NCBI GenBank assembly: GCA_964534295.1
Contig: CAZHOC010000001.1
Span: 1 to 45,442, forward strand
Reading direction: 5' to 3'
Length of the DNA: 45,442 bases
Source: an uncultured Bacteroidia bacterium
Lineage (GTDB): Bacteria; Bacteroidota; Bacteroidia; J057
The position numbers and the translations under genes are program-made. Shown piece after piece: positions 1 to 45,442 of this stretch. The notes below the pieces were generated by a model, which was given only the letters and a program-made list of their open reading frames with translations, had not been told where the DNA came from and did no database searches. How positions within the stretch are numbered: position 1 is the stretch's first letter; each line of letters starts with the position of its first letter.

Positions 1-3000
1 TCGGGTCTGTTGAGCATTAGAAAGAAACGCCTCTAATGCTTCTAGTCTATTTTCCAGCTTTTGTATTTGCTCTAGTTGAGCCTTTAAGGCGGCATTTTCT
101 TGCTCAAGCTTCTCGATCCTTCGTTGCTGCTCTTGAGTGGCACTGACATTCAACATGGAGAGAGCCTCATAATCTACAGTGTGGAAGTCGTCCACTTCGC
201 GGCCATAAACAAAAACGGTTTGGGAGAGATGAGCGTTCCGCGAAGCGAGAGCCAAAACTTGAAAACGGCCAGACTCAACCGCTTTGACTTCGTATATCTC
301 AGCACTTTGCTCGGTGATGAGTTTGACCCGTTCACCTGGTTGAAGATCAGTAGCGAGCATAATCCAGCCATCTTGTACCTCTGCCCGCTGATAGATATCG
401 GGTACGACTTCGGTGAGATTGGAGGTAACAGCTTGGGGATAGACATTGGCGACTTGCTGGGCAATGACTTTCTTGTTAAGAAGCGTTCCGTGGGAAAGGG
501 TGTCCCGCATACTGTAGTCGGTAATTTCAATTTGCATTAAGGTGGTCAAGTCGGTCTCACCATCGGATATGCCTCGGATATTTTTGATTCGAATGTCCGA
601 GTGTGCGTTGAAATGGGAGGCAGCAATGCGATTGCTTGCATAGAGAGAATAGGGAGAAAGTGATGTAGGAAGAAAATTACCAGTGGTACCGTCTGGATTT
701 AAAAATCCAAAGGTGCCCAATTGATGGTCTTGGCTGCCCACAATTTCTACTTTGCCGCGGGTGGGATTAGCGATACCGATGCCGACATTCCCCTCTACGA
801 TTAGGCCATCTGTTGGTCCACTGACGTTTGAGTTTCCTGCGAAATTACTTCCAATAGCTAGCCCACCCTTAACATCCAGTTTATGCTGTGGGGTGGTGGT
901 TCCTATACCGATATTGCCATTATTTTTGATAGTTAATCGATAGGCCAAGGATGTATTGTCATATATACCAAAATGCCCTGCTCCCGGGAGTGCATTGGTA
1001 CCGGTACTAAGGATGGAATAGGTTTTTCCACCTGGATTATCAGATTCAAAGCTAATACCCGCCCCTACATTTCCTGTACTGATCAATTTCAGGGATCCTC
1101 CAAACTGATCGCTCCAAAAGGTACCTCGTATGACCAATCTTTTATCGATGCCAACATTGCCGCTACTGTCAACATGGATCCCCTCATCATCTCCATCCCC
1201 AGATAGATAATGAGACCCTAAAAGGATGTTTTGGGTTGCGGTATGACTGCCAAGATTGTCAGCACTAGAGGGGAGGTTGGTCAAGCCGGAGCCATCGCCC
1301 ACAAAGGCTGTGGCAGAAATTGTATTGCCATTGGTAAGATTAAAGTTTGCAAGGTCCAGGTTTTGCGTGGCAGTATGGTTGCCGAGATTGTCAGCACTGG
1401 AGGGGAGGTTGGTCAAGCCAGAACCATCGCCCACAAAGGCTGCGGCAGAAATTGTATTGCCATTGGTTAGGTGGAAGTTGGCTAAGTCCAAATTTTGCGT
1501 GGCGGTATGGTTTCCGAGGTTGTCATTCTCTGGAGCCTGCCAACTCGCAACTCCATCCGCATCTGAGGTCAGGACATAGCCTGCTGTTTGATTATTGTCT
1601 TGGTATCGAAGTTGGCCAGCTATATGGAGTGAAGACTCAGGGTTGGTGGTGCCTATACCGACATTTCCATTGTCTTTTATGATCAAACGAAACGCTTGGG
1701 ATGTATTGTCATATATACCAAGATGCCCTGCTCCCGGACCAGCATTGCTACCTGTACTAAGGAGAGAGTAGGCTTTCCCATTAGGATTATCAGATTGGAG
1801 AGTAATTCCCGCACCTACGTTGCCGGAATTGATCAACTTAAGGTCTCCCCCAAAAGTATTATTCCAATAGGAACCTGATATGATTAATCTTCTATTGATA
1901 CCTACATTGCCATTATTGTCGATTTGCAAACCTTTATTACTCCCATCCCTGGAAAGGAAATGAGCGCCCAAAGATATATTCTGCGTAGCGCTGTGATTGC
2001 CAAGATTATCAGAGACAGAAGGCAAGTTGGTCAGGCCAGAACCATCTCCAACAAAGGCTGGCGCGGAAACCGTCCCTGCTTTTTTCCGTATTGCCCAACG
2101 CAACGCAAAGTCGAGCACTGAAAAATTCCCTTCTCCCCCAGCATAAGGATTATTACCGCTTGAAATCCAACCTGCTTCATTCCCCCCTCCATAGCTTTGA
2201 AGTCCCCAAATAGCAATCGTATATTTTGATCCTTGCATTAAGGTTACAGAGCTATTGTCAAAAAGGGGGATCCAGCTCTCTATATCCTGGCCATTTGTAC
2301 TCATGAGCTGGGTATTCCCACTCTTCAACACCTTACCCCCTGTTCCTTCTCCTTCGTACAAATTATAGGTAAGGGTCAAAGGTATATTGCTATCTAAATT
2401 TAAATATGGTACAATAGAATCTAAAACTCCGGTGTTTAAGGCAGTAAACGACTGCCAAAGACTAGTATTATTAACACTTATAGTGTAAGCCGTATTGATC
2501 GAATGTGTTTGATAAATAAAGATGCTGTCTTCAGTTGTGACATACTCATCAAACACCCCTTTAGTAAAAGATTTCCATTCATCTCCGTCATAGCCCTCGA
2601 AATCCAAGCCAGTATATCGGACTGCTCCTTCATTAACAGAATCGGTGTTTCCTAATCTAATCGCGCCCTTCACTTCTAGTTGTTCCACTGGAGAGTTGGT
2701 CCCAAGGCCGATTCTGCCAATCGAGTCGATAAACAAGCCTTCATTCTCGCCATCCTGACTCAACCAATAGCCATTTAACTGGAGGTTTTCTAGGGCTCGG
2801 TGATCACCGAGATTATCTCCTGCTTCCAACCATTTTGAGTCATAATACCAAAAACTCTGGGTTGTGCTGTCGTAGACCATCAAGCCTTGAGCGGGATTGG
2901 GTATGGCCTTACGACTAGTGCTATCCATACGAGGCATGAGGAAACCTTTGTTTGTGCTTTCGATCTCTAGCATAGCGCTAGGATCGGGATTGTTTCCGGT

Positions 3001-3084
3001 GGTATTGATGCTGACACCTTCGGTTTGGGCCAGCGCTGTAAACAAGTAGCTGATACTAAATAGGAATACAAATAATCGTTTCAT
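1..3084 (-). CDS. Tail-fiber-like secreted protein with a C-terminal peptidase S74 (intramolecular chaperone) domain and coiled-coil tail. The 3' end is cut by the window edge.
   Basis: ATG at 3084-3082. I checked the minus frame by hand from position 1 to about 1320 and found no stops. The ORF is missing from the track because it has no stop in the window. The N-terminus MKRLFVFLFSISYLFTALAQ is a signal peptide, followed by NTTGNNPDPSAMLEIESTNKGFLMPRM, which is typical of Bacteroidota tail-fiber-domain proteins. The C-terminal part has HSDIRIKNIRGISD (the SDxRxK motif of S74 chaperone domains), then QEQQRRIEKLEQENAALKAQLEQIQKLENRLEALE. Confidence 0.8.
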   Translation of the reverse strand, partial: MKRLFVFLFSISYLFTALAQTEGVSINTTGNNPDPSAMLEIESTNKGFLMPRMDSTSRKAIPNPAQGLMVYDSTTQSFWYYDSKWLEAGDNLGDHRALENLQLNGYWLSQDGENEGLFIDSIGRIGLGTNSPVEQLEVKGAIRLGNTDSVNEGAVRYTGLDFEGYDGDEWKSFTKGVFDEYVTTEDSIFIYQTHSINTAYTISVNNTSLWQSFTALNTGVLDSIVPYLNLDSNIPLTLTYNLYEGEGTGGKVLKSGNTQLMSTNGQDIESWIPLFDNSSVTLMQGSKYTIAIWGLQSYGGGNEAGWISSGNNPYAGGEGNFSVLDFALRWAIRKKAGTVSAPAFVGDGSGLTNLPSVSDNLGNHSATQNISLGAHFLSRDGSNKGLQIDNNGNVGINRRLIISGSYWNNTFGGDLKLINSGNVGAGITLQSDNPNGKAYSLLSTGSNAGPGAGHLGIYDNTSQAFRLIIKDNGNVGIGTTNPESSLHIAGQLRYQDNNQTAGYVLTSDADGVASWQAPENDNLGNHTATQNLDLANFHLTNGNTISAAAFVGDGSGLTNLPSSADNLGNHTATQNLDLANFNLTNGNTISATAFVGDGSGLTNLPSSADNLGSHTATQNILLGSHYLSGDGDDEGIHVDSSGNVGIDKRLVIRGTFWSDQFGGSLKLISTGNVGAGISFESDNPGGKTYSILSTGTNALPGAGHFGIYDNTSLAYRLTIKNNGNIGIGTTTPQHKLDVKGGLAIGSNFAGNSNVSGPTDGLIVEGNVGIGIANPTRGKVEIVGSQDHQLGTFGFLNPDGTTGNFLPTSLSPYSLYASNRIAASHFNAHSDIRIKNIRGISDGETDLTTLMQIEITDYSMRDTLSHGTLLNKKVIAQQVANVYPQAVTSNLTEVVPDIYQRAEVQDGWIMLATDLQPGERVKLITEQSAEIYEVKAVESGRFQVLALASRNAHLSQTVFVYGREVDDFHTVDYEALSMLNVSATQEQQRRIEKLEQENAALKAQLEQIQKLENRLEALEAFLSNAQQTR
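891..2075 (-). repeat. Internal duplication within the tail-fiber-like gene, with a period of about 750 bp (891-1640 against 1641-about 2075)
   Basis: By eye, gggtggtggttcctataccgatattgcc...tgtattgtcatatataccaaaatgccctgctcccgg at 891 aligns with ggttggtggtgcctataccgacatttcc...tgtattgtcatatataccaagatgccctgctcccgg at 1641. The alignment continues through ...gccaagattgtcagcac (about 1250) against ...gccaagattatcagagac (about 2000). Confidence 0.7.
1241..1504 (-). repeat. Two in-frame tandem copies of a 132-bp (44-aa) unit, with a partial third copy starting at 1505
   Basis: Units start at gtatgactgcc (1241), gtatggttgcc (1373) and gtatggtttcc (1505). The units are nearly identical. On the minus strand each encodes roughly NLGNHTATQNLDLANF.LTNGNTISA.AFVGDGSGLTNLPSSAD. 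Confidence 0.85.
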
Positions 3085-3207
3085 CTTTTGGAGTTTTAAT
3101 CGTTACTCCAAAGCTCTTCATCCAGCGTTGGCTTGGATTGGAGTTTTTTGAAAGATGATTGGACTATTGTTTCAAACGGTCATTATGGCCTCAGAAGGCC
3201 GATTTTT

Positions 3208-6200
3208 CTATTTTTGTATTTGCGCGTCTCTCCATTCACCTGGAGATTGCTCGTAGACTTCGCTAAATACTCGATTGAAGTAGGCGGGATCATTGAAGCC
3301 TATGCTGTAGGCCACTTCTGCAACTTGCAGCTCTTCATCCATCAGCAAGATTTTGGCTTGCTCTAATCTGATTGAGCGGATGAAGTAAGTTGTGGTCTTC
3401 CCCGTCAGGGCCTTGATTTTGCGGTGGAGATTGGTGCGGCTGATACCCAGCTCATCGCATAAAGCATTGCCTCGATAATTGGCATCGTCCAGATTGGCTA
3501 GGATAGCTTCTCTGATTTTTTGAATGAAGGCATCTTCCTGTTTGACTTCGGCTTGGGACGGGGGTAGGGGAGGAAGCGGGGCTCCCGACTGATAGCGTTG
3601 CTGCAAGCGTTGCCGAATTTGGAACAGATTATCTAGACGGATTAGAAGTTCTTCCTGATTGAAGGGCTTGGCCAAATAGGCATCGGCGCCTCTTTTGTAG
3701 CCTTCGAGTCGAGATGCTGCATCTGCCTTGGCTGTGAGCATCAAGATAGGAATGTGGCTGGTTCGTTCATCGAGTTTGAGAGTTTCGCATACTTCATAGC
3801 CATTTTTGCGCGGCATCATCACATCAGTGATAATGAGGTCTGGTACTTGTTCTAACGCCATTTCTATCCCGACCTGCCCATCTGGGGCTGTAGATAATTC
3901 ATATTGATCTTGCAAAAGGGTTGAGAGATAGGCTACGATGTCGGCATTGTCTTCGACTATGAGTAGACGAGGGCGATCTCCTTCCGTTGCACCGCCAAGA
4001 TCAAGTGGTAAGGAAATAGGAGAGGGGACCGGAAGTGGTACTGGTATAGCTTCCTGCATCATCGCCTGTTGCCGAATGGGTAAAGAGACGGTGATGGTTG
4101 TACCTTGACCTAGGATACTCTCGGCTTCAATTTTTCCCTCCATGAGCTGCACTAGTTCTTTGGTAAGAGAAAGGCCTACTCCCGTGCCTTCTCCTTGCCT
4201 CGTATCGGTCCCATCTACCTGATAAAAGCGATCAAAAATGTAGGGAAGCTTATCGGCAGGAATTCCACGACCAGAATCTTTGACTTCCAGAATCAGTTGA
4301 TTTTCTGCCATGCGATAGGTTCGCAACTGAATGTCCCCTCCTTCTGGTGTAAACTTGATCGCATTAGAGAGGAGATTATTAGCGATTTGGCCCAACTTCT
4401 CCGGATCAAAATCCATGATCAAAGGACTTTCCTCTGCCACGTACACCAGCTCAACGTCCCTGTTTTCAGCCATGGATTCAAAAGATGCCACACTCAGTTG
4501 CAAAGCCTGGGTGATGTCGCCCTGAATGAGACTAAGACTTAGGTTGCCGGACTCCAATTTGCGCAAATCTAGGATTTGATTGATTAGGTGGAGAAGCCCC
4601 TGGGCATTGCGATCAATAAGAGCAAGACCCTTTTTCTGCCATTTGTCTGGTTGTTGTTGCAGCTGCTGGGTCATGCCAGTGATGACGGTCAGGGGGGTGC
4701 GAAACTCATGGGATATATTGGTAAAGAACTGTGATTTAAAATTGTCGAGTTCGGTGAGCTTTTGGTTGGCTGCGTTTAGCTCGGAGTTAGCCTGATCGAG
4801 TTTTTGCTTTTCCTCTTCTATGATAGTCTTTTGGCGCGCCGTCAACCGAAAGCGATTGAACAATAGGCCCCCAAAGAGCAGGGTTATGCCCAATCCAGCG
4901 AGAAGGAAATAAGAAATCGTTCTTCGGCGCTTGTTTTCTTCGACTTCGGCCGTAAGAAGGGCGGCACTGGCTATGCTGTCGGCTTGAGCCTGCTGCTTGA
5001 ATTCATAGCGAATAGCTGCTCGTTGATTGGCAACGCTAGAGACACTGTCTCTCATCTGAATATAGAGTTGATGATAGTCAAAAGCTTTGGCTTTTTGGCC
5101 GGTCGCGGCCATGCTTTGCCAAAGGATGTCAGCCGCATTCCGGATTCGGGTGGCTGAGTTGGTCTCTGGTTTCGCTTCCAAAACAGAGCGGGCATATTTT
5201 ATGGCCTCTGGCCATTCTTTCGCTTCCAATGCAAGTCTGGCGAGACTTAAGTGAGCACTTTTAACGGTAGAAAGGCCCCTGACTTCATCGGTGAGGCTCA
5301 GCGCTTTTTGATAGGCAAGTGCGGCAGAATCCCGCTGCCCTTCCTCTTTCAATATGGTTCCTAGGATAAGGTGGGCCTGTGCTTCCTCGGTTGTTAATGC
5401 TAGTTCTTTACTGATTTTTAGACTTTGTTGGGCAGTGGTTCTGGCCTGGCTATAAGCACCCATCTGAATATGGGCCATGGATATATTTCTGAGGGTAGCC
5501 GCCATCTTGAATTTGTCGCCTAACTCCTCAAATAGCTGATAACTCCTCTGAGCAAATTCTAGTTCCAGCGGATAGTCTTCCAGATCTTCATATATCTTGC
5601 TGATACTATGTAGAGTGGTGGCGATTCCCCGCTTATCTCCCAATGCTTCCTTTAGACTGAGGCTCTTTTCATAGTTTTCTATGGCTTTTACGGAATTTCC
5701 AGTCTTGTTATCTACCAGACCGAGATTGCCATAGGCATAGGACATGCCCCGTTTATTTTCAAGTAATTGGCTGTTCTCTAGGCTCCGGAGATGATACCAT
5801 CGGGCACTATCGTATTGAGATTGATAGAAAAAGGTGAGACCAATGGCGGTCTGGGTGTTGGCTGCCTCCGCTAAATCCTGAATCTCCTCAAATAGGCCAA
5901 GGCTCTCCTTGCAGTAAGCTAGGCCCTCTTTGTATTTGTTGCGGGTGACATAAATAAAGGCTAGTTGCCGATACATCATTCCCTGAGCCTTCTTATCTCC
6001 CAATTGTTCGAAGACCGCTATGGCACGCTCAAAGTAAGAATGAGCCTGGTCGAATTTACTAAGGTTGTTAGATACAGTACCAAGGGCTCCCAGAGCGGAA
6101 GCTGTTGCTCGTTGGTCTCCATTTTTTTGGTGGATTATCAATGCTTGCTGAAAATAGAATCTGGCGCTATCCATTTCTCCTAGCGCAAGCAAGGCTGCGC

Positions 6201-6606
6201 CCAGTTCGTAGGATGTTTTCCCGACCGTGGGAGAATGATCAACGGCCCTGCTCAGCCTCAAGCCTTCTCTGAGATATGTAATGCCTTGCTCTACTTTCCC
6301 GCTGACGACATAATAAGTCCCCAATATCTGCTTGGCCTGACTCTCTGCTAATTCGTCATCTGCGGCTTGGGCCAATTTTAGTCCTTCCTCCCCAAAAAAC
6401 CGCATGCTGTCTAATTGGGAGTTTAGATAGTGATTGGCCAGGGTATTCATCGCCAGCAGACGGCTTGTATCGGCTAAGCTTTCGTTTGATATTACTTCCC
6501 GCAAAGAGTCCAGATGTATCTGGGCAGGGAGAAGGATGACGGAAAAAAAGTATAGGACAGTGAAAACGAAGCGTCCTTTCATTTGCTTGGGAAGTTGGAT
6601 AGTCAA
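3208..6606 (-). CDS. Hybrid two-component system protein: TPR-repeat sensor, TM helix, HisKA, HATPase, receiver domain and AraC-type HTH
   Basis: 1132 aa. It has a long run of TPR-like repeats and a TM segment (ISYFLLAGLGITLLFGGLLF). The H-box is FFTNISHEFRTPLTVI. The ATPase boxes are NLLSNAIKFTPEGG, DSGRGI and GTGVGLSL. The receiver reads LLIVEDNADIV...ITDVMMPRKNGYE...LTAKA. The C-terminal AraC HTH reads AYFNRVFSEVYEQSPGEWR. Confidence 0.92.
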   Translation of the reverse strand: MTIQLPKQMKGRFVFTVLYFFSVILLPAQIHLDSLREVISNESLADTSRLLAMNTLANHYLNSQLDSMRFFGEEGLKLAQAADDELAESQAKQILGTYYVVSGKVEQGITYLREGLRLSRAVDHSPTVGKTSYELGAALLALGEMDSARFYFQQALIIHQKNGDQRATASALGALGTVSNNLSKFDQAHSYFERAIAVFEQLGDKKAQGMMYRQLAFIYVTRNKYKEGLAYCKESLGLFEEIQDLAEAANTQTAIGLTFFYQSQYDSARWYHLRSLENSQLLENKRGMSYAYGNLGLVDNKTGNSVKAIENYEKSLSLKEALGDKRGIATTLHSISKIYEDLEDYPLELEFAQRSYQLFEELGDKFKMAATLRNISMAHIQMGAYSQARTTAQQSLKISKELALTTEEAQAHLILGTILKEEGQRDSAALAYQKALSLTDEVRGLSTVKSAHLSLARLALEAKEWPEAIKYARSVLEAKPETNSATRIRNAADILWQSMAATGQKAKAFDYHQLYIQMRDSVSSVANQRAAIRYEFKQQAQADSIASAALLTAEVEENKRRRTISYFLLAGLGITLLFGGLLFNRFRLTARQKTIIEEEKQKLDQANSELNAANQKLTELDNFKSQFFTNISHEFRTPLTVITGMTQQLQQQPDKWQKKGLALIDRNAQGLLHLINQILDLRKLESGNLSLSLIQGDITQALQLSVASFESMAENRDVELVYVAEESPLIMDFDPEKLGQIANNLLSNAIKFTPEGGDIQLRTYRMAENQLILEVKDSGRGIPADKLPYIFDRFYQVDGTDTRQGEGTGVGLSLTKELVQLMEGKIEAESILGQGTTITVSLPIRQQAMMQEAIPVPLPVPSPISLPLDLGGATEGDRPRLLIVEDNADIVAYLSTLLQDQYELSTAPDGQVGIEMALEQVPDLIITDVMMPRKNGYEVCETLKLDERTSHIPILMLTAKADAASRLEGYKRGADAYLAKPFNQEELLIRLDNLFQIRQRLQQRYQSGAPLPPLPPSQAEVKQEDAFIQKIREAILANLDDANYRGNALCDELGISRTNLHRKIKALTGKTTTYFIRSIRLEQAKILLMDEELQVAEVAYSIGFNDPAYFNRVFSEVYEQSPGEWRDAQIQK

Positions 6607-6750
6607 GAATAGGACCTTTTTGAGCGAAAAAATAGTTTTTAAATAAGATACTCATTTCCAAGCCTAAGACAAGCAAGCCTTGCCTTCGATAAAAAAATCC
6701 TTCTTCCTAGCAGGAAGAAGGATTGATGAAATTTCACTAATGATTAAGAC

Positions 6751-7559
6751 TTATTTTCGGCTTGTGGTTTCTTTAGAAGGAAAAGAAACCGCTGCTTCTA
6801 GGGCTTGTAAACGGGTCTCCAAAAGCAGGAGTTGTTCAACTTTTAGCTGCAAATCAGCTTTTTCTCGTTCTAATGCCTCAATCCTTCTTTGCTGCTCTTG
6901 AGTAGCACTTACATTGAGCATAGAGAGAGCCTCATAATCTACAGTGTGGAAGTCGTCCACTTCACGACCGTAGACAAAAACGGTTTGGGAGAGATGAGCG
7001 TTCCGCGAAGCGAGAGCCAAAACCTGAAAACGGCCAGACTCAACCGCTTTGACTTCGTATATCTCTGCACTTTCCTCGGTGATGAGTTTGACCCGTTCAC
7101 CTGGTTGAAGATCAGTAGCTAGCATAATCCAGCCATCTTGTAACTCTGCCCGCTGATAGATATCGGGTATGACTTCGGTGAGGTCATTATTTACCGCCTG
7201 AGGGTAAATTGTGGCGACTTGCTGGGCGATGACTTTTTTGATAGGACGTCGACCGTGGGTGATGCTATCGCGGAGATGGTAGTCGGTTACTTCAATCTGC
7301 ATCAAAGTAGTCAGATCAGTTTTACTATCGGAAATCCCTTGGATGTTTTTGATACGCTGGTCAGAATGGGCGTTAAATTCGGAGCCAGCGATAGCATGAG
7401 TGGTATAAATGGAATATGCTTGGGCAGTGGAAACGTTATAAAAGCCTCCTGCCCCGGCAATATTGACAAAGCCATAGGGGCTAATGAGAGTATTTTCAAA
7501 ACCTGAGATTTCGAGTTTGGCGCGAGTGGGGTTGGTGATGCCAATTCCTACATTTCCAG
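6751..7559 (-). pseudogene. N-terminally truncated paralog of the tail-fiber-like gene: the C-terminal ~268 codons, including the S74 domain and coiled coil
   Basis: It is nearly identical to 1-790 in the same orientation. For example, the 50-nt run acaaaaacggtttgggagagatgagcgttccgcgaagcgagagccaaaac is exact at 209-258 and 6974-7023. The frame is open from 7689 down to 6751, but there is no ATG, GTG or TTG upstream of 7305. It encodes AGNVGIGITNPTRAKLEISG...HSDQRIKNIQGISDSKTDLTTLMQIEVTDY. The signal peptide and about 760 N-terminal codons of the full-length gene are absent. Confidence 0.75.
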
Positions 7560-7776
7560 CTTTTCTACCTGCTGTACTTGAGAGTTTAATGTCGCGTTTT
7601 CGACTTTGAGCGCTTCTATCTCCGCTTGGAGGGTTTCTATTATTTGCTGCTACTCTTGAGTGGCACTGACATTGAGCATGGACAGAGCTTCATAGTCAAC
7701 GGTGTGGAAGTCGTTTACTTCGCGACCGTAGACAAAAACGGTTTTTGAGAGATGAGCGTTCCGCGAAGCGAGAGCC
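7556..7776 (-). pseudogene. Second, shorter tail-fiber C-terminal remnant (about 70 codons) with an in-frame TAG
   Basis: The minus strand reads ...ALASRNAHLSKTVFVYGREVNDFHTVDYEALSMLNVSATQE*QQIIETLQAEIEALKVENATLNSQVQQVEKLE. Here caagagtagcagcaa replaces the caagagcagcaacga of the intact copy. Homology stops abruptly at 7776, after gcgttccgcgaagcgagagcc. Confidence 0.7.
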
Positions 7777-7968
7777 CTGACTGGGATTGGAATGAACATC
7801 TGGCCTTCTCTCATTACTAATCTGATGAATGAGGTAAGAAGCCCTACGCAATCGCTCTTTACCTCTGCCTTGATAATCAGTCAATGGCTGTGTCCTAATC
7901 TCATTGCCACAGCCACCCACTACCCAGTTGTTAATAAAGATCAGGTATAACTTCCGGGTGTAGGACAT
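7777..7968 (-). pseudogene. Orphan 64-codon N-terminal fragment, possibly a decayed IS200/RAYT-like (Y1/HUH) transposase
   Basis: The track ORF 7696..7968 begins MSYTRKLYLIFINNWVVGGCGNEIRTQPL...ERRPDVHS and then reads straight into the tail-fiber remnant. The resemblance to Bacteroidota IS200-like N-termini (MSY.R...W...G...R.P.L ... HVH) is weak and comes from memory only. Confidence 0.3.
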
Positions 7969-8102
7969 AATTCTCTTTTCAGCTGGAAAGATAGAAGGGG
8001 GTAAGAAAAGTCATTCCTTCTGCTGACAAGGTCATTGTTAAATCTGAGAGCTTCTATTTAATTCGAGAGTCGCCTTCATTCACCATCTACTTTCGAATCG
8101 GT

Positions 8103-8762
8103 ATGAAATTGTTTTGGAGAAAAATCATCATGGCCCTCACTGGCCTATTTCTCTGTTTATTTCTCATCGTTCATCTCTCCGCCAACTGCATTTTGTTGCT
8201 GCCTGAAGAAATGGCCAGAGGCATGTACAATGCCTACTCAACGGTCCTGAGAGAAAGCCCCCTTATCAAATTGGTCGCTTACATTTTGTATTTGTCGATC
8301 ATCCTGCATGCGGTTTATGCGCTGATTATCACCCTGCAAAATCGGCGAGCCAAAGCAGGTAAATATGCCATAAACCATTTCCGAGAAAATAGTACTTGGA
8401 CTTCTCAGAACATGGGCTGGCTTGGAGGGGTAATTTTGATATTCATCCTCATCCATCTGGCCAATTTCTGGGCCAGAGTCAAATTGGGTATCGGGGCGGA
8501 AGTAGGGATGGATACCCAGGGGTATTTGGATGTATATGAGGTAAGCTACAGCTTGTTTCAAAACATTTGGTACGTTCTGTTTTACACTCTTTTGATGATT
8601 CCGTTGGGCCTTCATCTTTACCATGGTCTTGCCAGCGGATTCAAGACACTGGGTTTTTACCATCGCAAAGGCTCCAGGATATTGGCCAAGGTTTCATTGG
8701 TCTACGCCATTCTCATCTCTGTTGGATTTGGCATCATTCCCCTAATTGTTTACCTGAAATAA
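8103..8762 (+). CDS. sdhC: Succinate dehydrogenase/fumarate reductase cytochrome b subunit (b558 family)
   Basis: 219 aa with several TM helices and conserved His residues. It lies immediately upstream of the flavoprotein and Fe-S subunits. Confidence 0.88.
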
Positions 8763-8769
8763 GCGAAGC

Positions 8770-10680
8770 ATGATTCTCGACTCAAAGATTCCCGAAGGAA
8801 AATTGGAAGAAAAATGGCGGAATTATCAGCTTCAAGCTAGGCTGATCAACCCAGCCAATAAAAAGAAATTACAGGTCATAGTTGTCGGTTCTGGACTGGC
8901 AGGAGCCGGTGCCGCGGCTACTTTGGCCGAACTGGGCTACGAAGTAAAATGTTTTTGTTATCAGGACTCCGCCCGCCGGGCTCACTCTACTGCGGCTCAA
9001 GGCGGGATCAATGCCTCCAAAAACTATCAGCATGATGGAGACAGTGTCTGGCGGATGTTTTATGATACCTTGAAAGGAGGAGACTTCCGATCAAGAGAAG
9101 CAAATGTCTATCGCTTGGCCGAGATTTCGGGCCCATTGATTGATCATTTTACCCAGCAGGGAGTTCCCTTCGCCAGAGAATATGGAGGCACCTTGGTCAA
9201 CCGTAGCTTTGGGGGTGTTCAGGTGCAACGAACCTTTTATGCCCGAGGGCAAACGGGGCAGCAGTTATTGTTGGCGGCCTACTCCCAATTATCCAAGATG
9301 ATCCGGGCGGGTAAGGTAACAATGTTTGCTCGCCATGAAATGCTAGACCTAGTGGTAGTGGATGGCGTAGCCAAAGGCATCATTGTGCGGTATTTGACTA
9401 CAGGAGAACTGAAAAGATTTGCGGCCGATGCCGTAGTACTAGCTACCGGCGGGTATTCTAGGGTTTTCCGACTCTCCACCATGGCCATTGGCTGTAATGG
9501 GAGTGCGATCTGGAAGGCCCATAAAAAGGGTGCCTATTTTGCCGCGCCCAGTTTTGTCCAAATTCATCCCACAGCACTTCCCCAATCCAGTGATTCACAA
9601 TCCAAACTGACATTGATGTCAGAATCCCTCCGAAACGACGGGCGAATCTGGGTTCCCAAAAAAGAAGGGGACAGCCGTGCCGCCAATGACATACCCGAAG
9701 CAGAAAGAGATTATTATCTGGAAAGACGTTATCCGAGCTTTGGCAACTTGGCACCCAGGGACATTGCCTCTCGGGCGGCCAAGGAAAGAATCGATGCGGG
9801 CTTCGGGGTGGGCCGATTGAAAAATGCTGTTTACCTCGACTTCAAACATGCCATTGCGAATTTTGGGAGGGAGGTGATCGAGGACCGCTACGGCAATCTC
9901 TTCGACATGTACAAAAAAATCACCGGCATTGATGCTTATCAGGAACCCATGCAGATATCACCCGCCGCTCACTTTTCCATGGGTGGGCTATGGGTCGATT
10001 ATGAACTGATGACGACCATTCCGGGACTTTATGCGCTGGGAGAATGCAACTACTCAGACCACGGTGCCAATCGACTGGGAGCTAACTCCCTTTTGCAAGC
10101 GAGTATCGATGGGTATTTCATTTTGCCCAATACGATCAACAACTATTTGTCTAGTGAACTGAAGAAAGAATCGATCACCACTGATCATGCAGCCTTTGCC
10201 AAGGCTGAGCAAGCGGTAGCTAGTCATATTCAACGCCTCCTGGCGGTACGAGGTAGTCGTACTGTGGACGATTTTCACCGGGAACTGGGTAAAACCATGT
10301 GGCAGGAATGCGCCATGAGTCGCAATAGAGCTGGCTTAGAAAAAGCGATTGCGCAAATCAAAAAGCTCAAAGATGATTTCTGGGATGAGGTGATCGTTAC
10401 CGGAGAGGCCGACGAATTCAATCCAGAGCTAGAAAAAGCATTGCGGTTTGCCGATTTCATCGAACTAGGGCTCTTGATGTGTACCGACGCTTTGCAGCGG
10501 GAAGAATCATGCGGGGCCCATTTTCGAGAAGAATTTCAGACAGAAGACGGAGAGGCCCTGCGAAACGACAAGGAATATGCCTTTGTCTCGGCATGGGAGT
10601 ATGGAGAAGACGAGTTCAAACTCCACAAAGAAGCCTTGACTTTCGAATACATTCAACCCACGGTAAGAAGCTACAAATAA
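8770..10680 (+). CDS. sdhA: Succinate dehydrogenase/fumarate reductase flavoprotein subunit
   Basis: 636 aa. It has the FAD-binding [12 protein letters not shown], and [12 protein letters not shown] (the covalent-FAD His motif). Confidence 0.95.
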
Positions 10681-10687
10681 TCCAAGC

Positions 10688-11431
10688 ATGAACATTCAAT
10701 TCAAAATTTGGCGTCAAAACAAAGCCAACGAAAAGGGCCGCTTTGAGACCTATGAAGTAGACGGACTCACCGAGGATATGTCTTTTTTAGAAGCCTTGGA
10801 TTATCTAAATGAACGCTTGGTCCTCAAGGGCGAAAAAGTAATCGCCTATGAATACGATTGCCGAGAAGGCATTTGTGGTCAATGTGGGGTCTTCATCAAT
10901 GGCCGGGCCCATGGGCCGCATGAGCATATCACCACCTGCCAGTTGCATATGCGTAGTTTTGAGGATGGAGATACCGTAATGGTAGAACCCTGGCGAGCCA
11001 GTGCTTTTCCGGTAATCAAAGACTTGGTGGTGGATCGATCAGCCCTGGACCGAATCGTGGAGCAGGGAGGCTACATCAGCGCCAAAACAGGTACCGCTCC
11101 AGAAGCTAATGCCATCCTCGTAGGGAAAGAAATTGCGGATCGAGCCATGGATGCAGCAGCTTGCATTGGTTGTGGAGCTTGTGTCGCTACTTGTAAAAAC
11201 GCTTCTGCCGCCCTATTTACCGCCGCCAAGATCAATCATTTGAACTCACTGCCACAAGGCAAGCCCGAAGCCCATCGCCGGGTTTTGGACATGACCCAGC
11301 AGATGGAAGCAGAAGAATTTGGGCATTGTTCTTTTACCGGAGCCTGCGCAGTGGAGTGCCCCCAGGAAATTTCCCTGACCAACATTGCTGAGATGAACGG
11401 GCGGGTAATAAAGGCCAAGCTATTTGGTTAG
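10688..11431 (+). CDS. sdhB: Succinate dehydrogenase/fumarate reductase iron-sulfur subunit
   Basis: 247 aa. Cys clusters are CREGICGQCG, CIGCGACVATC and CSFTGACAVECP. Confidence 0.95.
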   Translation: MNIQFKIWRQNKANEKGRFETYEVDGLTEDMSFLEALDYLNERLVLKGEKVIAYEYDCREGICGQCGVFINGRAHGPHEHITTCQLHMRSFEDGDTVMVEPWRASAFPVIKDLVVDRSALDRIVEQGGYISAKTGTAPEANAILVGKEIADRAMDAAACIGCGACVATCKNASAALFTAAKINHLNSLPQGKPEAHRRVLDMTQQMEAEEFGHCSFTGACAVECPQEISLTNIAEMNGRVIKAKLFG

Positions 11432-11446
11432 GCTTTTGGCAGGAGA

Positions 11447-11464
11447 AAAGCGTTCCGCGCAGCG
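11447..11464. repeat. Solo copy of the repeat-family terminal motif (aaagcgttccgcgcagcg)
   Basis: It lies 16 nt after the sdhB stop and matches the TIR core of the elements listed below. Confidence 0.6.
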
Positions 11465-11609
11465 AGAAAAAAACACCAAACAAGCCCGTAATATTTACGA
11501 TAGAGGGATTTTTTGCCCCTTTCTCTTAATACATTTACATTGATCTTAAGGAATGTAAAGCTTTGTTAAGGTGTGATGAAATGCAAAGTGAGCCTCCTAC
11601 CTTTAGCAC

Positions 11610-13064
11610 ATGACCAATCAAGTAAAGGGCGTGATCGCGCTCATCATTTGCTCCCTCATGGGAATGTTTTACCTGCAATCGTATTACGCTTGGCAGGTTT
11701 ATCAGCAGCACAGCCTTGCCCTGCAAGGGGAAATCGACGAGGTCTTACTGGCCGCGGTAAGTAAGGCCCAAGAAGAGAAGAATTTACGCATAAAGGAACG
11801 CGTCGATGAGAGTCTTCGCAATCCCGAACTGGTTTCCTACGCTTTTTTGAAGACGGCAGAAGGCCCGAAAATCGCTACTGTTGATCCGCTTACAGGGGAG
11901 ACCTATTCGAGTTTGACTTACCCAGGGGAGGCTGAACCGGAGCCGAGTCTCATCGAAATGCAAGAATACCTTATCAAACGAAATGATGCCTTTATGGCGA
12001 AGGGTACCTATATGTACTGGAGTCCCTTGATCGCCGAAAGACTGGAAGACTATATGAAAAACGCTAGGCTTTCGGCTGCTTTTCTAAACCAGCAATTTGA
12101 TAAGGAGCTCAAGAGTCGGAACATAGAAGGAGGCTTTCGGGTGGTTTTTACTTCTGAAGATTTTGAGGATGAAGATTTTGCCCATGGAGAGTTGCGCTCC
12201 CTGGCTTGGAATGTACATACCGAGGAGTATGACCATATGGCTTTGGTGATTTCTAACCCTGCTTTTGAAATCCTCAAGCGTATGGGACTGATCTTGGGCT
12301 CGACGGTGCTGGTCCTGATGTTGATCGTATTGAGCTTTGTGGCCCTTGGTATCATATTGCATCGTCAAAAAAAGCTCTCGGCCCTCAAAGATGACTTTAT
12401 TGACAATGTTACGCACGAACTATTGACCCCTATAGCCACTCTGAAATTAGCCTTAGAAACCCTAAACAGAGATCCTGATTTCTCTCAGTCCCCTTATCTC
12501 GAAATCTCCAACCAGCAAACCCATCGGATGGCAGAAGTCGTAGATCACATCCTGCAGGTATCCTTTGTGGAGGAAGGCAGGGCAGGCCTGCGCATGGAAT
12601 CCGTCGAACTCGTGAGTTTGATTCAAGAGGTAGCCAATTATCATCGCACCATGGCGCAAAACCCCATTGCCTTGAGCTTGGAGTTACCCTCTGAAATATT
12701 GGTTTGGAGTGATCATCATCATCTCAATAATGTCCTGCACAATGTACTGGGTAATGCTGTGAAATATGGCCCGGAAGAAGGTGGAGAAATAGGTGTCAAC
12801 TTGAAAACTGAGGATGATATCCTCCTGCTGCAGATTTGGGACAATGGGCGAGGAATTCCAGCGGAGGAACAGGAGGCCATCTTTGATAAGTTTCATCGAG
12901 TTCAGAGGGGAGGAATCCATGATGTCAAAGGCTTGGGTATCGGCCTCTATTATAGTCGTAGCATTTTGCGGCAGCTTGGCGGCGATATTCGTCTGGCCCA
13001 AAGTTCGGCGGCGGGTAGTTGCTTTGAAATCACCCTGCCTCTTATCCACACCTCTGTGATATGA
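11610..13064 (+). CDS. Sensor histidine kinase
   Basis: 484 aa with two TM segments. The H-box is FIDNVTHELLTPIATL. The ATPase boxes are NVLGNAVKYGPEEGG, DNGRGIP and GLGIGLYYS. Confidence 0.9.
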   Translation: MTNQVKGVIALIICSLMGMFYLQSYYAWQVYQQHSLALQGEIDEVLLAAVSKAQEEKNLRIKERVDESLRNPELVSYAFLKTAEGPKIATVDPLTGETYSSLTYPGEAEPEPSLIEMQEYLIKRNDAFMAKGTYMYWSPLIAERLEDYMKNARLSAAFLNQQFDKELKSRNIEGGFRVVFTSEDFEDEDFAHGELRSLAWNVHTEEYDHMALVISNPAFEILKRMGLILGSTVLVLMLIVLSFVALGIILHRQKKLSALKDDFIDNVTHELLTPIATLKLALETLNRDPDFSQSPYLEISNQQTHRMAEVVDHILQVSFVEEGRAGLRMESVELVSLIQEVANYHRTMAQNPIALSLELPSEILVWSDHHHLNNVLHNVLGNAVKYGPEEGGEIGVNLKTEDDILLLQIWDNGRGIPAEEQEAIFDKFHRVQRGGIHDVKGLGIGLYYSRSILRQLGGDIRLAQSSAAGSCFEITLPLIHTSVI

Positions 13065-13756
13065 ATGCCAAAATTTTATTGGTAGAAGACGAATTGGCCT
13101 TGGCTCGCCTCATCAGAGACAACCTGATTGAGGAGGGCTTTTTGGTTGAGCATAGTCCCAATGGAGAGGCTGCCCTAAAGCGTTTTTTTGATTGGGAGCC
13201 AGATCTGGTCATTCTTGATGTCATGATGCCTCGGAAAAATGGCTTTAAGGTTGCTGCTACCATTCGCAATACGGATCGCAAGACGCCAATTTTATTTCTC
13301 ACGGCCAAAATCAAGGCAGCTGATGTAGTCAAAGGATTCCAATCTGGTGGCAATGATTATATCCGGAAGCCTTTTGCTATGGCAGAACTGTTGATTAGAA
13401 TTCAGGCGCTCTTACAACAAGATCGTTTGGTAGATAGGCCCGAGATCAAGGAGGAAACGAGTTTTGAGTTAGGGCGCTTTACCTTTGATAGCAAGCGCAT
13501 GAGGCTAATTGACAAAGCGGGACAGCTGCAGAAGCTTACGACCCGAGAATCAGACTTGCTCCAATTGCTTTGTCAAAATCGCAATCGCCTGGTGACAAAA
13601 TCCAGCATACTACTGAAGATTTGGGGAGATGATTCCTTTTTCAATTCTCGGAGTTTGGATGTGTTCATCTCTCGCCTCAGAAAATATCTCAAAGCCGAGC
13701 CCAGCGTAAATCTCGTCAACCTGAGAGGAGTGGGCTACAAATTGGTGACGGATTGA
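13061..13756 (+). CDS. OmpR/PhoB-type response regulator
   Basis: 231 aa. The receiver reads ILLVEDE...ILDVMMPRKNGF...LTAK, followed by a winged-helix C-terminus (LDVFISRLRKYL...RGVGYKL). A 4-nt ATGA overlap with the kinase stop suggests translational coupling. Confidence 0.93.
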   Translation: MNAKILLVEDELALARLIRDNLIEEGFLVEHSPNGEAALKRFFDWEPDLVILDVMMPRKNGFKVAATIRNTDRKTPILFLTAKIKAADVVKGFQSGGNDYIRKPFAMAELLIRIQALLQQDRLVDRPEIKEETSFELGRFTFDSKRMRLIDKAGQLQKLTTRESDLLQLLCQNRNRLVTKSSILLKIWGDDSFFNSRSLDVFISRLRKYLKAEPSVNLVNLRGVGYKLVTD

Positions 13757-13782
13757 GATTTGGGCTGTTTATTGGGGGTTCT

Positions 13783-14036
13783 CCGCTGCGCGGAACGATT
13801 ATCCCTGGCAATGCGGTGCGGGTGCGGCATACATGCCCGCAGCTACCCGCATAATCATTTCGAGCGAGCGCAGCGACGAGAAATCTCCTTTCACTCAATT
13901 GTAATTACATCTGGAAGCCAAGGAGATTTCTCGTCGTCCCGAGAATCGGGACTCGCTCGAAATGCAAATTGGGTCGCTTTCGGGTGCGACAAGGCACCGC
14001 CTTTTCGCGATAGGGATAAGCGTTCTGCGAAGCAGG
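13783..14036. mobile_element. MITE/REPIN-like element E1 (about 254 bp) with ~24-bp terminal inverted repeats and a long internal hairpin
   Basis: The left end is ccgctgcgcggaacgattatccct (13783-13806). The right end is agggataagcgttctgcgaagcagg (14012-14036), its near reverse complement. The internal hairpin has arms catttcgagcgagcgcagcgacgagaaatctcct (from 13856) and aggagatttctcgtcg...cgctcgaaatg (to 13964). It also carries a gcgacaaggcaccgcc module and a tgcgggt..acccgca hairpin. Confidence 0.75.
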
Positions 14037-14086
14037 AAACAGAAATATGAAACCCTGCTTTGCAGCATGCCTAATAGAGGAGATAC

Positions 14087-15577
14087 TTAGGATTGTGTCT
14101 TTCTGGGGTACAACTTTGAAAAGATCCAGCCAGTGATGATGGCAAACAAAAAGGAGGGGGCCAATACATCCAGCTTTTCAAAGTAGGGACCAACACCGTC
14201 CATATTGGCTACTACAAATTTGAAGAAGGGCACACAAAGAAAGCCCGTAATCATAGAAGCGATGGCACCCGCTTCAGAATATCCTTTGTAGAATAAAGAC
14301 AATATGATCACCGGACAGAAAGAGGCGGCAATTCCTGACCAACCAAAGATGACCATCCAAAAGACGGTTCGATTGGGAGAGTTTACGGCTATGAGCATGG
14401 CAATGGCTAAAGCGAGAATCGCCATGATTAGGGTAACCGCTCTCGACATCTTGGTGAGATCCTTATCTGGAATACTGGGATTGAAGATTTTTTGATAAAA
14501 GTCTCGGGTGATGGCACTTGAGGCAATCACCAAGAGGGAATCTATGGTGGACATGATGGCCGAAAGCACCACCGCGACATAAATGGCAACCAACAAATAA
14601 GGCAAGAAATTTTCGGTCATAATGGAAAGGACATCCTCACCTGCATTGCCAAGAATTGCTTCGGGGTCTTGGCCGCTTTCTGTAAATAAGATTCTTGCTA
14701 GCACGCCGATCGTTACGGCAGCAGTATCTGTCAATAAGGTAAAGATGACCGCAACCCATTTTCCTTTATCAATTTCTAATTCGTTTTTGATGGACATAAA
14801 ACGAACATAGACTTGAGGAGAACCCAAGAAGCCTAAACCGATCATGGCAAAGCCAAGCATAGTGGCAATGTTCATCCAGGGATCATCGCTAGGTCCCCAT
14901 ACATTGGTGAGCGCTGGGTCAATCTGATTGAGGCTTTCAACTATGCCGAGGCCTCCGTCCATCGAAAAGTAAACTACCAGAGGTAGGAGGAGTAGGCCAA
15001 AAAACATCAATAGTCCCTGAAACAAATCCGACCAGACCGCGGCGACAAAGCCCCCAATAAAGATGTAGGTCAATACGATGAAAAAGCCAATAATGGCTCC
15101 AACGTAATAATCAATCCCCATCATTGATTCAAAGGCTTTGCCCGTGACATCAATTTGCGAGCTGACATAAATGATCACAAAAAGGGAAAGAATGGTAGAG
15201 GCTAAAATGCGTAGGGTCTTGGTATTGGACTGAAAATGACTTTCTAAATAATCAGGCACGGTGATGGCCTGGTATTCGTCGGTCTTTCGTTTGAAGCGTT
15301 TAGCCATATACCACCATGAAACGGCAACTCCTAGGACTTCTCCCACTACTACCCAATAGGTCGATAGACCAGAAATAGCGCCCATGCCCGTCAAGCCGAT
15401 CAACAACCAGCCCGATTCGCCAGTCGCTCTGGCCGAAAAAGCCACTGCCCAAAAGCCCATATTTTTGCCCCCTACATAAAAATCACTCATGCTTTTGACT
15501 CGCCGAGAGGCAAAAATGCCAATAAGAAACAGGGCTAGGACATATAGCCCTAAAGCAATTAGTTTAGAGATTTCCAT
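14087..15577 (-). CDS. Sodium:solute symporter (SSS family) transporter
   Basis: 496 aa and polytopic. The N-terminal pattern DFYVGGKNMGFWAVAFSARATGESGWLLIGLTGMG is typical of PutP/PanF-type SSS proteins. It lies 47 bp downstream of the decarboxylase on the same strand. Confidence 0.85.
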   Translation of the reverse strand: MEISKLIALGLYVLALFLIGIFASRRVKSMSDFYVGGKNMGFWAVAFSARATGESGWLLIGLTGMGAISGLSTYWVVVGEVLGVAVSWWYMAKRFKRKTDEYQAITVPDYLESHFQSNTKTLRILASTILSLFVIIYVSSQIDVTGKAFESMMGIDYYVGAIIGFFIVLTYIFIGGFVAAVWSDLFQGLLMFFGLLLLPLVVYFSMDGGLGIVESLNQIDPALTNVWGPSDDPWMNIATMLGFAMIGLGFLGSPQVYVRFMSIKNELEIDKGKWVAVIFTLLTDTAAVTIGVLARILFTESGQDPEAILGNAGEDVLSIMTENFLPYLLVAIYVAVVLSAIMSTIDSLLVIASSAITRDFYQKIFNPSIPDKDLTKMSRAVTLIMAILALAIAMLIAVNSPNRTVFWMVIFGWSGIAASFCPVIILSLFYKGYSEAGAIASMITGFLCVPFFKFVVANMDGVGPYFEKLDVLAPSFLFAIITGWIFSKLYPRKTQS

Positions 15578-15624
15578 AGGTAAGAGTTGGGGCTTAAGGG
15601 GAATGAGTTAACGCTTGATAGGCA

Positions 15625-17016
15625 TCAAGCCGTGATAGATGGCTCAAATAAGTGGGCATTTTCTGCCACAAACTGCTCCAATATTTTGAAGAAGTCTAAT
15701 ATATCCTGATGTTCGTTTTGGGCATTGATGGTGACCAAACGGATAAACTCATCTTCTTTAAAAGTACCGTAGCCTACCAAAAGCTTTGCATGCTCATAGA
15801 GTAGGGTGCAAATATCACGGGCCGGAATCCCTTTATAATTAAAGCAGATGGCAATGGAGTCATCAAAGCTATAGAGAGTATAATCTTTATTGTTGCGGAC
15901 ATACTCTCTGGCCGTATCGGCTAAGGCGAATTGGTGATCTACGATTTTTTCCAGACCAGAGGTACCTACGCTCTTCCAAAGCGTCCAAAATTTGAGGGCA
16001 TCATTTCTTCGACCACACTGCAAGGAGGTCTTGCCGAGATTGAATTCGTCGTGATCCGTTTGATACAGATAATTGGCATCATTGGAAAAAGAATCGTAAA
16101 GATGCTTTTTGTCTTTTACGACAATGATCGAACAAGAGAGGGGGGTCCCGATCATCTTATGGGCATTAAAGCTAAAGGAGTCCACCAGCTCTACGCCGTC
16201 AATGAGGTGCTTGTACTTTTCACTAAATAAAACGGAGCCACAATATGCACCATCGATATGTAGCCACATATTATGTTGTTTGCAGATGGCACTGACGGAG
16301 CGGACTGGATCAAATGCGCCGAGTACAGTCGTGCCTGCAGTCAGATTGACCATGATCGGTAATCCTCCAGCAAGTTTATCCGCCTCTACCATTTCGGCTA
16401 ACAGTTTTGTATCTATCCGGCCTTCATCATCTGTCGGCACATAACGGACATTTTCTCTACCGATGCCACTGAAAGCGGCATTTTTAGGAATGCTATAGTG
16501 AGATTCTTTTGAAGTATAGACCAGCATTTTTTGCTGCATCCCCTGTTGCTTTACAGTCTCGGATGCGGCATCTCTCGCCATGAGCATAGACATGAAGTTG
16601 GTCATAGATCCGCCGGGTGCTAAAGTACCATCCGAATTTTGATCCCAACCGATCATATCACAAACTTCTCTCAATATCTTTTTTTCTACTCCTATTTGTG
16701 GCCCTGCTGCCTTATAGGTGTACATACTATTATTAAGGATAACAGAGAGTAGTTCTCCTAGTATGGCTTGCTCATTGCGCCCTCCAAATAACTGATTGAA
16801 AAAACCCGTGGTGGCGGTTCGGGTCGAAGCAAAAACGAGTTCTCTTACAACCTGCTCAAATTCACTTTCACTTAATGGCTCCTTTTTTAAGGATAAATCG
16901 AGGCTCTCGTACAATTGAGAGGAAGGAATATGCTTGGCAACTGGATTTTTCTCTTCATCCTCCAACAACGCAGTCGTAATCCGTTGAAATAATTCAAGTC
17001 CTTTTTTCATGGTCAA
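15625..17016 (-). CDS. Group II PLP-dependent decarboxylase, predicted cysteine sulfinic acid decarboxylase (CSAD)
   Basis: 463 aa. The PLP-lysine motif is FNAHKMIGTPLSCS. FFNQLFGG...NNSMYTYK aligns with animal CSAD FFNQLFSG...NTSQYTYE. That places F, S (+20) and Y (+22) at the three selectivity positions; GAD65 has S, N and F there. Confidence 0.78.
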   Translation of the reverse strand: MTMKKGLELFQRITTALLEDEEKNPVAKHIPSSQLYESLDLSLKKEPLSESEFEQVVRELVFASTRTATTGFFNQLFGGRNEQAILGELLSVILNNSMYTYKAAGPQIGVEKKILREVCDMIGWDQNSDGTLAPGGSMTNFMSMLMARDAASETVKQQGMQQKMLVYTSKESHYSIPKNAAFSGIGRENVRYVPTDDEGRIDTKLLAEMVEADKLAGGLPIMVNLTAGTTVLGAFDPVRSVSAICKQHNMWLHIDGAYCGSVLFSEKYKHLIDGVELVDSFSFNAHKMIGTPLSCSIIVVKDKKHLYDSFSNDANYLYQTDHDEFNLGKTSLQCGRRNDALKFWTLWKSVGTSGLEKIVDHQFALADTAREYVRNNKDYTLYSFDDSIAICFNYKGIPARDICTLLYEHAKLLVGYGTFKEDEFIRLVTINAQNEHQDILDFFKILEQFVAENAHLFEPSITA

Positions 17017-17168
17017 AAGTTTAAAACACTTTTAAATTTACAGAAAGTAGAAAAAAACAATATAAAGTACCAGATTTGTAAGTGTTGAAAGTGAAAAATA
17101 CTACTATTTTTCATTTTGTAGAAAAAAATACTTATATACCTGCGCTTGCACATCAAGAATTTTTACTT

Positions 17169-17705
17169 ATGAATCATATTGGGACGCTAGAAGAATTAGT
17201 GAAGGCTTTAGATGGGGCAGACTCAAATGGTTACCCTAAGATCATGAAGCGGATACAGATTAGAGAGAGTGGCTTATCTGCCTATGCTACATGGATGGAG
17301 CAAGGTTATACACGCAACTGTTTGTATCGCAGCCCAAACTATGAACTCATTTTATTGTGTTGGGATATTGACGCTCAAACCCCTATCCATGGACACGGCG
17401 GCGAGGATTGCTGGGTATATCAGGTGCAAGGTACCGTTGAGGAAATCCGGTTCAGTGAAAAAGCAGGCGTTTTACATGAAACCCAACGCTTGGAATTGGC
17501 GCCCGGAAAGTTGACTTATATGCATGATCGCATGGGCTATCATTCTATTGTCAATATTTCGAACCAACGTGCGATGACCTTACATATTTACGATTCCCCC
17601 ATTGACGCTTGTAAGGTGTATAATGATCAAAAAGACTGTTTCGAAATCAAAGAAATGTCCTATCACACTTTTAAAGGAAGTGAAGTAGGTTCTCCCGTCT
17701 CATAG
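17169..17705 (+). CDS. Cysteine dioxygenase type I (cupin), Arg-type
   Basis: It aligns by eye with rat CDO: YTRNCL (YTRNLV), LILLCWDIDAQTPIHGHGGEDCWVYQVQGTVEEIRF ([36 protein letters not shown]), GYHSIVN (GLHRVEN) and LHIYDSPIDAC (LHLYSPPFDTC). I prefer the ATG at 17169 (MNHIGTLEEL) over the track's GTG at 17082. Confidence 0.8.
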   Translation: MNHIGTLEELVKALDGADSNGYPKIMKRIQIRESGLSAYATWMEQGYTRNCLYRSPNYELILLCWDIDAQTPIHGHGGEDCWVYQVQGTVEEIRFSEKAGVLHETQRLELAPGKLTYMHDRMGYHSIVNISNQRAMTLHIYDSPIDACKVYNDQKDCFEIKEMSYHTFKGSEVGSPVS

Positions 17706-17811
17706 CATGCTGCATTAAAGTAATTCCCTAATAGAGATTTTCTAGGTATTGTGGTGTTCTTCCGGTTATTGTTTTTTAGATTAGCGTCTAAAGCAGAATA
17801 TTTTACTGGAA

Positions 17812-18270
17812 ATGGACCCAATTGACTTGAAAATCCTTGACATGCTTCAGGCTAATTCTCGCCGAACAGCCAAAGAAATGGCAATGGAATTATCCCTGAC
17901 TTCCACCCCTGTTTATGAACGCATCAAGAAATTAGAAAAGGCAGGATATATCAAGCAATATGTCGCTCTGCTCAATACTGATTTGCTCAATAAGCAAATC
18001 ATCGTCTTTATGAATATCACTATTAAAGACCATCATAAAGAGGCGCGAGATGAATTTGTGCAAAGCATGGAGGCACTAGATCAAGTCTCCGAATTTTATC
18101 ATACCTCAGGCAGCTTTGACTTTTTGGCCAAAGTTAGGTTCGCCAATATCAAAGACTATAGAGATTTTCTCGTCAACCAAGTAGCTGCTATCCGCAATAT
18201 CAGTGACATTGATAGTCAAATTGTACTAGAGGAAATCAAATATTCTACCAAAGTAGCGCTGGACAAATAA
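17812..18270 (+). CDS. Lrp/AsnC family transcriptional regulator
   Basis: 152 aa. MDPIDLKILDMLQANSRRTAKEMAMELSLTSTPVYERIKKLEKAGYI is the canonical HTH_AsnC N-terminus, followed by a RAM-type C-terminal domain. Confidence 0.92.
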   Translation: MDPIDLKILDMLQANSRRTAKEMAMELSLTSTPVYERIKKLEKAGYIKQYVALLNTDLLNKQIIVFMNITIKDHHKEARDEFVQSMEALDQVSEFYHTSGSFDFLAKVRFANIKDYRDFLVNQVAAIRNISDIDSQIVLEEIKYSTKVALDK

Positions 18271-18286
18271 GCGTTCTGCGCAGCAG
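18269..18286. repeat. Solo terminal motif (aagcgttctgcgcagcag) overlapping the lrp stop codon
   Basis: It is the same sequence as the right ends of elements E2 and E3. Confidence 0.6.
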
Positions 18287-18347
18287 CTCACATTTATTTC
18301 AAAAAGAAGAATAGGTATCTTATCAAGATCATACCAATGCGAAGCCA

Positions 18348-19898
18348 ATGATTTTGATCCCTACTCTCTGCCTACGAACTAACCTAAGTGTTTTTCTCTC
18401 GCTTCTCATCTCTGCTTTGCTTTTTTCTGCATGTGCAGAAACCGAGCCCAATCGACCCAACATCATTATCATCTATGCAGACGACATGGGCTATGGGGAC
18501 CTAAACTGTCAAAATCCAAACTCCAAAATCCCCACTCCCAATCTTGACAAACTTGCGTCAGAAGGTATGCGCTTTACCGATGCCCATAGTTCTTCCGGTA
18601 TTTGCTCGCCCAGTCGCTTCGCCCTCCTTACGGGTAGTTATCATTGGCGTAGACAGCATGGCATAGTGGGAGCCTTTGGTAAACCGTTTTTTGAGGATAC
18701 AGATATCACTTTACCCCAACTTTTAAAGGCAGATGCTTATCAAACGGCTTGTATTGGTAAATGGCATTTGGGTTGGAATTGGCCCTTTAAAAATGAGCCC
18801 TCCGGAGAAGTCATGCAATGGGGCAAGGTGAGGAAATATTATTTGCCTGAAGACATCGACTGGAGTCAAGCCATCGGCGGAGGTCCCCTAGACCGCGGTT
18901 TTGATTACTACTTTGGTGATGGCACCATTAATTTTCCTCCTTATGCTTGGGTTGAAAATGACCGTTTGCTTGAAGCACCTACCGAAGTAATGGACATCAA
19001 TAATGTGGGTTTTGATACCAAAGAAGGGCAGTGGGAGTTTCGACCAGGACCGAAGGTCAAAGACTGGAATCCCTATGAAGTGCTACCGACCCTGGCTGAT
19101 AAGACCGTAGAGTGGATAAATAATCGCAATGAAGAGGAACCCTTCTTCTTATACTTTGCCTTACCTTCTCCGCATGCTCCCATCATCCCTAATGATGAGT
19201 TTGATGGAAAATCTCAGGCAGCGGCCTATGGTGATTTTGTCTATCAAACCGATTGGGTAATTGGTCAAGTTCTCAATGTCTTGAAAGAAAAGGGGCTGGA
19301 AGAGAATACCATCATTGTTTTTAGTGCCGACAATGGACCAGAGTCATACGCTTGGGCGCGAGCTGAAAAATTCGATCACTTTAGCATGGGTCAATTTCGG
19401 GGTTTAAAACGCGATGTTTGGGAAGGAGGCCATCGTGTGCCATTGATTGTAAAATGGCCGGGGCAAATCAGGGCCAATTCAGTTTCAGAAGAAGTAATCT
19501 CTCAAGTGGATTTGATGGCTACATTAGCAAAGTTGACGAATATCAACTTGCCCGAAAATGCAGCCCCTGATAGCTATGATTTTACTGAGGTTTTTCTGGG
19601 AAAAGCCTATCACTCACCCATAAGAGAGGCGACCGTTCATAATACCTATGAATCAACTTGGGGCCTCCGAAAAGGCGACTGGCTATACATCAACAGTAAT
19701 ACTGGCGGCCATCGGAAACTACCTACATCCTTTCAAGAATTAAAGGGCTATTCGGATTTTGAAACGCAGGGAATCTTATTTGATATGAAAAAAGATGCCG
19801 AGCAACGCACCAACCTATACCAAGCTTACCCAGAAAAGGTCGCCGAAATGGATAGCCTGATACAGCTTTATCGAGCTTCTGAGAGGACGGTGCGCTGA
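18348..19898 (+). CDS. Arylsulfatase (formylglycine-dependent sulfatase family), probable lipoprotein
   Basis: 516 aa. The signal or lipobox is LLFSACAE. Motifs include [14 protein letters not shown], the FGly motif [11 protein letters not shown] and GKWHLG. Confidence 0.9.
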
Positions 19899-19913
19899 TT
19901 TTTTTTATGAGGC

Positions 19914-20128
19914 CCGCTTCGCGGAACGCTTGTCGCTCAATAATCGTCTAATCATTTCGACGGAGCGCAGCGACGAGAAATCTCCTTGACTTCTAGATGT
20001 ATTTACAATTGAGCGATAGGAGATTTCTCGTCGGCCGTTGCCCTCTGTCGAAATGCAAATTTGATGGGTTTTAGTTGCGCCAAGGCACTGCCTTGGCGCG
20101 TGCTTGGTATAAGCGTTCTGCGCAGCAG
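19914..20128. mobile_element. MITE/REPIN-like element E2 (215 bp)
   Basis: The left end is ccgcttcgcggaacgcttgtcgc and the right end is ataagcgttctgcgcagcag. The internal long hairpin spans 19953-20055, followed by the palindrome gcgccaaggcactgccttggcgc. Confidence 0.75.
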
Positions 20129-20249
20129 TAAAAAAAAGCCCGCTCACTCAGTGAACGGGCAGCAGTCTCTTGGTTTGGGGTTTACATTAGATTTCGACAA
20201 AAGAACGATATTAGCGAGACTGGATTCGCGGAAGTCGTTCCTTAATGTG

Positions 20250-21179
20250 TTAGGGAATTACGACCACGAGGTATTTACTCATAGACCAAAATCGTTCCGA
20301 ATCTATGATTTGTAAGCTCCTCATTTTGTCATCATTGACTAAGTGAAAGTGATATGAGTCTACAGGATGCTGACTGGCTAGACGTACTTTGTTGCTAACC
20401 ACCCACATACCTTCAAATTCACTGATGTTTACGGGGGTCAGTACTGACTGATCTAATTCTGGAATTACTTTATATTTTTTACCAAGACCGGGAATGAGCC
20501 CATCTTTTTTGATGACATTTTTGTCTAGTAAATCCTTTTCCGATCCTACGATATAGTAGCCTCTTTTGAGTGCCTCATCTTTTTGACGGATAGTGTCCTC
20601 TTTTTGATAGATACTCGATTCTTGCTCGGCAATCACTTCTGCCTGTACTCGAGAAAGAGAGATTAAGCGTTGATTGATCATTTCTAGGCTATCCAGTTCT
20701 TGGCTTTGAGCATGTTGCTGTTGACTAAGTTCAACGATGGCGCTTTGCTTTAAGTATTGATCGCGCTTGCGAATGCGCAAATCTAATTGGAGGCTATCCA
20801 CCAAAAACTCAAACTGAGTCAATTTTCCATTACTGTTTGTAACCTGCTGTTTGAGCTTTTTGATTATGAGTTGGTTCTGATCCAATAGATCATTGATGAT
20901 CTGAAGGTCCGTGAGGATCTTTTCTTTTTGGTCAGGGCTCAACTCCGGGTCTATATCCTCTAAAGTCAGGAGATTTTCCTTTTCCATAATCATATTGAGG
21001 TTACCCTCAAAGGCATCAAAAAAGACCAGAAATTCCTGTATGACAGAGTCTTGACCTTGGGCCTGAAGCTTGAGTAGTCGGTTTCTATTCCTCAGGTGGG
21101 CTGCTTCATCATCATTACAGACTGCTAACAATAGCGATAAAAAGATCGCTATGATCAGTGAGATCGTAAAGTTTTTCAT
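20250..21179 (-). CDS. Hypothetical coiled-coil lipoprotein
   Basis: 309 aa. The lipoprotein signal is MKNFTISLIIAIFLSLLLAVCNDDE. The central region is heptad-rich and Q/E/L-rich. I recognise no catalytic motif. Confidence 0.6.
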   Translation of the reverse strand: MKNFTISLIIAIFLSLLLAVCNDDEAAHLRNRNRLLKLQAQGQDSVIQEFLVFFDAFEGNLNMIMEKENLLTLEDIDPELSPDQKEKILTDLQIINDLLDQNQLIIKKLKQQVTNSNGKLTQFEFLVDSLQLDLRIRKRDQYLKQSAIVELSQQQHAQSQELDSLEMINQRLISLSRVQAEVIAEQESSIYQKEDTIRQKDEALKRGYYIVGSEKDLLDKNVIKKDGLIPGLGKKYKVIPELDQSVLTPVNISEFEGMWVVSNKVRLASQHPVDSYHFHLVNDDKMRSLQIIDSERFWSMSKYLVVVIP

Positions 21180-21530
21180 AATAGCAAGAGCTAAGGGTTT
21201 GAATGTTTGCGTGTCAATCTAGCTGCCCAACAACTATTCCGTAAAACCGAACCACTTACAAACGGCTGATAGCCAGTTTTATAGATAAAAGTAGATGTGT
21301 AAAATTTACCGGATTGAGAAAAGGATTATCATTTTGAATAAATGAAATATATGATTCAGGGTTTCGAAATAAGACTAAGACCAATCCTTGAGACTGCTGC
21401 AAAAAGGACGATAAAATCAGCTGGAGAGCTGTGGAATTCGATGGTTAAGATGATCTTTTTATTTTGAATAATGACCAAACTTATAAGTAAGTGTTAAATT
21501 ATCTAACAGTATTATATTAATAGCAAAAAC

Positions 21531-22046
21531 ATGAAAATCATCTATCTGAGCCTTCTTTTGGGGCTTACGGCTTATTCGCCGAACGCTAAGTCTGAGCGTT
21601 CCCCGCAGGGTGAATCCCAAACCATCCACCTCCTCAAAATCAATACTGGCTGCTATACTTGGGATATCGAATGGATCAAAATCGAAGTGGAGGAAGCAAA
21701 CATCCAATTGCAATACCGAAATGAGGTCATACTCGAAAAGGAGTTTTTTGCCCCCGCTCTCAACGAATCAGTAAAGGCAGATTGGATTCAAAAGATGTTA
21801 ATCGGAGTCCCCTTGGAAATCAATAGCGATCGACTGCAAGTCCAGCAAATGAATGCCGCTAGCACCATTGAATTGAGTCCCAAAGCCTGGGAAACAATAA
21901 ATTCTTTACCAAATCTCGAACAAAACCACCTAGCAAGTGGCATCAATACTACTTGGGTACAGATTGAAGGTAATAAATTGATTATCAGTAATAAAACCCT
22001 GGATCTTAATTTTGATCTCCTCAAAAAAAAGCTGCTTTCGAGATAG
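21531..22046 (+). CDS. Hypothetical secreted protein
   Basis: 171 aa with an N-terminal signal peptide (MKIIYLSLLLGLTAYSPNAKS). I do not recognise the family. Confidence 0.5.
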   Translation: MKIIYLSLLLGLTAYSPNAKSERSPQGESQTIHLLKINTGCYTWDIEWIKIEVEEANIQLQYRNEVILEKEFFAPALNESVKADWIQKMLIGVPLEINSDRLQVQQMNAASTIELSPKAWETINSLPNLEQNHLASGINTTWVQIEGNKLIISNKTLDLNFDLLKKKLLSR

Positions 22047-22146
22047 GCTTCGCCAAAAAAACTGATTTTTTTTATGGCTGTATTAAACCTCGGGCTGGGG
22101 GCAGAGTCAAAAGGGTGTTCAACAACAACAAACAACAGTAAAAAAA

Positions 22147-22470
22147 ATGAAAGCCATTTATCTCGTATTCACCCTCGCCTTTATGGGATTGTTCGTTAGC
22201 GTATCGGCTCAAAGTCCTGCCACGCCTAAGGTTACTAAGACACAGGTACAGCAGCAAAAACGCATCAAGCAAGGGGTTCATTCAGGGGAACTCACCCGCC
22301 GTGAAGTCCGCAATCTCCAAGCCCAACAAGCCAATGTCCAACGCACCAAGCGCCGCGCCAAAGCGGACGGAGTCGTTACCCCACGCGAGCGTGTCATTAT
22401 TCACTCCAAGCAAAAGCGCGCCAGTGTCAATATAGCTCGGCAGAAGCACGATGCACAGGATCGACATTAA
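22147..22470 (+). CDS. Small secreted, highly basic protein with two ~31-aa internal repeats
   Basis: 107 aa with signal MKAIYLVFTLAFMGLFVSVSAQS. The two repeats are GVHSGELTRREVRNLQAQQANVQRTKRRA and DGVVTPRERVIIHSKQKRASVNIARQKHDA. A clean terminator follows. Confidence 0.6.
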   Translation: MKAIYLVFTLAFMGLFVSVSAQSPATPKVTKTQVQQQKRIKQGVHSGELTRREVRNLQAQQANVQRTKRRAKADGVVTPRERVIIHSKQKRASVNIARQKHDAQDRH

Positions 22471-22492
22471 TCATATCTGACACAGATGATGG

Positions 22493-22525
22493 GCCCCTAT
22501 GATTCATTTCATAGGGGCTTTTTTT
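22493..22525 (+). terminator. Rho-independent terminator
   Basis: The stem is gcccctatg (22493-22501) paired with cataggggc (22510-22518). The loop is 8 nt and is followed by ttttttt (22519-22525). Confidence 0.8.
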
Positions 22526-22584
22526 ATTAAAGCGGCTTTAGCTCTAAATTAGTAGTGTATATTTTTTAGCATAAACCAATTTTA

Positions 22585-24927
22585 ATGAAAACACTTAAGT
22601 ACTGCTTCATCGTCTGGAGCATCATTGGAGCGTCCATCCTTCCTGCTCAGGATCTCCAAAACTATGAACCTCTAAAGTCTTCAGGCACCTTACCCAAAGA
22701 GTTTCGCACGACCACCTATGAACAGGTTGCCAACCAACAAGCCGGGATTTCTAAGCAAACCCGCAACAGCACCACCCAAAAAGATCTCGAAAACTTTTAT
22801 CTAGAAACCAATTATGCGCTCGATGAGCTACTGCGCAGTGGGCAGGTACTGTACAATGATCCAATCGGCGATTATGTCAATGATGTGGTCGATGAGATCC
22901 TCAAAGACCAACCCGCTTTTCGCAAAAAGTTGAGCGTCTTTGTGGTGAAGTCGCCCGTGGCGAACGCTTTTGCCCATCAGCGAGGAGTCATTTTGGTCAA
23001 CACAGGCCTGATCGCTCGACTCGAAACGGAGGCTCAATTGGCCTTCATTCTTTGTCATGAGATCGCGCACCTTATGCTTGAGCACAATCAAGCCATCTAT
23101 CTCAAAACCAAAGACTTGCAATACGGTAGGGGAGAGTATCGCAAGCAATCGATCTCTGATCGCCTGCTTACGCGTAGCGCTTATTCTCGCGAAAATGAGA
23201 CCGAAGCCGATATTGAAGGTCTGAAGCTTTATCTCAAGACGGGCTATTCCTTCGACAATATCGCTGAGGTATTTTCATTACTCGAAACTGCCGGCGAACC
23301 TCAATCTCCGCTAGTTACCTATTCTAGCCTTTGGCCAGAAAGCTTTCGCAATGACAGTGCGATGATGGCGCTGATCGAGAAAAACCTTTTTCCCAAGGAA
23401 AAGAAAAAATCTGACTCTGGTTCAGACGAAGAAGCAAGCTTTATCACAGGCTTTGAAGATGAAAAGGAAACAGAAGAGGAAGAAGAGGAGAGCTTTATCA
23501 CTGGCTATGAGGATGAAGAAGAAGAGACAGAAGGCCTAAGACCGGTTGAGAAACCGGATGAGATTTCAGATTTAGAGTCTGAAAATGAAGAGAAAGCCAT
23601 TGTCGACTCTGATGAAGAAGATCCTGAATACGACGAATACGATACGCACCCAGCCGCTTCAGAGCGCAAAAAGATCATCGAAAATGAAGTAAAGCGCTTC
23701 TCCAAATCAGATGATAAAAGCCTATTTCTCGTCTCCCCAGCGCGTTTTACCAATCTACGTACAGTAGCCCAGTTTGAGAGCTGTGTGCTCTTTCTCCAAA
23801 ACTCCGCTTATTTCGATGCCTTATACCAAGCATTAGTGCTTAAGCAAGAAGGAGAAACTTCCCCTTATCTCGACGATATGATCGGCAAGGCCTTATATGG
23901 GATTGCCAAATACAAATTTGAAGGCGAGACTTATCCCAAAATCTTTGAGTATGTCATTGATCGCAACATCCCTGGTTCTGACCTTTATAAGCGTCTGCGC
24001 CGATTTGATATGAACGATATGTTGTGGCTGGCTTTTGATTACAACTATCAGATCTACCAAGAGGATAAAGCAGACGTTCATCGCAAAGCGATTTTGACTG
24101 ATCTTTTGATTGATGTCCAATATCTAGAAGAGGATGCTGGTTTGACAGACTTCTTCGAAGAACGCACTGCCGAGAGTCGCAAAGACAATGGCCTGACTGA
24201 GATTTGGGAGGAAGCGACTCGTCGCTATGATCGTCTCAAGCAAAGAGAAGACTTTTTTGGTAGCCGTGAGGGCCGCAATTTTGTCAACAGCTGGCAAAAA
24301 GATATTACCAAAAAGGGCTATAGGCTGGGCATAGATAAGATCGTCATCTTCGATCCCCTTTTCTTGCGTACTGATCAACGCAAAGAACAAGCCACTCAAT
24401 TGGTTAGCTCCGAGCAACAGCAGATCGAAATCAAGGAGATGCTAGAACGTTCTGCCGATAAACTTGATCTGGACATCACCATTTTGGATAGCAAAATATC
24501 GGGTAAGGATATATCCGCCGATTATTGGAATGAAATCGAGCTTCTCAATCGCTGGCATAAGGAGAAATTAAATCAGGAAGTTGGACGTATGGTCAGCAGT
24601 AGCTTCGGAGAAATCTTTGCGCTACAAGAAAAATATGGTACGCCTTACTTCTTCCATACTGGAGTGCTTTCGCTACGCGAAACCAAGGATGGCGAAGATT
24701 ACCTTTACGCTTGTTGCGCAGCAGCCCTGGTTTACACGGCCCCACTAGCCATTTATATCTTGGTCAAACCCGAAGAAACCAGCTACACTTATGGCATCAT
24801 GTATGACCTCTCCGACGAATCCACTGAAGCAATTATGCTCAATGAGATGAACATGCGTGCCACTCCAGCTGTGATCGAAACCAATCTGCACTACCAACTC
24901 CACCAAATCAAAAAAGCCAAGAAATAA
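22585..24927 (+). CDS. M48-family zinc metallopeptidase with a large acidic insertion and a long C-terminal extension
   Basis: 780 aa with a signal peptide. The HExxH motif sits in LAFILCHEIAHLMLEH, with a downstream ENETEAD. The acidic low-complexity tract lies at about residues 262-352. Confidence 0.8.
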   Translation: MKTLKYCFIVWSIIGASILPAQDLQNYEPLKSSGTLPKEFRTTTYEQVANQQAGISKQTRNSTTQKDLENFYLETNYALDELLRSGQVLYNDPIGDYVNDVVDEILKDQPAFRKKLSVFVVKSPVANAFAHQRGVILVNTGLIARLETEAQLAFILCHEIAHLMLEHNQAIYLKTKDLQYGRGEYRKQSISDRLLTRSAYSRENETEADIEGLKLYLKTGYSFDNIAEVFSLLETAGEPQSPLVTYSSLWPESFRNDSAMMALIEKNLFPKEKKKSDSGSDEEASFITGFEDEKETEEEEEESFITGYEDEEEETEGLRPVEKPDEISDLESENEEKAIVDSDEEDPEYDEYDTHPAASERKKIIENEVKRFSKSDDKSLFLVSPARFTNLRTVAQFESCVLFLQNSAYFDALYQALVLKQEGETSPYLDDMIGKALYGIAKYKFEGETYPKIFEYVIDRNIPGSDLYKRLRRFDMNDMLWLAFDYNYQIYQEDKADVHRKAILTDLLIDVQYLEEDAGLTDFFEERTAESRKDNGLTEIWEEATRRYDRLKQREDFFGSREGRNFVNSWQKDITKKGYRLGIDKIVIFDPLFLRTDQRKEQATQLVSSEQQQIEIKEMLERSADKLDLDITILDSKISGKDISADYWNEIELLNRWHKEKLNQEVGRMVSSSFGEIFALQEKYGTPYFFHTGVLSLRETKDGEDYLYACCAAALVYTAPLAIYILVKPEETSYTYGIMYDLSDESTEAIMLNEMNMRATPAVIETNLHYQLHQIKKAKK

Positions 24928-25553
24928 TGTCAAAACGATATATATGCCTACTCTGCCTGCTTCTACCCATCATTGTATGGGGGCAGGGCTTCAAAGGCAA
25001 AACCCTCTTGATCACCCCTCACATTAGCGGCATCTACATAGGTGACAATGATCAAATCATGAATAATGTGTTGACGGCTAATGTCGACATCGAAAAAACC
25101 ATCAACCGATCCTACAGCTTTGGGCTTAGAGCGTATACGCAACTCAATGATGAAGATTTTCAGTGGGAAGCTCCTATTACCAGCCGCACCATTAATGGGC
25201 AGTTTACAGGATATGGCTATGGTGTTTTCCTTAGAAGATACTTTTTCAATTTCGGCGCGATCGCGCCTTTAGGTACTTTTTTTCAAGTAGGCGTTTCACG
25301 CAATACTTATACCGTTCTAGATGATCTTGAAGTAGAAGAGTTAAGACTCAAAACCTTGGCAGGCAGTATTACCTACGGTCTCAATTGGTTCCTAGGCAAT
25401 AATGTGCTCCTATTTTCTGCCTTAGAGTTTAAATATGAGCTACCTGATTATCCCTCTGGTACTGATAATGATTTTGCCTTTAGATTTAATAATGAGCTGA
25501 GGGAAACCTTACCGATTAGTTTCAAACTCGGTCTCACCATCCCAATACTTTAA
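24927..25553 (+). CDS. Hypothetical secreted protein, probable small outer-membrane beta-barrel
   Basis: 208 aa with a signal peptide. It shows alternating hydrophobic beta-strand patterning and an aromatic-rich C-terminus. Its start overlaps the M48 stop (TAATG). Confidence 0.5.
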   Translation: MSKRYICLLCLLLPIIVWGQGFKGKTLLITPHISGIYIGDNDQIMNNVLTANVDIEKTINRSYSFGLRAYTQLNDEDFQWEAPITSRTINGQFTGYGYGVFLRRYFFNFGAIAPLGTFFQVGVSRNTYTVLDDLEVEELRLKTLAGSITYGLNWFLGNNVLLFSALEFKYELPDYPSGTDNDFAFRFNNELRETLPISFKLGLTIPIL

Positions 25554-25555
25554 TA

Positions 25556-26272
25556 CTATCCCCCAAACACTTCGCTAAAGACGCGGAGGGTTTGGGGATA
25601 TTTAAAGCCCTCAACATGCGCTTCGTAATAGTCAAAAAGCGTCCGAATAATGTGGCGCTTTTCGACAGTAGAGAAAGTAATCTCCTGACAATCTTGTAGT
25701 TGGCTGCGATAAAATCGCAAAAGTAGTTTTGCGATCGGGTCTGGGTTTTGGCCAGCTTCGCTGAACGTACCCAATCGTATGTCAAAATGCACGCCTCCGC
25801 TTAGACCAGCCTTATCGTTGGGCGAGAAGCCCAAAAAAGCCGTAAGCTGCATCAAAAAATAGATAAAGATATTGACCAGCTTGCGTTCACTCTGATCAAG
25901 ATAGAGGATGTTGTGTCGCAAAAAAGTATAGAGCTGCAGATTGGCTTCCTCCTCTTTGACGGTATCATAAAAGATCTCCATCATGGCCAGTCCAATCGAC
26001 ATTTTGACGGGATCGGTTTGAGCCTCCTGTAAGAGAACGCTAATCTTGCTTTCGTTGATCTTTTGCAAAGAACGATTGTCCTTTTGCAAAAAGACGATAT
26101 CGACAATCGAGAGTGGTTGGAAGTAAGAGTGCCTGCCTCGGCTGCGACTGGAGCGATAGCTTTTTATAATGAAGGACCTGATCCCATACTCCTTGGTATA
26201 TAGGGTCGCGATCAAGTTAGAATCTTGATGCTTTAGGGTACGGAGGACAATGCCTTCAGATTTGAGTATCAC
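25556..26272 (-). CDS. recO: DNA repair protein RecO
   Basis: 238 aa. The N-terminal OB-fold pattern MILKSEGIVLRTLKHQDSNLIATLYTKEYGIRSFIIKSYRSSRSRG...FQPLSIVDIV is typical of RecO. Confidence 0.85.
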   Translation of the reverse strand: MILKSEGIVLRTLKHQDSNLIATLYTKEYGIRSFIIKSYRSSRSRGRHSYFQPLSIVDIVFLQKDNRSLQKINESKISVLLQEAQTDPVKMSIGLAMMEIFYDTVKEEEANLQLYTFLRHNILYLDQSERKLVNIFIYFLMQLTAFLGFSPNDKAGLSGGVHFDIRLGTFSEAGQNPDPIAKLLLRFYRSQLQDCQEITFSTVEKRHIIRTLFDYYEAHVEGFKYPQTLRVFSEVFGG

Positions 26273-26835
26273 GCACTATAGGTCATCGGTGAGGCGATTC
26301 GAGCCGGTCTCAGTTCATGAGCTAGTTCAAGTGAGGCCTTTTCTTCCTCGTAAGATTTGAGCCATTCGGTTACATCTTCTGAGGTATCGATGGTCAATTG
26401 TTTAGCCCCTAAGGGAGACATGGGGTTGGCCGTGAAAACGATGGTTTCGCTAATCTCGAGTTCATTGCGTACTAGCTGTACCATCTCGATAGGATCGGCC
26501 AAAACCGCTTTTCCTTCTTCTGCGATCACAGGTCCCAAAATCAGTACTTGCAGGGGTGAAAGTAGCTTTTCAACCAGTGAAACGTTCAGTTGCAGGAGTC
26601 CAGCCTCATTTCTGGAGAAAAAATTACGCTGATCTCCCGAAAAGGCATTATTATAGATCATCGTTTCGCTCATCAAAGCAGATAAGCGTTTTGTCACAAA
26701 GCGAGTATCAGAAACTGTGCCGCCAAAAGTGTCGTGAATCAAAATTGCCTTCTCCGCGAGCTTAAAATTATGGATCATATCCCGCACAAAGAGACGATCA
26801 CGTAAATTGACTTCAGTAAGATACAGTAATTTCAT
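26269..26835 (-). CDS. Hypothetical protein, translationally coupled to recO
   Basis: 188 aa with a 4-nt overlap with the recO start. It resembles an amino-acid-kinase fold only loosely, so I make no confident family call. Confidence 0.5.
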   Translation of the reverse strand: MKLLYLTEVNLRDRLFVRDMIHNFKLAEKAILIHDTFGGTVSDTRFVTKRLSALMSETMIYNNAFSGDQRNFFSRNEAGLLQLNVSLVEKLLSPLQVLILGPVIAEEGKAVLADPIEMVQLVRNELEISETIVFTANPMSPLGAKQLTIDTSEDVTEWLKSYEEEKASLELAHELRPARIASPMTYSA

Positions 26836-26890
26836 AATGCAAAAATAAGGATTCCCTTTCGTACTTTATCGAATCACAATAAGCAATCCG

Positions 26891-28459
26891 ATGAAAAAAA
26901 TTCTTAGCAGTCTGCTTCTATGCCTAACCGCCACCACCAGCATACTGTTTGCCCAAAGCCCTCTCAAAACCCATACAGTCTCAATTTTTAAAGATGGTAC
27001 TGCTTTTTTCGTCCGTTCGGGTGAAGTTCCCCTACTCGAAAAAAGCTTTCGCATCGCCGAGGCCGATATGCCCAAGCCGCTTTATGGCTCCTTTTGGTTT
27101 CATGCTCCCGGTCAAACCAACTATACCGTAAGGCGAGTACAGGATACCATTCGCTCTACCGAGATTTATAACCAACTCTCCTCCTTACCTGAAAAGAATG
27201 TCGGCAAAAGAGTTCGCGTGCAGAGCAATGATACCTGGTATGATGGCGTCATCCTTTCTGCAGACAATATGATGCTTGTCCTCAAGCACAACGATGTCTG
27301 GATGCCCATTCAAACCAATAGCATCACTTTGATGCAGTTTTTTGACGAGCCCAACACCACTTTTGAAAGCAAAAAGGTCCAAAACAGCCTCCTGCTAGAT
27401 TTCCCCCGGGCTAAGTCGCGCCAAGATCTGGAAATGATGTACCTCCAAAAAGGCATCGCTTGGTTTCCTTCCTATATCCTTGAACTCGATGAAGAAGACA
27501 AAGCGCGCATTACTTTTCGCGCCGAAATCGTCAATGATGCGGAGGACTTAGAAGAGGCTAGCATCAATTTCGTCGTGGGAGTACCTAATTTTCGCTATTC
27601 CCAATCAGGGGAAACACCTCTAGTAAGTGATCTCAGTATCGTCCAAATGATGCGCATGATTGGGAGTGGAGGCAGTAGTCGCTTTGATGACAATGCTTTC
27701 CTCAGCAATTCACAGGTCATTGGCTATGCCTCCGATGGCCCGATGGGAGCCACTTTTGAGCCGATGCCGATCAACCAAAGTGCGGAAGGGAGCTCACTCG
27801 AAGACCTATATTTCTATCGCCTCGACGATATCAACCTGCCTAAAGGCGGCCGCGCCTCCTACAACATCTTGACCGCTGAGATTCCAGTGGCGCACGTTTA
27901 CGAATGCCAGTTACCGAGCAATAGCGCTAGCGCCGGATATTATCGTTCGCTAAGTGCGGAAGAAAAATACTCCGAGGTTACCCATAAGCTCAAACTGCAA
28001 AACAATACCGACCAACCCTTTACTACTGGCGCTGCTTTTGTCAGCCGTATCGTCGATGGGACCACCAATCCGATCAGCCAAGATCAGCTCAAGTATACGC
28101 CCGTTGGGGGAGAGACTTACCTCAAAATCACCACCGCTCCTGATGTGCGGGTTTCCTTCCAGGAGGAAGAAGCCGAAGTGGAGGAAAACGTCAAGCGCGA
28201 AGGCAAAATCAATTATGATCTGATCACGGTCAAAGGCACGGTTTCGGTCAAAAACTATAAAAACAAGGCCATTGATCTCAATGTGCGCCGGACCATTACC
28301 GGTAATCTCGATCAATCCAATCCTGATTGGTTGCAGGCCATCCGCGTCAATCTTAACCGCAATCTCAATGCGACCACCGACGTCTGTTGGGAACTCAAAC
28401 TCAAAGCGGGAGAAGAGCAAACGGTCGAATACAGCTATAAAATCTATGTCGCGAATTAG
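26891..28459 (+). CDS. Hypothetical secreted protein, possibly DUF4139-like
   Basis: 522 aa with signal peptide MKKILSSLLLCLTATTSILFAQS. The segment GIAWFPSYILELDEEDKARITFRAEIVNDAEDL resembles DUF4139 proteins as I remember them. The family call is tentative. Confidence 0.55.
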   Translation: MKKILSSLLLCLTATTSILFAQSPLKTHTVSIFKDGTAFFVRSGEVPLLEKSFRIAEADMPKPLYGSFWFHAPGQTNYTVRRVQDTIRSTEIYNQLSSLPEKNVGKRVRVQSNDTWYDGVILSADNMMLVLKHNDVWMPIQTNSITLMQFFDEPNTTFESKKVQNSLLLDFPRAKSRQDLEMMYLQKGIAWFPSYILELDEEDKARITFRAEIVNDAEDLEEASINFVVGVPNFRYSQSGETPLVSDLSIVQMMRMIGSGGSSRFDDNAFLSNSQVIGYASDGPMGATFEPMPINQSAEGSSLEDLYFYRLDDINLPKGGRASYNILTAEIPVAHVYECQLPSNSASAGYYRSLSAEEKYSEVTHKLKLQNNTDQPFTTGAAFVSRIVDGTTNPISQDQLKYTPVGGETYLKITTAPDVRVSFQEEEAEVEENVKREGKINYDLITVKGTVSVKNYKNKAIDLNVRRTITGNLDQSNPDWLQAIRVNLNRNLNATTDVCWELKLKAGEEQTVEYSYKIYVAN

Positions 28460-29306
28460 TGTAGTTGGCGGCATCATCATGGATATCAAGGGTCTCCCAT
28501 TTGCGGGGGCCCTTTTGCATAATTCCAATGCCGGGCAGATCACTTATGCCCCCGGTGGGGTAGGGCGAAACATTGCTGAGAACCTCGCCCGTCTTGACAT
28601 ACCAATAAGTATGTATGGAGTTGTCGGAGATGATCCCTTCGGGGAACGCTTAGTCAAGGATGGCCAAAAGATGGGGATTGATATGTCTGGGGTCATCACG
28701 CTAGCAGGGGGAAGGACCGCAGTTGATCTCAATATTTTGCAGGAGGATGGCGACCTATGGGTTTCGGTGACGGAGCTCTCCATTACGGAGCAGTTGCGGG
28801 TAGAGGACTTGGCCCGCTGCGCGGAACGCTTATTCGATGCGGCCTATTTGGTGGTAGACGCCAACTTATCGGTGGAGGTATTGCAATATCTCTTGACCGA
28901 GGCCAATCAGCGGCAGATTCCCTTCATCATCGATCCGGTTACTATCCAGTTCACCGCCAAACTCAATGCCCTCCAGGGCAATATCACCATTGCGACGCCC
29001 AATCGCCGCGAAGCTGAGCAAATCACTCGCACTGTGGATAAGCTGTTGATAAGCTGTGGAGAGAAAGGCTGTATCTCTAAAATAGGGGAATTAGAACAAG
29101 TTTTCCCCAGCTTTAGCGTGGATAAAGTCGTCGATAGCACCGGAGCGGGTGATGCTTTCTTGGCCGGGCTGGTGGCGGGGCTCTATTATCAACACGATTG
29201 GGAGACGAGTATCCAATGGGGGCAGGCCTGTGCTGCTTTGACCATACAGACCGATCGTAATGTGCGCACTGACATGAGTCTAGAGAAACTTCAGGACTTG
29301 TTGTAA
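28446..29306 (+). CDS. psuK: PfkB-family carbohydrate kinase, predicted pseudouridine kinase
   Basis: MSRISVVGGIIMDIKG...YAPGGVGRNIAENLA matches E. coli YeiC (TPGGVGRNIAQNLA), and the C-terminal motif is TGAGDAFLAGL. I place the start at the ATG at 28446. The track start at 28272 would add 58 residues that overlap the upstream gene. Confidence 0.82.
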   Translation: MSRISVVGGIIMDIKGLPFAGALLHNSNAGQITYAPGGVGRNIAENLARLDIPISMYGVVGDDPFGERLVKDGQKMGIDMSGVITLAGGRTAVDLNILQEDGDLWVSVTELSITEQLRVEDLARCAERLFDAAYLVVDANLSVEVLQYLLTEANQRQIPFIIDPVTIQFTAKLNALQGNITIATPNRREAEQITRTVDKLLISCGEKGCISKIGELEQVFPSFSVDKVVDSTGAGDAFLAGLVAGLYYQHDWETSIQWGQACAALTIQTDRNVRTDMSLEKLQDLL

Positions 29307-29315
29307 TTTCGCAGC

Positions 29316-30224
29316 ATGTCCTTTCTCGAATATACCCACGAACTCAAAGCCGCCATTGCCAATGGCGAACCCATCGTCGCGCTCGAATCTACTATCATCG
29401 CCCATGGGATGCCTTATCCCCAAAACAAGAAAACGGCCGAAACCCTGGAAGGCATCATCCGCGAGACCGGAGCCATTCCCGCGACTATCGCCATTTTGCA
29501 GGGTAAGGTACGCATCGGCCTTGGCCCTGATGAACTAGAATACCTCGCTTCTCACCCAGAAGTCCACAAAGCCAGTCGTCGCGATTTTGGTTTGATTCTT
29601 TCCAAGGGAGAAAGCGCGGCTACTACGGTGGCTGCAACCATGATCGGCGCCAATATGGCGGGCATCCAGATTTTCGCCACTGGCGGTATTGGAGGCGTTC
29701 ACCGTGGTGCAGCAGAGACTTTTGACATCTCTGCAGACCTACAAGAATTGGCGCGTACACCAGTCGCGGTGGTTTCGGCAGGTGCTAAATCCATTCTCGA
29801 TCTGCGCTTGACTCTGGAGTATCTCGAAACCATGGGCGTACCCGTCGTGGGAGTGGGGACGGATGAGTTTCCGGCCTTTTATACGGATCGTAGCGGCATC
29901 AAAACCCCATCTAGACTGGATACTCCCGCCGAAATCGCTCAGATGCTGCATACACAGTGGAGTCTGGGTTTTGAACAAGGCGTTTTACTCGCCAATCCGA
30001 TTCCAAGCCAGTTTGCCATGGACCCCGAGGCCATAGAAGATGTGATTTCTCGTGCTTTGCGCGAAGCCGAAGCCCGCAATATCACTGGCAAAGAGCTGAC
30101 GCCTTACCTCCTCGGCCGCATCAAAGAACTTACCGCAGGCGATAGCCTCTTTTCCAATATCGAATTGGTCAAAAACAACGCACGCCTAGCGGCCCAAATC
30201 GCCATCGAGTTGGCAAATAAGTAG
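29316..30224 (+). CDS. psuG: Pseudouridine-5'-phosphate glycosidase
   Basis: 302 aa. VALESTIIAHGMPYPQN, ATGGIGGVHRGAAETFDISADLQELART and SAGAKSILDL closely match E. coli YeiN/PsuG. Confidence 0.93.
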   Translation: MSFLEYTHELKAAIANGEPIVALESTIIAHGMPYPQNKKTAETLEGIIRETGAIPATIAILQGKVRIGLGPDELEYLASHPEVHKASRRDFGLILSKGESAATTVAATMIGANMAGIQIFATGGIGGVHRGAAETFDISADLQELARTPVAVVSAGAKSILDLRLTLEYLETMGVPVVGVGTDEFPAFYTDRSGIKTPSRLDTPAEIAQMLHTQWSLGFEQGVLLANPIPSQFAMDPEAIEDVISRALREAEARNITGKELTPYLLGRIKELTAGDSLFSNIELVKNNARLAAQIAIELANK

Positions 30225-30809
30225 GCTACGGCATGCATGCCGTGTCTACCGTCAATTTTCCTTTCGAGCGAGCGCAGCGAGGAGAAATCTCCTATCAGCA
30301 TTTAGTAAGTTCAACTTGAAGCCAAGGAGATTTCTCGTCGGCGGTTGGCCTCCGTCGAAATGACTTATAGGAAGATTGAATGCCGCAGAGCTCAGTGGTA
30401 CATAAGAGAATTCAAGCTTAGGCACAAATCATCATTGTCATCCTGAGCGATAGCCGAAGGACCTTTAGGTTGCTTTACCGCTTCGCGGAACGCTTGGCAT
30501 AATGCTACGGCATGCATGCCGTGTCTACCGTCAATTTTCCTTTCGAGCGAGCGCAGCGACGAGAAATCTCCTATCAGCAATTAGTAAGTTCAACTTGAAG
30601 CCAAGGAGATTTCTCGTCGGCCGTCGGCCTCCGTCGAAATGACTTATAGGGAGATTGAATGCCACAGAGCTCAGTGGTACATAAGAGAATTCAAGTTTAG
30701 GCACAAATCATCATTGTCATCCTGAGCGATAGCCGAAGGACCTTTAGGGAGATTGGGGCGACAAGGCACTGCCTTGTCGCCTGCTAGAGACAAGCGTTCT
30801 GCGCAGCAG
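30225..30809. repeat. Tandem pair (period 279 bp) of a 245-bp repeat unit; the second unit sits inside a complete TIR-bounded element E3 (30478-30809)
   Basis: The units span 30225-30469 and 30504-30748 and are nearly identical. Each reads gctacggcatgcatgccgtg...long hairpin...gtcatcctgagcgatagccgaaggacctttagg. A left TIR ccgcttcgcggaacgcttgg (30478) lies between the units. After the second unit come the palindrome gcgacaaggcactgccttgtcgc and the right TIR caagcgttctgcgcagcag. Confidence 0.85.
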
Positions 30810-30891
30810 TCCTCCCAAACACAATCCAACTTCACAACCTTATTTAGTTTACTGAGTTTTATCTATAGCAACCAACCATAAATGAAAACTC

Positions 30892-31488
30892 ATGCATAAT
30901 TTGAAGTTCTCCTTTTACTTACTCGCCTTGCTGGTATTGCTCACTGCTTGTGCTAGCTCCAAGCAAATCAATCAGGTCTATACCGCCTCTCTCAATGATT
31001 CTAATGCGCTCCCCGAGGAAATAGGAAAGGGAGACTATGTTCTATTGGTCCAAAAGACAGGAGTGAGAAAAATGGATCGGGTTTTTGGTAATCATCTTGC
31101 CAATCACTACAGGGGAAAAGTACAAGAGATTTACTTCCCTGAAATTGAAGAGCAGGAAGGGTATAAGTTGAAAAAAGCGCAACCTCTTGGAGAGAGTAAC
31201 TACAATATCAGTGTGAATCCCTACTTTGAAGGCGAGTTTGCAGATAGTGAAAAGTACCGATTCTTTTTGGGTATTGATTTTCGGATCCGTGTAGTGAAGG
31301 AGGAGGAAATATTTCCTGAGCCAGGGGAAGCTAAATATAACTCAAGTATTAGTTATGATTTCACCTATTACATCCTAGACCGCCAAAAAGGCAAAACCTA
31401 TGTTTGCCCTCGAGGGGTTAACAACTTTTCAGATAAGTTTGAAGGTTATATCAAAGCCCTTGAGCAAGTGCGACAGCTAGGAAGCTAA
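30892..31488 (+). CDS. Hypothetical lipoprotein
   Basis: 198 aa with lipobox LLVLLTACASS. I do not recognise the family. Confidence 0.55.
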   Translation: MHNLKFSFYLLALLVLLTACASSKQINQVYTASLNDSNALPEEIGKGDYVLLVQKTGVRKMDRVFGNHLANHYRGKVQEIYFPEIEEQEGYKLKKAQPLGESNYNISVNPYFEGEFADSEKYRFFLGIDFRIRVVKEEEIFPEPGEAKYNSSISYDFTYYILDRQKGKTYVCPRGVNNFSDKFEGYIKALEQVRQLGS

Positions 31489-31639
31489 AATTCCCTAAAA
31501 ATAAATCATTGCTTGTTCGGCACGCATGCCGAACTCAGAAGGCAACAAATGAGCTAATCTCTTCACTTTTTGAATCAACAACTTGCCCAAATCTCATTAA
31601 TTCCTTAACTCAACGTCTCAACCAACCAACTATTCAAAA

Positions 31640-31939
31640 ATGTTTGTACACCACGTTTTCTTTTGGCTCAATCCCGGCAATGATGACAAGCGCGATTATT
31701 TCGTCGAGCAGATGCAGGAGCTATGTAAAATTGATTTGATTCGTGAAAGTCGCATTGGCGTAGTTTCTCCTTCGGATCGTGAGGTGGTGGACAGTACTTA
31801 TGACTACTCTTTGCTCGTATTATTTGACAATAAGGCGGACCATGATGCTTATCAGGTGCATCCTGATCACGATGTGTTTATCGCCAATTGCAAGGATCTT
31901 TGGGCGAGAGTACAGGTATATGATGCCATAGATGTCTAA
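31640..31939 (+). CDS. Dabb (stress-responsive alpha-beta barrel) domain protein
   Basis: 99 aa. MFVHHVFFWL...DYSLLVLFDNKADHDAYQVHPDHDVF fits the Dabb pattern. It has an 8-nt overlap with the next gene. Confidence 0.75.
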   Translation: MFVHHVFFWLNPGNDDKRDYFVEQMQELCKIDLIRESRIGVVSPSDREVVDSTYDYSLLVLFDNKADHDAYQVHPDHDVFIANCKDLWARVQVYDAIDV

Positions 31940-32525
31940 GGCTTATTCTATCCCCATTGAGGACGGTGAGTTGATTTATGATCCCGATTTTTTGGGAGTG
32001 GGGGAGAGGCGTTCCCTGCGGGAATACTTAATCGAAAACGTTGCCTGGCGGCAAGAACCCATCAAAATATTTGGCAAAGAGGTGATGCAGCCGCGCCTGA
32101 CGGCCTGGTATGGTGATCCCGATACGGCCTATTCGTATTCGGGCATTGTGATGGAGCCTTTGCCTTGGACAGAACCTCTAGCCGAGATCAAAAAGCGGAT
32201 CGAAGACTTTGCTGGGACGCCCTTTAACAGCGTTTTGCTCAATTACTATCGCGATGGGCAAGATAGCATGGGCTGGCACAGCGATAATGAACCCGAGCTA
32301 GGTCCTAATCCTGTAATCGCTTCCCTCAGTTTGGGTGGGGTTCGTCGCTTTCATCTGAAGCATCGTAAGCGTAAAGAGCTAGAAACCAAACGAATGGATC
32401 TGTTAGATGGCAGCCTTCTCGTCATGGGAGGCGCTTTGCAGCATCATTGGCTACATCAAATATCAAAAACCAAGAAAGCAGTAGCGGGGAGAATCAATTT
32501 GACTTTTCGGGAGGTGAAGCGATAA
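31932..32525 (+). CDS. alkB: Alpha-ketoglutarate/Fe(II)-dependent dioxygenase, AlkB/ALKBH2-3-like
   Basis: 197 aa. Motifs are NSVLLNYYRDGQDSMGWHSDNEPELG (HxD), HHWLHQI (distal His) and RINLTFR. Confidence 0.85.
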   Translation: MSKAYSIPIEDGELIYDPDFLGVGERRSLREYLIENVAWRQEPIKIFGKEVMQPRLTAWYGDPDTAYSYSGIVMEPLPWTEPLAEIKKRIEDFAGTPFNSVLLNYYRDGQDSMGWHSDNEPELGPNPVIASLSLGGVRRFHLKHRKRKELETKRMDLLDGSLLVMGGALQHHWLHQISKTKKAVAGRINLTFREVKR

Positions 32526-32551
32526 CTTAGCATCGCACAATCAACTCCTTT

Positions 32552-33313
32552 ATGAAAACACTTATTATTTGTCTTTTTACGGCTTTGTTATTGACGGCTT
32601 GCTTTGGCAATCGCAAGAAGGCGAGCTTTGGCTTGAAAGTAAAAGAGCTAGAAAAGGAAGAAAATGCCGAGGATTCAGAGTCCTATGTTCGTAAACTCCG
32701 CTCTATTGAATACTGCAAGCAGTATGAGATTCCCGTCAATGTCTATCTGCCAGAGATAGAAACTGAGGCACAAACCAAAATCAGAAGTAAAGAAGAGATC
32801 GTCTCGCGTACTTTTGCGCTCCTCTATCTTGGCATCAAAAGCGAAGGCACCGAGGCCGAAAAGCTCAAGGAGCTAGAAGATAAATATGATATACGAGAAT
32901 GCTTCAGCATCAATGAACTCGCTTATGTAGATGCCAAGAGTCCTACTCAACAGCAAACGGTCAATGCCAATTGGCGCTATGAAAGCATGCATGTCATGCT
33001 CTGGGCTTTGGGCTATATCGATAGCCTAAGCTATCCTAGTCAAATCTGCAATGTGGGCGAGGATGTCCTCTTGGTTTGGGAAAACAGCAAAGAAGAATTT
33101 ATCGCCAAGGCGCAGCTCCGTAGCAAAAAAGAAATTCTCGATCAGGCCGATTTGATCTATCGCATCCATTGGGCCTGCGTAGATGCGCGCATCCAAAATC
33201 AGGCCGCTCCCAGCGATCTTAACAACAGCGTTGTCTATGAGCGCCACTACGCCCTCAATTGGTTGATCAATTATCTGGACCAAGATTGGGACAATGTCTC
33301 AACTGATACCTAG
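32552..33313 (+). CDS. Hypothetical lipoprotein (possibly DUF4272-like)
   Basis: 253 aa with lipobox LLLTACFG. The family assignment rests only on my recollection of the NWRYESMHVMLWALGYI type motif. Confidence 0.5.
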   Translation: MKTLIICLFTALLLTACFGNRKKASFGLKVKELEKEENAEDSESYVRKLRSIEYCKQYEIPVNVYLPEIETEAQTKIRSKEEIVSRTFALLYLGIKSEGTEAEKLKELEDKYDIRECFSINELAYVDAKSPTQQQTVNANWRYESMHVMLWALGYIDSLSYPSQICNVGEDVLLVWENSKEEFIAKAQLRSKKEILDQADLIYRIHWACVDARIQNQAAPSDLNNSVVYERHYALNWLINYLDQDWDNVSTDT

Positions 33314-33355
33314 AAAGTACAGCATCACAGCCTCAACCTATTAAAACACAATCTT

Positions 33356-33820
33356 ATGGAAACACATGAAATTGAATCGCCGGAGTTCAATCTCGCCACC
33401 GATCAGGCTACTTTTTCTAGTCTTAAGGAGCGCGTGCAAGCCGTCTTTTTTGATGGCTTGATCATTCTCTTCATTGCCTTTGTTTGCTTTAGCGGCTTGG
33501 ATTCGCTGGGTTTTGCCGACTCTCCGCTCAAAGCGCCGCTTTTCATTTTGCTCTTTGTCCTCTACGATCCCTTGATGATTGCCTTTGCTGGCGGCACGAT
33601 TGGCCACAAAATGTTCAATCTAGAGGTGAAGCGATCCGACAATCACGAGAAGAATATTAACATTCTCTTGGCTATTTTTCGTTTTGCCATCAAGACCTTT
33701 TTGGGTTGGATTTCTCTCTTAACCATCACTGGCAATGCCGAGAAACGTGCCTTTCATGACTTTGCCGGAGGCTCAGTTGTGCTTAAGAAACGGAAGGTAA
33801 AAGTAGCGGAAGTCGACTAG
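33356..33820 (+). CDS. RDD-family membrane protein
   Basis: 154 aa. Its size and three-TM layout resemble RDD-family proteins. Confidence 0.6.
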   Translation: METHEIESPEFNLATDQATFSSLKERVQAVFFDGLIILFIAFVCFSGLDSLGFADSPLKAPLFILLFVLYDPLMIAFAGGTIGHKMFNLEVKRSDNHEKNINILLAIFRFAIKTFLGWISLLTITGNAEKRAFHDFAGGSVVLKKRKVKVAEVD

Positions 33821-33897
33821 AGAGCAACAATTCGCCGGATTAATTACTATTTTCCATCAGCTTCAGCAATGTGCTCTGAGCGTTAATCCTGCAATAC

Positions 33898-34779
33898 ATG
33901 CGTCCTAGTTTCTCTTCTCGTCTTATTTCTACCATCCTCAAATGGTCTAAGCTCAAAACCCAAGTCGAAAAACGCGTCAATAAACCCATCAAGCGATCGC
34001 AAAAAGCTTTTATGCCGCAGGCGGTCGCTCAGGCTTATCAGGCCCATTCTCAAGAGGTCGCCGGTAAAACGCTAGCCACCTTTGCGGACAAAAAGCAAGT
34101 CAGTCAGACCCACGTGATTTTTTTGCATGGCGGCGCCTACGTGTTTGAAGCCATCGGCGGGCATTGGGATATCGCGAAAAAGATAGTGGCGCAAATCCAT
34201 TGTCGGATGACGCTGATCGATTATCCCTTAGCGCCCGAATCTACCTATAAAGATGCTTTCGCTATGCTAGCGGAGGCCTATGATTTGCTGGGTGAGCAAT
34301 ACCCTGACGATCAATTTGTCTTGATGGGTGACTCTGCCGGAGCGGGGCTAGCCTTGGCTTTCAACCAAATGTTGATTAAACAAAATCATCCTCGACTACC
34401 TGTCAAAACAGTCCTTATCTCGCCTTGGCTCGACTTGACTATGCTCAATCCAGAGGTAGATAAATTTGCTAAAACCGACCATTTGCTGACGGTCAATATG
34501 CTGCAAAGCGCAGGTTCACTATATGCAGGCGGCGATGATCAGACCCAATATTTGCTTTCCCCCATCAATGGTGAGTTCGATGACCTACCTCCCACTTTGG
34601 TCTTGTATAGCAATACTGAATTGTTTTATCCGGATTGCATCAAACTCAAGGTGCTGGCCACGGCCGTCAATGTCAATTTTCAATTCAAGGAGTATCATAA
34701 GATGCTGCACGATTGGCTGGTCTTTCCTATGCCTGAAAGGCAAGAAGCGATTGATGATATTTGCGCCTTTTTGGGGTAG
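33898..34779 (+). CDS. Alpha/beta hydrolase, HSL-type esterase/lipase (fold-3)
   Basis: 293 aa. The oxyanion motif is FLHGGAY and the nucleophile elbow is GDSAGAGLA. The C-terminus has a catalytic His context (HDWLVF). Confidence 0.85.
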   Translation: MRPSFSSRLISTILKWSKLKTQVEKRVNKPIKRSQKAFMPQAVAQAYQAHSQEVAGKTLATFADKKQVSQTHVIFLHGGAYVFEAIGGHWDIAKKIVAQIHCRMTLIDYPLAPESTYKDAFAMLAEAYDLLGEQYPDDQFVLMGDSAGAGLALAFNQMLIKQNHPRLPVKTVLISPWLDLTMLNPEVDKFAKTDHLLTVNMLQSAGSLYAGGDDQTQYLLSPINGEFDDLPPTLVLYSNTELFYPDCIKLKVLATAVNVNFQFKEYHKMLHDWLVFPMPERQEAIDDICAFLG

Positions 34780-34910
34780 TTGCGGAAAAACTTCAAGCTA
34801 GTATTTAAAGATCCCGGATAATGCTTATTCTTCGCATTTCCGGGATGACCTTTGGGGGTATTATCATAAGGGGTAATTGCGGCATGCATGCCCCAACTAC
34901 AATCGAATAT

Positions 34911-34926
34911 GCGTTCCGCGAAGCGG
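34911..34926. repeat. Solo terminal motif (gcgttccgcgaagcgg) next to a gcggcatgcatgcc palindrome
   Basis: It lies in the convergent intergenic region, 68 nt beyond the stop of the 34994..37435 gene. The ggcatgcatgcc module at 34880-34891 recurs at 30230 and 30509. Confidence 0.6.
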
Positions 34927-34993
34927 CAAAAAAAAACACCACCATCCCAATCAGTATCGGAATAGCGGCGCCACTGCGGTATAAAAGATTGCA

Positions 34994-37435
34994 TTAATGT
35001 CTTATCACGCTCTGTATGCTGCGTCGCGTTTCTTGGATCAGTTCGAGATGGTAAAGTCCTTTGGGCAATGCACTGAGGTTGAGTCGTTTTTGTGTTTCAC
35101 CCTGCGGGGAACGCTCATCCGTGATCAGCTGCCCTTGCATATCCCACAAACGAATTTGCGTGGCAGGACCTCTCTCCCAACGGATCATAATCTCTCCCTG
35201 AGTGGGGTTCGGGAATATGCTGAGACCTTGCACCTCCAATAGGTCCGTAATCGAAGTGCTGATGTTTGCCTCCAACGGCTCCACACTTACGTCCAAGGTG
35301 TTTTCGTCTTTGTCGATCATATCGAGACGAGCCACGCTCATCGCAAATGGAATCATCGCTTTGGCGATATCATCATCCATCACTACAATGATATTGGCGA
35401 GGCGGCCGTAACCGCTGACGTTAGCTTGATCAAGGCGTACCTGAGCTAAATCAATTCGGCCGAAGTCCGCTAAGTTTTTACTGTAGCTAAGTAGGTCTAC
35501 GCCATTGGTTCCCAACCAGCTAGGGTTCATATCGACGAGCATACTTTCTACCTGGCTGGTATCATAGTCGAGCGAGAAGGCGATGCCGTATACATCTTGG
35601 GCCAAGGTATCCATGGTGCCCAACCAAACGCCCACTTCAATGGTATCTCCCGGGTCGATTACTGTATCTGAAACGGTGAAGTAAAAGGGCGCGCCATCGA
35701 CGGATTCATCATCGCGTTGGCTAAGATGGGTAAAACCATAGTTGAGGTCAATCGCTAGCGTATCGTCCCGATCGATGGTGCCATTGCCGTCGCTATCGAC
35801 ATGTTTGAGGTTCACGCCTGAAGCGAGGCTATCATTCCAATCAGGGGCAGTTTGGCCGACCCAATTGAGAGAAGCGTTCGGCCGAGCCGGACCCGTAGAT
35901 AAATAATGCAAACCAATCGGCAAGATATCCCAAGCATCAGCTATTTGATCATGGTTGGCATCTCCGGGATAGACTTCACCTGCGATCACACAGCTATCTA
36001 CTCCGGCATCATACCAGGCTTGAATATAATCGGCATCCGCGCCAAGATTACAGGCATTTTGGAGGTAGTTGCCCTCTTTATTGATGATGATTGCCATCAC
36101 GATGGTATCGCTCGCATTGGGGCCTAGCATGAAGGGTCCGCTACTCCCTATCGCCCGACGGTCAATCGGTTGGATGCCGGCATTGGCCATGGTCCAGCCT
36201 ACTTGATTGCAGACATCACCAGAGAAGATGAAGTCAGTTGGGGGGCCACTGGCACTATCCGGATTGCCGTTACCGGGGCCGCCATTGCTGTAATTGTCCA
36301 CAGCGTGGACGCCGGGAGGGTTGCTGGTGCTGGGGATAAAGCTCTGGAGGTTGCCATAGTAGTGCTGCGAAGTGGTTGGTGTGATGGTGAAATCATTGCG
36401 GTAGGTCAGGAAGTTGGTCAACCCCATGTCCTCTCCTGGCTCGTCAACTACACCATCGCTATCATTATCGATCCCATCGTTCAGCGGAGCTGTACCCCCT
36501 CTCAACATCTGAATACCGACAGCAGGAGTATTGGCGCCAAATTGATTGTCATTATTAGTGCCATTGTAGCCGTAGTACATGCCTCGGATGGAGTCTACGC
36601 CTACATAATCATCCAAAAAACCGCCCAAATCAAAATCTGTCCATTGACCGGCATAGACATCAGCATAAGTTTCATTGCTGCGATTGACGAGATGGTATTC
36701 TAGGAAAATGGATTCCTCTAGTTCATTGCCGGGGCAATCATAGCCATAAAGCAAAGCGTGAACCTCCAATCCCATGGGACTCGGATTGTAGCGATCATTG
36801 GCTGGGTCTGGACCACGGTCGTTAAAGACCCACCAGATCATGGCGTCGCCTTTGAGTCGAGGATGATCCCCTTGGTCAGGATTGTAGTCATTGGGATTGC
36901 CGTTTACATCTACCCATGGCGCAGCATTGGCAAGGGTATTGCCATTGAAATCTACCAAAAAGGCCGGCCAGTCATAGACATTGGGGTAGGCGCTGGGGTT
37001 ATCCACGACTCCATTGTCTTGAAAATCTTGTAAATAAGCCTCCAATTCCACCCGATCAATTTTCCAAAAGCGATCATGTTGTGCTGTAGTGATGCTATCA
37101 GTTGCGGCGGTGTTTTGAGAGAGTGGACCCGGCCAAAAATCATAACCAGTACCCTGCCAAGAACCCCAATCATGCACGCTAAGATGAAGCTGGCCACTCT
37201 GGGCGATACCCCCAATCCAAAGGCCAGAGCCTGTTACCAGACCGATATTGGCGTCCTGTGTCATGAGTCCACCAAAAAGATTGTTTTCAAACAGAGCGCC
37301 ATCGCTGCGGACGAAGGCTTTGACATTACCGACCTCGAGCGAATCATAAGCAAAAGGCCATATTTGAGCAGTAAGCGTAGTTGCGAGTGTGAGGATAAAG
37401 AAGGTTAGAAAAGGCTTTTTCATGGTCTTAAACAA
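34994..37435 (-). CDS. Large secreted protein with calcium-binding/dockerin-like repeats, a cohesin-like module and a T9SS C-terminal sorting domain
   Basis: 813 aa with a signal peptide. Repeats are DGIDNDSDGVVDEPGED, GDANHDQIADAWD and VDSDGNGTIDRDD. The cohesin-like stretch is TIEVGVWLGTMDTLAQDVYGIAFSLDYDTSQV. The CTD is LSIFPNPTQGEIMIRW...LPKGLYHLELI. Confidence 0.7.
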   Translation of the reverse strand: MFKTMKKPFLTFFILTLATTLTAQIWPFAYDSLEVGNVKAFVRSDGALFENNLFGGLMTQDANIGLVTGSGLWIGGIAQSGQLHLSVHDWGSWQGTGYDFWPGPLSQNTAATDSITTAQHDRFWKIDRVELEAYLQDFQDNGVVDNPSAYPNVYDWPAFLVDFNGNTLANAAPWVDVNGNPNDYNPDQGDHPRLKGDAMIWWVFNDRGPDPANDRYNPSPMGLEVHALLYGYDCPGNELEESIFLEYHLVNRSNETYADVYAGQWTDFDLGGFLDDYVGVDSIRGMYYGYNGTNNDNQFGANTPAVGIQMLRGGTAPLNDGIDNDSDGVVDEPGEDMGLTNFLTYRNDFTITPTTSQHYYGNLQSFIPSTSNPPGVHAVDNYSNGGPGNGNPDSASGPPTDFIFSGDVCNQVGWTMANAGIQPIDRRAIGSSGPFMLGPNASDTIVMAIIINKEGNYLQNACNLGADADYIQAWYDAGVDSCVIAGEVYPGDANHDQIADAWDILPIGLHYLSTGPARPNASLNWVGQTAPDWNDSLASGVNLKHVDSDGNGTIDRDDTLAIDLNYGFTHLSQRDDESVDGAPFYFTVSDTVIDPGDTIEVGVWLGTMDTLAQDVYGIAFSLDYDTSQVESMLVDMNPSWLGTNGVDLLSYSKNLADFGRIDLAQVRLDQANVSGYGRLANIIVVMDDDIAKAMIPFAMSVARLDMIDKDENTLDVSVEPLEANISTSITDLLEVQGLSIFPNPTQGEIMIRWERGPATQIRLWDMQGQLITDERSPQGETQKRLNLSALPKGLYHLELIQETRRSIQSVIRH

Positions 37436-37617
37436 TTAAGGGGTGAAGACACATTACAATGATAGGAGGAGGAAAAGCCAAAACGAATGATGATTTATGT
37501 GCTTGTTGATGTAATAAGTTGAAAGATTTGAGTCGATAAATACTGGCTATCAGCTAATTAAATATGTAGATTGAGTCGATTTTCGTCTTTGAATTATTCA
37601 AAATCAAGCTTCAAACT

Positions 37618-39069
37618 ATGAAAAACAGCAAGTTGGTGCGCCTATTACGCAAATTAAGCAAGGAAGAACGCCAGCGTTTTCAGGTTTACCTGCAATCTCC
37701 TTATTGTAATCCGCATCCACGGCTTTGCAATTTGTATGAGGCGATTTTGAAATATGCCCCGGATTTTGAGCATAAAAAGCTCAGCAAGGCTCAACTGCAA
37801 AAACAACTTTATGGCGACAAATCGTATCGAGACCAAAAGATCGCCGATGAGATTTCATTGCTCTATCGCCGCCTCAAAGACTTTCTAGGGTTGGAACGTC
37901 AAAAGCAAGAAAGCCTAGCAGACGAAACCGACTCACTCCAAGCATTGAGCGAAAAGGGGCTAAACGATCTCTTTGAGATAGAATTTCGCCGTTTGGAAAA
38001 AGGCTTACTGCAGCGACCCTTCTTGGATGAGACCTATCATCGGCAGCAGTTGGCTTTGGCCGGTGCCCGGAACGATCATTTTGGGCGACAGCACCTACGC
38101 ACTCAGCACGAAGGCCTGGAGAAAAAGCATCAAGCCCTTGATCAATATTATCTCGCGGTCAAGTTGCGCGAAAGTTGTGAGGCCCTCAATCGACAGCACA
38201 TCATCAATACGGAGATACCGATTTTGCTGACGGATGTCCTGATCCAATCGTTGAGCGAAGCTGATCACCCCTACCGCAAAATCCCCGTCATAGACGTCTA
38301 CTTTCACATTTATCAGGCGCTCGCTCATCCCGAAAGTGAGCAGCACTACGAGCAAATGTTGGACATACTAGACATGTACACTTCCTTTTTTGCGCCGGAG
38401 GAGAGCCGCGCCATGTACAAATACGCGCAAAATTCGTGTATCCGTCGTATCAATCAGGGAGCTGAAGGTTTTGAAGAAAAGCTATTTGCGCTCTACCAAA
38501 CCTTGATCGGCAATCAGCTCATCTTTTTTGAAGGCGAGCTCGCTCATACGGACTACAAAAATATCGTCAGTTTGGCCCTCAAGCTAGGTAAGCTCGATTG
38601 GGCCCATGAGTTTTTGCACGGCTTCGCCGAACGCTTGGCCCCGACTTTTCAAGAAAATGCTTTGCGCTACGCGCAAGCAGCCTATCTCACCGAAAAAGGT
38701 GAAACCAAGCAAGCACTCAGTCTACTCAATGCCATTGGTTATACCGATGTATTCTACCAGCTGAGTGCGCGCATCCTGATGCTACGGATTTACTATCAGT
38801 TGGAGGATTATGACTCGATGGCCTATCAGATCAATGCTTTCCGGCATTTCCTCGGCCGCAACAAAGAGATCGAAAAAGACAAGCGTAATCAGTATCTCCA
38901 ATATCTCAGTTGGCTCAAAAAGGTGGCCCGCCTCGCGGAACAACGCCACTTAGAAGACCAAAGCAAATGGCTCTCCCGCCAACAAAAGCTGCAAAATGAT
39001 TTTGTGGCGGCGGCGCCTATGGTGCAGAGGTCTTGGTTAGAGAAGGAGTTGAGGCAGTCTTTTTCTTAA
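37618..39069 (+). CDS. Hypothetical all-helical (TPR-like) protein
   Basis: 483 aa with no signal peptide and helical-repeat character throughout. It is divergently transcribed from the T9SS cohesin/dockerin-like gene. I do not recognise the family. Confidence 0.6.
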   Translation: MKNSKLVRLLRKLSKEERQRFQVYLQSPYCNPHPRLCNLYEAILKYAPDFEHKKLSKAQLQKQLYGDKSYRDQKIADEISLLYRRLKDFLGLERQKQESLADETDSLQALSEKGLNDLFEIEFRRLEKGLLQRPFLDETYHRQQLALAGARNDHFGRQHLRTQHEGLEKKHQALDQYYLAVKLRESCEALNRQHIINTEIPILLTDVLIQSLSEADHPYRKIPVIDVYFHIYQALAHPESEQHYEQMLDILDMYTSFFAPEESRAMYKYAQNSCIRRINQGAEGFEEKLFALYQTLIGNQLIFFEGELAHTDYKNIVSLALKLGKLDWAHEFLHGFAERLAPTFQENALRYAQAAYLTEKGETKQALSLLNAIGYTDVFYQLSARILMLRIYYQLEDYDSMAYQINAFRHFLGRNKEIEKDKRNQYLQYLSWLKKVARLAEQRHLEDQSKWLSRQQKLQNDFVAAAPMVQRSWLEKELRQSFS

Positions 39070-39093
39070 TATCTCTTTGGCTCTTTTTCGATT

Positions 39094-39429
39094 ATTCTTT
39101 GTCCTTTTGTCATTGCTACAAAAGGACCCAAAAATCTAGTCAGCCACGAACCGCTCCACTAGCCGCCCCATTTCCCCGGTCTCGATTTTAAGGATCGGGA
39201 ACAGGGGCCTCACCTCGCCTTTCATTTCGACAGAGGCACGAGAAACGGGCCGACGAGAAATCTCCCTTACCTCAAAACGTTTTACAATTAGGCGACAGGA
39301 GACTTCTCCTCAGCCTGCGGGCTTCGTTCGAAGTGAATTAAGAGTCCAATCCATGCGCCTAGGCTTTTGCACGGGCCGTTCCGATAGCTATCGGGATTGC
39401 TGCCCTTTTTGCGAAAAAGGGCAAAGAAT
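39094..39429. mobile_element. About 336-bp element with a different TIR (ATTCTTTGYCCTTTT) that carries an inverted, diverged copy of the long hairpin module (39223-39335)
   Basis: The left end attctttgtcctttt (39094-39108) matches the reverse complement of aaaagggcaaagaat (39415-39429). Each end also forms its own perfect 10-bp hairpin: 39101-39127 and 39401-39423. The reverse complement of the internal 39223-39335 matches the hairpin arms of E1-E3. Confidence 0.55.
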
Positions 39430-39580
39430 CATGAAGAATGAAAAAGAAAAAAATAACAAAAGTACCAAAAGAAAAACCCATGCAACCTCATCTAAGGATT
39501 AGGCTCCTTTTCTAAAAATAAAGTCATCAAATTAATCCTTTGGACATTCCTACTGTCTAAGCTGATAGATCTCAACACAT

Positions 39581-41143
39581 ATGCGCTTATCCATTCTATT
39601 ACTTTGCCTTGGCTTGAGCATTTCGCTCCAGGCCCAAAATCCTAATATCCTGCTCATTATTGTCGACGATATAGGCGTGGATCCTATACCCGGCTATACC
39701 TCTAATGCTGGGGCGATCAAAGCCAATATGCCGCATCTTCAGGCCTTGGCTGATAGTGGGCTTACCTATGACAATGCCTGGGCTAATCCAGTTTGCTCGC
39801 CGACTCGGGCGGCGATCTTGAGTGGCAAATACGGCTTCCGTACTGGGGTGCTCAATCCGCAGGACCAATCTCGGATCATGAAATCTGAGACCACTTTGCA
39901 TGCTTATCTTGATAGCGCCTCGGGAGGCAACTATGCGCAGAGCTTAATCGGGAAGTGGCACCTTGGCGGTACCGCCAACAATAATTATGATTACCCCGTC
40001 GAAATGGGAATTGACTATTTCGCTGGCATTATGGGCGGTGGCGTGCCCGATTATTTTTCATGGCCTTTGGTCGAAAATGGCCAACAAGCCACAGATACTA
40101 CTTACGCGACGACAAAACTTACCAATCTTGCTATTGATTGGATTCAAGCCCAAAATCAGCCTTGGTTTTGTTGGTTGGCTTACAATAGCGCCCATACACC
40201 TTATCATCTGCCGCCCGCTGAAATGCATACGCAAACCGGATTGAGTGGGGATTCAATGGATATTGAAAACAATCCGCTGCCTTACTATCTCGCGATGATC
40301 GAAAGTCTCGATTATGAATTAGGGCGCATCATGGACAGCATACCTCAAAGTATGCTCGACAATACCACGATTATTTTTGTAGGAGACAATGGCACCCAAA
40401 GGGGTGTGATTCAAGCGCCTTACAATGGCCAAAAAAGTAAAGGCTCGCTTTATCAAGGTGGGGTACACGTGCCCATGATCGTTTCGGGAGCGGGGATTAG
40501 TCGCCAAGGTGAGCGTGAAGCATCATTGATCAGTGTGACGGATATTTTCCCTACGGTATTAGAGTTGGGTGGGATAGCTACACCTTCGGTGAACGATGGA
40601 TTTAGTTTTTATTCCACCTTTAATACGGCCAATAGTGGCATTCGCCACTGCGCCTATGCGGAGGTGGATGATGGCAGCGACAAATCTGGCTGGACGGTAC
40701 GTGAGGATACCTTTAAGTTGATCCATTTTAGCAATGGTACCGATGAAATGTACGATCTTTTGCAAGATCCTTATGAAAACGTCAATCTCTTGACTGGCCC
40801 AACGCCGATGACTGCTGCTCAAACAGCGGCTTACCAACGCCTGAGCAATTTGTTTCAGGATAGTGTTAGCGCCTGCATTTTCCCCGCTAGTCTGAGCACC
40901 AGCAACGAACAAGCGTTCCGCGCAGCGGCCCTCCAAATCTACCCCAATCCGCTGCAAGACCAGCTACAAATCGAGTCAAGCGCCATGATCCCTCTTGATT
41001 ATAAAGTCTATGACCTAAGAGGTCGGATCATCCAAAGTGGCGAGCTCCAAAGCGGCAAAAACCAATGGAACACCAGCCAATGGCCAGCCGGGATTTATGT
41101 GATTGCGGCCGGAGAGGAGAAGCAAAAAGTGATTAAATATTGA
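39581..41143 (+). CDS. Sulfatase (FGly-dependent) with a T9SS C-terminal sorting domain
   Basis: 520 aa. Motifs are the signal peptide, NILLIIVDDIGVD, the FGly motif CSPTRAAILSG and GKWHLGG. The CTD is LQIYPNPLQDQLQIES...WPAGIYVIAAG. Confidence 0.9.
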   Translation: MRLSILLLCLGLSISLQAQNPNILLIIVDDIGVDPIPGYTSNAGAIKANMPHLQALADSGLTYDNAWANPVCSPTRAAILSGKYGFRTGVLNPQDQSRIMKSETTLHAYLDSASGGNYAQSLIGKWHLGGTANNNYDYPVEMGIDYFAGIMGGGVPDYFSWPLVENGQQATDTTYATTKLTNLAIDWIQAQNQPWFCWLAYNSAHTPYHLPPAEMHTQTGLSGDSMDIENNPLPYYLAMIESLDYELGRIMDSIPQSMLDNTTIIFVGDNGTQRGVIQAPYNGQKSKGSLYQGGVHVPMIVSGAGISRQGEREASLISVTDIFPTVLELGGIATPSVNDGFSFYSTFNTANSGIRHCAYAEVDDGSDKSGWTVREDTFKLIHFSNGTDEMYDLLQDPYENVNLLTGPTPMTAAQTAAYQRLSNLFQDSVSACIFPASLSTSNEQAFRAAALQIYPNPLQDQLQIESSAMIPLDYKVYDLRGRIIQSGELQSGKNQWNTSQWPAGIYVIAAGEEKQKVIKY

Positions 41144-41152
41144 GCTAAATAG

Positions 41153-41191
41153 CAAAAAAGGAGTATGCAGATAAGTTATCTGACATACTCC
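41153..41191 (-). terminator. Probable intrinsic terminator for the monooxygenase gene, in the convergent gap
   Basis: ggagtatgcagataa (41160-41174) pairs with ttatctgacatactcc (41176-41191) with one bulge. On the minus strand the hairpin is followed by a T-run, the complement of aaaaaa at 41154-41159. Confidence 0.6.
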
Positions 41192-41215
41192 CCTACACTC
41201 CTCTAAAGGGAAAAA

Positions 41216-42796
41216 CTATTTAGATACCACAATAGACTTGGTAGCGAGGACTCTATTGTCGTTGCTCAGGCGGACGGCATAAATGCCTGCCGCAAGCTCT
41301 GAGACAGCAAACTCCAGGCGATGATTGCCGGGGACTTGTTGTTCTTCATGGGCGAGCTTCTTGATCAGGTTGCCTCGCACATCAAAGAGTTCCAGCTTGA
41401 TGCTTTGAGCTTGATCGAGATAATACTGCATAATCACCTGATCCTCCGCCGGATTAGGAAAGGGCGAAAACAAACGACTGCCAGTCAAGCTCTCTACCTC
41501 TTCGAGACTCGTAGTATTTCCCCCGCCAATGACGATATTTTCATCTCCCTCCTCATAAAAGACAAAGTTGGTTCCTACCAGATACATTTCGTCCGCAGTC
41601 CCTTCCCCCCAACTGACAGTCTGCGGCGGGTTGTTGGGATTAAAAGGATTGCTGCTGGTATTGTCGTAGGTCGCATTGACGTGGAGGATGGCCCCGGCTG
41701 GAATCTTTTTCATCCGATCGAAAGTATAAGATCCCTGCCAGTTGAAATCCCAATCCGCAATGCGGATGATATTGATGGTGTCGCCCGTGAGCGTTTCGGC
41801 GTAGATCTCCCAATCTGTGCCAAGGTAGTGCGCATGTGGATAAATGGAGATCAGGCTGATATCATCGGTAAGAGTTTTGCTGCCGTGGAAGGACTTGACT
41901 TCATCAGGCGGAATCGAAAAAGAAAACCAACCACCATCTAGGTCAAAAGGAGTGATGGGGGCCCGTTCAACCTCTCTCACGATGGTGTCGCTAGGTTCTT
42001 TAAAAAAGATATTGAGCAGTGAGCGATCGGTCTCGTTTGTAGGTAAAGGGGCGTAGTGAATCTGCATCAAAAGATCTGCTCCAGCGGGCAGCGTAATGCC
42101 AATCCCTTCGGGATAAAAGATAGGCTGAATACCAGGTGTATAACCCGTAAAATTGCCTTGCGTAGGCACACCAAAGTCGCCAAAAGCTTCATAACCATAG
42201 CCAGGCGTTTGTGCGTCTAAGGCGGCGGCTTGACCGTTGATCTCATATGCTAAGAGCGCATGGTGGACAGCCCGCTTATTGCCTGGTCTAAACTCAACCG
42301 CTGCGATTTCTTTGTCTTCGGTCAGCCCACTGGGCAGGACAAATACTCGGTAGTCGTCTTGATTATTGCCTTGGATAAAGTAGTCCTCCGACATCTCCAA
42401 GACGAGGTCTGGAGTGCCTAATTGCGAACCACTCGGAAAGCTGGGCAAAGCAGGCTCCAAGGTAGGATCACCTTGAGGCACCCCTGCCGCTACCCAATCG
42501 GAGATCATTTGGATCTCTTGCTCGCTCAAGCCACTCTGGCCGATAAACTGACTGTACTCACGGTCAGGCTTCCAAGGCGGCATATAGCCGATTTGAGTTA
42601 CGTATTCGATCATGCCGGCCCAAGCGGCTACTTCATTGTAGTTGGTCAAGGAGAAGGGGGCGATCTCCCCAGGGCGATGGCAAGAGGTGCAATTGTTGTA
42701 AATGATTGGGGCGATGTCTTCGCTAAAAGTCACTTGAGCAAAGGCTAGGTTCAGCGTCATCAAGCCCAAACAGAAGAGGGATAATAAGTATTTCAT
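41216..42796 (-). CDS. Secreted fusion of a c-type cytochrome domain, a PHM/DBH-like copper type II monooxygenase and a T9SS C-terminal domain
   Basis: 526 aa with a signal peptide. The heme-binding CTSCH sits in FSEDIAPIIYNNCTSCHRPGEIAPFSL...MPPW. All six PHM copper-ligand contexts are present: AVHHALL (HH), MQIHYAP (H), YPHAHYLG (HxH) and GTADEMYL (M). The CTD is LFSPFPNPAEDQVIMQYY...LAAGIYAVRL. Confidence 0.8.
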   Translation of the reverse strand: MKYLLSLFCLGLMTLNLAFAQVTFSEDIAPIIYNNCTSCHRPGEIAPFSLTNYNEVAAWAGMIEYVTQIGYMPPWKPDREYSQFIGQSGLSEQEIQMISDWVAAGVPQGDPTLEPALPSFPSGSQLGTPDLVLEMSEDYFIQGNNQDDYRVFVLPSGLTEDKEIAAVEFRPGNKRAVHHALLAYEINGQAAALDAQTPGYGYEAFGDFGVPTQGNFTGYTPGIQPIFYPEGIGITLPAGADLLMQIHYAPLPTNETDRSLLNIFFKEPSDTIVREVERAPITPFDLDGGWFSFSIPPDEVKSFHGSKTLTDDISLISIYPHAHYLGTDWEIYAETLTGDTINIIRIADWDFNWQGSYTFDRMKKIPAGAILHVNATYDNTSSNPFNPNNPPQTVSWGEGTADEMYLVGTNFVFYEEGDENIVIGGGNTTSLEEVESLTGSRLFSPFPNPAEDQVIMQYYLDQAQSIKLELFDVRGNLIKKLAHEEQQVPGNHRLEFAVSELAAGIYAVRLSNDNRVLATKSIVVSK

Positions 42797-42814
42797 TGTC
42801 AGTAGGCTTGGAGA

Positions 42815-43384
42815 TTAGTTGGGCTTCACTTTGCTGATAAAACAACCCACTGCCGGCGCATTTTGGGTTTGGATGACTTGGCCATTGCTTATGGCTGCTA
42901 GCACATCCTTGAGCTCAGCAGTGTGGGTGATACGCTTGCGTTGGCCGACTCTGGCGTAAGCATCGTCGATGCGCCCTTGGTAGAGGATTTGGCCTTGGGT
43001 CTCGTTGTAAACCACGACTTCAGGAGTAATGGTCGCGCCAAAGGCTTCGGTCTTTGCTTGACCCTCGTCTAGCTGCAAGGCAAAGGGAATCTTATAGGTA
43101 GCCTTAAACTCCTGAATCTTTTCGACCTGAGAAGAGGCATTTGGAAAGAGGCCTACGAAGCTGAGATTTTCACTGGCGTACTCTTCATGCAATTGGCGCA
43201 GTGGGAGCGTATAGTATTGACTGATCAAGCAAGCCTCGTGCAAAAACACATAGACCGTAATCTGATCGGTGGAGGCTAGTGCTGATCCAGCTTTTGACTG
43301 GGTCGAGCCAAAGCACAATAGCCCCAAGAGAAGCAATAAACTCTGTTTCATGACATTTGGGTTTGTTAGGTTGTAAAACCTCAA
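42815..43384 (-). CDS. Thioredoxin-fold (redoxin-like) secreted protein with a CxxS motif
   Basis: 189 aa with a signal peptide. VYVFLHEACLISQYY occupies the position of the redoxin WCxxC motif. It lies 18 bp upstream of the monooxygenase gene on the same strand. Confidence 0.6.
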   Translation of the reverse strand: MRFYNLTNPNVMKQSLLLLLGLLCFGSTQSKAGSALASTDQITVYVFLHEACLISQYYTLPLRQLHEEYASENLSFVGLFPNASSQVEKIQEFKATYKIPFALQLDEGQAKTEAFGATITPEVVVYNETQGQILYQGRIDDAYARVGQRKRITHTAELKDVLAAISNGQVIQTQNAPAVGCFISKVKPN

Positions 43385-43512
43385 AATGATCTTCTGAAGC
43401 AGAGTTTGCCGCTAAAATCCAGCGAATTGAACAAATCTCAAGTTGAATTGACCATGAGGAGAGGGCAGGCTGAATTTCGGATGCTGAATTTTGAAGGTTA
43501 TGTTTTTTTTTA

Positions 43513-43642
43513 CCGCTGCGCGGAACGCTTGTCTCTGATCAAATGATTATTCGTTTTACAAAAATGTAGCGACGGAAAATTTTCCGTCGCTACGGATCGT
43601 ATCGATCGATACCATTTTGTTTTTTGGGACAAACGTTCCGCG
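43513..43642. mobile_element. Minimal 130-bp TIR-bounded element E5 with different cargo
   Basis: The left end is ccgctgcgcggaacgcttgtc and the right end is gacaaacgttccgcg. The interior holds a 28-nt perfect palindrome gtagcgacggaaaattttccgtcgctac (43566-43593) and a 14-nt palindrome gtatcgatcgatac (43599-43612). An 18-nt perfect palindrome tcccgaaagctttcggga follows at 43643-43660. Confidence 0.7.
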
Positions 43643-43731
43643 TCCCGAAAGCTTTCGGGAGTAACCCCCCCAAAAAAAACTGAGCGACTAAAAAAAACCG
43701 CCATAAACGCGAAAAAATGAGGTTTTTGCCT

Positions 43732-43767
43732 AAAAAAATGAAGCGACACAAAATCTTGTATCGCTTC
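43732..43767 (-). terminator. Probable intrinsic terminator downstream of scpA
   Basis: The hairpin gaagcgacacaa/ttgtatcgcttc (43740-43767) has a 12-bp stem with one mismatch. A-runs flank both sides, so a U-tract follows it on the minus strand. Confidence 0.6.
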
Positions 43768-43916
43768 AAAAAAAATTAGGGGACTCAATCCCTATCGGGA
43801 GAGTCACCCTAACCCCTAGCTTCTGTATCTGGCGTAATGCCTATGACTCTAAGGTCGGGCAAATTATTTTATTTACCAAATCATCCAATTAAAAAAATAT
43901 GTATGTGGTGGAAAGG

Positions 43917-44684
43917 TTATGCCTCTTCGGCGTGCTTTTTCTCGAGCCAGAAGTTGTTAAATCCTTCGCCTACTGTGATGGCAATTTTTTGCACTTGGAC
44001 CAGTTCGAGGATAGCCAAAAAGCTGAATACCACAAAGATGCGATCCTGCTCTTCGAGCACGAAGGCTACAAAGTCGATCCGATCGGTGATAAGGACACGT
44101 TCGAGGACGCGGTTTTTTATCTGTTCGACGGTGTAAGGATATCGGCGAATTACATGGGAGGGTTTCTGCAATTTATCTTGGTGGCGATCCCACACCCGCT
44201 TGAAGGCGCGCATCAGCGTGTAGAGATCCATGCCGATAAGCTCTTCTTCCGGATATTGAGATTGCAGAAATAGCTTGGTTTCCTTTTTGACAAAGCCGCG
44301 AACCTCTCTTTCGCTTTGGGCGGCTTCTAGTTCGCTGAGCTGGCCGAGTACATCTTTGTAGCGTTTGTACTCGATGAGGCGTTGGACGAGTTCTTGGCGT
44401 GGGTCAACTTCTTCTCCATGTTCGTCGAGCACAGGGCGGGGGAGGAGCATCTTGGCTTTGATGCGCATCAAGGTACTCGCAACGAGAATAAATTCTGCGG
44501 CCACCTCGATATTCATATTTTGCATGGTCTGGATGTACTCCAAAAACTCCTGCGTGATCGTGGCAATCGGGATATTATGAATATCAATCTCATCCCGCTC
44601 AATAAAGAATAGGAGTAGATCGAAGGGGCCCTCAAATTGAGGGAGGGTAATACGATAGGTGCTATTGTCCTGCACTTCCGCCAT
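43917..44684 (-). CDS. scpA: Segregation and condensation protein A
   Basis: 255 aa. The N-terminus YRITLPQFEGPFDLLLFFIERDEIDIHNIPIATITQEFLEYI is the canonical ScpA motif. Confidence 0.9.
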   Translation of the reverse strand: MAEVQDNSTYRITLPQFEGPFDLLLFFIERDEIDIHNIPIATITQEFLEYIQTMQNMNIEVAAEFILVASTLMRIKAKMLLPRPVLDEHGEEVDPRQELVQRLIEYKRYKDVLGQLSELEAAQSEREVRGFVKKETKLFLQSQYPEEELIGMDLYTLMRAFKRVWDRHQDKLQKPSHVIRRYPYTVEQIKNRVLERVLITDRIDFVAFVLEEQDRIFVVFSFLAILELVQVQKIAITVGEGFNNFWLEKKHAEEA

Positions 44685-44827
44685 AGGACAAATATCTGGA
44701 AAAAAATCCGGACGTAAGTCCTTGATTTATACACAATAAGCTGTGGAAATGTGCATAAGAATGCTTTTAGACCGGAAATTCAGCTGATTTTTTGACAAAT
44801 TGACGCTCCAACCCTTACTCTACTTCT

Positions 44828-45301
44828 ATGTATCAAAAGTTTATCCTCCTTCTCGTCCTATTGGGCTTGAGTCTATCCTCACCCCTCAATAGTGCGCCTC
44901 AGCTTGCTTCCACGGAGCCTATCCTCAACGAGCAATCTCAAACCGAAAAACCAGTCCGCAAGGCATGGTTTAACAAAGCCAAAAAGGACAAAAAGCAGCG
45001 AGCCGTTGGTAAACCTGTTTTGCCTGCGATTGCTTTGAGTCTTGGCATCTTGGCCGTGGTGACCTTCATTCTCGCGGGTTTGCCCGGCATCTTTATCGGC
45101 CTAGCGGCTATCGTGGTCGGTAGCGTTGTCTTGACTCGCCGCAATGGTTACAGCAAAACCGATCGTCTCATGGCGCGTATCGGCGTCTTATTGGGGAGCT
45201 TATTTTCCTTGATTGGCATTTTGATTATCATCGCCATCCTAGAGCCATCAGGCGTGAATCTCGAAGGTCTCGAGCCTTTGATTGAGCATGTGCTGGGCTA
45301 G
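44828..45301 (+). CDS. Hypothetical small membrane protein
   Basis: 157 aa with a signal-like N-terminus, a Lys-rich linker and two or three TM helices (VLPAIALSLGILAVVTFILAGLPGIFIGLAAIVVGSVVL and IGVLLGSLFSLIGILIIIAIL). Confidence 0.6.
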   Translation: MYQKFILLLVLLGLSLSSPLNSAPQLASTEPILNEQSQTEKPVRKAWFNKAKKDKKQRAVGKPVLPAIALSLGILAVVTFILAGLPGIFIGLAAIVVGSVVLTRRNGYSKTDRLMARIGVLLGSLFSLIGILIIIAILEPSGVNLEGLEPLIEHVLG

Positions 45302-45315
45302 TTTTTGGGAGGCTA

Positions 45316-45442
45316 CCGCTTCGCGGAACGCTTGTCCCTAGTACGCGACAAGACAATGCCTTGTCGCACCCAAAATCACCCCACCTTCATTTCGAGCGAG
45401 CGCAGCGACGAGAAATCTCCTTTCTGGCAAATTGTAATTACT
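45316..45442. mobile_element. Left part of another TIR-bounded element (E6), cut by the window edge
   Basis: It reads ccgcttcgcggaacgcttgtccc, then the palindrome gcgacaagacaatgccttgtcgc, then the left hairpin arm catttcgagcgagcgcagcgacgagaaatctcct. The loop begins ttctggcaaattgtaattac, as in E1. Confidence 0.7.

Follow-up and report, generated by a model that had tools for sequence, protein, structure and literature searches.

A candidate cysteine-to-hypotaurine gene cluster with a linked sodium symporter in an uncultured Bacteroidia bacterium

The 45,442-nt stretch of DNA from an uncultured marine Bacteroidia bacterium analysed here (the window) contains a compact group of genes for a cupin, a pyridoxal phosphate (PLP)-dependent decarboxylase, a symporter and a regulator, which a preliminary description had interpreted as a four-gene module forming hypotaurine or taurine from cysteine. 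The question raised by the locus is whether it serves that purpose, by the route that animals use, or some other branch of amino acid metabolism. Residue-level alignments and comparisons of gene neighbourhoods make it likely that the locus is indeed a cysteine-to-hypotaurine module, although only part of the proposed four-gene unit proved to be conserved.

Gene content and layout

The four open reading frames were located at the coordinates and on the strands originally assigned to them (Table 1), with the single exception of the decarboxylase start, which was displaced by 6 nt: the mechanical reading frame begins at a TTG (17016), and the ATG at 17010 is indicated both by the consensus of homologues (MKNxLDLFQ) and by the gene as annotated on identical contigs (461 aa). 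For the cysteine dioxygenase (CDO), the source gene callers selected a GTG at 17082 (207 aa); its homologues, of median length 175 aa, begin in line with the ATG at 17169. The 47 nt separating the decarboxylase stop codon from the start of the symporter gene matched the value first given (median across loci, 46 nt), no terminator-like site was found between these two genes, and they are probably co-transcribed. The Lrp/AsnC gene lies 106 nt 3' of the CDO gene on the same strand. Both promoters, and any sites bound by a regulator, presumably lie in the region between the two divergent genes. When this region was aligned with its counterparts in Saprospiraceae and Aureispira, conserved blocks (ACTAA...TTAGTG TTTTAAAC) were seen immediately 5' of the decarboxylase ATG.

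Table 1. Features of the locus, in window coordinates
Feature	Position	Strand	Properties
Na+/solute symporter (SSS family)	14087..15577	-	496 aa; Pfam SSF 254 bits, E 2.9e-75
Group II PLP decarboxylase, predicted CSAD-like	15625..17010	-	461 aa; Pfam Pyridoxal_deC 264 bits, E 2.3e-78
Divergent intergenic region, AT-rich	17011..17168		158 bp between decarboxylase and CDO starts
Cysteine dioxygenase (CDO), Arg-type cupin	17169..17705	+	178 aa; Pfam CDO_I 61 bits vs cut-off 23
Lrp/AsnC-family transcription regulator	17812..18270	+	152 aa; Pfam HTH_AsnC-type and AsnC_trans_reg domains

Identity of the encoded proteins

The cupin had been credited with the landmarks of a cysteine dioxygenase, and alignment with human CDO1 bore this out: the 3-His site is intact, and Tyr58, Arg60, His86, His88, Cys93, His140, His155 and Tyr157 are all kept, the differences being a Thr in place of Ser153 and positions not matching Ser158-Pro159. 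H86, H88, C93, H140, H155 and Y157 were conserved across 40 of 40 neighbouring CDO homologues, and Arg60 and Tyr58 in 38, the other two being gapped at those columns. The best matches in the PDB were mammalian CDO1 (E 1.5e-15) and Bacillus subtilis CDO (3.6e-6). Position 93 is Gly in most bacterial CDOs. Judged by these residues, the protein is an Arg-type cysteine dioxygenase with an animal-like Cys93/Tyr157 crosslink pair.

Among solved structures the decarboxylase came closest to CSAD: its best PDB matches were human cysteine sulfinate decarboxylase (CSAD; 2jis, E 2.9e-80), mouse CSAD (4e-80), GADL1 (1.3e-78) and GAD67 (1.7e-70). Its identity to CSAD (36%) is no higher than that to GADL1 or GAD67 (35% each), and it was therefore rejected as an orthologue of animal CSAD; since the protein is roughly equidistant from all three, the functional call leans on three residues and on genomic context. 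Those residues, the F/S/Y earlier placed at the selectivity positions, stayed in register on alignment, the triad F-X19-S-X-Y corresponding column for column with FFNQLF...(19 aa)...S-x-Y of human and mouse CSAD, while in the same alignment GADL1 has Y/S/Y and GAD67 has S/N/F, as first stated for GAD. The PLP lysine (NAHK), SHYS (CHYS in human CSAD) and ANYLYQ (Tyr335 of human CSAD) also align, and in mouse CSAD the binding of cysteine sulfinate depends importantly on Phe94. Names given to homologues by JGI include 'sulfinoalanine decarboxylase' and 'sulfinoalanine decarboxylase/aspartate 1-decarboxylase', and 'glutamate/tyrosine decarboxylase-like' is a common annotation among homologues. The enzyme is predicted to be a CSAD-like cysteine sulfinate decarboxylase.

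The symporter shares with the Na+/proline symporters PutP and OpuE the 5-helix-repeat SSS fold, and its best NCBIfam match, the PutP subfamily, scored 336 bits against a cut-off of 515. On alignment with Escherichia coli PutP (31.5% identity) the Na+-site residues A53, A337, S340 and T341 were retained, but D55, M56, W244, Y248 and C344 were replaced by G, E, I, F and S respectively. The protein was accordingly rejected as a PutP orthologue, its gene being linked to CSAD rather than to putA, and by sequence it is a distinct, PutP-like SSS subfamily. The regulator scored 112 bits against the Lrp equivalog model, below the cut-off of 233.

Linkage and fusion across genomes

Conservation of the neighbourhood, which had been suggested as a check, was supported for the three central genes. 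CDO adjoined the decarboxylase divergently in 40/75 species-representative loci, 28/71 genome loci had the symporter directly 3' of the decarboxylase gene, and unbiased clustering of neighbours returned CDO and the symporter as the only genes recurring across lineages, which supports CDO<>CSAD-SSS as a conserved core unit. Counted from the other side, 36 of 63 close symporter homologues were linked to the pathway, so that the proposed link of a transporter to the module stands; the remaining 27 are solitary, and the transporter is thus not strictly dedicated to the pathway. A second, rearranged and co-directional architecture, CSAD<-CDO<>SSS, was detected at seven metagenome loci. Neither partner was nearby in 29/67 decarboxylase loci, among them all nine from Alphaproteobacteria. 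The decarboxylase family is encoded in at least 544 species-representative genomes and is not rare.

By way of contrast with the core, the Lrp gene was present in only five of 80 genome loci (L003, L004, L009, L012 and L015), where its orthologues are 83-91% identical and occupy the same position, and was missing from the remaining 75. The same four-gene layout occurs in the cultured Aureispira sp. CCB-E, with CDO called at 178 aa and an AsnC-family gene (158 aa) at the Lrp position. The four-gene module as first conceived thus held for its three-gene core, the Lrp gene being a lineage-specific companion in some Saprospiraceae-type loci only. The adjacent arylsulfatase, previously left as possibly linked, was found at none of the related loci.

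A third architecture consisted of natural CDO::decarboxylase fusions of 622-654 aa, in about 33 distinct clusters; identity to P0121, the first of them to be detected, was 53-100%, and the contigs carrying them reach 2.9 Mb. Their CDO domain shares 37% identity with the window CDO. Such fusions argue for consecutive action of the two enzymes. In three related lineages they adjoin genes for TrkAH, MsrB and SelO, with MsrA and OsmC also in one, and in a fourth a Usp gene is nearby, although this stress-gene context may be lineage synteny. The same search yielded a PALP+Pyridoxal_deC fusion (P0264, 893 aa, 22 cluster members).

Proposed pathway, alternatives and known counterparts

The iron-dependent CDO would oxidise L-cysteine with O2 to cysteine sulfinate, which the divergently transcribed PLP enzyme would decarboxylate to hypotaurine. 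This enzymatic core, as originally proposed, is strongly supported by the residue-level alignment, the divergent pairing, the second architecture and the fusion clusters. The window encodes neither an enzyme converting hypotaurine to taurine nor a consumer of the product, and that oxidation would be either non-enzymatic or catalysed by an enzyme encoded elsewhere. The symporter would move a pathway-related zwitterion, most likely in the uptake or recapture of hypotaurine or taurine, the alternative being import of a precursor. In the Saprospiraceae-type lineage, the divergent promoters are probably under the control of the Lrp/AsnC protein, with an amino acid as the signal.

A less likely, though appreciable, alternative is that the locus disposes of cysteine, CDO clearing a toxic excess, the decarboxylase making the step irreversible and hypotaurine being excreted as waste. 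The symporter would then bring in cysteine, cystine or some other amino acid, and Lrp would sense amino acid surplus. As the chemistry is that of the preferred pathway, all of the linkage evidence fits both equally; moreover, bacterial CDO has been described as a cysteine-scavenging, detoxifying enzyme, Lrp/AsnC regulators often control amino acid catabolic genes, and no gene using hypotaurine or taurine is nearby. However, disposal would require CDO only, cysteine sulfinate then being transaminated to give pyruvate and sulfite; fusion of the decarboxylase to CDO is hard to explain if its product is waste, an importer is an odd companion for a waste-making step given that Na+ symporters import, and stress-protection genes adjoin the fusions.

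It is improbable that the decarboxylase acts instead on aspartate, giving beta-alanine as do GADL1 and insect aspartate decarboxylase, or on cysteate, giving taurine directly, with the adjacency of CDO reflecting loose co-regulation. Both CSAD and GADL1 accept aspartate and cysteate, and the identity values, the dual JGI label and the loci devoid of CDO are in keeping with such a substrate; but X1 is Phe as in CSAD and not Tyr as in GADL1, the PanP model scored 129 bits against a cut-off of 606, and, with the two enzymes covalently joined in many lineages, cysteine sulfinate is the obvious substrate. That the cupin oxidises 3-mercaptopropionate or another thiol in place of cysteine, or that the decarboxylase is a GABA-making GAD, leaving the locus unrelated to hypotaurine, is very improbable indeed, for although non-cysteine thiol dioxygenases occur among bacterial CDO homologues and the 'glutamate/tyrosine' annotation is common, Arg60 and Tyr58 are retained, the one further CDO-homologue chain matched, 6xb9 (whose PDB title is 'Cysteine dioxygenase type I protein'), had an E of only 0.17 against 1.5e-15 for mammalian CDO, the GAD triad differs, and the bacterial GAD model TIGR01788 scored 26 bits against a cut-off of 380.

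The preferred cysteine-to-hypotaurine pathway resembles mammalian CDO1 and CSAD in the catalytic and selectivity residues described above, including the catalytic-loop Tyr, but differs in its modest identity to human CSAD, in the altered CDO positions and in the clustering and presumed co-regulation of its genes with a transporter, for which animals have no counterpart. The CSAD paralogues GADL1 and insect aspartate 1-decarboxylase share the fold and clade of the window enzyme, GADL1 having a PDB score nearly equal to that of CSAD (268 vs 274 bits), but GADL1 has no link to CDO. Tevatia and co-workers reportedly described, in 2015, a microalgal fusion of a cysteine-synthase-like enzyme with a PLP decarboxylase (CS/PLP-DC), which likewise joins an upstream enzyme of the taurine pathway to a decarboxylase of the same clade; its partner, however, is a PALP enzyme rather than a CDO cupin, and its route would proceed via serine/sulfite and cysteate, not from cysteine and O2.

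The closest bacterial precedent is Agnello et al. (2013, ACS Chem Biol 8:2264), cited by later papers for the CSAD activity of Synechococcus sp. PCC 7335 and for an operon joining CSAD to CDO in a small number of marine microbes; those later papers corroborate the selectivity motif first attributed to that work. The two enzyme families, the predicted chemistry, the gene linkage and the triad residues Ser (X2) and Tyr (X3) are common to both, but the triad of the Synechococcus enzyme, the one bacterial CSAD to have been characterised, is reported there as W-X19-S-X-Y, with Trp in place of the mammal-like Phe, and W-S-Y representatives share only 31-37% identity with the window decarboxylase. 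The pathway in marine bacteria having thus, on those accounts, been published in 2013, what is modestly new in the window clade is the dedicated SSS symporter (joined in one lineage by Lrp), the CDO::CSAD fusions and a far wider spread among species genomes, in which the product may serve as a compatible solute and/or antioxidant.

Gene models and residues of the two enzymes

All four genes reported in the preliminary description were present in the list of open reading frames, each on the strand assigned to it, and the gap of 47 nt that it had placed between the decarboxylase and the symporter was borne out; no terminator was found between these two genes. The decarboxylase coordinates held at the end but not at the start: the consensus of homologues (MKNxLDLFQ) and the genes called on two metagenome contigs of identical sequence indicate that translation most likely begins at ATG 17010 rather than at 17016, giving a predicted product of 461 aa. 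For the cysteine dioxygenase (CDO), the previously suggested ATG at 17169 (178 aa) is preferred over the GTG at 17082 adopted by the source gene callers, since homologues, with a median of 175 aa, share its starting position, and the Aureispira gene was called at 178 aa. The divergent intergenic region is AT-rich and separates the two starts by 158 bp. A sigma-70 scan, which is not applicable to Bacteroidota promoters, returned 6 sites against 12.7 in shuffled controls.

Coordinates of the module genes, adjoining features and repeats (positions refer to the window unless a locus is named)
Feature	Position	Strand	Description
Na+/solute symporter (SSS)	14087-15577	-	496-aa ORF; Pfam SSF, 254 bits
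Decarboxylase ORF as mechanically called	15625-17016	-	463 aa; Pfam Pyridoxal_deC PF00282, 264 bits
CDO cupin ORF	3' end 17705	+	Pfam CDO_I PF05995, 61 bits against a cut-off of 23
Lrp/AsnC regulator	17812-18270	+	152 aa; PF13404 (HTH_AsnC) 47.9 bits, PF01037 (AsnC_trans_reg) 65.8 bits
Sulfatase ORF	18348-19898	+	516 aa; Pfam Sulfatase; next gene after Lrp/AsnC
Second sulfatase gene	39581-41143		T9SS C-terminal sorting domain
P0121 gene	6001-7905 of locus L088		CDO::CSAD fusion; further fusions P0285-P0316
Hairpin element, copies bracketing the five-gene block	13852-14044, 19949-20137		~190 nt
Hairpin family, other copies	30225-30748, 39251-39283, 45387-45441		intergenic; the first a tandem pair (30259, 30538)
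Small ORF	13760-14050	+	translated hairpin repeat
Small ORF	19905-20147	-	translated hairpin repeat
AAGCGTTCYGCGMAGCRG copies	219-257, 6984-7022, 11436-11474, 14006-14044, 18257-18295, 20099-20137, 30780-30818, 34897-34935, 35860-35898		often just 3' of genes
TPR/hybrid histidine kinase gene	3208-6606		1132 aa
Long direct repeats	29-328 / 6794-7093 / 7636-7776, 890-2109		near the histidine kinase gene

A search of all PDB sequences placed the decarboxylase closest to human (E = 2.9e-80) and mouse (4e-80) cysteine sulfinate decarboxylase (CSAD), followed by GADL1 (1.3e-78), GAD67 (1.7e-70) and GAD65 (3.1e-67), with corresponding bit scores of 274 for CSAD, 268 for GADL1 and 242 for GAD67. In the PDB alignment, the window motif NAHK fell on human NPHK, which carries the PLP-binding Lys305, and the relevant column was kept in every one of the approximately 80 sequences displayed from a 138-sequence alignment. 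The residues to which a cited CSAD study assigns roles in the catalytic loop (Tyr335) and in stacking on PLP (His191) were similarly matched, ANYLYQ of the window aligning with human ASYLFQ and SHYS with CHYS.

The claim that F, S and Y occupy the substrate-selectivity positions survived proper alignment, which left all three on the relevant columns of human CSAD (F94, S114, Y116): FFNQLF-(19 aa)-S-M-Y of the window lay on human FFNQLF-(19 aa)-S-Q-Y, and the same columns in the multiple alignment read F-S-Y in both the window protein and human CSAD, Y-S-Y in GADL1, and S-N-F in GAD67. The motif attributed in the preliminary description to Agnello et al. (2013) agrees with a 2026 preprint which, citing that work, gives F-X19-S-X-Y for mammalian CSADs and W-X19-S-X-Y for the characterised CSAD of Synechococcus PCC 7335, and mutagenesis in a cited study indicates that Phe94 matters specifically for cysteine sulfinate binding. 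The residue claim and the motif of the preliminary description were therefore both right.

The window protein was 36% identical to human CSAD, 35% to mouse GADL1 and 35% to human GAD67, three enzymes that are 55-67% identical among themselves, and its clade was only 31-37% identical to representatives with the Trp-type triad (W-S-Y). Direct orthology with animal CSAD was ruled out on the grounds that the protein is no closer to CSAD than to GADL1 or GAD67. Judged by identities and bit scores, the window decarboxylase forms a deeply diverging bacterial lineage within the clade of acidic-amino-acid decarboxylases and is CSAD-like in its predicted function. Some of its homologues carry the JGI label 'sulfinoalanine decarboxylase', and one 461-aa homologue from a Fluviicola sp. 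MAG (P0377) is labelled 'cysteine synthase' in NCBI/nr, which is probably a mis-annotation.

Among PDB sequences the cupin was far closer to mammalian CDO1 (1.5e-15) than to Bacillus subtilis CDO (3.6e-6) or 6xb9 (0.17), the last deposited under the title 'Cysteine dioxygenase type I protein'. Comparison with human CDO1 demonstrated retention of Tyr58, Arg60, His86, His88, Cys93, His140, His155 and Tyr157, with Ser153 replaced by Thr. The three-histidine iron site (H86, H88, H140), together with Cys93, His155 and Tyr157, was present in the window CDO and in all 40 neighbouring homologues; Tyr58 and Arg60, aligned through the window motif YTRN on human Y58-T-R60-N, were kept in 38 of these, the remaining two being gapped at both columns. 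Arg60, with Tyr58, binds the cysteine carboxylate, and an arginine here distinguishes CDOs from the Gln-type 3-mercaptopropionate dioxygenases; on the basis of Arg60 the cupin is predicted to be an Arg-type, true cysteine dioxygenase. Cys93 and Tyr157 form the thioether crosslink pair of eukaryotic CDO, and the same two residues are known in the window CDO from its sequence. Most bacterial CDOs have Gly93, a minority with Cys93 having already been noted in the cited literature for some Gram-negative pathogens.

Neighbourhood conservation, alternative architectures and flanking repeats

Conservation of the neighbourhood in relatives, a check proposed at the outset, was addressed with one genome per species, loci being retrieved by the peptide patterns FFNQLFGG and LNNSMYTY, so that conservation of the triad within the 80 genome loci is by construction. 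At least 544 species genomes encode a relative of the window decarboxylase; most are marine Bacteroidota, some are Alphaproteobacteria (including Kordiimonas, Litorimonas and Hyphomonadaceae), and the nearest relatives of the window among the matches listed are Saprospiraceae MAGs. The window itself lies on a contig of metagenomic origin. Neighbourhoods were counted in the best 80 of these loci (63-84% decarboxylase identity) with partners sought within 8 kb, a distance beyond which a missing CDO or symporter may still be encoded elsewhere in the genome.

The linkage of CDO and symporter to the decarboxylase recurs. A divergently oriented CDO adjoined the decarboxylase in 40 of 75 loci with sufficient flank, and a symporter lay directly downstream of it in 28 of 71; where both flanks were available (67 loci), 24 had both genes, 12 the CDO alone, two the symporter alone and 29 neither. 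Median distances were 157 bp from the decarboxylase start to the CDO and 46 bp from its stop to the symporter. An assumption-free clustering of ORFs within 6 kb in the same 80 loci identified CDO and symporter as the only families recurring across lineages.

The proposed four-gene module thus stands as to CDO, decarboxylase and symporter but not as to the regulator, orthologues of which (83-91% identity, same position) were confined to five of these 80 loci. The identical four-gene layout, with an AsnC-family gene at the Lrp position, was found in the complete genome of the cultured Aureispira sp. CCB-E, whose decarboxylase is 82% identical to that of the window; a second cultured carrier is Salibacter halophilus KCTC 52047 (locus L080). 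The window regulator scored 112 bits against the E. coli Lrp equivalog model, below the cut-off of 233, and for that reason is predicted to be a member of the Lrp/AsnC family and not Lrp itself.

The possible link to the adjacent arylsulfatase raised in the preliminary description was rejected, the gene being present in none of the best 80 related loci; its lipoprotein-type signal and CSPSR formylglycine motif mark its product as an enzyme for export, with no connection to the metabolism of cysteine in the cytoplasm. The second sulfatase gene of the window is likewise unlinked to the module in related genomes.

Nine of the loci were alphaproteobacterial (L036, L040, L043, L049, L051, L052, L056, L057 and L061, from marine Caulobacterales, Hyphomonadaceae, Litorimonas and Kordiimonas), with decarboxylases 66-70% identical to the window protein. 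This is as close as many Flavobacteriaceae, and suggests, as far as identities can indicate, transfer of the decarboxylase between Bacteroidota and Alphaproteobacteria. These genes are solitary, with neither CDO nor symporter alongside. The idea that such loci might point to a different precursor route was rejected, their neighbours being unrelated housekeeping genes.

When 1.84 billion cluster representatives were searched exhaustively, the top match was a protein of 634 aa (P0121), 57% identical over the decarboxylase part and bearing approximately 187 additional N-terminal residues. Its Pfam domains were CDO_I (residues 14-162) and Pyridoxal_deC (217-578), its CDO part shared 37% identity with the CDO of the window (E = 1e-39), and the landmarks of both enzymes were in place (Y-x-R, H-x-H, Cys93, His140, H-x-Y and FFNQLFGG...NNSMYTY). 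A further search with P0121 as the query brought up full-length fusions (622-654 aa; 53-100% identical to P0121) that fall into approximately 33 distinct clusters at 90% identity, in Chitinophagales and Flavobacteriaceae MAGs, on contigs of up to 2.9 Mb. Such diversity, on contigs of that length, shows the fusions to be a diversified gene family rather than an assembly artefact. No symporter adjoins the fusion genes, and no description of CDO::CSAD fusions was found in the literature searched. Covalent fusion to CDO in some 33 clusters lends indirect support to the predicted preference for cysteine sulfinate over aspartate or glutamate.

Two other composite proteins were recorded. P0264, an 893-aa protein whose cluster has 22 members, couples a cysteine-synthase-like (PALP) domain to the decarboxylase, a layout reminiscent of the microalgal CS/PLP-DC. 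P0135 (673 aa, a single member) joins a divergent cupin (HGHGHAEW), for which no Pfam CDO match was found at 1e-5, to a decarboxylase with F-S-Y.

A metagenome scan starting from the symporter retrieved 435 relatives, of which the best 80 loci were considered. Among the 63 best loci whose upstream flank was long enough, the decarboxylase lay directly upstream of the symporter in 29, a rearranged form, CSAD<-CDO<>SSS, accounting for seven more. At one locus (L155) the CDO (35% identity, 3e-40) and the decarboxylase are transcribed in the same direction with 10 nt between them, divergently from the symporter. CDO, CSAD and SSS genes are accordingly joined in three architectures, CDO<>CSAD-SSS, CSAD<-CDO<>SSS and CDO::CSAD, which together constitute the strongest available non-biochemical argument that the dioxygenase feeds the decarboxylase as predicted.

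In the window, the five-gene block is bracketed by two copies of a hairpin element with a perfect 17-bp stem, CGACGAGAAATCTCCTT ... AAGGAGATTTCTCGTCG, around a 29-nt loop; this stem had 10 matches, compared with a chance expectation of 0.14. The loops of the copies at 13855 and 19952 are reverse complements of one another, so the unit occurs in both orientations. A mobile cassette flanked by repeats was rejected in view of the recurrence of the element at 30259, 30538, 39251 and 45387, always between genes: it is a genome-wide repeat. An Rfam scan of the window returned nothing at the gathering threshold, the hairpin repeat included. A second motif, AAGCGTTCYGCGMAGCRG, occurs in nine places, one of them between the Lrp gene and the sulfatase, and may be a terminator-like or REP-like element. 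The long direct repeats near the histidine kinase gene comprise a repeat of 300 nt (83% identity), one of 141 nt present three times, and tandem units of 132 nt; paralogous or repetitive coding sequence may account for them.

The symporter and the physiological role

The best named model for the symporter was PutP (TIGR02121), at 336 bits against a cut-off of 515, and the identity of the protein to its E. coli counterpart was 31.5%. The Na+-site residues of PutP (A53, A337, S340 and T341) are retained, while the ligand-site positions are altered (D55 to G, W244 to I, Y248 to F) and Met56 and Cys344 are also replaced; the replacements were common to 25 of 26 homologues. An ordinary PutP was rejected on both score and ligand-site residues. 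In three-gene loci among the best 80 genome loci, the symporter was the most conserved protein, with a median identity of 76% as compared to 71% for the decarboxylase and 49% for the CDO. Close homologues (72-76% identity; within L120-L175) were solitary among housekeeping genes at 27 of the 63 metagenome loci, with no decarboxylase or CDO found within 4 kb, so that the subfamily is not confined to the module. The symporter would, in the proposed scheme, take up a zwitterion connected with the pathway; the first guess is that it recaptures or scavenges hypotaurine/taurine, the alternative that it imports a precursor.

No gene consuming the hypotaurine/taurine product was found within the window, the search of its 45,442 nt for a hypotaurine oxidase, tauD, tpa and xsc being negative. 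The fusion genes adjoin or lie near TrkA-TrkH-MsrB-SelO in three related lineages, with MsrA and OsmC in one, and a Usp gene lies near the fusion in a fourth. This stress-gene context fits hypotaurine as an osmolyte or antioxidant, and is a pattern that shared genome ancestry could also explain. For the alphaproteobacterial carriers, the glucuronosyl-diacylglycerol taurineamide lipid of Hyphomonas jannaschiana is a possible sink.

Precedent and implications

Agnello et al. (2013), as that work is represented in later papers, reported that marine bacteria can reach taurine by way of CDO and CSAD; according to a 2024 preprint the pathway occurs in 'a few marine microbes', where CSAD and CDO share an operon, and Synechococcus is the sole prokaryotic example named in a 2026 review. 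The linkage typical of that pathway, a decarboxylase with the CSAD motif next to a CDO gene, is present in the window in divergent form, and the locus belongs to an already known pathway type, a finding that is plausible and useful to the specialist but unsurprising. The literature searches, in which Agnello et al. (2013) figured through later papers, returned no study of the module in Bacteroidota. What is added to existing knowledge comprises the Phe-type triad, the symporter linked to the enzymes, an Lrp peculiar to one lineage, naturally occurring fusions, and a breadth far beyond 'a few'.

A more far-reaching proposal, which we advance tentatively as falling somewhat short of probable, is that the symporter founds an SSS subfamily for hypotaurine/taurine or cysteine sulfinate and, jointly, that marine Bacteroidota are, through the module and the single-polypeptide 'hypotaurine synthase' fusions, a widespread bacterial source of hypotaurine/taurine in the ocean, the product serving as osmolyte and antioxidant. 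In the sea, taurine and hypotaurine rank among the major currencies of organic sulfur and nitrogen, and are usually credited to animals and algae. A Bacteroidota source would have been overlooked, given that current reviews still cite Synechococcus alone. The importance of the proposal is tempered by a chemistry that is textbook and a bacterial precedent 13 years old. Its predictions are directly testable in the cultured carriers Aureispira sp. CCB-E and Salibacter halophilus. If the predicted pathway holds, the linked symporter would offer an initial entry point to SSS-type transport of hypotaurine/taurine, the naturally occurring CDO::CSAD fusions would supply off-the-shelf single-gene tools for engineering taurine production, and hundreds of marine Bacteroidota species, with some Alphaproteobacteria, would be producers of hypotaurine/taurine, which would call for a revised source term in the marine sulfonate cycle.

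What the first reader, a model, noticed from the sequence alone, without database searches (positions are those of the whole stretch)
41216..43384. Cytochrome c fused to a PHM/DBH-like copper monooxygenase and a T9SS sorting domain, with a CxxS thioredoxin-fold partner
Seen in the sequence: one 526-aa secreted protein combines three parts.
- An N-terminal CxxCH heme-c domain (NNCTSCHRPGEIAPFSL...MPPW).
- A region with all copper-ligand contexts of peptidylglycine alpha-hydroxylating monooxygenase and dopamine beta-hydroxylase: VHHALL, IHYAP, HAHYLG and ADEMY. Compare the PHM motifs HHM, HYG, HTHHLG and DEMC.
- A T9SS C-terminal sorting domain.

A secreted thioredoxin-fold protein with a single-Cys CLIS motif lies 18 bp upstream on the same strand.

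Established knowledge: PHM and DBH use ascorbate as the electron donor to the CuH site.

Inference: here a covalently attached heme c may act as a built-in electron donor in place of ascorbate. The T9SS domain would send the enzyme to the cell surface or outside the cell, and the redoxin partner could handle reduction or copper loading. The substrate is unknown, and I do not know of a characterised bacterial member with this architecture.
Basis: partly seen in the sequence, partly recalled or inferred. Interest (0 to 1): 0.7.

Follow-up and report, generated by a model that had tools for sequence, protein, structure and literature searches.

The report
Heme-tethered bacterial PHM-like copper monooxygenase
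A Bacteroidota gene pair encodes a secreted copper enzyme of the type that makes noradrenaline and amidated peptide hormones in animals, here carrying its own heme domain and coupled to a thiol-redox partner protein; it belongs to a very large, uncharacterised bacterial family of an enzyme class usually listed as eukaryote-only.

Summary
On the minus strand, a 526-aa protein (41216-42796) has a Sec signal peptide, a monoheme cytochrome c domain (C36-x-x-C39-H40, axial M72), a two-domain PHM/DBH-type copper monooxygenase core and a T9SS type-A sorting domain. A periplasmic thioredoxin-fold protein lies 18 bp upstream.

- **Fold:** the top 31 PDB matches of the AlphaFold model are all PHM or DBH (E 7e-12).
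- **Ligands:** profile alignment puts H178/H179/H247 on the PHM CuH ligands and H321/H323/M404 on the CuM ligands. They are 96-100% conserved across 158 diverse representatives.
- **Substrate:** PHM's peptide-carboxylate anchors and disulfides are absent, so it is not a peptidylglycine enzyme.
- **Partner:** the redoxin is adjacent and same-strand in 61 of 80 species loci. It is fused to the enzyme at either end in 27 of 158 representatives, never together with a T9SS tail. It is not single-Cys: C41 and an invariant C-terminal C170 form the likely redox pair.
- **Family size:** at least 18,000 clusters at 50% identity. I found no paper describing it.

The most likely mechanism is heme c passing electrons to CuH and then CuM for O2-dependent hydroxylation of an unknown substrate. 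The redoxin serves the enzyme in the periplasm as a thiol reductant or maturation factor. Both steps are inferred, not shown.

The parts
42737..42796 (-). Sec signal peptide of the Cu enzyme (residues 1-20, ...LAFA|QV)
   Evidence: Read from the sequence. Homolog N-termini are equivalent.
42461..42736 (-). Monoheme class-I-like cytochrome c domain (residues 21-112). C36-T-S-C39-H40 is at 42677-42691 and the axial-Met motif M72-P-P-W is at 42572-42583.
   Evidence: CxxCH and M72 are invariant. Domain-only Pfam scan: Cytochrome_CBB3 16/16 (best 9.5e-7), Haem_bd 16/16, Cytochrom_C 14/16, PccH 13/16. 18 of 19 weak PDB profile hits are c-type cytochromes, and MPPW aligns with the cytochrome c6 axial-Met motif MPAW.
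41987..42424 (-). CuH (electron-transfer) domain of the PHM/DBH-type core (about residues 125-270). Ligands are H178, H179 (VHHALL, 42251-42268) and H247 (Q245-I-H247-Y-A-P, 42047-42061).
   Evidence: Foldseek top 31 hits are PHM/DBH. hhalign maps them to PHM H107/H108/Q170/H172. Relatives pass the Pfam Cu2_monooxygen gathering score (P0306 32.9, P0327 34.1, P0358 31.3 vs 30).
41522..41986 (-). CuM (O2-activating) domain (about residues 271-425). Ligands are H321, H323 (HAHYLG, 41819-41836) and M404 (ADEMY, 41582-41596). The family-specific motif D-W-D-F-N-W-Q354 lies at 41735-41755.
   Evidence: hhalign maps them to PHM H242/H244/Q272/M314. Cu2_monoox_C hits 27 of 29 homologs, several above the gathering score. 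Conservation.
41219..41461 (-). T9SS type-A C-terminal sorting domain (residues 446-526), preceded by a low-confidence linker (426-445)
   Evidence: Pfam Por_Secre_tail 1e-10, 42.2 bits vs cutoff 27. TIGR04183 34.4 bits vs 23. 29 of 29 homologs. Profile hits to solved T9SS CTDs 8glk and 8qb1.
42797..42814 (-). 18-bp intergenic spacer between the redoxin stop codon and the Cu-enzyme start codon (operon junction)
42815..43351 (-). Periplasmic thioredoxin-fold redoxin (178 aa from the ATG). Signal peptide is residues 1-21 (43289-43351). C41-L-I-S is at 43220-43231, the cis-Pro motif T-P110-E-V at 43016-43027, Y-x-G-R-I-D-D at 42962-42982, and the invariant G169-C170 at 42836-42850.
   Evidence: phmmer against PDB: 3u5r 4e-9, 2ywi 4e-8, 2cvb 1.5e-6. 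AF2 pLDDT 88.7. Foldseek best hits are 2ywo/2cvb/2ywi/3u5r, then ResA/StoA/DsbE/DsbF/PilB-N. Conservation. N-termini are Sec signal peptides with no conserved lipobox.
43566..43768 (-). Two terminator-like hairpins after the upstream scpA gene, marking the 5' boundary of the two-gene unit
   Evidence: 12- and 13-bp stems followed by T-runs. This is a consensus scan only.

Best explanation
**Shown.** The 526-aa protein is a heme-c-tethered, noncoupled binuclear copper monooxygenase of the PHM/DBH superfamily. It is made with a Sec signal peptide and carries a T9SS type-A sorting domain. It forms a conserved two-gene module, fused into one polypeptide in other phyla, with a periplasmic thioredoxin-fold redoxin of the 2cvb/2ywi/3u5r subfamily. 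That redoxin has a conserved N-terminal Cys (C41) and an invariant C-terminal Cys (C170).

**Inferred mechanism.**
1. The protein is exported by Sec.
2. Heme is attached to C36/C39 in the periplasm, with His40 and Met72 as axial ligands, and copper is loaded.
3. The T9SS moves the folded holoenzyme to the cell surface or the medium.
4. The heme takes single electrons from an external donor and passes them to CuH (H178/H179/H247).
5. Electrons go from CuH across the interdomain cleft to CuM (H321/H323/M404), helped by the conserved Q245 and Q354.
6. O2 is activated at CuM to hydroxylate a C-H bond.

The substrate is unknown. It is not a C-terminal glycine, because the PHM carboxylate anchors R240, N316 and Y318 are replaced.

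**Role of the redoxin.** It is a dithiol/disulfide (C41-C170) partner that acts on the enzyme in the periplasm. In the fused, non-T9SS relatives it most likely is the two-electron entry point of a thiol to heme to Cu relay. This follows the logic of Neisseria PilB, whose TlpA-like domain is recharged through DsbD/CcdA. In T9SS lineages such as this one it can only act before export. There it would keep the CxxCH cysteines, the only cysteines in the mature enzyme, reduced for heme attachment, and/or deliver the enzyme in a reduced state.

**Approximate probabilities.**
- Identity and architecture: 0.9.
- Heme to CuH relay: 0.65.
- Redoxin is an obligate functional partner: 0.9.
- Redoxin as catalytic electron donor in at least the fused forms: 0.35.
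For: **Fold.** The AF2 model has mean pLDDT 80. Foldseek top 31 hits are all PHM or DBH (E 7e-12 to 1e-8, TM normalised to target 0.60-0.65, about 300 columns); the next hit is at 4e-6.

**Residue mapping.** hhalign of the 75-sequence profile against rat PHM gives probability 93.5%, E 2e-7 over 290 columns. All six ligands plus Q170 and Q272 are aligned. The PHM sequence was validated and the numbering.

**Conservation.**
- Invariant in 29 homologs and in about 80 species loci.
- In 158 representatives: CxxCH 151/151, M72 156/156, H247 157/158, M404 151/152.

**Pfam.** Cu2_monoox_C hits 27 of 29 and Cytochrome_CBB3 24 of 29. Relatives score above the gathering thresholds for both Cu domains.

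**Heme domain.**

**T9SS tail.**

**Coupling to the redoxin.**
- Adjacent and same-strand in 61 of 80 loci: 50 upstream, 8 downstream as one clade, 3 between tandem copies.
- It is the only conserved neighbour.
- Fusions occur as Rdx-Core (23), Core-Rdx (3) and a tandem form.
- The fused domains keep the C-P-I-S-type motif and the G-C motif.

**Redoxin fold.** Its closest solved relative exists in oxidised and reduced crystal forms (2cvb, 2ywo), and the next tier is ResA/CcmG/TlpA/PilB-N-like.

**Cysteines.** The mature enzyme has only Cys36 and Cys39.

**Precedent.** A bacterial extracellular c-type cytochrome domain reduces a copper monooxygenase in PMC8981238.
Against: - No coordinates were available, so the heme-CuH distance and the domain packing are unknown. 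The pLDDT around the heme site (residues 39-48) is below 50, as expected for a model built without heme.
- On the window protein alone, the Pfam scores for the cytochrome and Cu domains are below the curated cutoffs.
- Sequence-only PDB searches did not find PHM.
- Topology: the redoxin lacks a T9SS tail. No fused protein carries one either (0 of 27 vs 73 of 131, p = 7e-9, confounded with phylogeny). The redoxin therefore cannot sustain turnover of the exported enzyme.
- No extracellular electron source is identified.
- 16 loci with enough flanking sequence lack the redoxin, and two fusions have degenerate redoxin domains. The partner is therefore dispensable in some lineages.
- Direct thiol-to-heme electron transfer by a thioredoxin-fold protein is unusual chemistry.
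- There is no clue to the substrate and no conserved third gene.
Confidence: 0.6

Rival explanations
1. The enzyme is as described, but the redoxin is purely a biogenesis factor. It would be a dedicated ResA/CcmG-like apocytochrome reductase that keeps the CxxCH cysteines reduced in the oxidising periplasm until heme is attached, and would play no part in catalysis in any lineage. Catalytic electrons would reach the heme from other donors, such as periplasmic cytochromes in non-T9SS phyla and small-molecule reductants outside the cell in Bacteroidota.
For: - C36 and C39 are the only cysteines in the mature enzyme, so they are the only possible thiol-disulfide exchange target.
- The second tier of fold matches is ResA, StoA, DsbE/CcmG and DsbF.
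- This is the only role compatible both with fusion in periplasmic forms and with separate compartments in T9SS forms.
- The redoxin has been lost repeatedly, which fits a general cytochrome-maturation reductase substituting for it.
Against: - General cytochrome c maturation systems already include such a reductase, so a dedicated one retained in several phyla and in thousands of clusters is unexpected.
- A permanent fusion, including at the C-terminus and in tandem units, is more typical of an electron-donor domain than of a factor used once.
- About half of the orthologs have CxxS/T rather than the CxxC of ResA/CcmG.
Confidence: 0.3
2. The redoxin is a Sco-like copper(I) chaperone or Cu(II) reductase that loads the two copper sites in the periplasm before export, using C41 and C170 as a bis-thiolate Cu(I) site.
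For: - It has a thioredoxin fold, as Sco proteins do.
- Its two invariant cysteines are unlike a standard CxxC.
- The copper sites must be filled before or after T9SS export.
Against: - There is no conserved His or Met to complete a Sco-type site; the invariant residues are listed.
- The best structural relatives are thiol-disulfide oxidoreductases with oxidised and reduced forms, not Sco proteins.
- No copper-handling genes lie nearby.
Confidence: 0.12
3. The module is not a substrate hydroxylase. It is an oxidase that moves electrons from thiols to O2, that is redoxin to heme to Cu to O2. That would make it a periplasmic disulfide-generating or thiol-oxidising system. A variant of this idea is that the redoxin scavenges H2O2 leaking from the copper site.
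For: - The redoxin-cytochrome-Cu fusion is a complete thiol-to-O2 wire on paper.
- PHM-type enzymes produce H2O2 when uncoupled (established knowledge).
- Databases label some members 'peroxiredoxin'.
Against: - The full PHM catalytic apparatus is conserved, including the CuM Met and Q170/Q272 equivalents. That argues for substrate C-H activation.
- The redoxin lacks the peroxiredoxin PxxxTxxC context. The position three residues before the Cys is L/H/A/S.
- T9SS export separates the two proteins.
Confidence: 0.08

Closest known systems
Peptidylglycine alpha-hydroxylating monooxygenase (PHM; PDB 1PHM, 1OPM, 1SDW, 3MLL)
   Same: Two-domain beta-sandwich fold. All six copper ligands (3 His at CuH; 2 His + Met at CuM) and the second-sphere Q170 and Q272 equivalents align and are conserved.
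   Different: - About 15% identity.
- None of PHM's five disulfides is present; the mature protein has only the two heme cysteines.
- The peptide-carboxylate anchors R240, N316 and Y318 are replaced by a variable hydrophobic residue, Leu and Gly.
- It has an N-terminal heme c domain and a T9SS tail.
- It is bacterial.
- Its electron donor is presumably the heme rather than free ascorbate.
Dopamine beta-hydroxylase / tyramine beta-monooxygenase / MOXD1 (PDB 4ZEL)
   Same: Same catalytic core (4zel at ranks 12 and 18, E 7e-11). It is also a multidomain enzyme with an extra N-terminal domain ahead of the copper core.
   Different: DBH's N-terminal domain is a DOMON domain, whereas this protein has a c-type cytochrome. 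There is no dimerisation domain. The substrate pocket was not compared.
CjX183 cytochrome c domain of Cellvibrio japonicus Cbp2D acting on bacterial LPMOs (PMC8981238); by analogy, the cytochrome domain of fungal cellobiose dehydrogenase acting on LPMOs (own knowledge)
   Same: A small extracellular c-type cytochrome domain supplies electrons to a secreted copper monooxygenase in place of ascorbate, with less H2O2 leakage.
   Different: In that system the donor and the enzyme are separate proteins and the enzyme is a mononuclear histidine-brace LPMO. Here the cytochrome is covalently fused to a binuclear PHM-type core.
Cytochrome-c-fused copper enzymes of bacteria, such as cytochrome-tethered NirK nitrite reductases and caa3 oxidase subunit II (own knowledge, not tested here)
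   Same: A tethered monoheme cytochrome c acts as a built-in donor to a copper electron-transfer site.
   Different: The copper folds and chemistry differ (cupredoxin type 1 or CuA centres). Neither is a monooxygenase.
Thioredoxin-like proteins 2cvb/2ywo (T. thermophilus), 2ywi (G. kaustophilus) and 3u5r (S. meliloti SMc02350); more distantly ResA, CcmG/DsbE, TlpA and the PilB N-terminal domain
   Same: Sequence homology (E 4e-9 to 1.5e-6), including the C-terminal x-G-C-x-I motif. Same fold, TM about 0.7. It is extracytoplasmic, like ResA, CcmG and PilB-N. In PilB a TlpA-like domain is fused to the redox enzyme it recharges (own knowledge).
   Different: The closest relatives are structural-genomics proteins with no known function. 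The window protein has C-L-I-S rather than CxxC. Its partner is a heme-copper enzyme, which is not described for any of these.

Membership tests
Copper type II ascorbate-dependent monooxygenase superfamily (PHM/DBH; Pfam PF01082 + PF03712) | Two-domain beta-sandwich catalytic core | tested here: met
   Foldseek top 31 PDB hits are all PHM or DBH, E down to 7e-12, TM normalised to target 0.60-0.65 over about 300 columns.
Copper type II ascorbate-dependent monooxygenase superfamily (PHM/DBH; Pfam PF01082 + PF03712) | CuH site: three His (PHM H107, H108, H172) | tested here: met
   H178, H179 and H247 align to them. Conserved at 151-157 of 158.
Copper type II ascorbate-dependent monooxygenase superfamily (PHM/DBH; Pfam PF01082 + PF03712) | CuM site: two His + Met (PHM H242, H244, M314) | tested here: met
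   H321, H323 and M404 align to them. Conserved at 151-152 of about 154.
Copper type II ascorbate-dependent monooxygenase superfamily (PHM/DBH; Pfam PF01082 + PF03712) | Score above the Pfam gathering thresholds | tested here: inconclusive
   The window protein scores 15.9 bits on Cu2_monoox_C against a cutoff of 23, and its N-terminal Cu domain is not reported. Relatives do pass: Cu2_monoox_C 24.4-34.5 bits; Cu2_monooxygen 31.3-34.1 bits against 30.
Copper type II ascorbate-dependent monooxygenase superfamily (PHM/DBH; Pfam PF01082 + PF03712) | Binds two Cu and catalyses O2-dependent hydroxylation with an external two-electron donor (ascorbate) | not testable with these tools
   Needs purified protein.
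PHM proper (peptidylglycine-specific) | Peptide C-terminal carboxylate anchors R240, N316, Y318 | tested here: not met
   They align to Y319 (variable in the family: A/F/L/M/T/S), L406 and G408.
PHM proper (peptidylglycine-specific) | Five conserved disulfides | tested here: not met
   The mature protein has only Cys36 and Cys39.
DBH / TBM / MOXD1 | N-terminal DOMON domain | tested here: not met
   No DOMON hit. The N-terminal domain is a c-type cytochrome.
Class I c-type cytochrome | CxxCH heme-attachment motif | tested here: met
   C36, C39 and H40 are invariant; 151 of 151 in representatives.
Class I c-type cytochrome | Distal axial Met ligand in the expected position | tested here: met
   M72 is invariant (156 of 156). 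MPPW aligns with the cytochrome c6 motif MPAW.
Class I c-type cytochrome | Profile match above the curated cutoff | tested here: inconclusive
   The domain alone scores 24.4 bits on Cytochrome_CBB3 against a cutoff of 27. All 16 family members hit this model (best E 9.5e-7), along with three other cytochrome c models.
Class I c-type cytochrome | Covalently bound heme and redox activity | not testable with these tools
   Needs a pyridine hemochrome assay, mass spectrometry or potentiometry.
T9SS type-A cargo | C-terminal sorting domain (PF18962 / TIGR04183) above the cutoffs | tested here: met
   42.2 bits against 27 and 34.4 bits against 23. Present in 29 of 29 close homologs.
T9SS type-A cargo | T9SS-dependent secretion and CTD cleavage | not testable with these tools
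   Needs a secretome comparison of wild type against a T9SS mutant.
TlpA/ResA-like extracytoplasmic thioredoxin-fold oxidoreductases (2cvb/2ywi/3u5r subfamily) | Thioredoxin fold with a cis-Pro loop, and sequence homology to the subfamily including the C-terminal G-C motif | tested here: met
   E 4e-9; TM about 0.7; P110, G169 and C170 invariant.
TlpA/ResA-like extracytoplasmic thioredoxin-fold oxidoreductases (2cvb/2ywi/3u5r subfamily) | Canonical CxxC active site | tested here: not met
   The window protein has C-L-I-S. In the family the fourth position is S 47%, C 41%, T 10%. A C41-C170 pair is proposed instead, but this was not verified structurally.
Peroxiredoxin (AhpC/TSA) | Peroxidatic Cys in a PxxxTxxC context | tested here: not met
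   The context is F-L-H-E-A-C, and the position three residues before the Cys is L/H/A/S in the family. The Pfam AhpC-TSA score of 23.1 is below the cutoff of 26.

The most novel reading that the evidence does not exclude
This is the founding example of a very large family (18,025 clusters at 50% identity with E up to 1e-3) of ascorbate-independent, PHM/DBH-type copper monooxygenases in bacteria. In this reading a protein dithiol (redoxin C41/C170) supplies the two electrons per turnover, a tethered heme c gates them one at a time, and they pass to CuH and then CuM. That would be a self-contained thiol to heme to copper relay with no described counterpart. In Bacteroidota the catalytic unit would have been split from its redoxin and sent out through the T9SS as an extracellular C-H hydroxylase acting on an environmental substrate such as a peptide, amine or polymer.
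Probability: 0.3. Interest if true: 0.85.

Novelty: new variant of a known kind. Interest (0 to 1): 0.72.

Why it matters
PHM and DBH are textbook animal enzymes that produce amidated peptide hormones and noradrenaline. A 2020 metalloproteome review still tabulates them as eukaryote-only cuproproteins (PMC7435645).

How electrons reach CuH and cross the roughly 11-Å gap to CuM is still debated. A bacterial version with a covalently attached heme would offer:
- a defined, spectroscopically visible, stoichiometric electron entry point;
- an enzyme without disulfides, which should make bacterial expression and engineering simpler;
- a natural test of which donor replaces ascorbate.

The family is also very large in environmental Bacteroidota, Latescibacterota and other phyla. 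Its unknown substrate may therefore represent an unrecognised extracellular or periplasmic oxidative reaction.

The redoxin coupling, seen both as synteny and as independent fusions in both orders, suggests a link between periplasmic thiol redox chemistry and copper oxygenases. I found no description of such a link.

Tried and rejected
- **Sequence-only PDB searches.** Searches with the single protein and with the full-length profile did not retrieve PHM or DBH. Only fold comparison and hhalign did.
- **Sulfatase link.** The convergent T9SS sulfatase (39581-41143) suggested a connection to sulfatase maturation, but it is not a conserved neighbour (2 weak hits in 80 loci). A single distant relative (P0357) has a fused FGE-sulfatase domain. 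I treated this as anecdotal.
- **Third conserved gene.** I looked for CcdA/DsbD, cytochrome-maturation and copper-chaperone genes and found none. The only other recurrent 'family' is an antisense shadow ORF inside the Cu gene, plus gap-pgk in one subclade. Non-Bacteroidota flanks are unrelated, and the window contains nothing relevant.
- **Regulatory disulfide.** I tested whether cysteines at the PHM C81 and C315 positions (residues 151 and 405), which are present in many relatives, co-vary as a possible regulatory disulfide. They do not co-vary cleanly.
- **Lipoprotein hypothesis for the redoxin.** No lipobox Cys is conserved.
- **Promoter scan.** The sigma-70 scan is uninformative for Bacteroidota.
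- **Heme-Cu distance.** Model coordinates are not exposed, so I could not measure it.
- **Literature.** Nine full-text searches found no paper on a bacterial cytochrome c-PHM/DBH-like enzyme. The library is incomplete, so this is absence of evidence only.


Full report
**1.

The window contains two same-strand (minus) ORFs, 41216-42796 (526 aa) and 42815-43384. They are separated by exactly 18 bp. For the upstream gene, the ATG at 43351 gives a 178-aa protein with a clean signal peptide, and database homologs use this start. scpA lies upstream and is followed by two strong terminator-like hairpins. A T9SS sulfatase converges from downstream. The pair therefore looks like its own transcription unit.

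**2. What the large protein is**

On the window protein alone, Pfam detects only the T9SS sorting domain above threshold (42 bits against 27). The cytochrome c hit (E 0.003) and the Cu2_monoox_C hit (E 0.009) are sub-threshold, and NCBIfam agrees on the T9SS tail. Sequence-only searches of PDB did not find PHM. Evidence from the family and from the fold is decisive:

- An AlphaFold2 model built on 29 homologs has mean pLDDT 80, with the beta-sandwich core at 85-95.
- The top 31 Foldseek hits in PDB are all PHM or DBH (E 7e-12 to 1e-8, TM normalised to target 0.60-0.65, about 300 aligned columns, which is the whole two-domain PHM core). The next hit is about six orders of magnitude weaker.
- A 75-sequence family profile aligns to rat PHM over 290 columns (hhalign probability 93.5%, E 2e-7). 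The PHM sequence was validated against PDB.
- The alignment maps H178/H179 to H107/H108, Q245 to Q170, H247 to H172, H321/H323 to H242/H244, Q354 to Q272 and M404 to M314. The numbering was verified.
- These residues are invariant in 29 homologs at 48-70% identity and in about 80 species loci. They are 96-100% conserved in 158 sequences that mostly represent clusters at 50% identity or less.
- 27 of 29 homologs hit Cu2_monoox_C. Several relatives pass the Pfam gathering thresholds for both the N-terminal and C-terminal copper domains.

The protein does not carry the PHM substrate anchors. R240 aligns to a variable small or hydrophobic residue, N316 to Leu and Y318 to Gly. None of PHM's five disulfides is present, and the mature protein has only two cysteines. 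It is therefore a member of the PHM/DBH copper monooxygenase superfamily, but not a peptidylglycine enzyme.

**3. The heme domain**

Residues 21-112 carry an invariant C-x-x-C-H and an invariant M72 in M-P-P-W. When the domain is scanned alone, all 16 diverse members hit Cytochrome_CBB3 (best E 9.5e-7) and Haem_bd. Cytochrom_C is hit by 14 of 16 and PccH by 13 of 16. Eighteen of the 19 weak PDB profile hits are c-type cytochromes, and MPPW aligns with the axial-Met motif MPAW of cytochrome c6. This points to a monoheme, His/Met-ligated class-I-like cytochrome c.

In the aligned representatives the copper core is always preceded by this domain (151 of 151). That is the strongest, though indirect, argument that the heme is part of the enzyme's electron path.

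**4. The partner**

- The upstream protein is homologous to three structural-genomics thioredoxin-fold proteins: 3u5r (E 4e-9), 2ywi (4e-8) and 2cvb (1.5e-6). All share a C-terminal x-G-C-x-I motif.
- Its model (pLDDT 88.7) matches them best. They include the oxidised (2cvb) and reduced (2ywo) forms of the T. thermophilus protein. The next tier is ResA, StoA, DsbE/CcmG, DsbF and the PilB N-terminal domain.
- Across 58 orthologs, C41 is 98% conserved. The fourth motif position is S 47%, C 41% and T 10%. P110 (cis-Pro), Y124, G126 and G169-C170 are invariant.
- The 'single-Cys CxxS' description is therefore wrong. The likely redox pair is C41-C170.
- It lacks the peroxiredoxin active-site context.
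- Its N-terminus is an ordinary Sec signal peptide with no conserved lipobox and no T9SS tail. It should be a soluble periplasmic protein.

**5. Coupling between the two genes**

A scan of one genome per species found at least 557 genomes with a relative. In the best 80 loci, the redoxin is adjacent and on the same strand in 61:

- 50 are immediately upstream.
- 8 are immediately downstream, forming one clade.
- 3 lie between tandem enzyme copies.

The pairing also holds in Latescibacterota and Kapaibacterium loci. The 16 loci that have enough flanking sequence but no redoxin are scattered on the tree, which indicates an ancestral pairing with repeated loss. No other neighbour is conserved.

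A search of 1.84 billion cluster representatives, using a profile of the cytochrome plus copper core, found 18,025 clusters at E up to 1e-3 and 3,913 at E up to 1e-30. Among 158 sequences retrieved:

- 23 are redoxin-cytochrome-Cu fusions.
- 3 are cytochrome-Cu-redoxin fusions.
- 1 is a tandem form.

Fusion in both orders means the fusions arose independently. The fused domains keep the C-P-I-S-type motif and the G-C motif. This Rosetta-stone evidence makes a functional partnership very likely.

**6. A topological constraint**

Fusion and the T9SS tail never co-occur: 0 of 27 fused proteins carry one, against 73 of 131 unfused proteins (Fisher p = 7e-9). This is confounded with phylogeny. In Bacteroidota the enzyme leaves the periplasm and the redoxin does not.

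The redoxin therefore cannot sustain turnover of the exported enzyme. In this organism it must act before export. The only cysteines available for thiol-disulfide exchange in the enzyme are the CxxCH pair. This keeps a ResA/CcmG-like maturation role as a serious rival (my estimate 0.3) to the catalytic electron-donor role. The donor role is more natural for the permanently fused periplasmic forms and has a precedent in Neisseria PilB (own knowledge; PilB N-terminal domains are among the fold hits).

**7. Mechanism I commit to**

The heme accepts single electrons and passes them to CuH. Electrons then cross to CuM, where O2 is activated for C-H hydroxylation of an unknown substrate that is not a peptidylglycine. 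The redoxin is a periplasmic dithiol/disulfide partner. It is probably the two-electron entry point in the fused relatives, and a pre-export reductant or maturation factor in T9SS lineages such as this one. The architecture, ligands, conservation and coupling are shown. Every electron-transfer step, metal occupancy and secretion itself are inferred.

**8. Comparison and novelty**

The closest known enzymes are PHM and DBH, which share the core but differ in accessory domains, substrate anchors, disulfides and kingdom. The closest functional analogy is the extracellular c-type cytochrome domain CjX183, which reduces bacterial LPMOs in place of ascorbate (PMC8981238).

Databases label family members only as 'T9SS type A sorting domain-containing protein', 'cytochrome c' or 'peroxiredoxin/mono/diheme cytochrome c family protein'. 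Nine full-text searches found no description of the family. A 2025 PHM review does not mention bacterial homologs in the passages I searched. A 2020 review tabulates PHM and DBM as eukaryote-only.

I rate this a new variant of a known kind: a known catalytic core with a new built-in electron-supply module, a thiol-redox partner and a new export route, in a very large uncharacterised family.

**9. Limits**

- No model coordinates were available, so the heme-CuH geometry is untested.
- The substrate is unknown.
- The extracellular electron source is unknown.
- The literature library is incomplete.

Noticed in passing
window 39581-41143 (+): A T9SS-tailed sulfatase (Sulfatase 1.5e-44, Por_Secre_tail 2.5e-11, with a CSPTR formylglycine motif) converges on the Cu gene, leaving a 72-bp gap. 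It is not a conserved neighbour of the pair. However, one distant relative (P0357, 964 aa) fuses an FGE-sulfatase domain (2e-58) to redoxin-cytochrome-Cu.
   Followed up: partly
window 15625-17016 (-) and 14087-15577 (-): A PLP-dependent decarboxylase (Pyridoxal_deC 2e-78, the family that includes aromatic amino acid, tyrosine and glutamate decarboxylases) sits next to a sodium:solute symporter. It is about 25 kb from the DBH-like enzyme. An amine-forming decarboxylase in the same window as a DBH-type hydroxylase is suggestive, but I did not test it for co-occurrence.
   Followed up: no
window 34994-37435 (-): An 813-aa protein with a T9SS sorting domain (4e-12) and no other Pfam domain: another uncharacterised T9SS cargo.
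   Followed up: no
window 18348-19898 (+) and 3208-6606 (-): A second sulfatase (2e-59), and a 1132-aa hybrid regulator (TPR repeats, histidine kinase, receiver, AraC HTH) of the kind that controls polysaccharide-utilisation genes in Bacteroidota.
   Followed up: no
L063 4019-7476, L076 4022-7329, L080 5773-9445: These Flavobacteriales loci carry two paralogous copies of the enzyme flanking one redoxin gene (Cu-redoxin-Cu). In L063 and L076 the first copy (484 aa) lacks the PNP motif of the sorting domain. The two copies form sister clades.
   Followed up: partly
P0345 and P0363 (fused relatives): Their N-terminal redoxin domains are degenerate. P0345 lacks the C-terminal G-C motif, and P0363 has no cysteine at either position. 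The thiol chemistry has apparently been lost while the domain is retained.
   Followed up: partly
P0253, P0372, P0298, P0373 (relatives): Other C-terminal add-ons to the cytochrome-Cu core include a Kunitz/BPTI protease-inhibitor domain, a PD40/DPPIV-N beta-propeller, and PKD/Ig/InlB-B-repeat spacers ahead of the T9SS tail. No carbohydrate-binding modules were seen.
   Followed up: partly
window 41321-41941 (+): A 206-aa ORF antisense to the Cu gene recurs in 31 of 80 loci. It is a shadow ORF produced by the conserved coding sequence on the other strand, not a gene.
   Followed up: yes
L042 4812-5363 (+): In this locus a second thioredoxin-like gene (Thioredox_DsbH 4e-17) lies immediately upstream of the redoxin-enzyme pair. 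In L079 a LysR-type regulator precedes the pair.
   Followed up: no
window 43566-43768 (-): Two long, perfect terminator-like hairpins (12- and 13-bp stems followed by T-runs) lie in tandem within the roughly 560-bp scpA-redoxin intergenic region.
   Followed up: partly
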